Below are positions 1 to 64,000 of a stretch of 64,000 nucleotides of DNA, piece after piece. A program made the translations under genes and the position numbers. Positions within the stretch are counted from its first letter, which is position 1; each line of letters starts with the position of its first letter. Source of the stretch: Takakia lepidozioides (lineage: Eukaryota > Plantae > Bryophyta); contig CM060731.1 of NCBI GenBank assembly GCA_030704615.1, positions 39,928,001-39,992,000 of the forward strand. Direction: 5' to 3'. Under the pieces are notes generated by a model that saw nothing but the letters and a program-made list of their open reading frames with translations, did no database searches and had not been told where the DNA came from.

Positions 1-2093
1 CTCGGACTCCACTCACGCCTTGTCTGATCCACCAGTTTCACAGGCCCTGCTGCATGCACTGCTCGCAAGCTGAGCCCCCCCACTCCTCTCCCCACCTTCA
101 CCGAAGTTGCCACCCTGGGGACACGGACACCCATCTGCCTACCAGATCCAGAGAACAGATATCCATATTCAAGGTCGCACTCTGGAAAGTTCACCCTCGA
201 GGCTCGTCTTGCCACATACATCGTAGACATTTGGACAGCCCCAAAATCGCAAACAGCTCTCTCTGCCCCACGCAACGCCATCTCACATTGCCTCACTCAA
301 ACCCCCATGCAAGCCAAGCATCCCAAGCAATCCGCAGGGAGCAAACAACAGAACAGCAAACAAGGATTGAGGCCTGCCATGCTCGTTGTGTGCATCTAAC
401 AGCACTTGAAATCCCAGCACCTTCTCCTGCCCTGTGTGCGTCTGCAGTTCTAGTTACCAAGGTTTCAAATGAGAAAGGATGATGCAACATCAAAATGTGG
501 CAACACGTCTCTTACGGATAGCATTGGATTGATCAAGGTTGAACACCCCATAAGTCCACCCCACTGATGCAGATTAGAGTCTCGGAGGATGGTCTTCAAA
601 AACTGAGTTTGATCACCGCACATAAGCTGTACTGAGAGGATGCTATGGATGATAACATTCTAGCATTGCAGGATTTGTATCCTTTCCTCAGCCCTCCACT
701 CTCATATGCATGATACACCATTGGAAATGGACAATATTCCACAACATAGAAAGCAAGATTAGAGGTTCAGTCACAGATCAGGTTTATTTCACTAGTACAA
801 TTGATAAGTTCATGACAAAGAGGATATCAGATTTACTGTTATATTGCTTCTGCACGGCACACCCCCATGGTCTTTTGAAAAGATCATTGCTTTTGCAACA
901 ATCAGTGCCTCTCCTTGGACAATCATGTCAGGTCATGCTCTAGACACTTTTCAGAAAAATCTCCTGGAAATGAATAAGAGAGGACGGTCTAAGCAGAACA
1001 GTTAGCTGAGTTCCACAAGCAAGGGTTTTCAGCATGCTTTACCATAGAATCACTCAGGTTTCCAATTTGTCAAAGTAGAAAGCTCCAGTCCAAGCTTGCA
1101 CAACTCACCTCTTCAAATACTTAGCAGTGTTTCTTCAATAATACTCTACTCATATGGCCAAGCCAATGCACAATCACCCTTTAAATGCTGTCCATCATAA
1201 TTGGAAATGACCAACTCAGTTCTGAAAGTGTGCCCGCGGTGCCACACTATGCCCACCAGCTATCCTACACAGCCTGCAAGCTAGAAATAGATAAAGGTTA
1301 TTGTAGTTAATCATGACTAAACCAGTGACAGCCCACTGAGGGGGGTTCACCATCATCTCAAGCCACAAGGCCTTGACCTCCAACCACATTGTGATCCCCT
1401 CACTCACTCACATCCTCCAATGTTGGGCATAGCTAGCTGCATTTGAAATCCAAAGGACAGTCACATTTGTTGGATAGAATCCACCATTGGTATGCTTGTC
1501 TCTCGTTGCTTACAATTACAACCCACCTTAGCAAGTGGTGATCTAGTAAGGAGACTAACTTGAATCAATACTTTTCACAATACAAGTTCTCACAAACAGC
1601 GGAGCTAATCACAAGTTTGTTGAAGAGCTCTACAGCATAAGCTTGCATCCTCAGCTAGCAGCTCCATATTCATATGCCTACATCAGTGTTTTGGCGACAG
1701 TTGCTGTGTCGAATTGCCAAGAGCGAATAACCTTAGTGCTTGCACGTTGTGGCATCAAGCACAGCACATACTGTGCCAACATTCAAACCTAGATCCTCCA
1801 AGCCTGGTTAAACTTTGCTTTGCCAACGATGAAGATTGATGGAGCATACCAACCAACAAACTAGGACAGCCAGGCCTGCTTCAGGCGCTCTGAAAGAGAC
1901 ATAGCTATTCTCAAGTTTCCAAAGATGCCCCAGGATTGGAAGTGCAGTGCACCACAGCACCTATGGAAGCCCACAGCATACAGCATGAACCACTTTTGAG
2001 TTTCCATTATAATCAATTTGATCCCATCATATCCATATCAAGCATAAATCTCACAAAAATTGCATTTCCATTATTAGCCAACATGCACAGCCA

Positions 2094-2278
2094 AAAATAA
2101 TTCTGGGTTTAATCCGGTGTTGGAAGGGTATACAATAAGGCAGGCTATAACAGACAATTCTTACTGAGCACCATGCAAAAATCCAAAAATAATTCTGGGT
2201 TTAAACCGGTGTTGGAAGGGTATACAATAAGGCAGGCTATAACAGACAATTCTTACTGAGCACCATGCAAAAATCCAA
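2094..2278. repeat. Tandem duplication, about 92 bp x2, containing a hAT-like end (CGGTGTTGGAAGGGTAT)
   Basis: The unit aaaataattctgggtttaa...gagcaccatgcaaaaatcc occurs twice back to back. A related right end (...cccaaacactg) lies at about 2634. Confidence 0.85.
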
Positions 2279-2639
2279 GACCGTGAGATGTACAGGAGAA
2301 AGCACATTTGGGATAGAAAAAACTCATTGCAAGGAAGATTTTTTCTTCTCACTATAATTAAGGGGGTGGATTTGTGAGCCTGGGTGCTTTCTTTTCAAGT
2401 AAAAACTAAATATTATGATATATCATGATACTGACAAACCACTGGAGGTTATACGCTCGACCACCGTACCCATAACCGCCATTATGAAAATTCTGACTTT
2501 ATTGGTAACCGGTGAGTAAATCACCTTCAAGAATATTTTACTACAAGGAACCAGTGGGTATATCTGGTACCAAAATAAATAAATACCTGGACCCGGAGGG
2601 TATTTAAAAAAAAGTGATACCACCCAAACACTGGATTTA

Positions 2640-5600
2640 ACGGCTAAAGAGTTGGCAGGAATATGCCATGTAGTTTACCTGCCTTAAAGAAGGCCGCCTT
2701 TAACCAAAATAAAAGCTCATCGCAAAACTGGTAGGGTTGAAGCCTGCCAGGACCGCTGAGATACCCCCGCCCCAACCCCATCCTACCCAGTCAGCTTTTA
2801 CCACCTTCCGCTGCAATTATTTATCAAGCATCGCAACCTACAACCTGGTGGACTACCAAGTTAGATGGTCAGCTATCTTTACCTCGGCCAACTTTTGCAG
2901 TGTCTTGCCCAACGGCAATACCATCTTCTTAAGGTCAAACCACACATCTGAACTTGACCTCCTCAATGCTACACTTGAACATAAATTTCCTAGCCTTAAA
3001 CAGTTTCCAACGTCACGTTGGGGTTTTCTATTGAGTCTGCACTCCTCTTCGAAATATTAGCTGGACCGCTCCTGAGCTTCTTTAAACAGGGCACAAATAA
3101 TGGAAAAAGACCATTCCATAGTCCACGACCTGTGTTTTGACAACTTCTCATACCTGACCCGACAAAACTTCCTGCAAGGCTAACTGGAATGAACTCATGA
3201 TTCAGTTTCTTGACCAAGCAACTCGACAAAATTCCTTGGTTCAGAGGCTCCCATCCAGCAACCATTTTGAACCTAGGTGCTAGCAGGCACTGCTGTCCAT
3301 CGAGTATAAGATAGTTCAGATTGAGGAAGAACCTAAGCAAGAACTGGTTAGAAGCTGCAAGATGACATAACTGCCCACAGTGCAAGAGGTTGGTGAGGAG
3401 CTCCAAGTACTTACAAAATGGAAATAGAACCACCAGCAATCCAATAGGATAAAGAAAGAAAGTTGTCCTTTCCAGAAACGGCAGCACTGCAACCACATTC
3501 CAATCATGTCCGAACTAATGTTAGTCACCTTATCTGACAATGCGAAGTGAAGGATACACACAATAGTGAGAAATCTATCTACAATAGACTGTTTTGGCTT
3601 GCTAAAAGGCTACACGTAAGGCACCAGGATTATGTTTTCCAAAATTCTCAAAACTCCACACAGCTAGTTTCACTATTGAGTTTCTACCAGATGTTCCTTC
3701 CAATGCAAGTTACAACCTAAATGATGAACTTAAGGGACAGGAACTGGCCAAGTTGCGCACCATCATAGCCAAGAAAGTTGACATAGTGGTAGTACGAAAG
3801 GGCCACAACATAGAGTATGTTCGACAACAATGTTGGCACAAACCCATGTGCAAGGAGGAGGGGAGAGAGGAAGTACTGCAGCACTGCATCACACAACACA
3901 AGTTCTCGGATCATAACAATCTGTTGTTATGGTCGCAGACATCTTTTTAACCAGTTGTGAAACACATTAGCTACTAACCACCTTCACGGACCCTACTCAA
4001 CAAAACAAGTCTTTAACTACTGTGCCCAAACTGATGGCTCTAAGAAGCTCTCTATCCACCGCATTCTAGAACTGTGCTGATCTCCTTCGTAAGCACAAGA
4101 CAAGAAAAAGTGAGGGGGTACCATAAAGCACAACAAAAAGTGGGAAGTAGGAATTGCAGTGAACATCAAATGCATAAAGCCTGTCCAGCCCACAAAATAC
4201 ACACCCAACCACAACCTTCTCATTCAGAAGATTCCTCAGTGAGCACAAGACAGATGAAGCAGAAAATATTTTTAATTTCTCTCATCCCTTTGTCTAACAT
4301 TCCCATGCCTATTGCAAGCATGGTAAACTGAGAACCGCCTCTGTCTCTGGTAACAAGCTTTCAGCATGGCCTCTTCTTTTTCCCTCTCTCCTAACCACCC
4401 CTTGCCCCACCCCCCACCCCCTTTTCCATCACACTAATGCTTTCCAACTGCATATAGCCACAAGGTAACAGGCAACACAGTTTCTCTCATTGTCACACAC
4501 AAACACAGAGCTATATAAGCAGGGATGAAACAACCAACCATTCAACCCGTTGCTCAACAACATGTGTATGAACTGCCACTTCTTCCCGAAGATAATGATT
4601 GGACAAAAACCTGGAAAAGCGTAATAATACTTCAGACCACTTGTTATTTGTAGAAACTACCATCTGGCCTGTTCTCTCTCAAAATATACTACACCTTGTA
4701 AATCCTTATGCCCAATGTTAACACTTTATTAAGCACAATTCGAAACAGCTGAGTCCAAAATTCCTTCTCACATTCTGACTTGCAAGGTTGTACAACTTCG
4801 AGCTAGCAGGCAGTCTGGGATTTCTGCAAGATCTTCGTAGTTGGTCATTTTAGATAGAAGGGGTTCGGCGGGAGTAGAAGGTAATGGCAGGATATGCAAA
4901 TACATGCTGTCAAATCTTTTCCCCAATCTTTCGTCCATCCAAAAGGCTTGCACAATGAATCACAGCAACTTTTGGGGATTTGAAGCAGAGGTGGATGCAA
5001 ATACAACAAGGCAAGAGAGCCCTACCAAAAGATGGTAGCCAAGGAGGTGCCAATCAGCAGAAAATGTACACACACCACTGAAGCTACTATGAAGCTTGCC
5101 TGTGCCACATTCTTACCGTACCTGTAAAGGATGCACCACATCATAATTTGAGTACAGAAGCACGAGTAACAAAAGGAATACCCACAACATTGCCACGATA
5201 TGATGAAGCTATATCAATGAACTTTGTAGCTCCTATCATCTGGCAACTGCCGACTATGGACGGAGTAAGTGATCAAGGATACCTACGAGGGAGAGAGAAA
5301 GGGACTACGAAGGGGAAGGAGAACCCACCCTGCACAGAAGGCAGAAGCTGCCATTGTCAACAAGAAGCTGCAAATGACCACAAATGCCGGATCATCTCGA
5401 GCCCACTGATTTTTCGTCTCTGCATATCAAATTCTGACAACTTTTTAAAGTTGCCCAATCCTTTCACTCGTTACTTCAGTAGAACAATGTATGGCCATAA
5501 ACACGACCATACATGAAGTCCTTTGACACTTGCTCATGATCCAGGCTGCATCACACTACTTCTAGTTACAAGTATGTGCATTGGTCCACCAGAATAAAAC

Positions 5601-7700
5601 CTCTTTGGTAACTGCACGAACTCCCAGCCTGTGTTCTCTACATTTGGTAGGCTTAAGGAACAATGAGACACACAAAGGAATGGTTTGTGGAATCCACGCA
5701 AAGCAAGGCCAAAAGTTCATAGTTTACTTATAAGGATGTCAATTTTACATTAGTAAGGCTGCATTATTCAAGCTTACTCAACACGATGATCAATCATGAT
5801 CTCTGTACAACACCAAAGATTTGGTGCTAACTCAGATTTTCATGTAGGGAGTCAGGTAAGGAAATCTTTGATCTCCACAAGAGGCCAAGCCCTATGGACG
5901 ACACAGTAGAAAACACTCACATCAGAACAGCTATCAAACCCAAACATTGCTTGGAGACAAAGTGCCGTCCTCAGCTAAGCTGCTTGTAGGTCCTGAGAAA
6001 GGGATATTGCTGGTCCAGGTCCAGCATAAAGAGAGGAGGAAATGATGTACTCTTAGCCTTGTGGCCATAACACCTTCGACCTGATTATTTCAAGCACAAA
6101 GGGGGTGAAAGGGAGAGACAAGAGACAGGACAGGGAGAGGTGACTCACGCTTGTGGTACTTGGTATGTTGATAGCTGCAATCAATGAAGAGTAGTGAATG
6201 TTCGCAGTTCATACATGTCACCACAATCAGCAGGGAATGGCAATGTCAATGCCAGGCCCATAAGCCCAGAAAACAGCCATTAATTTTCTTCGTTTGTGTC
6301 TCTCGGGTGAGAGGGCTATGTACCTGCTTTGAATTCAAAATGTGCAGGTTGGAGCCAAGAGCTCTAGTGGCCTCCTTATAGGTCACCTTCATAGAGGCAG
6401 CCTTGACCTCAAACCAACATTGTTAGCAAACACTAACCCTGAGCTCTTCTCTTCTCTTCTCTCATCAGTTATATGGACCAATACAAGTGAAGCCGTCTTC
6501 CTAATTCCTTCCTTGCAGTGCGCAAGACTCTAATCATTACTTACCTTACTGGTGTAATACTTTCACAAAAGGATGCAAATTTTGTTAAGGAAGAAGCTCT
6601 TGAGAGAAAACACATTGTCTTTTCCGAAGACTTCTCTTCTGTCTCTTTAGCGCCCTCATAACTGCCTTCCTAGCTACCAAACATCCTATACCTACAACAG
6701 TTGTATGACCTACTGTGGTTTACATTTTAGGTGGATGCAGAAGAACGTAGTGCTCTAGAAAAGCTTGGACATGTATTGCGCTTCAATAAACTTTCTCTCA
6801 CTTTTTTCACAGGTGGCAGTAAACATTGTGGAGAATTGCGCTAATTAGAGCAGAATCCTGTTGTAATGCAGAGAAGAGCAGCGATCAGAACGTACACAAC
6901 TTTGGGTGAGGTGCAGAGATGAAGCATTTGCCAGAATGTATACTCCATATCCATTTGTTGGTACTGAAAAGATACCCATGGCTTTTGTTAGCTCACAAGG
7001 CTCAAGATGGAATGGCCTTGCCCTCCAATTCTCACCACAAACTTCTCAAGATACAGAACCTCATCATGATCTCTCTATCTCTCTCTAATGGGAATGGGGT
7101 AATGAAGACATCCCTGTACTACTCATATCTTGGTATTGAGTTTACCTCCAGCTGTAACTGGGATGCGCATACACAAAAAGTAGTTCAATCAGCTAAACAC
7201 AAAGTCTTGGGTCTCACTAACTTTTCCACCGCAGAGGGATTAATACTAAAGCTTTACATCGTTATTAGATCTTGAGGCTGAGCCTAAAGCCTTGGCCCTG
7301 TTGAGGTCCACTTGCTGGGGAGCTCACACACAGTGGATTGATACTTGTGTGAAGGGCTTTCTAGAGGCATCTGTAAAGACTGAACACTCACATATGATGA
7401 AATGGATCCGCAAAGGTGTTTCTTGAAAATCCAAATGCTGACAGTGTCAGAATGTGTCATCTGACACAATCATCTCTAGTTTTTGTCTCTTCCATTCGTT
7501 CAGAAGCTCATCGCCCAAGTACCAAAATGTAGAAAGGCTACACAGCTGTCCCTCTCCAGACTGGGTGCTGAAATTTACTAAACCTAGTTTTCTATGCAAT
7601 TTCCTTTCCAGAGGATTCTTCTGTGTCTGTCACACAAGGATACAACATGAAGGAGATCACCAACCTCCTTACCTACAGCTTATGTGACGTTCAACTTATG
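2640..7700 (+). mobile_element. Heavily degraded non-LTR (LINE) retrotransposon remnant
   Basis: Scattered frame-broken motifs: APE-endonuclease-like TSDHLLFV near 4629-4655 and RT C-terminal-like YSYLGIEFTSSCNWDAHTQKVVQSAKHKV at about 7117-7205. Boundaries are approximate, and 1-2050 may be similar debris. Confidence 0.4.
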
Positions 7701-8455
7701 GCAGGAAGCAACTATTGCGACCCTAGCCTAGAATGCCCACGTGCAAGAGCATCGACGTTGCAAGAGCCACTTCTCCAGCATCTCACCTAAATGATGCGGA
7801 CGTGGCCCCCAGCTCGAACCGTGCAGCTATGCTGGCGATCGACGCTGTCTTTCAGCACCCTAATACAGCCCATTCAACGGACTTCCAACCAGACATCCCG
7901 CTTCCTAAGCTGATGTTATGCTCAAATGCAGCAGTTTATACAGCTGATGATCTCGTTTGACACATCACACTGAACCTAAATTCAACCAGGGCGAAGAACA
8001 AGCTTCAGAAATCTGCTACCTCTTAACCGGACCAAGGATCCCTCTCTCCATCTCCCCTTTTTTTAGCAACTGAATCGCAGAGAGAGGTAAAGGATAAAAC
8101 CTTGACAATCCGCCTCAAATATTGAGGAAGAAAGGAATTGTTGCGGTAGCCCGAAGAAGACCGACCCCTGGTCACTGTGGGCAACATTGTGGTGACTATT
8201 GTTTCCAAATCTCCGCCCTAATTCATATACACAAAAATGCCCCTTACTTAGGGCTCAGGCTGGCCCCTCACCATGGACAAACAACAGATCGGGGCACTAT
8301 TCAAGCCAGCACCAGCAAGCATCAAACATCAAACCCTTCTTCCGCATCGATTCTGCAACGCTCCCTGTTGGTCGTAGCCATCTCTTGTCAATGCAGCGGA
8401 ATCTCTCGTGCTCGGCCTGCAGATTCTCGACTCGACGTCAGCCACGGAAGGTGAG

Positions 8456-8599
8456 CCAGAGAACAGAAGCCTAGGGTTTTTCAAACCTTCGTGGATGGAT
8501 GATCTGTTTTATTCATCGTCTTCTTTCCCAGAGAACGGAAGCCTAGGGTTTTTCAAACATTCGTGGATGGATGATCTTTTCTATTCATCGTCTTCTTTC
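8456..8599. repeat. Tandem duplication, 72 bp x2
   Basis: ccagagaac(a/g)gaagcctagggtttttcaaac...ttcatcgtcttctttc is repeated twice (also visible as the duplicated peptide SLGFFKxSWMDDLFYSSSSFP). Confidence 0.9.
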
Positions 8600-10367
8600 C
8601 CTTCTAGCCTTGGTGGGTATGTAGATGCTGGCAAACATTGCTTCACTGTATCATCGTTCTCTCTAGGCTTGGAGTTAGCTGAAGAGACTACAGACACTGA
8701 TTCAAGGATGCATTGTTAAGCTGAGCTCGGAGGGCATGGATGCAGCTGACAGCCTTTTGGGACGTTTCTGCATGTTTCAAGCACTTCGAACTTGTTGTGG
8801 CAGTCATTGCAGCCTCTGCACAAGTACTTCTAGGTCCGTGTATAAAGAATGGGTAACTGTTGCCTCTTGATGGCTCGGAAAATTCTCCAGAGACGGTTTG
8901 GGATAACATGTGATGTGTGATTTTGGTCCCCAGCATAAAATGGATGAAAGGGGATACTACTCAATGCTGTTACTTGGAGGCAACCTCCTCATGCTTGCCT
9001 CGAATGAATTGGTCAGCGTTTTTTCTTGTGTTCTTTCACACATGAAATGGCATGGATGTGCTCGTAGACGAAACTCTTGCTTATTGTAGCGCTTTACAGG
9101 TATATAAATAACGTCGTCCATGCAAGTTTGTTTATGAGTTTTGTGACTGTATCACTCGTCCACTTGCTACCCCTAGTCCCACATTCTTATTGACTGTCCT
9201 TGTTCCACCATTCTCTATCTAATTATTATATGGACTTGGGTATCGACTCTACTTGCCATGCTTGTTAACTTTTGCAGCGGCACCAGAAAACTGGACCCCA
9301 AGTGTCTGTAGATATTGAGTCAGGTGAAGAGGCCATGCTGGACCCAACATCAGGCAGAAGATCCTGAGGTTACCAAGTATGGTAGCACGAAGTTGCTATT
9401 CCAAGCCCTTTATCACATGGGTCTTGTTATTGTGGGGAGTATTAGTGGTGAAACAAGCAACTTGCATGAATGCAATCACTGGCTATTTTAGGGGGTAAAA
9501 GAGGGCTGTGAATCTCGGCCTGGGAGCCCCTGGAATAGCCATTCCCTTACATTAGAGGCAGATATTTATATTCTACATGCACATTTAAGAGTCAGTAATG
9601 AGCTTGTAAAAAGTGCACAGTAATTACAGACCATTCCAGAATTTAATCGACCTCCAAACACTAAAGGAATTGAGCCCAATCTGACTTAACGTAGTTTCGT
9701 TCATGAGTAGACCCAAGCAAGGCTTGAAGGCCTTTCGAGCCTATTATCCAACCTTGGGCAGGTTATGATGTATGGCAGCACCAAGTTGCTATTCTGAGCT
9801 CTTCACGCATGGGTTGTGATCTTGTGCTTACAAAGATTGAACAAAGCAGTCCCAACAAGGTGAATGGTTGTGTGCTCAGAGATTGCATGGGAATGTATGA
9901 CCACATCCTGCATTGGCATCAAAATGGTAGGCACAGAGAAATGGTGTCATCTCATTTCTCTGGTCTTCCCTCACCTCTCCACCTCAATGATCCAATGCTT
10001 GGCAAATTTTGCTTCACAATGGTAGGGAGAGCCGACAAAGGGTCAAAAGCAAGGTTGTGATGAACACTTGGCTGCTACCAGCCAGTAGCTTCAAATTCCA
10101 AAAGACCGCAGGATCCATAGGCGATGCTTTCACAGTTTGTCAGTTTACATTCGTACTGAAAATTAAAATCAACTGGAGTGGGGAACAAGAAGCAAATTCA
10201 ACATGTGAGAGATCTCAGACCTACAACCATTGGCCGTAACACATACAACAGGTCACAATTCTTGGTTGGATTGTAAGGAAGGAGGGAGAGAGAAACTTAC
10301 TAAGAGTGCCTGAGCTTTCCTATGGTGCCCTTGAGGACTGGGAAAATGACCTGTGGGGGTTTTTATG

Positions 10368-10553
10368 CACTTGAGCAGGTAGCCCAGTGGTTGGGTATTT
10401 GTGCCTTGCCGGTGCATATCCTAGGTGATCCTGGGTTCAATCCTTCAACATGTGCCTTCAGACCGTCCATTGGGCCCTCGCTGGCCTGTGTGTTGAGCAG
10501 TAGGCCCTGTAAATTCACTGGACGTTAAAGAATCTTTATCTTTTTATCTTTAT
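10368..10553 (+). mobile_element. tRNA-derived SINE, copy 1
   Basis: Pol III A box TAGCCCAGTGG, B box GGTTCAATCC, 3' end ...cactggacgttaaa plus a (tttatc)n tail, possible TSD tttatg. A near-identical copy is at 40255-40435. Confidence 0.8.
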
Positions 10554-10568
10554 GTTTCAGGATCTTAA

Positions 10569-10970
10569 CCCTCAAGTGCCCAGACTCATTTTCACCCTCT
10601 CGCGGAAAAACATGACCTTGGCCCACAAAAACATTTTTATCTCTGTGTCCCTGTAAAACTGACCGTTGGAATTACTTCCCACCTACCCAACCTCTTTGCC
10701 ACAAAAAGTTTCATCAAATTCCAACTGCCAGATCGGAAGATTATAAAGTGTAGAGTGGAGACAAAAAAAACTCTTCACTAAGAAATAGGTGCCAAAAAAA
10801 GCAGTTTTTTTGCTCGTATTTGGACAGTTTTAGTTTCTCTTTTTTTGAGAGTCTCAAGAATGTTGTTCCATACCTGATAACACACATCCTCATAAATTTT
10901 CAGTTTTTTCTGAAATGTTATAAATGCAAATTCAAAGTGACCCGATTCAGGTCGCTTGGGAACTTAAGGG
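10569..10970. mobile_element. piggyBac-like non-autonomous element (MITE), 402 bp
   Basis: TTAA on both sides (10565-10568, 10971-10974). TIRs ccctcaagtgccca / tgggaacttaaggg. Subterminal palindrome gtgacccga..caggtcgc at the right end. Confidence 0.75.
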
Positions 10971-11399
10971 TTAACAAAGCCTGAACTTATCAAGGCATTG
11001 CGCACTATTGAACGTTCAATCAAAGGGCAGTGCTTCACAGAATGACAGAGGGCATGAGTTTATTGATACTGTAATCCCATATTGCTTTCATTGCACTTCC
11101 AGAGCAGCAATGATAAATCACAAAAAAGTTCATACGCCTGTCAACCCGGACAAGAGCCATACTCTCTTCAAAGAAAGAAAAGTGCATAGAAACATATGGC
11201 TTCGAAGCAAGAAGCCAAACTCACAGCTACATACTTTGCTCCCGCGTGCATAAGCTTTGGAACGAGGTTGATTTATGTATCCGCATAGTTCTATAAAAGA
11301 CCCAAGTGGGGTGACTATACAAATGGGTAAAACTGTCCCCAAGAAGAGAAACAAAAACTCATATAGCTAGATATGTTAAGAAAAAAAAAATCACAGTAT

Positions 11400-11560
11400 C
11401 ACCTTCTACCTGAAGAAGGTTAGATAACAGGAAAGAGGATGGGTCAGACAGTGCCGGGAGGCGAGATGAAGTCGCCCCGGCAACCTCTGCCCAACATAAA
11501 ATAGATAGAGCTTGAGCCTTTTGTAAAGCAACAGAAACTTGTTGTCTAAAGAAGGCTACA
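11400..11560 (-). mobile_element. 3' coding end of an RLE-type (CRE/NeSL-like) non-LTR retrotransposon
   Basis: The peptide FFRQQVSVALQKAQALSILCWAEVAGATSSRL resembles the C-terminal helix (F.RQRxSxALQRxQAxxIL) of RLE-encoding retrotransposon proteins. Judged by eye only. Confidence 0.4.
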
Positions 11561-12341
11561 AGAACAAAGATGTTTGGGTTTCCAACGTTTTTTGTTTTCT
11601 GCTGCGCGATGGGCACATGTGCGAAGGAAGTTATTGAACTGATGATGCAAACAACCGAAACTCTATTGGTTTGAGAAGTGCATGTCACTAAGCATTCTTA
11701 CTCCCAACCACATTATAAAACATACATAATTGACCACCACGACTTGCCAAACAAAACATACAATGAAATGAAATTTATTTTTATTGGATACTCTGGCAAG
11801 CAAACATCACAAAGTCATATCAACATCTATATTCATTATGTATTTTTCTTAATCATCTGCATCTCAAGAGCTGTTTGTAGATCAAACATTGTATGCTCTG
11901 TAAGTTGCTGAAATTGCTCGATGTCAAAATCGTCTTTTTCTGTCTCTCTTCATTTTACCTCGTTCATAGTATATTCAGCAATGAAAGCAAGAGATTGAAC
12001 GCACAAATGTGACGTTGTTTGTTGTAGCTTGAATGGTACCTTGAATCTAACGTGGTAACAGATTGAAGGTGGAGTGAGTACCAATATAATAACATCTCAC
12101 TTCATATCAGAGAGCCATATTGAGATTTTTTTGGATGATGATCATCATTTGGCTTCAAATTTTCATTAATATGTGCCACATAGGAACAGCAATGATGATG
12201 ATGCTGATTATCGTAAAGATTTTCAATTGATGAGGAAGGTCCTCCACCTCATCCATATTGATGATCATTTCCCATCTTGGGCTACTTCATGTTGTGTATT
12301 GTAGAATATGACAATTCAAATCAATTGTAAGCGTATGTTAA

Positions 12342-13188
12342 CCCCTAAAGGACAAGCCTGTTTTTGGTGGGCCCATTGCAAAACGGAACATGCCCTCATG
12401 TTTGAGGGCATATCTGACATTTGACAAACATCCAGGGGGATGAACCGTATGAAAGTAATCCTACCTACTTCAGGAACCTACTGTAAAAATTTCAGTTGAT
12501 TTCACCGTGTATTACGAAGATTATAACAAAAATGCAAGCTGAAAATGTTTATTGTGCTCTAGTTTTGGAGTGAAAAATGGTTTGACCAAGCAATTGGCCT
12601 GGCAAAATGAATTTTCATTGATAGAGCATACCCAAATTATAATTGCCTGGCATGTAGAGCACCTTGGGCCAATTCCAGAACCAAATTCCAAAAACACATG
12701 AGGGTTGCTTTGTATGGGAAAATAGGTGGGTCAAAAAGACCATCCACTACAATTGACCCCAAATCTGCCTCAAATGTGTCCAAATTTTCATCACAAGGTG
12801 AATTCCTCTGGTCATATTGTTCCTTGCGTGGAAACTCACTACCACATAAAATTTGGAAGCATTCTAACCTATCTACATGCATAGATGAATTTTCTAACCT
12901 ATCTACATGCAAAAGGAATTTCCATTGGTACAGCCGCCCATATCCTGCATCGTCATTAGGTCAAAGCTGCTAGAGAGCCCTGAATTTGATACCCTTGCAC
13001 ACTAAAAATTTTTACCGACGGCTGTGCTTTTATTATTTTAGGGTGCCATAAAGACAGGCAGGTGCATGACGTCACGGCGCACAACTTTCATTCAGAAAGT
13101 TTTTTCATCCGAGATCATCCAACGATTTGCTATAGTGGCAAATCGATTTCTGACGTGACCCGAAACGGGTCGCGTCGTCCATTAGGGG
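12342..13188. mobile_element. piggyBac-like non-autonomous element (MITE), 847 bp
   Basis: TTAA on both sides (12338-12341, 13189-13192). TIRs cccctaaaggac / gtccattagggg. Subterminal palindrome gtgacccgaaacgggtcgc at the right end, as in the 10569 element. Confidence 0.8.
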
Positions 13189-13595
13189 TTAATCCATTTC
13201 AACTTTAAAGAAATGCATACATGACGGTTTCAAACACCAATGTGCTTTTAGTTGTCCCAAGGCAATGAGGACTTCGTACAAAAAGGGTTTATAGGTAGTG
13301 GTACTGATTCTTAAAATTGGCAAACCCAATTAATTCAAGACATGTGTAGATAGAATATTCCCTCTGTATGTATAGATTGAATATGCAAACATGATGTGGT
13401 TCATAAAGTGGAGTGGTGCATGTTTTGAGTTTTGACACTTGAGACATGTGCATAACTTAGAGACACATTGCTGGTACAAGTTTTTGGTTTCATCCAACAG
13501 GAGACTTTCTATATAAATGTGCCACCTCCATTAGTGCACTGGAATTCGGGGTTTTCTCACAAGTATTCTTGTATTCATGCCGTAATGGTTTTTAG

Positions 13596-14870
13596 TAGTG
13601 TTGGACTGGTATGAAGTATTTTACATACCGGTCTGGTCTTGGTACCAAACGTATCATAAAACTTTATACCAGTCTGGTCTATATAATGGTGGATGTATTT
13701 TTTTCCAGATACTTGTATGAGTATGAGTATTGTGACCACAATACCAGTTGGTGTGAAATATCAACTTTGGTATCATTCCAAAGCCATCTTGAATTGTCAA
13801 ATAGCAAGTATCAGGTGAAAACAAATAATAAATAAATAAACATAAGTGCAAATATGTAGGCATATGTCCACATATGTACACATAAATTAGTATAGTACAC
13901 ACACCAGAGTAATGAGGAAGGCGGCGGGGGAGTACAGGCCCTACAGTGGAAAAAAATTGGTTCGTCCCCATAGAGGAGCTGTGGTCCCGAACCTGCAAAG
14001 GGGTCTGGTTGTGAGGCCAATTTCCAATGAACCCCATAGTCCTTTAAGGGTTAATCCCACCCTACTGCGAGCCCGCCATTGGCACTCACTCTCAACTTTG
14101 GACTTAAAAAAACAAATGCATGTGATACATGCAAGCCTCCCGTGGATCTTGTCTCATGCCCTAATGTAACACCTAAAAACCAATGTTGGACTGGTATATG
14201 CACTGGTATTAGATACCAGACCAGTCTAGTATCATTTGCAGGGAGAATACTTGGTCATATACCAGACCAGGCTGGTATCAATTTTTCCATACCAGTCACC
14301 CTATCATGGGCATCCGACGACAAAATAAAATTTGGAATCCACCGTTGGATCTACGAGATATATAACATTTGATTGTTGAGCAATGGTGGAATGATCAACA
14401 AGTGGTGTCACCCTAAAATCTTGTATGGCAAAATAAATCACAGGTTTTCTTTTGGTAGCAAGTTTACATATGTGAAGTATGGAAAGTCTTGCAATAACTT
14501 GCTGGTGGCGCTAAGAACCACTGGCCTTTGGGCCCCAAGTCAATGGTAAGCAAATGGGGGATGGGGACTTCACGCCTGCAAATTTTTGATAGCCACGTTG
14601 TAAGAGTGTTAATGGCTCAAAGTGGCGGTTGTCCCAAGTCCCAACCACATGGTAAAACATAAACAAACACGACAATGAAGCCACACAAATTAAATCAAAT
14701 TTATGGATGTTCTATTTTATACTATTAAATCCAAAGTATAGAGTGCATACCACTGTCGGTCTAGTATATAGCCAATATATGCATTGGTATGTAAAGACCA
14801 GACAAATCTGGTATGTAAACGTGCTCTACTCAAGGAGATACTAGATCAGGCTGGTATAGACTTTTATAGG
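13596..14870 (+). mobile_element. Fragments of a hAT-family MITE (TIR CAGTGTTGGACTGGTAT)
   Basis: Left-end-like motifs at 13596 and 14181 with many tggtat/atacca subterminal repeats. A matching right end ataccagtccaacactg lies at about 28185-28201. No paired TSD was found. Confidence 0.5.
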
Positions 14871-16045
14871 CTTGATTTATTGATCCATTCTAGAAACTGA
14901 TATTTGTACAGTTCAAAGCTCTCCACAAGTTCAACCTTCATCTTTACTACACGTGTAGGTAGTGGTTATTTTTTATTATATATTTTATAAATAAAAGGGG
15001 AGGAAGCCGCTAGTCTTATTTAACTCTTAAACATGTACTATAGCTATATCTTTCTTTAATGCCACAAGTCTGTCCTCACCTGTTATTCTAAACACACTTA
15101 CCCCCGAGCAGCTGGAGAGACATCCGTGGTACTGTCCACCACCTCGCCGGAATTTGACAGAGACATCAATTGGAAACATATGAAACAATCATCAAAGGCT
15201 TCAAGACTCCATTTCCGCTAATTAGTGCTTCCTCTCCCCCATGTTTAGATTGAAATAATTAACTATTGAATTAGGTGTATCAATGTTCCCCAAGTTAATC
15301 CCCACTAGTTTGTATGATAGTTGGGAGTATGAAAAGTGTAACAAACATGGAGGGGTTAAACTTATCACTTATGGGGGGAGCACTTGTAAAGGGTAAACTG
15401 TAGATATCTGGTGGGAGTGTAATGCACATGTGGAAGATTTACCAAGGGCCTCGCTAGAGACGCCTCCACTCCTATTTCATGTTCCCTTAGGTATATATAA
15501 CCATGCTGAAAGGGGTTATGGGAGGAGCGGAGATCCACGTCACGTAGTCATGATATAATTACTACAAATGTAGCATATATTTGAAATCATAAAATCGAAA
15601 CATGTTGTAGTGTAGGCTGTGATGCCCCTTAAGAGCATCCCCACCAGTGTCCCTAAATGCCAGTACTTGAGCCCTCGGCCCTGGTATCCGCACCCCCGGG
15701 GCCCGCACTTTGGTGCAGGATACGGGCCCTCGTCAGCTCGGCCGGTACCTGCTGGAGCGACTAAAAAGCACGCCGACGTGCATTTATGGCGTGATGGTAA
15801 GGCGGTGTCTACCAGGTGGTCCCTCCGCAGCAAGGCACATCATCAAAAATTACATGTGCAGGGTAATTTGATGGAGTTGCCGCCGGGGGAGGGGAGTGTT
15901 GGAGGCCGTGGGAGGTTACCGTGCAGTGGTGTTTAGTGTACCCCCGGTGGAGATGATCTAATCCCCATGCTTCGGAATCTACTTTTATCGTCATGAACTT
16001 GTCAGGCTCATCCTTGCATTTAATAAACGGCGGCGGAGACATACC

Positions 16046-17515
16046 TGTCTTGGCCCTTTGATATGAAGGCAGGGGTCGGGACACAACAGGGGCTGCCTCT
16101 GTGGCAAGGGCAGCGGCTGTCGCGGCCTCTTGCCTTGAGGGCAGGGGGTCGGGACATAAGAGGAGTTGCAGCCCTTCATTTTCACGCGAAAAAAAAAGCC
16201 TAAAATTAAGCACCAAAAAATGTGGGCCTGCGGCACCCCTATGCAAAAAATAGGGCCAAAAATAAAAGAATTCGTTGAAAAGTAACGGTTCCATACCCAG
16301 CTGCTGCTATTAAGTACTTGGGGAACCCACCCTTTTCGCTTGAGAACTGGGGAACATGGTGCCCTAAATTGGGCCGGTGCCCCATCGCACCAGGGGTCAA
16401 CACAATTTCGCCATCTGCACCGTCCGATCGCCAGCCAATAGCGGGGTGGAGGGGCAGCCTTTGCTAGAGCGCAACGTCCCCGAAAGTGATGGTGTCGCCT
16501 CTTTCGATCGCTGTGTGTTGTGGCTTGTCGCTAGCTTTTAGGATGCTCTTACATTTGTTTGGAATGGGCCTTCAACGCTGCTTCAATGCAGTGGGACACA
16601 TTGATATGTTGCGTTACTTTTGTGGAGGAGGAGTGGCTGAAGTGCCCGAAGTGCTACCTTGAATTTTTCATGATAGTCAGACTTTTGCCACAATACATAA
16701 GCTAATTTCGCCCACTATTTCTACCTCCATTTCCACATGTTCGTCTGGGCAATATATATAAGTTATGAAAAAGTACTCGTCATATTGCACAATATATAGC
16801 ATACCTATAGCTAAGCGGATTCTAGGTGGACATTGTACTAGTCGCCACCTCTGCACTCAGTCCCAAAAATATTTCACCACGTCCACGCCTAGGCAGAAGT
16901 GAAAAAAAAAAAGGCTGAGGGGCTGCCCCTGTGGTGGGGGCAGCGGCATGGGAAACTGAAGCACCCTAGAATGCCAAAGACATTCAATAGGGCGGAGGCG
17001 CTCACTAGGTGGAGCCCCGCAAACCAGGTTGCGGTGGGGGCTCCAAGTGGGGGTGGTTGTAGCATATGGAGTTGTAGCGAGACTGACATATGGCTCACCG
17101 CAGGGCTGAGGCTTTGTGGTGGGAGTCGTGGGGAGTCTTGGGGCTCACCATGGTAGTGCGCCAGAAAAGATTTGGGCTGTTTGTGAAACCCTCGAACATG
17201 TCACAAAGTATATATAGGGAGTAGTAACCCCGAGAATGGTGCAAGCCCGGTTAAAGGACCAGAAGCTAGTGAGCAAGCAAACGAGCCGGAAAGTGACCAA
17301 AATGTGGGGAGCAATTTTCGGACTGTCTACAACGCCCAAAAATAATTTCTACTTAGCCCGGGTGGTCGAGGGTTGTGTGGGGGAGCAAGGGGGGACTGTT
17401 ATGTTCCGGTGAGCAGCTGAAGCTTCGATTGGCCTGACAGCCAGTTTTGGTGTTAGGCGCGCAAAACGAGTAACTATGACATGAATGAGAGTTTACCAAA
17501 GCGAAGTGCACGACA
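16046..17515 (+). mobile_element. Solo LTR (family A), interrupted by a hAT MITE
   Basis: TGTC...GACA termini, perfect 5-bp TSD ATACC (16041-16045 / 17516-17520), GC-rich U3 repeats and a TATATATA box near 17208. Homologous to 17623-18348. Confidence 0.85.
16169..16917. mobile_element. hAT-like MITE nested in the solo LTR
   Basis: TIRs cagcc...ttttcac / gtgaaaa...ggctg. Degenerate 8-bp TSD aggagttg / aggggctg. The segment is absent from the sister LTR. Confidence 0.7.
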
Positions 17516-17622
17516 ATACCCTGATACATGATTTGTCACATGTTGTGTACAACTAACCCTTGGTGAAGCTAGCTCTATCCCAACCTTTCAACTTCATTGG
17601 CCAGGATGCAAGAGATTGCAAT

Positions 17623-18348
17623 TGTCGCGGCCCTTTGCCTTGAGGGCAGGGGGTCGGGACACATGAGGGGCTGCCCCTGTGGTGGGGGCAGCGGCAGCGA
17701 TAGGTATGGGGGGCTGAGGCACCCTTGAGTGCCCAAGGCACTCAGGGAAGTGGAGGCGCTCACTAGGTGGAGCCCCGCACACCGGGTTGCGGTGGGGGTG
17801 GCTCCACAAGGGGTGGTGGTAGCTTAGTGGGACTTAGTGGGGGTGGCATAGGACTCACCATGGGGGCGGAGACCTCGTGGTGGGAGTCGTGGGGAGTCTT
17901 GGGACTCATCACGGTCCATAGGGGCCGTGGTGAGCGGGCCAAGACTCACCGCGACTCACCACCGGGAATCGAGGGTCTTCGTGGTGGTTCGCCATAAAAT
18001 GGCATGGCTGGTTGTGAAACCCCCGCGGACAGCTACAGAAGTATATATAGGGAGTAGTAACCCCGAGAACGGTGCAAGCCCGTTGGTGACCAAAAACTAG
18101 TGAGTAAGCGAGCGAGCCGGAAAGCGACCAAAGAGTGGGGAGCTGTTCCGGACTGCCATCTACCAAAGGGAATTCTCCTAGTCCCAATTAGGTGGAGGGT
18201 TCTAGAGGGAAGCGAAAGGGGACCGTTATGTCCCGGTGAGCAGCCGAAGCTCCAAGTTGGCCCGGCGGCCAGGTTGGGAGTCAGGCGCGCGCATCAAAGC
18301 GAGTAACTATGACTTGAAGGGGAGTTTACCGAATTGAGGTGCGCGACA
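17623..18348 (+). mobile_element. Solo LTR (family A), 726 bp
   Basis: Terminal inverted 7-mer TGTCGCG...CGCGACA, perfect 5-bp TSD GCAAT on both sides, TATATATA box near 18042. Confidence 0.9.
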
Positions 18349-21300
18349 GCAATTGACTTATGTTAAGCTGCCAAGTGGTGGCTCATCTCAACCTAGGGTT
18401 TGGTATATGGTCACTCTCACCTTGAGTAAAGGGATCCAATTCTCGTATGTAAAGCCTTGTGTACCTGTGGCTTTGTGGATGTGTTATTTTTCTTGCATGC
18501 TTGACATTCGTGACAGTGTGAATTGTTCCTCTGCGAGAACCTTTGTCTCTACTTTTGCATTGCATGCTATTTCCTGAGCTGTGCACCCCTAAACTGAAGC
18601 GGTGCCTTGTGAGGAGAGGCGAACCTCATCCATGCACAAAATGCGTCTTCACAAGGCAATGCTGACGTTATGCCAATATGCCTCCCTTATCCGTCCATGT
18701 CCAACAGTATGGACCCACAATATCCTATCTGATTGCTTTGGGGTCCAACACTTTTTGCCGATGATGACGGTAGCTGGAAAGTTCAGTGTGTAGCAAATGA
18801 TTTGAATGGTACACCTCATGTTGTACAAGTTTTGCTCTACACCTCAAGGTTGAAATCTGAATAAGCTATTGTTTCTATTGGCTTGTGAACTACCAATCCC
18901 ACTCGGTGAGTTGTGGGTCAACAAGGTCAATACATCCCTATTTATAACCGACCCATCCCCAACTAATTGTGAACTTGGCCCTACATGTCTGCGATTAATT
19001 GGAAAAGGTCATAAATATGATCATCTACATCCCCGAATATGGAGGGGAGGGTGCAAGCAAGTTACCCAAATGTTCGAACCGTGGCTGAAACTTGAAACAT
19101 CCATTTCGTCCATTGTCCAGCGAGTTTCCAGGTCATACCCATATCTCTATCAACACCTCCATGCCGGTCCCAGAACCTTGACCTAACCCATCTCAAAAGT
19201 CTGGGAACAAAGTTGAAATCCGGCCATCTCTTCTCAGCTTTGGGCGCAATTTGCTTCAATAATAGAGATAGCAAAAAGCACTAAAACCAAAGAACATGAC
19301 GATAATTAACCGTCAATGCCTCTTTAGACCACATGGGTCTTGGAAATAAGCCAATAAGCGAGACTATGGCATGGGGTACCCCACCCCCTTTAAGCTCCAT
19401 TTGCACCAACTTTTAGCACGGTGTCACCCTCTCTCCTCTTACTACTTCCGTCATGCTGCATCATACCAACTACTTGTGTTCACGCAATGTTTGATCAAAG
19501 TGCACGGAGACACACACACAAGCAACAGAGCCTCCTTTCCTCACACTCAAGCAACACAGCCTGCTTTCCTCACGTTCACGCTTCATACCACACCCCACCA
19601 TTTCCATTGGACCGTTCAGCGCTAATTTCTTTTAAGTTTTTTTTTTTCTTCTTTTGGTTTGGTAAGAAGCCTCTAAATCTATTTAGCTGGAAAAAAATAA
19701 ACCCCAAGTGGCCATAAAGCAAACACGCCAAGACTCGCGAGGGCGCACCTGGAGACGCAGACGAGAGAGAACCCATCCATAATGGATGAAAACACTGTAC
19801 CTAGCTTTTTACATTGTGGCGCCAGTGGTATCCATGAGAACGTAAGTGGAGCATGTCAGTTATGGCAATAGTACAAGGTGCAGACTCCAAACAAGTGCTA
19901 ATAATGTGAGATCTAAACCCTCCGTTCCAATGTCCCTCTTTAGGATGGTGACACATGGCTCTTTCTTACCGAGCCTCTGCCGAAAGATATGCCGATTTGG
20001 CGAAATCCATAGTTTTTCCAACCAAAAAGCGCGAGTGGCTACAGAGATTCTGTTCATCCATTGAAATTAGGACAGAATCATCCACCTCCGCACTTTAATC
20101 ATTGTATAATCCATATTTGGAAAATTCATCCATAACTTTTTTATTTTTTATTTTTAAGAGAACAGGAGACAGTGGCCCTGGAATTTTTATTGAAAGAGGA
20201 AGGCATGTAGCTTTTTTTTTTTTTTGCTTTTTTTTATTTGGAGAAGTTTGGCGATTTCATCCATGAAAAAACAGGGAATTTGTGACAAAATATTCTATTT
20301 TATTTTTTGAGGTCGAAATTTTGGCGAAAATTCTAAAAAAATGCTGCTGTAACACTTGTCGCCAGGACATGCGGGAGGTCGAAATTTGGCGATAAATCGC
20401 CAATAAAAGAATAGCTGCAAGAGCTGATATCCTACGTGGCTAAAAATTGCCACATCAGCTAAATTTTGGTTGGTAGTATGAACACCTGGTAGGGTATGTA
20501 CCTGCCACATTTGCTTGCGGCCCAAAAGTCGGTGTGACGGTAGTGACTAGTGTTTGTCGGTGGCGGGTCCACCTGTACCCAACATGTGGCAAAAATAACG
20601 AGGTGGCACGATCTGACAAGTGGCACATTCTGACGAGCCCATGATAGGCACCTGATACCGAATTTTCCAGATTTTATTCCACAATGCAATTCCTTGAAAA
20701 GTTTGGCTGGCGGTAGGAAAGTGATATGTAATGTCATGGTGTGGGGTTCAAATCCTGGGTAAAGTATAGTTTTAACAGTTTATTGAATACAAGAGGTTAA
20801 AATAATTTTCTTGCAGCTCCAAAAAAAATAAAAGTCCTTGAAAAGGATCTTCGTTCCCCTCTTCCCAGTCTCCTGCTCCCCTATCCCCGCACCTACCGTT
20901 CCCATGTTGTTACTCCCATGTTCCCGCATATATACCACTCCCCTGTTTCTGCTCCCTTGTTCCCGCATATATATCTCTCCCCCAAATACCATACCCTTTT
21001 TTCAAAATAATAGAATACTATACCAAAAAATAAAAAATAACTATTTGGCCAAGAGACCGTTAGTAGCCTTGTTTAGCCTTGATATTTTAAATATTATGGA
21101 GACCAAAATTGGAAAGGGCATAATTATGTATTCTAATTTGGCAATATTGTAGGAGAATATCCCACAGCATCAAAACATAGACAGGATTGGAACCCAGAAC
21201 CAGCTTGGTGGCGATGGAATGTTGTTGATATTATTGTAGATGACGGCGACCACCAAAGCATTTAATACCACATGATACCAAATAAGTCCTTTTATTAAAA

Positions 21301-21801
21301 GAAATCCGTTTATTTTTATTTTTATTAATCGACATGCATGCATGGCTCCCGACATTCAAAGCGCTCTCCCAACTTCCTTCAACCCTGCGAGGCTCTCTTG
21401 ATTTGCGATTCGAGCAAATCCCAGTGACGAATTCCATTCTGTGATTCCAGTTCTTCTCTTTTTTTTCGAATCTTATCGGTCGTATGATTGTTCTCTTCTT
21501 CCTTTGACCTCGTTTAGTTTTTCTTTCAATCGGCCGTCTCGCGTTGCTCCTGTTATCTGGGAAGCCATTCTCGTTAGCCTCCTTACTAAATTTGATCATT
21601 CGGAGGTTTCTTAATAATCTTCTTGCAATTGTATTGGCATGCGATGAATTTAAAACTATATCAGCGGGTCCTTCACCATCTTTGCCATTTGTACGTCATC
21701 ATTTCATAATCTTGGTTGTCGTTTCTTACAAGTGGAGAAGGAGAGCTGGAGAAACGAAGTGCTCGCACGAGAGAGGAAGGGAGGAGGTAGAGCAGGAAGC
21801 A

Positions 21802-24800
21802 ATGGGGGGGACGGCTCGCGAGAGAGGAAAATTGCCACCAGCCAATGGATCAGCACACTTTGCGCCTCTAAAAGAAGTGACAGTACCAAGCAGCAAGTGT
21901 TGCCTTTGGTTTGAAGAGGAGCTTGAAGAGGACCTGCGCTGGGTGTTTGGTGTCTCCAAGTACTTTCATCTCCACATCAGTTTTTGCTCATGCAATCCAA
22001 AAATCTTTCCCTTCCTTTCACAATAATTTCAGAACGAACACGACCTCATTGTCGAAAAATCCCAGCTGAATTGATATTTGTGTCTGTGCTTACAAACGAA
22101 TGCAGTTAATTGTCAAAACCATTTTCTGGCCTTCTCTGGGATGCCGTGTTGCTCTGCCAGTTTCCTCTCACAAAGCAGTAAGCAGTGGCTTTCCTTCTTT
22201 TTGTTGTCGCGCATCATTCTCTGCCCTCACTTCCCCTGTTTCCACGTAATTTACATATACTTGGATGATGGTGTGAGACTGTCGCTAGCGAATTTCCTCC
22301 CGTCTTTGAATTGTTGTTACCGTTTATAGAAATTCAAAGACAAATCAGCATCCTATCTGCCACAATCAACCTTCATAATTGCAACCGAGTGTCCTTCGTA
22401 GTTTTAAATGTGACAGCTCTTCAATTTGAGCCAATGACAACTCAGAAGTACTAAACCCTAAACCCTATAGTGGAAAAAGAAGAGGTTGTGCCTTCTCTGG
22501 AAGGTTCTCCTTTCCAATGCTTGTATGTTGCAGTTCTGGGTAGAGCTTGGTAGCGTCTACCAATCTTTAATCCGTAAAAGCAATTATTTGATTTTGAGCT
22601 GATAATTTGCATGTACTGGCTAACTTTTGTTCCCTTCTTGGCATTTATTTATGCCAGGCAGTTGGTTCTGACAAAATACTCGTGATATGTTATTGAGAAA
22701 CCCGGATCTAAGTACCAAGTAGACGGGCTATTCAGCAGACTGCTGGTGTATGCTCGAGACCATGGTCCAGTCAAGATACAAAACTAAGTAAAACAAAGAC
22801 GAAGTGTGTCTGATTCGAGGAGATCGGTTGTCTCAGGATATTACACACAGGAGTCAGTGAGTTCCAGGATATCCAACTGGTGGAGAGTGGACCTTTTGGC
22901 AAGGTGTGCATGTTTCGACTTCCCTTGTCCTGTACTGTGTTGTGCTCCCTAACTTGGGAAGTTTGCAATGGTAGTAGCATCAAGTACTGTTTCTTCTGTG
23001 GTGTCATTTATCAAGGACCACTCTTGTTTAAACTGCTGTTGTCGTTTGTCCAAAAGCAAGTGGGGTGGGCTGTGTATAGGTGTTGCTATTGGATGGGAAG
23101 CTTCAAAGTGCAGAGGCGGACGAATTTGTATATCACGAGTCCATTGTCCATCCTGCCCTTCTGTACCACTCTGAGTGAGCTCCCCTGGTTCATATGTTCT
23201 TCAAGCTGAGCCATTGGTTTCTGCTTTTGTAAAATTGCTACTGTTATAGATGTTACTGGAACACCACCAGTGTTCTTTCGACAGCGGGTAAGCTAGATAG
23301 CCTATAGCAAGCAGCTTCACGCACTTATTGGCGGAGATGACATCCAGTTGTTTATTTCGAGTTTACTTGCTGCAGTCCCAGAAATGTATTTATAATGGGG
23401 GGCGGGGAAGGCTCTACGGCACGGGAGGCATTGAAGCACCAGAGTGTGGAGAAGGTGGTCATGTGTGATATTGACAGGGTAAATTGCCCCTATGCTTTAT
23501 GTGTCTCATTTGTCGGATGATCATTGATGTAAAACTGAAGTCTAAAATTGGTGAAAGTTCACCTCTAATATGAAAGTACAAAAAATTTCTGAGGTTTACT
23601 GATCAATTTTGTTCTAGGGCCTTAGGGACTGATCCATGCCTAGCATTCGACATGTTCATGGAAAAGGATTGTGAAGAGCATGTTGTAATAGTTGCAATAA
23701 GAGCTTTCACTTGGATGGATGTGCAGGAGGTTGTCGACTTTTGTAAGGAGCATTTGACTTCTAATACCAAGGCCTTTGGCAGCAACCGGTTGGATCTTGT
23801 AATAAATGATGCAAGGTGTGTGATCGGGTCCTATGGTTGGCTGGCCTTTCCGGAATGCTCACACACCGGTCGACCTTGAGTTGCTTCTCTGTCTTATAAT
23901 GATGGACATAAAAAATGCTTGGCTTATTACCATCTTGGGGGCTTCATCTTCAAACAGCGATTTAGAGCTAGTTTTTCTTATGCACTTGTCCCATATGCTC
24001 CAGGGGATTGTGCATGTTAGTATGTTTGTTTGGTTGGCTTTTGTTTTTCTCTCTCTCTTTCATACACATATGTACACGCAAACAGCTGCAGCAAAGCAAC
24101 ATCTAGTCAGTACATCATCTCTACACATTCAGGCACACATTTTCTTCTATATTTTAATTTTCCACGATGTGACAGGTCGTGATATAAATATCACATGTAG
24201 CAAATCTGTATTCAGGTAGAGGGCTGCAGTAGCATCCGGTATCATTCTTTCTTGTAATGTCAATGCAAGAAGCTGAAATTAACGATCAATCCTCTGACAC
24301 TGGATTCTTGTCACTTCATGATGTCACCACTACCAGCTGTGAGAGCGTTAATACCCAGCAGAACTACAATATCAATTTCTTAGCCTTTTTTAACAGAAAC
24401 AGTCAGATGAATGCAAACATCTGTCTCTGTCTGTCTTTCTCTCTGACAGAAAAATCCCGATGGAAATATGCTGTGGGTTGCACATGGTGTGAGTGGTAGT
24501 TGACAATGTCAGTTCTCATTCTCGCTGTCTTAATGCCAGGTTGACTTGTGACCAGTGCTAAAGTAAATCTAAATCTTGGGAAGGAAATGTCTTTGGCTGT
24601 GCAAAATAAGGGCAGCGATGATCACCAAACGGCGATGTGTAAATATCATGTGGCTATGCCATCTGTGTGATGGTGGAGCTTCATGAGTAATGACGCAAAT
24701 GCAAAACGGCGAGGTGCTGGTCTGTGATCTGGGCATCACAGAAGGTTGAATGGGAGGGCAGGGGCTGGACATGACAGGGCGGAGCTGGAGAGTCGAGAAG

Positions 24801-26501
24801 AGCTGTTTGATATCATCATTGGTGATTTGGCAGATCCTGTTGATGGAGGCCCTTGCTACAGACTGTACACTCAATCGTTTTACGAGCACATTTTGAAGCC
24901 CAGACTTAATACTGGTGGCATCCTCGTCACACAGGTGGGCTCCTTCCCTTTTCCTGGCTCCTGGACTTTGCTTGCCTCACCTTCATATCTTGATCTAGGC
25001 ATTCAGACTTTTCCATGGTTTCTACTGGTTCTGGCAAAATATTGATATCAAATCATCTGATGCATGTTCATATTGATGGGGTGCTAAAGAAGTCCCTTTG
25101 GGAAGTGTCTGAATGTTTGCACAGCAAGGGCTTCATTTATCTGCTTCCTCCCATTACAATTTCATGGAGGTTCAAGAGGAACTATCATGTAGTGGTTAGT
25201 ATTGGCTGTAACTTAAGGGAGACAATGGTCTGCACATGCAGGGTGGGCCTGCAGGCATTCTGTCGCACACAGAGGTTTATTCCTCCATCTACAACACTTT
25301 AAGGCAAACCTTCAAATGTAGGTTTTTCTCCCCTTGCTCTCTGTTACAGTGATTCAGTGTGAAACGGCATGTGATATGGCTTCCTCGGATGGAACGCGTC
25401 TCCAGATAGAACAAGAGTTCCAATTTGGGCTAAGTTGGTCATTTCAGGCCTTATAGCAAGTTTTCTCTTGGTGTAGGATGCCTTGCACTAGTTAAGCTTA
25501 CCACTCGTCGTTAGCAGGTTTGCCTTTATGTTCAATTTGTCCCTCCATAACATTGTGGGATTGGATGGCTTGCAGATGTGGTGCCATATACGGCGCATGT
25601 GCCATCATATGCTGACACCTGGGGATGGGTCATGGTATGAGTCTCTTTAAAAGCCTATGACTAAGAAAGTTTTGCATAGACATAATGGGTTAAAGTTCTA
25701 CCAGAGTACCACCATTTTTCGCAATACTCCATGGCTTGAGCCTGCAACCCTCAGTATGTAGATTTTGAAAGTTATCTTATAATGACGGATTTTTTGGAAA
25801 CATATACCTCAACGCACGCAGCTCATATTTTCCTTCATAACTCACATATGTGAAATGTGAATGAATCAATGTCAAGGCATCAGATCATCCCATCCCAAAA
25901 TTCAGCATTGAAGATACGGACAACAGGATAAAACAGCGTCTTGAAGGGGAGCTACGCTTTTTGGATGGCGAGACATTGGCAGCCACGCTCGCCCTTAATA
26001 AGCATGTGCGGAGAACGTAAGTTAGCCAGATGCCCCTTTTCACTCCTTGTCTTTGATAAACTGCTTTGTAATTTGTTTTCATGACTTCTCTTGCTCAGGG
26101 AAGCCTAATTGTTAGGATCCTGTTTGGATGAGTGAACGGTTATGCTGCCAATTACAGTCAAATTGCCTACGAGTGAATTTAGTTTGCCTTGATCCACTAT
26201 ACAAGCAATACAGTCTAGTTGGGCTTATGTATGTTTGATAACTTTCAACATTTGTGTACCTACATCAAGGAACTGGTTCCTTGCAACTTATACATGCGAT
26301 CAAATTTTTGGTCCACAAACAGCAGGTGAGGATGGGGATAGGTGAGGGGGGTAGTGGGAACAAAGGCAATGTAGCTGAAAGTGGTGGGATTGTGACAGCT
26401 TGGCAGAAGAGAGACACGTGTACACAGAGGAGACAGCACGGTTCATCCATGGACATGGCACTTCTCTCAAGAGTCATAGCTCTGAGAAGCCACAAGCTTG
26501 A
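21802..26501 (+). CDS. ACL5: Thermospermine synthase (ACAULIS5-like aminopropyltransferase), 10 exons, 348 aa
   Basis: Exons 21802-21959, 22837-22903, 23080-23174, 23376-23478, 23727-23815, 24778-24934, 25242-25317, 25576-25634, 25877-26016 and 26399-26501 are all GT-AG and join in frame (1047 nt). Motifs [88 protein letters not shown]. Confidence 0.93.
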
Positions 26502-27364
26502 AATCCTGACCTCTGTAAAAACCTGTCAGTATATTTTTTCCTCCCCAGTGGGAGTTGTCCAAGGGAGCCGCTCGTGTTGTTTTTGGTGACTGTTAAGTCC
26601 AATATTTATGCAGTGCCATAATTGTGCTCACCAATGCATGCTCATTTAAATGTTTCTACTTCCTTCCCAGTATGTAGATCATCTCTGACTTGACCACACC
26701 TTAAGTGGGCTATAGCTCCCTCGTCAATACACATGGTGTAAGTCATTAGAACCAGGTTTGTCTTGGACTTGGCAGTAGCATTGAGGACGTTTGTCAATGT
26801 GTGCTGGTACAGTCGCCTGCCAGTGATTGAACATTTTTTCAGTGGGGCATTATTGTGGTAGTAGAGGAGAGATCTGTTCACTTCACCATAGCTGGTGAAC
26901 CCCCATTTTGTTTTCGTATATGTTCACCATAAGGTTTACCCACAATGGCAGGCTATGACTAAAGGTTAGTTCCAGGTTTCGTCATGTAAATGATTGAAGA
27001 GATTTAGTGTAATAGCTCTGCTGTGTCCCCCTGAAGGGACATAAAATGTAACACAGGAGTACAATTGCAGCAAAACCCAAAACCCCAGTATCTCAGCTAC
27101 TCTCAGTATACTCAGCTGGGCGGCGTCTCGGATGATAAAAGCGTTTTATTTGTGCTGCCAATTTTTTTGAAGGGGCATGGCATTGGCCCTCTTCATTTGC
27201 AATAAAGTTGGTTTTATTTTAGTTGGGATTGGCTGTATTGTACTTTTCCTGCCTGTATCAGGACATTTACCTACAGAGGCATGCATTGCCATGTCATAAA
27301 CTGGTGGATGTTGGTGTTGACAAATCCTTGAAAAGAAGCTCCCAATTCCAAGAGGCCAGCGACA

Positions 27365-27449
27365 CAACTTTGATGTGCTTCTTTCATACTCCCACATTTG
27401 GCATACATGTCAACAAGAGTGTTCTCCAAAATTAATTTGCAATTCCAGC
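27365..27449 (-). pseudogene. Isolated PLS-PPR S-motif fragment
   Basis: Reverse strand encodes [20 protein letters not shown]. It abuts the hAT MITE remnant. Confidence 0.7.
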
Positions 27450-28201
27450 CGGTTCCATAGTATTGAAAGATTCCCTTAATTTTAATACCCGCCGGTTCTC
27501 AATAGTAGTATGATTTTTGATTTGCGGACGGGTATCAATAGGATGGGTATCCAATCTAATACCAGCTGGTTTTCAACCCGGGTATAAAAGATAAGAAATA
27601 AGAATAAAAATAACCACTAAATCATTAATATGTATTTAATTTAGAAGATTTCAGTTGATTTCACAAAGAAATTGATTATTATGTTGCAAAATTCAGTCTT
27701 TGCATTACATAATAACAACGTTGCAGATTTTAGTATAATTGAAGCAAGCTTAGTTAAAAGAAGACTGATTGCAACCCTCATCCTCAAATAAACCAGCATC
27801 TGCAATGAGGTCCTCATAAGACACCCTCCATGTGGTAAGAAAAAAAAATATATATAGGGCGGGCCCGCCCTACATGTGGTAAGAAATGAAGCATAGTGGC
27901 GGACCCTTGGGGCTGGACATGCCCTCCCTCACATGTGCACCCTCTTACCCTGACATATTGTGCACCCAGCCAATTTCCTATTCATACCATGGTATAGTCC
28001 TTGTTTTGCCCATAATACGGGTAAGCACCCGGGTATTGCCTTGGCAATACCAGCCGGTCCAGTTATCAACCATAGTATTGGAATTGCCAATACCACGGGT
28101 CGGTTATTAACCATAGTATTACAAAAGCTAATACCAGCCAGGTTGGTTATTCAATACCCTGGTTGATACCCTGCCAGACCCTATATACCAGTCCAACACT
28201 G
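27450..28201. mobile_element. Left-truncated hAT-family MITE
   Basis: Right TIR ataccagtccaacactg followed by TTCTAGAC (nTnnnnAn hAT target consensus). Many ataccc/ccggt subterminal repeats. Confidence 0.6.
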
Positions 28202-29300
28202 TTCTAGACCTTCTTCAACATGGTTGCCACACTGCCCCACTCAATATTATTACTGTAGAAAACCTGAAACTATCCCATACCACCACCGCTAAACTTCGTT
28301 ATACAATACACTTTATAACTTTCATCTCATCCTCAACAAACACAAGATTGAAAGCAACCAGCTGGCCACCCTGTAAGTCAGACTTTTTTTAAAAAGCCCA
28401 TTCCCTAAAGGGACAGAATCCCCAAGGGGAAGAGGCTCTCATTTGCGCTAACCTCGGGTGGCGTCATGTATGTATATATACAGCTTGACACATAATTAGT
28501 CTCTTTAACACAATCTGAATCCACAGTTACTTGCTCCTAAGATATTGATTGGCAATGCACAGGTTAATGTCTATAACATCATTAGGTGTCTCATGGACAA
28601 TGATCCTGCTCTTTACACAAAAGACTCATTGAAATTCACCAACAATATTTGAAGGTGGTGCCAAAAGAAAGGTGAACAATGCCTTCAATATCCTCAGAAT
28701 ATGAAAATTACATTTTATAGATATTCCAACGGTATCAAGAACCAAGGCGGAGTGGTTTGGGAGATCTCAACGGACATACAAACAAACAAAACAAAACAAA
28801 CTACCTTGCTTAATACATATATTGATGTGCCATAGTTCATAGGTGTTGGCGCAGTGAACTGGGATGTAATGGACTACTTGTACATAAACAGAAAAACGGC
28901 CCAACAACACCATATATACATGAAAAGCACTATTGAGTTGGGACTGAAGAAAATATTTGATCACTGCAAGACTGATGAACTGCAGACACTTGACAAGCAT
29001 GCCATCCTTCCAGATGCAGTGCCCACTACAGACTATCAAAAGTGTAAACAGAACGACCCACACTCGTCCACTATTAATAGCCTCTACAGACAAGACAAAA
29101 CCTACAAGTCACACAACTAAACCAACAATACTGAGGTTGTCAAAGCGAACAGAATATGAGAGGGTCAGTGAGGTGACTATATCACCTCATACGAAACCAG
29201 TCGGGCTCCTGCCTAAAGGGTAGTAGTACTGCAACCATGTGTTGCTGGTGGCGAGTCGCCACCAGCAACCAAAATCTAAATCCACTGCAACTAATATTGC

Positions 29301-32300
29301 CTAGTGGTAGGGCCTGTAGCGCATTGGCCTCCTGAACGGGGGAACCTTCCTGCAGTCCATCCCGCAAAAAAACCGTCATGCAAATCCATCTGTGACCATC
29401 ATCGAGCATCTGAATATATTTAATCCATTGTCAAGCACAGCTAGTCTGCTAACAATGAGGCATTTGCCAACACTACTGGGCCGTCTGGAAGTGGACACGG
29501 GCACCATGTGACTGCCGAAGTGAAAATGCTTAGCCACAGAATCTTGGTGCAAATCCAATCCACCGGACATCTATGCCACAACTAGCAAAATGCAATTGTG
29601 CTATGAATATGTGCAGCAGAAAAGTTAGAGTGGAAATCCCTTGAGGCTTGTGGACACCCACCCATGACCATAAGCATACCCAGAGAAAGGTGTATAAGGT
29701 CCAGGCCGGTACCCATAATAAGGGTTGAATCGCCGACCCCGAAATGCCTTCATTCCTGGGACATTGGTCCTCTTTGCTGTCACCTGCAACCATGTATCAG
29801 CAGGGTATCCAGGTTATGGGCTCCCTTTCAATCTGCTCCTTTTCACTGGCTGGAATGGTCCCAGTACACTACCATGATCCAACAGCACGGTAAGCATGAA
29901 GATGTTGATGTCACTGGTACTACAGTGTGGAGTTCAGATGCAAAAGGCATATATCAAACATGCCAATGCAACAAAACAAGCCAACACACATTAATTTCTG
30001 TAAGATCCATTCAATAACACAAGCAGGTACAGGCATGGAACCGCAAGAACCTTGAGTTGGCGGCCATGTAACTCAGATTCGCTAAGCAGGATAGCATTTT
30101 GAACTGCCTCCACCTCTACAAACTCAACATACGCATACCTGCACCCCACCATGAAGACATCCAAACTGTCTATTAGCAGCAATCTAACACCATAAATGGT
30201 ACAACAATCAGACCTGATATGTTTGATATCCTACCTTTCTTGCAAATTGAACCAGAAGTACCGATCGAGAAGACAGAATACAGGTTCTCACAAGGGTCTG
30301 GGAACGCACCCCTTTGGTTGTCCGAACTTGTCCGTCAGGATTGTGACACGATTCACTGTGCCACATGACTGAAAATGCTGTTGCACTTCTTCTGGAGTAC
30401 AAGCATAGTCCACCTGCAAAATTGTCAAAACCTTCAGCACTTTCAGCACCTTCAACATCTCACTCATCCTGACTAATCTTAATATTACCTCAACCAAACT
30501 GATGTATGGTCCACATCATAGAAGGCCAAGGTAATTAGGGTAATGGACTGTATGAACCTCAAAACTTGCAAATTTCCAAACAGGTCCATCCCTAATCCTG
30601 AATAGAGGCAAGACAGGTGCAGAGATGTAACAAAAAGGACATGCAAATATAGAAAAATAGCTGGACAAGTGCAGAAGATCAAAGCCTTTAGTTTGAATGG
30701 TAATCCAGGAACGAGCTGGTACCTAATGAAAAATCGCATGGTAAGACTTCCACTCCATTTTGAAGGGCAGCCGATCTCAACAGGCCAATCGCATCATAGT
30801 GTTTCTATGGCATTCACTTTACGACCTCAACCGTCTCAGACAGCCACAGACTACACTCACAGAACTGGACTTACACTTGGATCGAGACTGTACATTACCA
30901 ACGAAAACTGAACGTGTGTCTGCCTCCTCTCCATTTGCCTCCTGCGATGCTGCCAGACTTGTGGGATCTGCATCCAGCAGCAACCAACCAGACCAGGTTG
31001 GTCCTTCACTCATTTATTTTTCTCAGACAGACACTCATCCCAGGAGTTTTTCTTCTCCTTTATGAGAAAAGAAATGACTTTAATGTCCAATGCAGGCCCC
31101 AAAAGAGAGAGGCAGCTCTAGTGTGCTCATGTACAAACAAGGTTTGGCAGTACATGCACCAACAAGTTATCCTAACACCGGGCCTTCCTAAATCTTCTAC
31201 CATCAGCTCTTGCAATTGCAACTTGAAAAATTGCAAGAGACACATGTCTTCCACCCTTGACCATTCCCATTAAGTGTCTTTCTCCATTCTTAAACCACGT
31301 AACTGCATCCTTTACCTATAAGAAAAACAAAATCATGACTTTCTTACATACAGAGCTCAGGCTGGAGGGCATACCTCGAGAAATACTCATCTCTTTCTCA
31401 ACTTTAGCTTGCACATTACGCAGTGCAGCAGCTTCCTCTTCCATCTCCTTAAGGCGCTTCTTCATCTCCTCTAATTCCTGACAACTCACATTTGAGACTG
31501 AGATAAGCCCATGATGCTTCTCCACGTCTTTACAACAGGCACATCCAGATTTAGCTTCAGCCTCCATAAACAAAACACTTCAATCAAGGGTTTCCATGAA
31601 TCTGTCACCAAATCTTTGAACATCACTAGCAATGACATAAAGCACCCCCTGGGTAAGCTTCTCACTGTCTTGCATATCAAGAATTTCTTACACCTCCGAA
31701 AGAAACACTGCGTTAGATTCCTGCCAATATGGAAGGATTCTAGAAGCTTATGTTCAGTAACTTCTTTGCCAATATTTTTTAATGAAGGGTTTCCAAAAAT
31801 CGGCCACCAAATCTTTGAACATCTTCAACAATAACTTAAGCACCCGCACCCAGAACGCTTCTCACTACCTCGCATATCAAGATTTGCTTACACCTCCGAA
31901 AGAAAACACTACGTTGGATGCCTGCCAAGATGGAAGGATTCTAGAAGGTTACACTCAGTAACTTTTCTTACACAATACATATCCAATACCCCCCAAACTA
32001 AAGGAAAAAAGTAGTAGGTCATGCGTCTGCATTAATCCAACATGCGAAATGTGCAGCTTCATCTCTTTGATATTTGCGGCGAAGACCCATTTATCTGCAC
32101 CTTGTTTCAGCTTTATCCCAGTACCATAACTCATACGACACGAATACGAAACTTGCATGACAAGCCGCTTCGTAGCGCACCGGTTGTCATTCTAAGAACG
32201 AAGCACATAAACGTTCCAACATATCCCTGCAGGCTTCTCAAATGCTTCACTACACGCACCTTGAGAGCGAAACCTACAGAAACAAATTTTCTGTCCAGCA

Positions 32301-32466
32301 CTTCTCATTTTAAGGACTAGAATTACAGCGTGAAAACTACCTTGGATGCGGCATCGTCTGCACCGAAATCGCCGGTCTTGGAGGTCCCATCCAGGTTACC
32401 CTCCAAGTTACCCTCCATTTCTTCCGGGATCTCACCCCCATACACTTCGTGCTCCTCCTCCACCAT
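29301..32466 (-). CDS. PABN: Nuclear poly(A)-binding protein (PABP2/PABPN1-like), 7 exons, 221 aa
   Basis: Exons 32466-32341, 31477-31375, 30967-30894, 30413-30310, 30138-30051, 29783-29662 and 29349-29301 are GT-AG and in frame (666 nt). Motifs [12 protein letters not shown], coiled coil [32 protein letters not shown]...[22 protein letters not shown]-terminal [10 protein letters not shown]. Confidence 0.95.
31580..31965. repeat. Diverged tandem duplication (about 195 bp x2) in PABN intron 1
   Basis: Repeated blocks aagggtttcca..caccaaatctttgaacatc and cttacacctccgaaagaaa..atggaaggattctagaag. Confidence 0.8.
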
Positions 32467-32575
32467 CACGAATGAAGCTGATCTGCGCGGCAGCAACACC
32501 GACCTTGCACACACAACCCCGCTCACCAAATCTGCTCCTGCGCTGCCTCCCTACACGCACTCTCTCTCTCATGTG

Positions 32576-32720
32576 AAACCCTAACACTACATTGGCATGG
32601 AGTTTCGTTAGGCACAGTTCGAGCATTTCGTTAGCCACATTCCGTTACAGCTATCGGCCCCCATAACCTTCATACAGGTAAATCGGCCGTCAGTTGACAC
32701 CTGCGACTAGCAAACCCTAA
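32576..32720. promoter_or_regulatory. Two telo-boxes (AAACCCTAA) upstream of PABN
   Basis: AAACCCTAA at 32576-32584 and 32712-32720, with a GGCCC site-II-like motif between them. This arrangement is typical of plant translation and RNA-processing gene promoters. Confidence 0.55.
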
Positions 32721-33979
32721 ACACCATTTTGTGACTACTTAGGCCATATGAATGAGGAGAGAGAGAGATGTCAAGAGCCGAGGGCAGAATAGTGTGCAGG
32801 TGTGCTGAAAAGGTTGGTAATTCCCCACTGTTGAGGGGTCGATTTGTCCAAGTTGTTTGGAGCGGAAGTGACAATGATGAAGGACCTCGGACTCCAACTG
32901 ATCTTTAGTGATCTAGAAAACAGTAAGCAAACTCGATATTTTAGGACATTTTTGGGGACCTGTTTATTAGCATTTGGAGTGTTAATTTCTTGAGCCACAG
33001 TGACCATCGGGCGTCGGACAACTGGATCGCACCAAATCAATCGACCCTTAGAAGACATTAGAAGCCTCAGAAGAGAATTATTTTAGTTTTAGATCACATT
33101 GAGGAGAAGCCAGAGAATCATTGGACTGCCCGCCACCATATACTTCATCTCTATTCAGTCCTGACCTCCTCTGTTCTCCAGATGGTTGCCATGTGCACTA
33201 CATCCTCAGTTGGTTTCATGAGATCTTCCCGCTTCTCCATCTGATTGGATGCAAGTAGCCTACAGAGTCGATGCAGTCAAATTTGTATCAAGCATGGGAG
33301 TGAAGTTCTGGAAGAAAACATCGGAGATGTACAAAACTGATGTTTTCTTCCAACATCTTTTCTGACGTCTTTGCGACATCTTTTCTTCCAACATCGGGTA
33401 CTTAGTTTTGTAACATGGTTAGGCTTGCAAGTGAGAAGATCCATAAATCTTGAAAGTGCTCAGCATTGAGTAGGTCAGCGGAGCTCCTCTGTTAACACGT
33501 TAAAATTGCAGCTCCTATCATATATAGCTACAGAAAGGCTTGAGCACTTGCTAAAAATGAACCTTCAATGGCCTTTTTTGGCCAATTTCAAGCGCATCTG
33601 GCCTTGAAAGAGAATGGCTACCACTTATCGGCATTTAAAACTTGTCTTGGACTTGAAGAGAAAGTGCTTGACATGTTTTGTAACGACCAATGCTGCTTTC
33701 ATGGCTAGCAGGCGTGCACGCAAAATTTATCCCCGGTCCCCTTCACAAGACTAATTTGCAGCCACAAATGTAGCCTGATGATAATTTGTAAAGTTAAAGA
33801 GTCATGTGGTTAGTGCAGCGTACTTGTACGTTGTTTCTTTGAAAACATTAGTCAAGTATTTTGCGTGATGAATGGTCGCCTACTGCATGCAGGCAATTTG
33901 TGCAAAAGGATACATCGACATTAACCTTCGAACCCCTCCAAGCATCTGGACATGTGAATTACAACATGTGGTCAACATA

Positions 33980-34210
33980 TGAATCTGATCATAGCTAGCT
34001 CAGTTTTAAGAGAACTATGCTCCCCAAACTGCGTCAATCTTGAGGCGCTTGTTGATACCGCTACCAATATCTTGGTGGTCCTACGCGCGATTGCGTTTCT
34101 AGCTAGCAGCTTCAATAGTACACCTCCTCAGTTACATGATAGCGATAGCTTCATAATTCAAGCCCAATTCAAGACCTTCCCTGCCGATTTCTCAAACATG
34201 AAACACTCAA
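33980..34210 (+). pseudogene. Possible degenerate LRR (NLR-like) fragment
   Basis: LRELCSPNCVNLEALVDT.TNILVVL and FKTFPADFSNMKH resemble plant NLR LRR units. Confidence 0.3.
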
Positions 34211-34218
34211 ATCATCAA

Positions 34219-35256
34219 TGATTTCTTAAATTCTTGTGGTGTCAATCTGGGAATTCAAATTCAAACAAACAAAATATTAGTGAATCCAGAAATGCAAAAT
34301 TTAACACGAGTCTCCGGTCTCAGTATCCGTATTAATAGCTATTAATTTTGGTCTCTTGTACCCTGCTGTCTCAGGTGTGCCGCTCAGTGAAGTGGATCTT
34401 AGGTAGCAAGAGTCAGGTACAAGAGTCAGGTCCTTTAGTCTCTTGTATACTGTTTCTTCCAACTCGCTTCCTAAAATCCACTTCACTGAGCGGCACACCT
34501 CATCTCGTCTCCAGACTCCGGAGTACCTAGGAACTTACTAACTCTCGGAGGCGATGTGTATCTCATGTGGGAGACTGAAGCCAAGGGAGGAGGGAACATC
34601 GTACAAGTGGAGTGACAAATATAGATCTTCACAGATCTATCTAAATACTTGCATCCCTTACGCAAGCATTGTCCAAGCCCATTTCCAACTGCCAGCTGTA
34701 CGACATTCCCTCTTCTTCCATGGGTGATTTCTCCGAGATTTCTATCTACTCTAACATCGACTTCACTGACAACCTTGTGGTTAGAGTTAGCTGGCTCATC
34801 CTGTCGTGACTAAAAAATTGAATTAATTCAGTAACATAGTTGGGGATCAATCATATCTCAGTTTTCTGTACTGCAATGCAGACCGTGCGGCTCTATAGAA
34901 AAAAAGATGATCCCTCCCCATCCCCTACTCCACTGCAGAGATGGAGTAGAAGACGATGATAAATTGATCGGTGTTGAAATGTGTAATAGTACAACTCCAC
35001 TGCCAGTGATGTAGTGGATAAGTGAAATTCCACTCCAGTTGCAGTGTGGAGCAGCAGATGAGCAGTGCGTTCTGCAATGCACTGTAGTACCTCCCTGTCT
35101 CGTCTCTTTATCTACTCACCACAGCGAGATCTGGATAGACTCACCTTTCCTTACTCAAAAGAGCCTATACACCTGTCACAATCTTGTGATATATTTGACT
35201 TAAGAATCGAATTTATCTCTCGATTATGATCGGATCTTCTTCAGATATGCAAAACA
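34219..35256 (-). mobile_element. Dispersed repeat, probable solo LTR (family B), copy 1
   Basis: About 0.9 kb of clear reverse-complement similarity to 51741-52625. Shared end TGTTTTGCATATCTGAAG. No TSD identified, and the left boundary is approximate. Confidence 0.65.
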
Positions 35257-37957
35257 AACGAAAATAAAACAAAAAACTATAAAAAGGGAGGTAGACGAAT
35301 CCACACAATTTCACATCCACCAAGGAAGCAGGATGTGAACCCCAAATCACATGGGTGGCATGCAGTTCACTATCCAATTGAGCTACAGCAATACCACAAA
35401 GGACAAGGGATCACCAAGATTTGAGCCCCAGATCACCGAATACGTTGAAATCACTATTGACCAGTTTTAATTTGTTCTTTTTTACTTTTCTTTTCTTTCA
35501 AAAGTGTGGTTGTGTGTGTCCCTCAATCTTTCAATACGAAGTTGATCTAAGATGCAGTGCAGAACGTGCCTCCCCACAGTCACATGCACGTGTACTGGCG
35601 GTACATGTATGCAGTGGAGAAAGTGTTCCTAACTGCTGATCGTACTAGAAGAGACAGAAAAGACTATGGCCGAAGGCATGCTCATCAATAAGACCCCTTC
35701 CCCGTACAGGCCCTGTCGGGGGTGGATCATATTATTTAACTTAATACTCTGATAGTGTCCGACTAAGACTGAAACTGTAAAATGAGAATCTATCTTGCCC
35801 ATGCTAAACTGCCCACTGAGTTTCGTCTCCTCCTGTGTAGAGGAAGAGAGTAGAGCAACAACTTGCCCTAACAGGATACGTCACATAGAGCGCACAATCT
35901 CCCATGGGTGGCCAAAATTGAGCCAGTAATCAGGCTGCTCATACAGAAATCCATCCTGTAAATATATTGTCTGGCTGAACATGCCATACTGATAGCGGAT
36001 ACCATACCTAGCTACAGCCAACCAGCACAATCTTTTGGAGTGCTTCCTGCAGTCAACAGAACTCTTTCTACAAGACTCTGGACTTACAAGTGTAACTATT
36101 AAGCATATTAACTTGGTCGACTGTCTAGGTTACCTGAGACTCTATCTGACCCACTTAATTATGTCCTTCAGGTCCCCATAGCTCGGCCCATATGCAGTCC
36201 GTGCCTTAACAGACATGTCTGATTTTTTATAGCTCCAAGCAATTGCCAGCAAGAAAGCATGAGTCGTGCAGTGACGAGAGATGCCTTGTCTTTCAGCATG
36301 AGCAGTTTAAGCCTTTTAACAAAATCTAGTAAAGACATGATATGATGGGCAAGTACGGTAAAGCTTACCCCCAAGCAGAGTAGTTCATAGTGGCCAGTGA
36401 ATCCAAGAAACATGCAGCCAAACGTCCTGTCAGAGAACCACAAGATTGAAGCTTCTAACAATGAACAACTCTAACTTTGTACAGATCTAAAGTCTACTTT
36501 GCAGGTAATGGCAGGTGCAAGAAACGGGATGATACCTCAGCAACTAACAGAAACACAAGAGCAAGGGCTCCTCTACTACTGCCATTACTCCAAAATCATC
36601 CAGACTCATTCAGGCTCCTCCACTGCTACATGACATAATCACTAGATAACCACACCTCTGGATCCTTTTCCTGAAAGAAGATATGCCTCAATACCGCCTC
36701 TCCTCCTTACTTATCCTACATAACTTTGTTCTTCCATAACTCCTAGGCATATGAGGTACTTAGCCTAAGCATAAAAGTAACTCCCATTCTTCCCACTAAC
36801 CCTCTGGCCATCTTGCTTGTAACCACCGCTTTCACATCATTCTCTTGACACAAATCGTTCCCAGTACTCAAGCTTTTGTCTTGCCACTTTACCGTCCGCC
36901 AACTCGCCACATCACTCCACCTTTTCCTCCTCATCAGACAGTGTGTAACCTACTTTGCACATTTTGGGGGGTCAATCCCGGCATCCTCAGAGTGGCCTGC
37001 ACCTGACCGACGTCAACCCACATCATTCACCTCCTTTGACTCCTCATAACCCTCACCCTCATCATCAGAATCTTGGTCGGAATCCTCGTTAGAGTCCATC
37101 CCGTCAGTTATAACTGGTATGTCAATACCAACTAACTCTCAACGCCTAATACGTCCCCAGGGGGCATCTTAGGCTCTAGACCAAATACCGGTAAGACCTT
37201 CTCCACTCCCTGCACCAGCAATCTCTCCTCCACTCCCTGCACCAGCAATCTCTCCTCCATTCCCTGGACCAACCATCCCTCATTTACTTGGCCCCAAGTT
37301 AAAATCCATCTTAGGCCTAGCCTTGTACTGTGTATCCAGCCAACAAAATCCCGAATAGGGATAGGTACGTTGTTATATTTAATGGAAAATCCAACAAGCG
37401 GAGAAGGCCTTGTGGGCACTCTCACATGTGCAAGGGAATGGAAAGATGCACTACTTGGTATATAGAATACCCTAATCCTCAATGGATACGCGAAATTCAG
37501 GTAAAAGGAACTTTTGAAGGCTGCAGGTGGAACAGTTTGAAGATCCTTTGATGCAGGATCCACTTCTCTCCCATGAACTTTCACCCAACGATGTTTCTTA
37601 ACTGGAAAAATCGTGCCCAAAAAAATGACACCAATACTTGTGCTTCGGTCAAACGTCACCAAGTAACAAGACTGCGGTTTCCCCACGGTATCTGCCAAAG
37701 GCCTGTGTCTTCGTAGACACGAAGTGGCACTTGAAGGGCAAGTGAATCTGCAAGTGGGACAGCATGTAACTTACAGGGAGAATCGTTAGAAACCTCCAAC
37801 GGGTAGGATGCATAGGTTTTGTAAAACTACAGCTTGGAAGGCCATTGTAGGTACCTAGAAACACAAGATTGCAAAGCCTTATGATGTAGAGAGAGAAGAC
37901 TCCGGCCAAGCGTAACTAAGAGCCACCTTATGGCTACTGTCCCCTTTTGGAGGCGGG

Positions 37958-39209
37958 TAGGGAATTCCAAAAAGGCCTTGATGTGAAATGCATTGCAATT
38001 CACTTGATCACCCCCTAAATGTGCGCAATTCAATTGAATTGTCGGCACATGATTCAATTGAATTGCGAATTGGCAATTGAATTGCGAATTGGCAATTCAA
38101 TTGAATTGCTAGTTGACAATTCAATTGAATTGTTGACTGCAATTCAATTGAATTGTGAATTTGCAAATCAATTGAATTGCCAATTCGCAATTCAATTGAA
38201 TTGTGAATTTGCAAATCAATTGAATTGCCAATTCGCAATTCAATTGAATAATTTTTAACTTATTTCTGTATATAATATATATATGTATATATTTAAATTA
38301 TACATATATACATACACAGGTATAAGCTAAAAATACATGTTGCTCGTCTATTCTTGCTGTCCGTTTGTCAATCCTTTGCCCGTGGTAAGGCTTGAGCCCA
38401 AGATAAACCTAAGGGAGACCGAGAGAGGGAGAGAGAGAGAAGAAGTCACAAAGCGCTTATAAAAGCGGGATTGTCTCTCTTTGTGGATGTTGGTGCCAAT
38501 ATATGGCTATGTACATATACCAAACATGATACCAATGTAAGAGTATCAACGTGTAAGAGTTTGATATATTAAACTTATATGGAACACACATCCCAACTTC
38601 AACATGATACCTTTGTAAGGGTATCTCAATTTTTGATAATTCTCAAGATGAACATATTTTTGTTTTTTTTGTCCTGGGCCAGATACTAGTGTTAGGGGAC
38701 TACATGGTGATGTAGGGGAAGCCTTTCATCAATTGTCAGGTTTGATTTTGTCTTTTTTTTCGGAGCCAACCATGTTTCTTTTGCCAGTGAATCACAGGAA
38801 GCTGCTGATCTGTCTCGGTCTCTGGCTCTCCCTTTCTCGTTGAGGCTGAGGGTGGCTTCACAACTCCACAATTTCCTCAAGGGCACAAGAAAGAGGGCCA
38901 GCAAGAATAGACGGGCAACATGTATTTTTAGCTTATACTCTTATATGTGTATAAATATAATTTGAATATATACATGTACATATATATTAAATATTATATA
39001 TAAAAATAAATTAAAAATTATAGATTACAATTCAATTGAATTGTAGTCAGCAATTCAATTGAATTGCCAACTAGCGATTCAATTGAATTGCGGGTTGACA
39101 ATTCAATTGAATTGCAAATTAGGGTTAGTTCAATTGAATTGTGCACTTTTAGGGGGTGATCAAGTGAATTGCGATGCATTTCACATCAAGGCCTTTTTGG
39201 AATTCCCTA
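37958..39209. mobile_element. Foldback-type non-autonomous DNA transposon with 300-400 bp TIRs
   Basis: Ends tagggaattccaaaaaggccttgatgtgaaatgcat / its reverse complement. Arms span about 37958-38360 and 38897-39209 and contain arrays of CAATTCAATTGAATTG. Imperfect flanking duplication ggcggg / ggtggg. Confidence 0.85.
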
Positions 39210-40254
39210 GGTGGGCCCTATTCTGATGTATATATATAGATATATGTATGTACATGGACAATTCAAGGAGCTTCAAATAAAGCTGACAATGACACATACA
39301 GAAAGATTTATTTATCATCATGTCTAGAATGAAAATTTGGTGGATGCAATTTTGGGCATCTACAGCATCCAGTTTGCACATTTTTTATTTTAATCATGCT
39401 TAAGAACTTTTTTGGGATTTTAGACCTACAATTCAATCTAAGGATTTTTGTTTGTTTTTCCTTCTTTTAGCCTCATATGGCCATGTGAACAAGAAATAGA
39501 ACCGTCTGTTGATCCTTTTTAATGATGTAGTGTAAAGAACAGTGTTTAAAATAACAATTGTTATTTATATAATTGAAACTATATCACATCAATGTGAGCA
39601 AAGTTTAACTATCTGAACAGGCTTATGTCACATGACATGTGGCTTTATCTTTACCGTTCATCTTCCCCATTCTATCTGTGATGATACGATCTACACCATC
39701 TCTTTTGCAAGACCATTGGGTTTGAACCAGTTGATAACCAGTTGAACTGGTTGAACTCTATCAACTGGTTTGAACGTTGATACTGCCAATCACCTCCCTC
39801 AGGCGTATCGCACATACTTGCATCAATCTGTGTGTTCGCAGCTTGTGAAATACACTGCGTTCTGAGTTCAAGCATTTTGGAATTTCTTGCCATTCATGGC
39901 TTTGTGCCTGCATATCACCTCATCGGTGAAATGTGCAGCCTCCCATACTCCGTTTGGAGCTACCATTTTATGTGTTTGTGACTTTGAATACGATGTTGCT
40001 CGATATGAAGGTACCCCTTTATGTGTAATGTCCAGCCTTACTGATGATGGTCTACCCTGTTTGTTTGATATGCCGAGATAAGAATATTGAAACTAACTAC
40101 CTATTCTAGACAATCTTCTCTTTTTTATTCAAAAAACTTATTCATTAGTTCACTGCAGGAGTCTTGTGAGCCATTCGTTTTACTTTTCCTATTTCCAACT
40201 TTGTACATATACTCAATAAAGGCGTCTGTAATCAATGCTTCCGGCATTCGCGAT

Positions 40255-40435
40255 CACTTGAGCAGGTAGCCCAATGGTTGGGTGTTTGTGCCTTGCCAGT
40301 GCATAACCTAGGTGATCCTGGGTTCAATCCTTCAACATGTGCCTTCCGATCGTCCATTGGGCCCTCGATGGCCTGGGTTGAGCAGTAGGCTCTATAAATT
40401 CACTGGACATTAAAGAAACTTTATCTTATCTTTAT
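40255..40435 (+). mobile_element. tRNA-derived SINE, copy 2
   Basis: Highly similar to 10368-10553. A box TAGCCCAATGG, B box GGTTCAATCC, (ttatc)n tail. Confidence 0.8.
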
Positions 40436-40759
40436 CACTGCCCTTTAGGTTCAGCCGGTTAAAACGTTAATAAGGGTTAAGAGGGTCTAGTTCCCTGCCA
40501 TATGCAATGCTTTTTTAAATAGCTTAAAGTAGAAACAATCTTTTTTTGTGGAAACTTTTGGGCCAAGCGTGTTTCCGTTATGGTTTGTCTCGTGCGTTTA
40601 AGAGCCATGGTCTGCAAGCCTTCCACACTTCGTTATTTGCAACCACACCCCTGCTCATCGGCCAACTCTGCTTATTTTCGTGCGCAAGCTCCCTTTGAGG
40701 TCTCACAAGTTCGCATCTTCTTGATGGAGCTAAATTGCTTTGGTGCAGAAAATGCGGGT

Positions 40760-41090
40760 GAAGGTTCAGATTTCAAAAACATAACACAGCGCGAGGTGTT
40801 TCCGCTACCGGGTGTTTTTCCTATTGCCGACTTTATACACGGGTGGTTCGATCTGGGAGGCCACGAGAAGAAGGCGGTGGAAGTGGAGAAGAGCATGGAC
40901 GCCTCCCATTCTTCACTTATTGAGGAGCACCGAAAGAAGGAGGAGGTTAGAGAGCCTGACACTCCAACCGATTTTGTGGACGTCTTGTTATCCCTCCAAG
41001 GGGAGAATGGGGAGGAACACATTAGCGACCAAACAGTAAAGGCCTCGGTGCGAGATATGATGGCAGCAGGGAGTAATCACACCTCAGCTT
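40760..41090 (+). pseudogene. Cytochrome P450 (CYP71 clan, CYP703-like) internal fragment
   Basis: GVFPIADFI..WFDLGGHEKK..LIEEHR..DFVDVLLSLQGENGEEHISDQTVKASVRDMMAAGSNHTSA covers helices F-I. No N-terminus or heme-binding motif was seen nearby. Confidence 0.75.
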
Positions 41091-42614
41091 TACTCTGCAC
41101 ACACGACACTATCGTCAAAGAAGAGTTTTGTCACTATAACAGTATTATACTTGATAGATTGAGCTGATTATTTCTCTCAAGAACTTCTCTCTCCTAAGCC
41201 AGACCACCTATGTCATGAGGAGCCCTACTATATTAGGGTCTAACTAAAGATCACCTTTTCTCGGTGGGCATAGAAGCAGCTGAAGAGCACGAATGCAGAC
41301 GGAATAGCCTGCATCCTCCAGTCTGCTCTTTCACCTCGCGCGCACATCACATGTATTTGACCTAGAATAAAACATGGATCATTATATTCTGAGAGAGAAG
41401 AGATGAAGGAAGACAGAGATTCACCGATTGAAAGCTTTGCAGTAATCAAGTAGCGATCCTGTAGCTCTAGAATTAGCCAACAACAATCCTGCAGAGAATT
41501 AGCAGTGAGCTGCCGGCGGCCGCAGCATGAAGCTTCACGTATATCCATTGCGAAATCCTAGTCAGGACGATCTGCAACTTGAAAAATTGCAATGCACACA
41601 GTCTGTCATGTGCACAATGAATGGCTCCGTGAAACTAAATCACATAACCATAGCAGGAGCGCTGGAGGAAACGCACCCATCCTCCCATGATGAGGACCGA
41701 GGGAAGTGCCAAAACGCCAGTCCCAACCACCAAGTTGAAGATGTAGCTGCACCATTCCAAAAATTAAGAACAACAACAATGACCACGGTCAGCTTCCTTC
41801 GTCTGTACTTATATTTAGAATTGAAAGTAAGGTGCATTCACACTCACGGAAACTCTCTTCTCGGCACCTTGAACACAACACTCTTGTTTCTTTCACCACC
41901 TGTTTATTCCATACTCTCTTCTTGGGTATACCGTGAGAACTGCATTGCTTGGCGATATAGTCATCTCGAATTGGCTGCTTCAAAATTCAGCCTCGCAAAA
42001 TTGCATCTGACGATCTACAAGGAATAAGTCGAGCCCGTGCATCTACAGTGACTCACATGCGACCACAATTCTAAGCAATCGTACTGTAGGTCCCTGTTTA
42101 ATGTTCGGAAAAGATGCCATGAGCCCTGCTCTGCACCCTGCAATTCAAGTATGGTTCAAGTATGGTGGCCCAGATTCTTATCTCTTCTTCTTTAGGACGT
42201 AGCAATGTAGCAACAATCGATCATTCGAAAGACCTCTAGAATTTATTGCAGCCACCTCACTTGGAACACCTCTTAAAGAAACTAGACATTTGAATGGATT
42301 GACCAGTCTACTTACGCCAGACCTATACCCTTATCGGTACAGGCATGTACAGTCTGAAATCACATCAATACATACATGTATATGTACAAGTATATTCATG
42401 TTCGAATCCTCTTTCAAACATTCCCGGGCTCACCATCAGAAAATTGTGAAAGCAGTGTAGGCCTCAATTTCCACACGCATTGAGCACCATGTTGAGGGGA
42501 TAGGGCCTCACAGGCTTAGAGGGGAATCTCCAGATAGCTCCAATAGGGCGAAGACTGGTCACACCAAAAAACACAGATTGGTTGATCAATCTTCTTCATG
42601 CTTCACAACTTGTT

Positions 42615-44621
42615 TCACCAGTAATCTCCACACGAACAAACGCCATCTTGGAAGTGGTGAAAGCGGTTGGAATCTCTGACAACAATTTCTCGCCCAACGA
42701 TCTTCGAAATGAACTTGGTGGCAGTGTGGCAGTCTCCACACACCTTAAGATTCTTGATGACGTGTATAAGCATCCCGGGGGGTGTGCTGATGAGCCCGAA
42801 AGCTATAGCTAGCTTCTCACTGTGGTACCCAAGAGAAACTTCCTTTTGCTCCTCCTCCACATCATGCAATACAAAGCTTGTGTCAGGCATGTAACCAACT
42901 TCCTTCATGCACTCAGAGAGTCTCTTCAGCTCGACATGTATTTCCTCATTTTGTGGATGCAAGGTGTCTTCTACAGGGAATGTATGCACCTGGTTGTGAA
43001 CCTCAATGCAGCTGCGCCCTGGCTCCTTTTTGACACCTCTCTCCTCCATCAATCTTCTCACATTCGCTTTATCATCCCACAGGCCAGCGGCGGCATAGAT
43101 GTTTGATAGCATGACATAAGCTCCAGGGTGCTGAGGATCACACTCAAGAATGCCTTTGGCAGCACGTTCTGCTCGCTCTACATCACCATGAACTCTAGAG
43201 GCCCCGAGCAACGCCCCCCATACAGAAGCATCAGTTTTGACGGGCATTTTCTTGATGAAGTCCTCTGCCTCATCCAATCGCCCTGCACGGCCAAGAAGGT
43301 CCACCATGCAGCCAAAATGCTCCACTGTAGGTGTGAGGCCATAATCTCCGCTCATGGAATCAAAGTAGTGACACCCTTCATCCACTAAGCCTACATGGCT
43401 ACATGCGGAGAGAAGTAATATAAAGGTGATACCATTTGGCTTCAAGCCTTGTTGTTGCATTCGTTGAAATACTCGGAGGACCTCACTACCACCTCCATGC
43501 TGTGCATATCCGGCCATCATTGCATTCCATGCGACCAGATCTCGTTCAGTCATTTTGTCAAACACTTTACGTGCGTCTTTTATGCTCCCACATTTGGCAT
43601 ACATGTTAACAAGGGCAGTGTCCAAATTTAGATATGACACAATCGCAGCTTTCATGATCTCAGTGTGGACCCGCTTGCCTTTTTCGAGGGCTCCTAAGCT
43701 TGCACACGCATTGAGAACACAGATGAATGTGACCCTGTTGGGAGTAACCCCTTCCCGTTGCATTCGCACATATTTGGAGAGCCTGTCACCACCCCCATGC
43801 TGAGCATATCCCGCAATCAATGCATTCCATGAGACCACATCTCTTTTAGTCATGTTGTCGAACACTTGCTTTGCATCCTCCACACTCCCGCATTTGGCAT
43901 ACATGTCAACAAGGGTAGTCTCCAACTTGATGTAGGCCACAATTCCAGCCTTCATAACAGAAGCATGGACCTTTTTGCCCTTATCCAAGGCTCCCAGGCT
44001 GGCACATGCATTGAGGACCGAAATGAATGTGACCCTGTTGGGTGTTACTGCTGCCCTTTGCATTTGCTCATATATCTCAAGAGCCTCCCTGCCACACCCA
44101 TGCTGGGCATATCCTGTGATCATTGCACTCCACAAGACTACATCTTGTTTAGACATGTCATCAAACACTTGTCGTGCATCAGTCATGCTACCGCATTTAG
44201 CATACATGTCAACAAGGGCAGTCTCCAAATTAATGTGTAATGCAATTCCAGATTTGATGATGTCAGCATGAACCTTCTTGGCCTTTTCCAGGGTTCCTAG
44301 GGAGGCACACGCATTGCGAATGCAAATGAATGTGAACATGTCAGGAGTCACCCCTTCCTGTTGCATTTGCTCAAACATCTTGAAAGCCTCCTCAGCATGC
44401 CCCTGCTTGGCATATCCTGCCATCATTATAGTCCACGTAAAAAAATCTCGTTGAGCCATTTTGTCAAACACTTTGCCTGCCCCCACCACGTCCCCACACT
44501 TGGCATACATGTTGACAAGGGTGCTGAGGAGAAAGATATCTGGCTTGAATCCACTTTGGGTTATGTGGGCATGCACCTGCTTTCCTGCTGCTAGGCTTTT
44601 ACTTTTGATGCACTCCTGCAC
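42615..44621 (-). CDS. PLS-class PPR protein with E1-E2-DYW (PG-type) domains; organellar C-to-U RNA editing factor
   Basis: 14 PPR motifs (L-S-P x3, L-S, P2-L2-S2), E domains, PG box [11 protein letters not shown], deaminase HSEK...CGDC and terminal CSCGDYW. The frame is open up to 44660 but has no ATG before 44510, so the 5' end is uncertain. Confidence 0.9.
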
Positions 44622-44819
44622 TAGACTCTGATAAGTGTAGATTTTGTCTTCGATAACCGTTCATAGAGCTATTTGTAATGCACCTACATCCATTTTTAAA
44701 TAAACCTTCATGAGTTAGTACCTATTCAAAAAGTGTGTGGGATAGGTTAATAAATAACAAACTTTCTATTTTGTTTTCATCCAATTATTTTATTTTTCAT
44801 TCATTCTTTTTAGACTGTA

Positions 44820-45850
44820 CCTCATTTTTTTCTCTATAAGTATAGAAAACGAGGATCATTTTCTTCTCTTTCTTCCGCAAGTTGTTTGCATATAATAGAC
44901 GTGTCTCTCAGTTTTGCTCTTTTACCTTCGTTTCTATGTTTTTTTTTTGTTTATGTTGCTTGTTTATGTTTCTTTGTCCTTTCGGTTCTTTGGCAATGTT
45001 TTTTAGTTCTTTTCAGTAGTTTCATTTGTCTTTGTTCTTCACTTTTGGTTCTATGTTTGTGTTTCTTTCTAATTTCTATTCTTTGTCTTTCTGTGTTAGG
45101 TTAACCTTCTCTTCTTTTTTCTATTTCATTCTGTTTTTTTTTTTTTCTTGAAAACTCTATAAGTATGCAGAACGAGGATCATTTCCTTCACTTTCTTTTG
45201 CAAGCAAGCTTTCTGTATAGAATAGAATTGTCTCTCAGTTCTACTCCTTTGTCATCATTTGTGTTTCTTCTTTGCTTCTGTTGTTTGTTTATGTTTCTTT
45301 GTTCTTTCGGTTCTCTGGCAAAATAAAACTGTCTCTTAGTTCTTCTCAGGAGCCTTCATTTGTTTTTTCCTTTCATTTTCTGATCTTTGTTTATGTTTCT
45401 TCTTTGCTTTTGTTGTTTATTTATGTTGTTTTGTTCTTTCGGTTTTGTGGCAAAATGGACTGTCTCCTAGTTCTAGTTCTGAGTAGCCTTCATTTGTTTT
45501 TTTTCCTTCGCTTTCCGTTCTTTGTTTATGTTTCTTTTCGATCTATATTCTTTGTATTTCTGTGTAAATTGTACAACAAAATAGAACTTTCCATTCTTTC
45601 TTTCTCTTCTCTTTCGTTTTGTTTCTTTCCTCTTCGTTTGTCTTTCTTCTTTGCTTTTGTTGTTTGTTTATGTTTCTTTGTCCTTTCGGTTCTGTAGCAA
45701 AATAAAAATGTCTCCTAGTTCTTCTGATTAGCCTTCATTTGTTTTTTTCTTTCACTTTCTACCTTTGTATTTCTGTGTGAGTTGCTGAGCGGAGTAGAAC
45801 ATTCATTTCTTTCTTTCTCTTCGTTTTGTTTTGTTTTTTTTCTTCTAACA
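44820..45850. repeat. T-rich low-complexity duplicated blocks
   Basis: ctctataagtat..aacgaggatcattt occurs twice and gtttatg..ttctttcggtt..ggcaaaat four times. Strong T skew. Confidence 0.7.
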
Positions 45851-45994
45851 TATTTGACACACTATCAGATAACTACCAAAAACACTATCTTATATTTCCA
45901 AGAAATCATCAAAATTCATTACACTGTGATTATGCCACTTTGAGTGTTATATCATAATCTATAGTGTATATGATATTCAAACATGCTTTTAATC

Positions 45995-46690
45995 ACTCTA
46001 AAAATCCTTAGAGCGGCTCATAGCAGCTCTAAGGGATCCTTAGTGCGATTGCAAATAGCAATATAGTTTATTCTGTTTTCTTGCTCTAAGTAATGCTTGG
46101 ATCAAATGTGAATAGCCATTTAGATTTTTTATTATTTTCCTGCTGTAATAAATCCTTAGAGTGGCTCTTAGGGATCCTTAGAGCAAATACAAATAGCAAT
46201 TTAGCTTTTTCTTTTTCCCCGCTGTAGAAAATCCTAGAGCGGCTCTAAAGGATTCTTAGAATGAATGTAAATAGCAATTTATCTTTTTTTATTTTCTTAC
46301 TCTAAGTAATACTTAGATAGAAGGTAAATAACAAATTAGTTTTTTCTGTTTTTCCACTCTAAAAAACCCCTAGAGCGGCTCTAAAGGATTCTTAGAGCGA
46401 ATATAAATAGCAATTTAGCTTTTTCTATTTTCCCAATCTAACAAATCCTTACATTGGCTCTAAGGATATTAAGGGATCATTAGAATAATTGTAAAAAATA
46501 CGTTAAGGTTTATCTTCTTCGTCATGGTTGACCGATTTGTTTTCCCGCTCTATGAAATCCTTAGAGCAGCGTAGAATGCTATAAGGGATTCTTACAATGA
46601 ACGTAAATAACAATTTAGTTTTTTTTTTTTTTTCCAATTTAAGAGATCCGCTCTAAGGGATCATTAGAATAAATGTAAAAAATATGTTAG
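45995..46690. repeat. Irregular tandem array built on the inverted motif TTAGAGC-N-GCTCTAA
   Basis: About 6-7 degenerate units of aaatccttagagcggctctaagggatccttagag..aaatagcaattt. Confidence 0.75.
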
Positions 46691-47437
46691 GGTTTTTCTT
46701 CTTGGTCATGGTTGATTGTTGAGGCCGTATGGCACCCTTTGAGATTTAACTCTTCTTCCCCTTCAATAATTCAACTATTAACAATATAGTTGTTTGGCTA
46801 AAAGTAATGTGATTTTTTGGCTAAAATATATTAGGGTTTAGCCAGACCTTGTCGACGTGGCCTTCTGTCTTGTCAAGAAACAAAAACTTGGCACTAGCTG
46901 GCATCCTAAAGAATATCCTTGTGAGTGCCACAACGCTTTAGAATAGGGCCAAACAAACAGAAAAATAAAATAAAATAAAATAAAATAAGAATGACAAGTA
47001 AGAAGCAACAAAGCAACAAGCGACCGGCAATTATTAGGATGGGAGTTGCTTTCCAGCTGTCAAATTTTGGAGCTCCAACCTCAAAGTGTATCCTCGGCCT
47101 ATATACTTTAGGAATACACAATAAGCACACAATATGTACACTTGCCACAAAGACACGAATACATAACCGAGGTTTGGAGGCATTTTGCCTACGTGGCAGC
47201 GTGCAATTAGTCCTGGACAGGCCTGTCACCCGCTGTAGCCCAACACCGCTAGCCAATACGTCCAGAAACCTCGATTATGTCCTATAGACGGGGAGGCTTG
47301 TCCGGCTACACCCCATAGCCGGTCTCGGCTACCTAGTCCATAGAGAACTCGTGTTAAAATAGTCCAACAAGGCCGCATGTTCTGTCACATCAGGTGCTCT
47401 GGGAGGTTCCCCCATTGTTCGGTCTTATGGCCCTTTA

Positions 47438-47791
47438 GGGTATGTTGGCCTACGACCGTTCAAATAACGATGGTGAAAAATCTAACGGTGAATTTTTGTC
47501 ATTTTTACTTCAGGTAGATTTCATAAGGTGTCCCAGATATGGGGCAACCTGATTTCATGAATCCTACACAAAGTTGTAGGATTTCAAAGTCGAACCAACA
47601 GAATGCTTGTATACACCAAGAGCCCTATGACCACTCACACTTTTTTTTGGGGGGTTTATATCAAATGATTGTTTACCAAGTGGCAAAAATGGACAGTCTT
47701 GGGACCAGCACTGCATGGTCATAGGTACTGACAGAAGCGTTAATGGGGTGTTAGGTCATAGACGCCTGTGCGGTCATAGGCCAACTAACCC
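47438..47791. mobile_element. MITE, 354 bp
   Basis: TIRs gggtatgttggcctacgaccg / cggtcataggccaactaaccc with TA on both flanks. Confidence 0.7.
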
Positions 47792-49779
47792 TATGAGGTT
47801 ATTTTTTCCTAGATCTTAATTCCAAATTCAGGGCTCCACCCCTCAGTTCTCAAATATATATATATATATATACTGATACTGGATGAATGAGCCGGACCAT
47901 TCACTCATTCATCCGGTGGCTCACCTCAGTAATACAGTGCAGTAAATAGCAATCAAGAGCTTGTTGTCGTCTAGTCTGGTCGTCTGGACTCAATAATCTG
48001 ATGTATCGCTGAAGCTAAATTTTATTTTTCTGTGGTGTGGGGTTTTCCTTTCAACATCCACGAAACATATCATCTATTTCTTTCCACCGTGTTTCAGATA
48101 TTTCATCAGCAGTTAGTGTCAAAAAACAAATGTGGCATTCCATATTTTTCAACCATTGCAAGTAAATCTTTTAAATTTCATCTATGATATTGAGGAGATC
48201 CAAGAATAGAGGATGGAATTTTACATTTAATAATATGTCTCATAATTACTGTATAATCAGGATTTTTTTCCTTATAAATTTATAGCTTTTTCTAAACAAA
48301 TTCTTTTACTTGTTTCGCTATTAAATGATACTAGGGTAGCTTGTGCCATTGGCCCTCTGTGAAGAATTGAAATCTAAGCCCAAGTGCAATCTCATATGTA
48401 TCCCATATAGAGGCCCAAGTGCAACCTCTAGTGTCCAATGTCATCTAAGTCCAAGTGCAATCCCAAAGCCCACTTTGCTATTTTTATAATCTCCCTTGTC
48501 GGGCTTCATATATTGATATATCCACTTTGCTATTTTTTGCGAATTTCCAACGACCAAAAGTACTTCAAATTCCAAATCTCCCACATGAAGGGCCAATCAT
48601 TGCTCCATGAAAGCCCACTTTGCTATTTTTCCCGAATTTCCAGAGACCAAAACGATTCTGAGAGAGAGAGAACCAAAACATTGGAAGAAAAAAAACCCTA
48701 TGGGAGAGAGGGGTCGAGATCATAATTCTGGAGGCTTGGTGAACTGAGGGTCTTATGTCCAACAACTGCTTCACCCCTGCTTTTCTGCATTAAGAACCTT
48801 TCATCTCAAGCTCACATATTATGCCTCAAAACTCCTAGATACTTTGAAACAGAGATCTCTTGATGATGATAGGCTTCATCTGTTGCAAAACTGTTGCACT
48901 CAATATTCTTTGAGAAAAAACTTATCGAAATGAATCCCGTGAATCGTCATGATTGTATTTCTGTTAGTCTCTCTATTTACATATGCAACTGTACCTGTTG
49001 TTTTCTCCACTTGGAGTTCCATTGGCTGGATTTGAACCCATCCACATGTCAACAAGAGACCTACACACCATCTCAAGATTGTTTCGTGCTGCCTCCAGGG
49101 AAGAATGTAAGTCTTCTACAATAGTGTCTAAAATGAAATGTTGCTCAATATGTGGAATAATAAATTTCAATAGTTATCTATAAAATTTCAAGAAAATTTA
49201 ATAAAAAATCCAAATTGCACCATATCACCATATCAAATAGTTTATATGTATTTAGAATATTATGCACAAGATATTGAAGAAAATAATGTGTGTAATAAAT
49301 GTGTGTTTGCAAAGCTTGGGCTAAAACCTGTGCAGACATGGACTGGAATTCCGGGAGCGCAGATCACGTCCACATAGCATTCTGCAATTCATGGGGTCGC
49401 CTTGGTATCATCTGTCACTCCCCCACGCAAGACGACGACTACTGGACCGAGCTCCCACCACCAGCATTGCGCGACCTTCGAGTCCCCCACCACACTGTCG
49501 CCGGAGTTTGAACGAGTTGTCAACTGGAAACGTCTCAAAACATCATCCAAACCCTCGAGGCTCATCTACTCTTAGATCTTTCCTGCTTTAGGAAAAGTCA
49601 ATGGGAAAACAGCTGCCAACTCTTTGACAGACAACAACATTTTTAGAATATTTACTCAGTTCTTAATTTCAATTAGGGAACTTCCTTTTGGTCCCATAGC
49701 CCTTAGGGCGTCGAAGCTTGTGGACTTCAAATACATTTTCTTATCTTTTTTTCTCTATAATGAACCCAATCATCCCATG

Positions 49780-50270
49780 ATAGGAAGATGATGCAATTGT
49801 GGTGTAGCCGCGTTCAATGAAGTACAGACCATTAGAAGTTGAATGGACACCACCAATATAGGAAGGGGTTCCAACTCGAGTTGTAGGATTATGATGGCCA
49901 TATCAAAGTGCAAAGCTAAGTGTTCATGAGAGAGAACACAATACCATAATTCGGTATAAAATATTTGACAATATCTATTACACTGAAAAGATGTTTGCAT
50001 TTCCCTCAGTTTCTCTTTTGTCATGAGTAACTGTTGATTATGAGTCGTCATCTTGGGGCTCTGTGTGAAGTGCCAAGTGCCTAGGAAAGTCCCGAAAATT
50101 CAGTCCTCCAGATAAGATTAAAGAGAAATACAAGGGGCCTCTATCATGGGGTCGCGAACATGCTTGATAAGCTCATGGACTATGCCATCAGGTCCACCAG
50201 CTTTATATCCGCTTAAATGCTCAATTGTTTCCATAATCTCAAAAGAACTAATGGGAGCATTGTAACCCAT
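49780..50270 (-). mobile_element. Degenerate LINE reverse transcriptase fragment
   Basis: Reverse strand reads YNAPISSFEIMETIEHLSGYKAGGPDGIVHELIKH, the KAxGPDG motif that precedes RT domain 1. Confidence 0.65.
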
Positions 50271-51740
50271 TGAAATTTACTCGAGTTCATAAGGCTACGT
50301 TGAATCGCAGAGACAGTTCTTTCTACCGGGTACTTCCATTCTTGAGAAAACCCCTCACTGTTGATTTCTGCCAAAGGTACTACAGTAGTTTCAAAGGCTT
50401 TGACAATGTCAACCGTGTTGAAGTCACCCCTGCACCCTTAGTAGTCCTCACCGCTTATACTTGTGACAATTTTTCGGCTTGTACAGACGTTGAATTAGGG
50501 CCAACCAGAATCTCTTGTCATTACCACCATGGTGATTTCAGTTTATTTCACTGTTTAACTTGTTCCAATATAATTTCTTCTGACACCTTACGACATCTTT
50601 AATGAGAAACTGGTAGTACCTAGCCCACAATTCTTTGGTGACTTTCATAATGCACCACTCTTTATAGATGAGGTCTCTCAGCTATCTTGAGTTTGATCTT
50701 ATTGGTCCACCAATTAACAGCTCTACCGCAGACAAGTAACTTTTCAGCCACAGAGGAGACAAAACTCTCCCAAGAATCCCCGGCTCTTTCGACTTAATTT
50801 CTTGCATCGTTAGAGCGAGACTGAGATCTAGGAACGAATGGACAAAGTGAGGGAGAGAGGGAGAGCCTCACTAGCCTTGATGCTACGTTCCTTCTTTTCT
50901 TATTCAATCCCTGTTCACAATCCACTTTCAGCCAAGCCACTTTCTCATTCCAAATTGCATATTTACAGACCGTTTCATTACAGATCACCAATCCGTTTTG
51001 GCTTCCGTTCATAATCTACTGATCTGTCGACTTTTGTACTTGAACTGAATTTATTATGCTCTATGCAAAGTACTGGAATGCTACGTCCAGTCCGCCCAAC
51101 CACCACAGCGTGCATCACTATTCACCATCACAAGGCAGTGCATGTTGATCATCTTCCTTCTTTTTTTCTTTTTTCTTTTTTCTCCAAAGCCGAGAAGTAA
51201 GGTTTGTGGGAGGCTGCCGCAAACCTGAATATCGATTTGGGGAAGGGTTTGGAAACGGGTCGATAGTGGACGTAGCGGTTGGGGTGGCTTTTGGGAGAGA
51301 GGGAGGGCCCACCGGCCCCTACATTTGGTGATGTGGCGCCGGACATTATTCCTTGAGAGTCGCAGCCTTGGGTAGAGTGGAAGGACCCACCATGAGCCAT
51401 GCTTCCTGTTCTCCGCGGGTACTTCTGCCATGGATGGAGTGGGAGAGGTCAGGAGTAGTGATAACCCTTTTTCCACTGCTAGGGTGGTACTGAAAGGAGG
51501 GAGAGGTTCCCCCACCAGGATTTCCCCTTGCTGTGCCATGGCTAGGGCCGAGGTGCTTAGTGTAAATTGGGATAGTTCAGAACTTCCGCAGGCGCTGTTC
51601 GGCGTGCCACGGATGAACACGCCCGAACTCCAGACCGCCAGTAACAATCCACACACGTCCCGAGAGGCGGGTTTTAACTTTGAACCCGGAACAGACAGGG
51701 TCACACAGTACTGTGCTGAGCTACCAGCCGACGAGCAATT

Positions 51741-52625
51741 TGTTTTGCATATCTGAAGGAGATGGGAACATAATAGAGAGGTAAAGTCGATTCTTAAGTC
51801 AAATATATCACAAGATTGTAACAGGTGTATACGACTCTTTTGAGATACCACGAGATGCTTTAATAAGAAAAGCTGAGTCTATTCAGATCTCGTTGTGGTG
51901 AGTACATAAAGAGACGAGACAGGGAGGTATTACAGTGCATTGCAGAACGCACTGCTCATCTTCTGCTACACACTGCAACTGGAGTGGAATTTGACTTATC
52001 CACTACATCACTGGCAGTGGAGTTGTACTATTATACATTTCAGCACTAATCAATGTTTTACTCCATCTCTGCAGTGGAGTAGGGATTGAGAGGGATCTTT
52101 TGTTTTTCTATCTAGAGCCACATGGTCTGCATTGCAGTACAGAAAACTAAGATATGATTGATCGATCCCCAAATATGTTAGTGAATTAATTCAAATTTCT
52201 AGTCACGACAGGATTAGATTAGACGATGCTAGCTCTTGGAGATGGATTAACCACAAGATTGTCCAGAGTAAAGCCGATGTTGGAGTAGATATAAATATCG
52301 GAGAAATAACCTGTGGATGAGGAGTAGATCGTACAACTAGTAGTTGCAAATGGACTGGGACAATGCTGGCAAGGGATGCAAGGATTTAGATAGATCTGAG
52401 AAGATCTTTGATTACCACTCCACTCGTATGATGTTCTCCTTTTCCTTGGCTTGTTTCTCTCACATGAGATACACATCGCCTCCAAAAGTTAGCAAGTTCC
52501 GAATCTGGAGTCTAGACCCAAGATGAGGCGTGCGCTCAGTGAAGTGGATTTTCATCACTAAGTAACAAATGGAAAGAAACAGTACACAAGGGAGATATAA
52601 AGGACCCAAAATTTAGCTATTAATG
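51741..52625 (+). mobile_element. Dispersed repeat, probable solo LTR (family B), copy 2
   Basis: Inverted homolog of 34330-35256. Starts TGTTTTGCATATCTG and may extend to about 52760. Confidence 0.65.
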
Positions 52626-52906
52626 TAGATATCGAACTCGTTGACAACTCATTGGAGACGTCTTATATTGCTTTTTGTATTTGTTAGTCTCATTTCCACA
52701 CTAGTGGAATATTAAATTTAACCTAGGGGTATCTGTCTTAAATTAAGAATTTGATCATCAGTATACATCATCAAAGTTCCCGTTTAGATCCCAATCCCGA
52801 CAACGTAATCATCCTCAGTAGAAAGTAACTTCCAAAGCTGATCAACGACCAAGAAGTTGCACTCCCTACAAATCTATACTTGAGACATGAATGCAGAACT
52901 ACATAC

Positions 52907-54092
52907 CAGTGTTGGGAGGATACCCTTTTTCTGCCATTATACCCTGAGGGTAAAACCCAATAAGGGTATATGGATATACCCTACCTTGGAAATTCCAAAA
53001 TACCCTTACCCTACCCTTGTGAGGGGTAATTATTTTTGTTATACCCTTAATGGATTATACCTTGGGGTTTGAAAAAACGAAGGATACCTTTACCCTGAGG
53101 GTAAATCTGTTCAATGGCCGGGTAATAGGGAAGGGTATAATAATTTGATTACTAGGGGTTTAGGTTTAGGTGTGGTATTTGCTAGTAGAGAGGGCAAACA
53201 CTAGCATTTTTATTTATTTATTTTTCCCCCTTCGTTGGTCTTCCTCTTCGCAGCTTGTGCTCCAAGACCGATCTTTGCCACTCTCTCCTTGGAAAAAGCG
53301 TGTGCTAGTGGCGGCGACCGCTTTCTCTTTCTTCGGTACCCACCATTCTCTTATCTATGGTGCAAAGCGACCTCATTATGATCAAATGTGTTGTTTTGTT
53401 ATTATATTTTAGGGCCATTAGAGGAGCATAAATGAGGGCTAAAATTTTGCTATTCGCAAGCCACATAAAAAATAAACAAAAATATAAATAAAAGGCATAT
53501 CCCGTTAAATTCTATATAACGGGGATGTTATATAGTTGAAATGCTTCGTCTTGGTTAGGCCCTCTGGCAATTCCCTCCCCCCACCGAGGTTTTGGTTCTT
53601 AGTTAACTCCTGCTTTCCCCCCCAACCCCCTACCAGTGTTGGGTGTTCCCAATGTGATATGCCTTTACGGTCCCTTAGGAGGTTATTTTTTCCTCCTCTC
53701 TGTTCTCATTTTGCCACTCCAATAAAGTTTTTGTAGGGCCTATGTCCCTTTTATCAAAAAAAAAGAAGAAGCTTTATTCTAAGTATTTAATAAAATTCAC
53801 AAATAAAATTTAAAAAATTAATTTACCCTTTATAATTACCCTAGGATATCCTGAGGATATAAAAATGGTACTATTATCGTGCAATTACCCTTACCCTCAT
53901 GGTATATGTGGCACCCAATACCCTTACCCTGAGGGTAAATGTTTACCAAAAATTTATTTATATCCTTACCCGGAGGGTAAATGTGTTCAAAAAAAAGATT
54001 ATACCCTTACCCTGAGGATAAGTTTGACCCCCAAAATCATGTAATACCCTTACCCTGAGGGTAGAAAAAATCAATATACCCTCCCAACACTG
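52907..54092. mobile_element. Intact non-autonomous hAT element, 1186 bp
   Basis: TIRs cagtgttgggagg / cctcccaacactg, perfect 8-bp TSD CTACATAC, subterminal tacccttaccctgagggta repeats at both ends. Confidence 0.92.
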
Positions 54093-54648
54093 CTACATAC
54101 CCAAACACCACACAAACATTCAATATTCAGTTCATCTCCATGCAACTTTAGTCACCCTCAGTAAACTTTTCCTTCAGTCCACTCATAAGGCTTCCCTGAC
54201 AACTCCATTTGCTAAAAGCCTAATAGAATCACCATGATAGCTTTCAAGGAGATCAAATAGCAATGGATATAGTATCTTAGCAGAACAATGATCCATGATG
54301 AGGGTCAGTGATATAATTTGGAATTTTCCACTTGGCCTGAAACAAAAAAAGTAATTGTGTTCATCATGTGACAACTAATTCAGCATGTGGCAAACTACCA
54401 CGTCAGTATATGTGCTGCTGCCTTTCAGTTCAAAAAATGTTTGAGAACAACATTCTCAACCGCAAAATTTTCTTAAACTACTGACCTTTACATTGGCAGT
54501 CAATGATTTACCTGGATTCATCAACACAATAGTTGGTAAAAACTGCGATCTAGTTGACAGAACCAATGTACCAGACGCATAAGAGAGACAAACTTCCCCA
54601 GCGCGAAGTCAAACTGTCCTTTCATTGGGTGTTGCCAGTGTACCCATA

Positions 54649-57600
54649 CACTATAACAGATGAGCGTTTTTATGACTGCACATATGACTATTTTTTCAGT
54701 CCTATATGCGTTCATGACTACATCACTTTGTAGTGAAAAAAACCCTGTCATAACGATTGCGTTTTGCAAGTCATAGCCGTGACTACGTGCGTGACACCTG
54801 GAGTCATGCATAAGAGAGTGATGTAGTCACAACTCTATGACTTACATATGACTAACTATATGACTACATTGTCTGTTGAGCGTTGCCTACATGGAGAGGC
54901 TTTAGAGGAACACGTGCACCACTGCGCAAGCGACACGTCACGACACCTGTTGCACTTCAGATATGACATGTGGCACTTAGACAGAATATATGACTACTTA
55001 TCTTTACACGTGTTGAAAATATGGATTAAAGAATGTCGTGTCATACAATGCTACGTGTTCTAGCTCGAGCAGGGTTTATGCCACGTGTCATTAAGAATGT
55101 ATCTGAAAATAATTTAATAGTTTATATTTATAATTTTAATTTTATATTTTATTTTTGAAAACAGGAGGATAGCAGCTTGGAAGATTTTATTAAATGGTAT
55201 TATTGTTTAATTTAATAATAATATAAAATAAAAATAGATTAAATGATTTAAATTCTTCATTACATGATGAAATTTCGATATAAAAACAGAATGGACCCCT
55301 CCTGCATACTGGCAACCACAAGGTTCAAAAATCCATGCTTGAAAAGGCCCAGTAAGCAAAAAATAAGCAAGCCCACACATGGGCTGAATTATTGTAGTAC
55401 TAGTTTGTTCTGGTGCTACTAGAATCAAGGACCATGTTAAACAGTGCAATACTTACAGCCAATTCTGATAAGAGGGAAAACAGGGTGAAATGTGTTGAAG
55501 AAGGTGCCTTGATTAACAGTGCCTGATTTGATCAATTGTGCCGCTGCTGCTGTGGCTTCCAGTTGACCATCTACCCATGCAGGTTTCTTGTACATATCCT
55601 TTCACAGGGAATCATAGGTAATCTGGAGCTTGAAATCCGGCCCTCTTGGATGAATCTGGACCCACACTCTATCCCTACTCCTTCAGCTATCCATGCCCCT
55701 GCACAAATCATGCATACATCCCCGCCTTGCTGCCAGCAGCTGACAATGACAGCCTAGAATTACTTGAGCAAACACCCCAACCCTACGTATCACACAAGTT
55801 CTTATGTTGACTTGCGTCTGCTTCCAACAGGCATTCACTTTTTGCCTCGATTGTTCCACCATTGACTGAGGTTGGAAACATATTCATCCCAGAGCTTCGC
55901 CTCGAGTATCTATTATCTATTTTCGATACTTTCCAGTCAACCACATTGGCAGTAACATATCATGCATACATCCTTGCCGTGCTGCTAGCAGCCGACAAAT
56001 AACAGCCTAGATTTGTTTTAGGAAACACCCAACTCACATTATCACCTCACACCAGTTCCACAAACGTGATGTGGTTGGGCTTCACCCCTTCGCACATCAT
56101 TTGCTCATGGGTCTCCAAAGCCTCCATCCCGTACTCTTGCTGTGCATATCCTGCAATCATCGCACTCCACGACACCACATCTTGTTCAGCCATAGTGTTG
56201 AACACTCATGTTGCATCCTCGATGCACCCACATTTTGCATACATGTCCACCAGGATATTGTTCAAAATGACATTTGGTACAATTCTAGCCCTGACGATGT
56301 CGCCATGGACCTCTTTGCCCTTTTCCAGAGCTACCAGGGTTGTGTTCAGAATGACTTTTGGTACAATTCCAGCTTTGATGATGTCACCATGCACCTCTTT
56401 GCCTTTTTCCAGGGCTGTCAGGCTTGCACAAGCATTGCAAGTGCACACAAACGTGATGTGGTCGGGCTTCACCCCTTCGCACATCATTTGCTCATACGTC
56501 TCCAAAGCCTCCATCCCGCGCCCTTGCTGTGCATTCCTTGCGAGCATAGCACTCCACGACACCACATTTCGTTCAGCCATATTGTTGAACACTCCATTTG
56601 CATCCTCGATGCTCCCACATTTGGCATACATGTCCACCAGGGCAGTGTTCAGGAACACATCTGGTACGATTCCAGCTCTGACGATGTCGCCATGCACCTC
56701 TTTGCCCTTTTCCAGGGCTACCAGGCTTGCACACGCATTGCAAACGCACACAAATGTGATGTGGTCGGGCTTCATCCCTTCACACATCATTTGCTTATAC
56801 GTTTCCAAAAGCTTCTCCTCACCTCTGTTATATGTTTTTGGATACTTCCCTGCTGTCATACTGGCAGTAACTTGCCAAAGTCACTCCAAGCCGCCACAGA
56901 TTTACCCAACGACCTAACTTACAGAATTCAATATGCATCTTGCGGCCGAGTCTGATGAGAGGGCAACACAAGCTGAAATAGGTTGAAGAAGAAGGTGCCC
57001 TCACCACATTGTCCTTGACCTTGTGTCCTGACCCATGGAGGATTTGACCGACCATCAACCCAAAAGGACGTCTTGTGTGTGCTGCTTGTGTCTGTAGTCA
57101 AGTAATGTCGGATTGGTCTGTGAGATCGAACCACTACGGCGTAGCTGAGTAGGCAGAGATTGAAACACGCTTGCTAAGACCAAGCTACTCTCCCAAGAAC
57201 GGCGAGCTTCTCCTCGTCTCTCCTCCTCCTCTTCTCCTTCCTGCATCATTTGCTCAACAACTCCATCCCACGCCCCTGCATATCCTGCTATCATCGCGTT
57301 CCATCCCTCGGCTACATGGTATAGCGTAGGAGACAAGAAAAACACAAAGTCCCAGCCTTTCTCTCTGTTCACGATTACCCTAATGGGCAACCTTATTAGC
57401 ATTATATGTACCTTCAAAATGACACGTGTAGTGATGTTGTAGTATAAATAGAGATGTGAAACCATCTTCAGTCATGGAGTCATAAGATTCCATGAAACGT
57501 CATCCACGTGTAGTCAAACATATCACACTAGTCATATAAACCATCCCTGTCATCATGGTCAACAATGTTTGACCAATGCTCCCTAACTTTCCGGAGTCAT

Positions 57601-57734
57601 GTAGTAATATCCATTACTACAGAGTCATAAAACTATGACTGTAACGTATTTCAGCGCTCTGTAGTCGTCTACCTAGTGCAGTTTTTATGACTCCGCCAAA
57701 GCCGTAGTCCTAAAAATGCTCATATCTTGTAGTG
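54649..57734. mobile_element. Non-autonomous Pack-CACTA element carrying PPR gene fragments, 3086 bp
   Basis: TIRs cactataacagatgagcgtttttatgactgc / gtagtcctaaaaatgctcatatcttgtagtg, 3-bp TSD ATA, atgact/agtcat subterminal repeats. The empty site ccc-ATA-aaagcc is at 58135-58146. Confidence 0.92.
56050..56815 (-). pseudogene. Captured PLS-PPR repeat fragment (no E/DYW domain)
   Basis: P-L-S motifs ([45 protein letters not shown]), an in-frame internal deletion and a premature stop at 56206. A further P-motif scrap WNAMIAGY lies at about 57240-57303. Confidence 0.9.
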
Positions 57735-58679
57735 ATAAAAGCCATGACTGAGCAATAGCTTCTGCCATTACCCATACAGTGGTGATTGGTCCTAACCATA
57801 CTCATATACAATATAGATAGTGTGGATGTTAGAGACATAGTGAGAGACACAGCTGCCTAGGGAAGTCCACTGTAAATTTCTATGAATACAAAACGACAAA
57901 GTAAACAGCAGTCAATGGTTTGCCATACGTGGATGGAACCAAAATAGATAAACCATGGCTGGAGCGAGCTTCACATTGGCAATCAATGATTTACCTGGAT
58001 TCATCAACACAATAGTTGGTAAAAACTGTGATCTAGTTGACAGAACCAATGTACCAATCGACGCATAAGAGAGACAGTAATAAACTTCCTAGTGCGAAGT
58101 CAGACTGTCCTTTCATTGGGTGTTGCCAGTGTATCCCATAAAAGCCATGACTGAGCAATAGCTTCTGCCATTACCCATACAATGGTAATTGATCCTAACC
58201 ATACTCATATACAATACTGTAGATACTGTGGATGTTAGAGACACTTATTGGCAGCTGCCTGGGGAAGTTCAGTGTAAATTTCTAGCTAGAAGACAAAACG
58301 ACAAAGTAAACAGCAGTCAATGGTTTGCCATATGTGGATGGAACCAAAATAGATAAACCATGGCTGGAGCATTTCACGAAGGTGGCAGAGTTACAGATCT
58401 TGTCTTTCAAGTTGGGAACTTTTTAACCCCATGGAATAAGTTTGAAGGGACCATCAAGAGAAACTGCTAATTGTGGGCAGGTGTGGGGCTCCTGTTGAGC
58501 ACCAAATCAACTTCCACGAGAGGATCCTGCAGTTGAGGGCTTAAGGGTTAATTGCCCGACTTCCAGCTTGACAGGTATGCTGACATGCCATAAGTGAATG
58601 CTCATGTCATGTACTGGACAGTTCTCATGATCATCGAACAATACATCATGTTCCAAACGGATTGGAGCACCCCTTTCTC

Positions 58680-61600
58680 TGTTGGAGTTACAGTTCGTCA
58701 TTAGTTACTAATTACTTACTGTCGAGAGTAATCTCTGATGTGACTAGATAGAATGATTAGCTGAACAGGCTACAGCTGTTCTGCATGAACCGTGGGTGAC
58801 TGCTGACATGCCGCTTGGCAATTGGTTTTTGAACTGCTGATTCAAAGTGGGCCGCCGCCACTATTTTGAGTATATAGGGTGCAGGCTGTCCAAAGTACGA
58901 TGATGGATGCAGAGGTACACATAGAGTGTAGTATCAAGGGTTAAGCATCACGGTGTCTTCACAATGATCAATAAAAGTACTCTAGCTTATTCCAACTAAG
59001 TCTTGTGGTTGTCACTGCTCTGATATAGTAGCGTTATTTTCCTAAAGGTTACGGGCCCACGTTTGCTGAAGCTGTAGGAATTAGTGATGACGTCCAAGGC
59101 ATAGAGATCAAGGAGTTGAGTAATATTGAGAGGTTTGATGGAGATAACTTCCAACTTTGGAAGTTCAAGATGCAGGTGGTTTTCAGATCGAAGAAACTGC
59201 TTAGTCTAGTCAAGGGAGTGGAGACTAGAGCGATTACCGAGAATGAGGAGGAATGGGATGAGAGACAATGCAGCTACTATGCTCATATGTTCAGCAGTAA
59301 ACAGGAAATACTTACAACAGTTGATCAATTGTAAATCTGTTGCGCTCATGTGGAACAAGTTGAAGTTAGTACATGAGCAGAACGCAAGTGAGAACATCCA
59401 CATCCTTCAACAATTTAAGTTCTTTGAGTACAGAATGAGAGAGAACGATGATATTTCGACTCATATTAGTACCATTGAGTGACCTAGGAGAGGCCACTTC
59501 AGAGAGAGCTGTGATTACAAAGATTGTGTGTGGTCTGCCGCCTAGTTACAGGCATCTTTTATCAGCGTGGGATAGTGTACTTCCTGAGAATAGAACATTG
59601 GAGAATCTAACATCGAGGCTCCTGAAGAAAGAGTCATTGAATGAAGAATGAGGGAATGCCGATGAGCAAGGAGATAGAGCTTTCTTCACGAGAAAAGGAA
59701 GTAGACTGCAAGAGAGACTGTTTGAGGAGCAGAAAAAGCAGTGCAATGAGAGAATCAATGAGCTTAAGAAGAGAACCAGATGTAATAATTGTGGAGAGAA
59801 AGGCCACTGGGAGAGAGAATGTCCAAAGAAGAAGAGGGAGATCGATCCTGGAAGTAGTAGTGAGGTCAATCAAACTTCAGCCGATGTAAGCACAGAAGAA
59901 GGAAGAGCCTACATAGCAGTATCCAAGGCTTTTGTTGTCATCAATGATAGAGATGACAGTTTAAATATCAAAGGAGAGTTTATTTTTGCACTCGCCTATG
60001 ATGAAGGTGACAATATCTGGTATGCCGACGGTGGAGCAACTGAGCACATGACAGATAAGTTGAGATGGTTCAAGAATCTCAAGAGTGTTGAAGAAGTCGA
60101 TGGCCTGTGGCTGTTGCTGATGATCGACAAATTTGGGGAGTTAGAGGAGTTGGTGACATTGATGTCAAGTGCTACGTACACGGCCAATGGGAGTATGTGA
60201 CTTTGATGGGAGTATTATATGTACCTAGATTGTGCAGAAACTTGTTCTCAACGGGTCAGGCTGCAGACAAAGGTCTAGTGACGGTCTCAGGGAAGATAGA
60301 GTGTCAACTGATAGACAAAGACGGTACAGGCAAGGTGGTCATGACTAGTAAGAGAGATGGAATGTTATATAAACTTCTGATAGAAGTGGTCACACCAACT
60401 AGTCAGTCAAATTGTGGGAAGAGAGGATAACCAACGCCAGAGCCTATATTGGCGAACTCCAGCCGAGAAAGAGTCTCAAACTCTGGCACCATAGATTTGG
60501 TCACATGAATTGTAACATGCTGATCAAGATGTCTAAGATAGGCATGGTAGAAGGACTGAATATCCGTGAAGGAGAGACGGAGGTGAGCTTTTGTGAAGGC
60601 TGTGTACGTGGCAAAAATCACAGATAGGTTTTCCCAATGAGAGTAGAGCGAAGGCTACAGCTTCGGGAAAACTATTGCACACAGACGTGTGTGGCCCTAT
60701 GCATGTAGTATCACAGGGATGAACCAGATATTTTTTCTTTTTAAGGACGACTTCTCTAATTATAGAGTCATATATTGTGTGAGCAAGAAGTCAGATGTCT
60801 TTGACTGTGTAAGAGACATGGTAAAGAAGACGAGCAGAGAGACTGGTCAGAGAGTTAAGAGATTAAGGAGTGACACATGAGGGGAATACGTTAGTGAGAA
60901 GATGAGGAAATATCTTGATGATCAAGATATTTTTCATGAGATGAGTGCTCCCTATTCACCGGAGCAGAATGGTTTCTCAGAAAGAGAGAATAGAACCATA
61001 GTTGAGTCTGCAAGGAGTATGTTGCATGCAAGTGGAATGGATCTGAAATTTTGGGCTGAAGCCATGCATACAGCCGTGTATGTGTTGAATAGGTCAGGAA
61101 ACCGAACACTAAGTGGTGTTACGCCAGTGGAAGCGTGGAAGCGTGGAAGGGAATCAAGCCATCAGTGGCACATTTAAGAGTTTTTGGATACGAAACTTTT
61201 GTGTTCATTCCAAAGAGCTTAAGGCACAAACTCGAGTCTAAGAGTAAGAAATGTCTGTTTCTTGGTTACTGTAGCGAGAGCAAAGCCTACAGAATGTGGG
61301 AACCTGTGTCAAGAAAGGTTGTCATTAGTAGAGATGTAGTCTTCAATGAAGACATAATCTCATAACGTTTTGGTGGAGAGAATGCAGCAATAGAGACTGA
61401 GGGAAAGTTTTCAGAAAATGAATGCATGGATCCTTCAGTTGGTTCCACAATCACATTAATTGAGTTACCAGGAGCAAGAGAACACGACCAAGTGTCACTG
61501 AGGAGGTCCAGTTACAAGATATTACAGAACCAAATGAAGGAGTGGGAGAAATGAATGAAGAATTATGAGATACAAGAGTTTCAGGTGGTGCTGCCTATTG

Positions 61601-62745
61601 AGGAAGAAGCCTCAGTACATCAGAATCCACATGTACCTGTGAATCATCACAGTGGAACGTCAAGAAGAGGACGAAATGTGCAGCCACCACAAAGGTATGA
61701 AGACTGGTGTTATCAGATAAGCAGTGTTGTTTCAGAGTTGTGTGCTTATGCTGCACAAACTGAACTGACGGATGAGCCACAAAGTCTAGATGAGGCTTTG
61801 AAGTCAGAATGTAGCATCCATTGGCTAGCTGCAATGGGAGACGAGTATAACTCTTTTGATGAAGAATTGGACATGGGATTTGGTTGATTTGCCGCTAGGA
61901 AAGAAACCTATTCATTGTAAGTGGGTGTTTAAGTTGAAAGTCAATCTTGATGGAAGTGTGGAGCGGTATAAGGCTAGGCTAGTGGCCAAAGGATTTTCTC
62001 AGCAGAGAGGCATTGACTTTGGAGTGACGTTTTCTACGGTCGTCAAGTTTGATTCTATCATGACTGTATTGGCCATAGTAGCGAGTGAAGATCTCGAGGT
62101 TTTACAGTTTGATATAAAGACAACGTTCCTAAATAGAGATCTAGAAGAAGAGATCTATATGATGCAGCCACCATGCTTTGAGGAGGAGGGCAATGAAACT
62201 AAGGTTTGCAGGCTACTGAAAAGCCTTTATGGCTTAAGGCAGGCATCAAGAATGTGGAACAAGAGATTCAATGAGTTTCTAGTCAAATACAAGTTGGTTC
62301 CGAGTCTTGCTGATCCATGTGTATATCTCAGTGCCACGTCTCCAAGGTTGATTGTGATGTCCAATATTTGTTGATGACAGACTGGTTTGTGGAAAACAAG
62401 TTGCAGCAATGGACGAAATGGTACAAGAGATGAATGAGGTCTTTGAGGCCACAACTGGACCATGAGAAGTGTATGTTGGTCTACATATTACACGAAATAG
62501 AGATGAGAGGCTCTTATACGTGGATCATGCTCAGTATGTCAGAAGAATGATAAAAAAAATTGGCTTTGAAGATGCTAATCCAATTGCTACTCCAGCGGAT
62601 CTGAACGTACATCTTTACAGTGAAGGAGATTTCAATACTAGTCTCCACGATGAGCCAGCAATTGTCAATTTCCCTTACACAGAGATTGTAGGGAGTTTAA
62701 TGTTTGCGGCAATTGGCTCTAGACCAGACATCTCACATGTAGTGA
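58680..62745 (+). mobile_element. Degenerate Ty1/copia retrotransposon, 3'-truncated
   Basis: 5' LTR about 58680-59046, PBS ggttacgggccca, gag (FDGDNFQLWKF, zinc knuckle CNNCGEKGHWEREC), protease WYADGGATEHM, integrase (LWHHRFGH, PEQNGFSERENR), RT (YKARLVAKGFSQ, LYGLRQA, FVDD, RPDI). Many frameshifts and stops. Confidence 0.93.
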
Positions 62746-62869
62746 CGGTTTGCAACTACCTCACAGGGTAGAGATGGTATCCTACTCCATCACATACACG
62801 TGTATATATGTACATACATATAGATGTATACATATATTAAAATGTGGTGCAGGTATTCATATTACCAAG

Positions 62870-63420
62870 CGTCGGGCCTGTCCAGCCAACCCTGCTCTTC
62901 CAACCCTCGATGGGTTGGTAACATTGGATCGTGCTCTCTTCATGTTCTCACTCTCTTTCTTGCCCTTGGGGGACTCCCAGTACTTCACCAATGCATCCCA
63001 ATGGCAGGACTCTACACTCAGAGGGCATGGACCTCCAACCTTTCACACCATCTTTAACTTTTGGCAGTGTACTTTTATAATCCTCCCACATGCTTTCTGG
63101 AACTTGTCAACGCTCATAAGTTTAGGATAGTACTCAAAATCCTCGTCTATGGATTCCTTAACCTTGGCCATGTCACTGGGTTCTTGCTTGTCTGCTAGCA
63201 AAATGCTAGGATCAAGATATCTGATGCAGAGTCTCCGCAAGGATCTCTGCCAGTAATCCTTCCCCTCACACCCCTTTAGAGTTTAATTGTACCTTGTGCG
63301 GCTTCAGCCCAACAGATTTGCGGGCTTTTGCATCAGTTTCATGTTCATTTGCGGCCAGCCTTTTTTGCCTTTTTTTGTTTGCAGCCTGCGACACAACATC
63401 CCCTTGTTGTGTGGAATCTT
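62870..63420 (-). pseudogene. CACTA/En-Spm TnpA (Ptta)-like protein remnant
   Basis: Reverse strand HWDALVKYWESPKGKKESENMKRARSNVTNPSRVGRAG resembles the Transposase_24 motif. Stops and frameshifts are present. Confidence 0.55.
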
Positions 63421-64000
63421 GATCATCACCAGCAGGGGGGGTGAATGGAGGAGTAACACCATTAAAAGGGGGCCCTACCCACTGCCCACCAGTGGCGTTG
63501 CATGGAGGGCCCAAGTTTGGGCACCTCTTTGTACCCAAGCTCCTTGGGGTCCTCCATTGGATCCACTTGGAATCCATGACCACGTGTTCATCATTTGTGG
63601 AGGGGCCATGGGCTCCTGCCAGGTAGGTGGTACTTTACTGATGACATAATGACATAAGCTAGGACAAAACAGATATCATGATGTTTCATGATATAGTTTT
63701 TGTTCTAAAATAGTTTATCAGTTTTCTTGCTTACTTTTTTTTCGAGTAAGAACTTTATAGTACCTAGCAAGGTGTATCAGGACCAGGTTTAGGCCATGGA
63801 ATAATATCTTAAGGTACCATGACAGGCTGGTTGTAGGACCATATCAGCTAATGTTTTAGAATCCATTTTCTGCATATGTCATTTCCTCAAACCCACTGCT
63901 AGCCTGAAGGTAATCATAGCAGTGCAAACATACAAGCAAGCACTACTCGCAAGAACATGGCTATCTGAGTCACTGTAAGTAGATGCATTTCATGAGCCAT

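Follow-up and report, generated by a model that had tools for sequence, protein, structure and literature searches.

How PPR sequence can come to lie inside a mobile DNA element, and whether it arrived there as part of that element or was added later, is the question raised by the 3086-bp unit at 54649-57734 of the Takakia lepidozioides window (the whole 64,000-nucleotide stretch of DNA analysed). This unit is a non-autonomous CACTA (En/Spm) element. Very probably it is a transposon of the Pack-CACTA kind, whose interior was built from pieces of PDF-PPR genes by capture at the DNA level and which was then pasted into an ATA. It is a clearly documented gene-capturing element of a known kind, whose cargo, broken pieces of PPR genes of the organelle RNA-editing type, gives no sign of working. 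The preliminary description had proposed a Pack-CACTA element, and this reading is supported by the lack of a transposase, the PLS-PPR cargo and the preserved empty site. The two roles that it had imagined for the element, shuffling of editing specificity and production of PPR-silencing small RNAs, find no support in the sequence.

Element termini and insertion site

The termini are 29-bp inverted ends that begin with CACTA (Table 1). A degenerate 29-mer derived from both terminal inverted repeats (TIRs), searched across the whole 64-kb window with up to 3 mismatches, gives 2 matches, which are the two ends themselves; none is expected from a background of 100 shuffles. In pattern and motif searches of the 64-kb window, neither the termini nor the YATGACT cluster recurs outside the element, and the TIR pattern has 0 matches in a metagenome scan. 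Because the two ends disagree at 5 of 29 positions, the present-day mobility of the element is doubtful.

Inside the termini lie 16 YATGACT subterminal repeats in mirrored orientation (left 7 forward and 2 reverse, right 2 forward and 5 reverse), which are presumed to be transposase-binding sites. Their concentration is high: 16 of the 41 ATGACT/AGTCAT hexamers of the window fall within ~350 bp of the element ends, that is, in <2% of the window. The inner edge of the left subterminal region is marked by a short inverted match (55082-55101 / 57409-57428). The adjoining AT-rich spacer contains an inverted repeat (55133-55148 / 55220-55235) and a 13-nt tandem repeat.

The element is bounded by a 3-bp target-site duplication (TSD), ATA, at 54646-54648 and 57735-57737. 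It interrupts the first unit of a tandem duplication of ~400 bp, so that the locus has the layout X-[element]-Y-X'-Y'. The corresponding parts of the two units remain closely similar (X and X' 90%, Y and Y' 89%, both including gaps), and the ungapped blocks of these alignments are 91-98% identical. The second unit keeps the unoccupied target CCCATAAAAGCC with a single ATA. The earlier outline of this locus, a 3.1-kb element with CACTA TIRs and an ATA TSD placed in one copy of a 400-bp tandem duplication whose other copy preserves the pre-insertion site, is borne out in all these respects. The empty site and the matching TSDs together show that transposition brought in the 3086-bp unit as a whole, and the cargo was presumably already aboard when it inserted.

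Table 1. Features of the element and its flanks (window coordinates; a dot marks features without strand)
Feature	Position	Strand	Basis
Left flank: part X of duplication unit 1, ending in left TSD ATA	54483-54648	.	90% with gaps to 57966-58140
Left terminal inverted repeat	54649-54677	+	Begins CACTA; 24/29 identical to right end (reverse complement)
Left subterminal region, 9 YATGACT (7 forward, 2 reverse)	54678-55101	.	Motif density and orientation
AT-rich spacer, 16% GC, small palindromes	55102-55280	.	Composition
Intron-like stretch downstream of second GTAAGT	55281-55450	-	No Pfam match, no in-window match
PDF-II, decayed, two stops (...RGPDFK...KPAWVDGQLEA...GTFFN), ends in GTAAGT	55451-55760	-	tblastn
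Better-kept first half of PDF motif (KLWDEYVSNLSQWWNNRGKK)	55838-55897	-	tblastn with P0070 residues 24-43
~91-bp segment upstream of PDF first half	55955-56045	-	Second copy at 55703-55793
P-L-S PPR array, ~2.6 triplets of 101 aa, 822 bp	56047-56868	-	Pfam PPR_2
GTAAGT (56922-56917) and short intron-like stretch between PDF-I and PPR array	56869-56922	-	Similarity to second GTAAGT region down to 56907
PDF-I, decayed, one frameshift (…LLDYRHK… / SFWVDGRSNPPWVRTQ … GTFFFN)	56923-57165	-	BLASTP, tblastn
P-motif scrap (WNAMIAGYAGAWDGVVEQMMQE)	57236-57303	-	65-70% to 56087-56169 and 56474-56556
Right subterminal region, 7 YATGACT (5 reverse, 2 forward)	57409-57705	.	Motif count
Right terminal inverted repeat	57706-57734	-	Reverse complement begins CACTA
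Right flank: part Y of duplication unit 1, starting with right TSD ATA (57735-57737)	57735-57965	.	89% with gaps to 58138-58370
Second duplication unit (X'Y'), holding the empty target CCCATAAAAGCC (58135-58146)	57966-58370	.	

Composition of the interior and the PPR array

The interior of ~2.3 kb is a mosaic assembled from host genes, with every piece in the same orientation (minus strand). Part of a PLS-class PPR array is joined there by a lone P-motif scrap and by two or three decayed versions of the N-terminal PDF-motif segment with which some PPR proteins of seed-free plants begin. The host-gene origin of the interior is shown by the Pfam matches of the PPR array and by PDF segments that match the N-termini of four PPR proteins. 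Among 14 non-PPR translated pieces scanned there is no Pfam match, for 10 of them even at E<=10, which indicates that the interior pieces hold no transposase domain and agrees with the earlier remark that no transposase is visible.

The array matches Pfam PPR_2 with E 1.8e-19 and 1.1e-9. Its P, L and S motifs alternate in triplets of 35+35+31 residues at a 303-bp spacing, and two in-frame stops interrupt it (56203-56205 and 56047-56049). One irregularity is an odd 28-aa piece, which corresponds to a TRF period of 84 and may be either an 84-bp repeat or the scar of a 219-bp in-frame deletion. Since this piece is 83-86% identical to its neighbour, as diverged as the other copies are among themselves, it may be a deletion scar and not a fresh 84-bp duplication. 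The cargo triplets are 87-89% identical in DNA, against 69-77% among the triplets of the window's intact PPR gene. This difference first suggested a recent, post-capture amplification of one PLS triplet. The dN/dS between cargo triplets (0.30-0.40) fits donor divergence better, and it suggests that much of the triplet divergence predates capture and arose in a working donor gene.

The P-motif scrap carries a 15-bp deletion relative to the P motifs of the array. Together, the 822-bp array and the scrap (57303-57236) are the ~0.8 kb of P-L-S repeats and the second PPR scrap of the preliminary description. That description had also held that boundaries belonging to the PPR piece itself would mark it as a later insertion; such boundaries were looked for on reading the sequence, and neither a poly-A nor a TSD surrounds the piece.

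The cargo cannot encode an editing factor, given its ~2.6 PLS triplets, two in-frame stops, lack of a start in context and lack of an E/DYW remnant. When the E-DYW portion of the intact PPR gene in the window served as tblastn query against the element, only chance matches at E>=6 resulted. Besides the two stops in the array, the PDF segments contain further stops and a frameshift that break the reading frame of the cargo.

PDF-motif segments and the GTAAGT sites

Duplicated donor-like segments with minus-strand GTAAGT near 56920 and 55455 had been noticed before, and both are confirmed: 56907-56991 and 55426-55503 are 72% identical, and GTAAGT lies at 56922-56917 and 55456-55451. Judged by their protein matches, both segments, each of which ends in GTAAGT, represent in decayed form the PDF-motif stretch from the N-terminus of PDF-PPR genes, an identity newly recognised here. 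The evidence comes from four independent PPR proteins (P0006, P0033, P0070 and P0083), obtained by a word search with the 217-aa open frame of the array. These proteins carry a YPDFKHK module and begin ...WWDHRSEK..YPDFKHK..ALWLDGKLNPPWVE. When their N-termini are compared with the six frames of the 64-kb window, all matches at E<=1e-3 fall inside the element, and so does the best match of each of the four queries.

The individual segments differ in preservation. PDF-I matches P0083 in BLASTP at E 7e-7 and in tblastn at E 5.7e-5 for 57068-57021, with a weak match (E 0.69) for 57165-57058. PDF-II is matched in tblastn by the N-termini of P0070, P0083, P0006 and P0033 at E 4e-4 to 1e-3, among the best values in the 64-kb window. 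The better-kept first half of the motif has 55% identity to P0070 (E 4.4e-5). The ~91-bp segment occurs twice (79% identical, 252 bp apart), each copy upstream of a PDF first half. In the intron-like stretch downstream of the second GTAAGT, the first 26 nt (55450 down to 55426) resemble the sequence that follows the first GTAAGT.

The module has a putative link to the OSB-type PDF motif through its P-D-F signature: organellar OSB proteins carry a P-D-F motif of roughly 50 aa, named after this signature (PMC6963530). An Atlas look-up of the module gave no usable match. Peptide deformylase was considered for the segment '…DMYKKPAWVDG…AAAAQ…' and rejected, as Pfam (E<=10) and PDB sequence searches were empty and the segment matches the PDF-motif head of PPR proteins.

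The position of GTAAGT and the similarity between both segments suggest that it may be a retained splice donor. Because the PDF segments end in this way, capture was probably from unspliced genomic DNA of at least one PDF-PPR gene and not from cDNA. In the searches, each PDF segment and the PPR array served as a separate piece. No clean P motif of 35 aa is restored where PDF-I meets the array, which may point to a breakpoint at this junction.

Donor search and proposed history

Apart from the element's cargo, the window contains a single PPR gene, an intact PPR-E-DYW gene at 42615-44621. With ~70% identity to the cargo, it is ruled out as the donor. It is also ruled out as TIR-flanked cargo, since no matching termini or motif cluster lie nearby. 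The word search with the 217-aa frame (length limits 119-380 aa) returned only proteins of <=~50% identity.

The proposed history would run as follows. Pieces of one or more PDF-PPR genes would have been taken from unspliced genomic DNA into an element that retains just what a transposase acting in trans would need, namely the 29-bp CACTA inverted ends and the mirrored YATGACT arrays. Later, the whole unit would have been excised and pasted into the ATA of a pre-existing ~400-bp tandem duplication unit, with duplication of that ATA. Mobilisation would have depended on a cognate autonomous CACTA element elsewhere in the genome, and the element would now be inert, cargo-bearing DNA without host function.

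Alternative explanations

Pack-type capture has been proposed to occur, among other routes, by template switching while a double-strand gap is repaired, which lends some plausibility to a different order of events. The element could have arrived empty or carrying something else and acquired its PPR/PDF interior afterwards in situ, through gene conversion or gap repair with PDF-PPR genes as the source; it would then never have moved PPR sequence. Repeated repair events could also give a patchwork interior with internal repeats 72-89% identical. However, the matching TSDs and the exact empty site are the state expected after normal transposition of a finished unit, and the 11-28% divergence of the internal repeats indicates that the patchwork is old. 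Moreover, the capture model based on neighbouring insertions predicts unlike TSDs in the new hybrid (PMC6379663). Gain of the interior after insertion is therefore considered improbable.

Two further possibilities would give the element a present function. It is very unlikely that the host keeps or uses it as a putative source of small RNAs silencing PLS-PPR genes in trans. Such RNAs could pair with many family members, as a 25-nt stretch of the cargo, in the conserved S-motif region, recurs exactly in the intact PPR-E-DYW gene that lies 10 kb from it. Nevertheless, every PPR copy in the element has the same orientation, neither an inverted copy nor a hairpin is present, an Rfam search of the element gave no match, and siRNA production from any transposon is possible without function. 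The idea that the 217-aa open frame (56206-56859, minus strand) is a working short PLS protein, and the element thus the carrier of a new gene, is hardly credible. No other PPR-frame ORF of the element is as long, and this one has an ATG start and good scores against PPR models; dN/dS between the triplet copies is <1. Yet the start lies inside a P motif and brings no targeting peptide, a truncated S motif is fused to a partial L motif, and the terminal stop falls inside an S motif beyond which homology continues. The word search gave no protein of >~50% identity, and divergence in the donor gene before capture accounts equally well for the dN/dS.

Comparison with known systems

As a Pack-CACTA-kind element with captured PDF-PPR pieces, the present copy belongs beside several known systems. 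Maize dSpm/I are non-autonomous En/Spm (CACTA) derivatives, and soybean Tgm and morning glory Tpn1 carry gene fragments; CACTA elements with gene fragments were reportedly treated by Zabala and Vodkin in 2007 (cited in PMC13317346). Like the present element, members of this group have CACTA ends and a 3-bp TSD, bear short subterminal repeats in either orientation near each end, and have taken up exon-intron pieces from host genes. What sets the present element apart is its subterminal repeat, YATGACT, a sequence specific to its family; the likeness is one of description.

In Arabidopsis, Pack-CACTA elements are defined by conserved CACTA termini, a TSD of 3 bp and an interior that derives from the host (PMC6379663). 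The conserved termini of the Arabidopsis thaliana elements measure 26 bp (Catoni et al. 2019, PMC6379663), against 29 bp here. Like the Pack-CACTA of Arabidopsis, maize and rice (PMC6379663; Gisby & Catoni 2022, PMC8903248), the present element has CACTA-type termini and a 3-bp TSD, lacks a transposase and holds host-gene fragments, which in those elements often come from several loci. Unlike them, it resides in a seed-free land plant and carries PLS-PPR and PDF-motif segments; neither PPR genes nor bryophytes are mentioned in PMC6379663 and PMC8903248. Its mobility is deduced from an empty paralogous site and not from observation in real time.

Expansion of the PPR family by retroposition is described in earlier work (O'Toole et al. 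2008, cited in PMC3814199; also PMC13386178). Retroposition likewise results in dispersed extra copies of PPR sequence. Unlike such copies, the present one has TIRs and a 3-bp TSD, lacks a poly-A and apparently keeps an intron start; it was probably copied at the DNA level and is no more than a broken fragment.

Significance for the PPR family

Few plant gene families are as large as that of the PPR editing factors. In Takakia lepidozioides, a survey published in 2026 counted 2,016 PPR genes (PMC13386178). The same survey regards retroposition as the main source of PPR growth in early land plants but notes few marks of it in Takakia, whose dispersed PPR duplicates have 'limited retroposition features' (PMC13386178). 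It is conceivable, though unlikely, that CACTA transposons in Takakia repeatedly capture and scatter the 5' parts of PDF-PPR-DYW genes (the PDF-motif exons and first PLS triplets) from genomic DNA, contributing working copies or new motif combinations beside retroposition in a family of ~2,000 PPR genes. If true, this would fit the 'limited retroposition features' of the Takakia duplicates (PMC13386178).

In practical terms, the element offers a clean reference copy, with termini, subterminal repeat and cargo map defined, for a genome-wide census of its family. A single copy demonstrates the movement of fragments only, not the creation of genes. An insertion with a TSD and an empty site that carries PPR and PDF sequence together with an apparent intron start indicates that a DNA-level copy-and-move route exists for the PPR family.

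Insertion site and element class

The 3086-bp Pack-CACTA element occupies unit 1 of a tandem duplication, and its flanks (X and Y) form with the second unit (X' and Y') a textbook filled-site/empty-site pair, laid out along the window as X-element-Y-X'-Y'. ATA immediately flanks the element on both sides (54646-54648 and 57735-57737); in unit 2, X' joins Y' directly via CCCATAAAAGCC (58135-58146), with one ATA only. The 3086 bp arrived as a single unit, and 3 bp were duplicated. The two units share 89-90% identity with gaps counted (91-98% in ungapped blocks). The insertion is later than the tandem duplication, because otherwise both units or none would carry the element.

Both inverted ends start with CACTA; reverse-complemented, the right end (57706-57734) agrees with the left end (54649-54677) at 24 of 29 positions. 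A degenerate pattern combining the two, with up to three mismatches tolerated, has two sites in the 64-kb window, namely the element ends; the chance expectation is 0 in 100 shuffles. A metagenome scan for this pattern found 0. The preliminary description had proposed CACTA TIRs with an ATA TSD, and a pre-insertion site kept in the second duplication copy; both proposals are borne out.

The defining traits of the En/Spm superfamily are CACTA ends, a TSD of 3 bp and subterminal repeats in mirrored orientation; Pack-CACTA elements, well described in angiosperms, share these traits but have an interior taken from host genes and lack a transposase (PMC6379663; PMC8903248). The heptamer YATGACT is dense at both ends of the element, and 16 of the window's 41 ATGACT/AGTCAT hexamers lie within ~350 bp of them, with most copies forward at the left end (7+/2-) and reverse at the right end (2+/5-). 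Past the TIRs, no long similarity joins the left and right ends. The interior shows no transposase, as originally described: none of the 14 translated pieces scanned outside the PPR array matched a Pfam family, ten of them at a threshold of E<=10.

Coordinates of the element, its cargo and neighbouring features (window positions)
Feature	Position	Strand	Details
Element	54649-57734		3086 bp
X / X'	54483-54648 / 57966-58140		parts of the ~400-bp tandem duplication
Y / Y'	57735-57965 / 58138-58370		parts of the ~400-bp tandem duplication
P-L-S PPR array	56868-56047	minus	101-aa triplets; Pfam PPR_2 E 1.8e-19 and 1.1e-9
Isolated P-motif scrap	57303-57236	minus
PDF match	55897-55838		KLWDEYVSNLSQWWNNRGKK; E 4e-5
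PDF match	55760-55500		…RGPDFKLQITYDSL*KDMYKKPAWVDGQLEA…GTF; E 4e-4 to 1e-3, 4/4 queries
PDF match	57068-57021		SFWVDGRSNPPWVRTQ; E 6e-5; BLASTP vs P0083 E 7e-7
PDF match	57165-57058		weak, E 0.69; shifted frame
Intact PLS-E-DYW ORF	42615-44621	minus	668 aa; Pfam DYW_deaminase E 5e-43, E_motif E 5e-22
Low-GC, strongly strand-skewed tract	44800-46700		AT skew -0.36; directly upstream of PPR-DYW gene; repetitive K/E/R-rich pieces in minus-strand frames
Tandem repeat	53885-54086		~42-nt unit (ATACCCTTACCCTGAGGGTAAATG...) x5, small palindrome inside; ~400 bp left of duplication
Dispersed repeat pair	51739-52606 / 34429-35258		870 bp, inverted orientation, 80% identity; another family
Ty1/copia, frameshifted	~59100-64000	plus	gag-like and integrase-like pieces; RVT_2 61856-62374, E 2.6e-49
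Cytochrome P450 fragment	40580-41167	plus	195-aa ORF, Pfam p450 E 1.8e-9

Genomic neighbourhood

The surroundings are transposon-rich, with further repeats upstream. The intact 668-aa PPR ORF has no ATG and begins within an L-type motif, so its N-terminus is probably in an upstream exon; no PDF-like match was found upstream of it. DYW-PPR genes flanked by the element's TIRs had been suggested as a check, and no such CACTA ends lie around this gene. The P450 fragment probably represents a single exon, from either a gene or a pseudogene.

Captured PPR and PDF sequence

The P-L-S repeats and second PPR scrap recognised earlier were both recovered. The array begins within a P motif, breaks off shortly after entering an L motif, carries in-frame stops at 56203-56205 and 56047-56049, and has one irregular joint, at which a truncated S motif is fused to a partial L motif. 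The irregular 28-aa piece is 83-86% identical to its neighbour, no closer than other triplet copies are to one another; an in-frame deletion of 219 bp may have produced it, instead of a recent duplication of 84 bp. The element as a whole contains no remnant of an E or DYW domain.

Pairwise DNA identity among cargo triplets is 87-89%; triplets of the intact PPR gene are 69-77% identical among themselves and ~70% identical to those of the cargo. Since dN/dS between cargo triplets is 0.30-0.40, much of their divergence probably dates to a working donor gene. The best protein matches by word search came from Sphagnum, Diphasiastrum and metagenomes (40-50% identity).

Four PPR proteins returned by this search with the 217-aa cargo ORF (P0006, P0033, P0070 and P0083) carry an N-terminal ...WWDHRSEK..YPDFKHK..ALWLDGKLNPPWVE... 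module, with the first PPR motif directly after it. The module may correspond to the PDF motif described in OSB proteins (PMC6963530); a literature search found no paper describing a fusion of such a motif with pentatricopeptide repeats. When the four N-termini were searched against six frames of the entire window, all matches at E<=1e-3, and the top match of each query (4/4), fell inside the element. The duplicated segments with minus-strand GTAAGT, previously called donor-like, were located (GTAAGT at 56922-56917 and 55456-55451), and these matches identify them as degenerate versions of the "PDF-motif" region at the N-terminal end of PDF-PPR genes.

GTAAGT closes each PDF segment a few codons past ...GTFF(F)N and may be read as a retained 5' splice site. 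Beyond it the two segments are still alike, over 16 nt of one copy and 26 nt of the other. The junction from PDF segment to PPR array does not restore a clean P motif; segments and array were searched as separate pieces.

Origin of the element

Genomic DNA rather than cDNA is the likely source of the cargo, judging from the retained-intron reading of GTAAGT together with the cargo's lack of a private poly-A tract or TSD. Such private boundaries, which would mark a PPR piece inserted after transposition, do not appear in the sequence. Three interior stretches had no match in any search made: AT-rich 55102-55280, 55281-55450, and a ~91-bp segment present twice (55703-55793 and 55955-56045).

In the most likely account, a non-autonomous CACTA element would have picked up parts of at least one PDF-PPR gene; a cognate transposase acting in trans, recognising the CACTA ends and YATGACT repeats, would have mobilised it; it would then have been pasted into ATA in unit 1, and would have decayed after arrival or been broken already. 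Capture of the PPR/PDF cargo in situ, by repair at the present site, is improbable: the TSDs match and the empty site is exact, which speaks for a unit already complete on arrival, whereas a newly formed hybrid would bear unlike TSDs under the neighbouring-insertion model (PMC6379663).

Functional potential and novelty

Nothing in the sequence supports a present function, and the cargo as it stands is unable to make an editing factor. No inverted PPR copy was found within the element, and no Rfam family matched in it. Cargo 56609-56633 and the intact PPR gene (43582-43606), which lie 10 kb apart, share a 25-nt exact match in the conserved S-motif (…DMYAKCGS…) region, so cargo-derived small RNAs could base-pair with PPR family members; this is equally true of any PPR pseudogene.

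PPR cargo and bryophytes are unmentioned in the main Pack-CACTA papers (PMC6379663, PMC8903248) and a 2026 review, and a full-text literature search found no paper connecting CACTA elements with PPR capture. PPR expansion is generally credited to retroposition (PMC13386178; O'Toole et al. 2008, as cited in PMC3814199), and Takakia PPR genes bear few retroposition marks (PMC13386178). The empty site of the element is unusually clean, and its PDF-exon cargo is newly mapped here.
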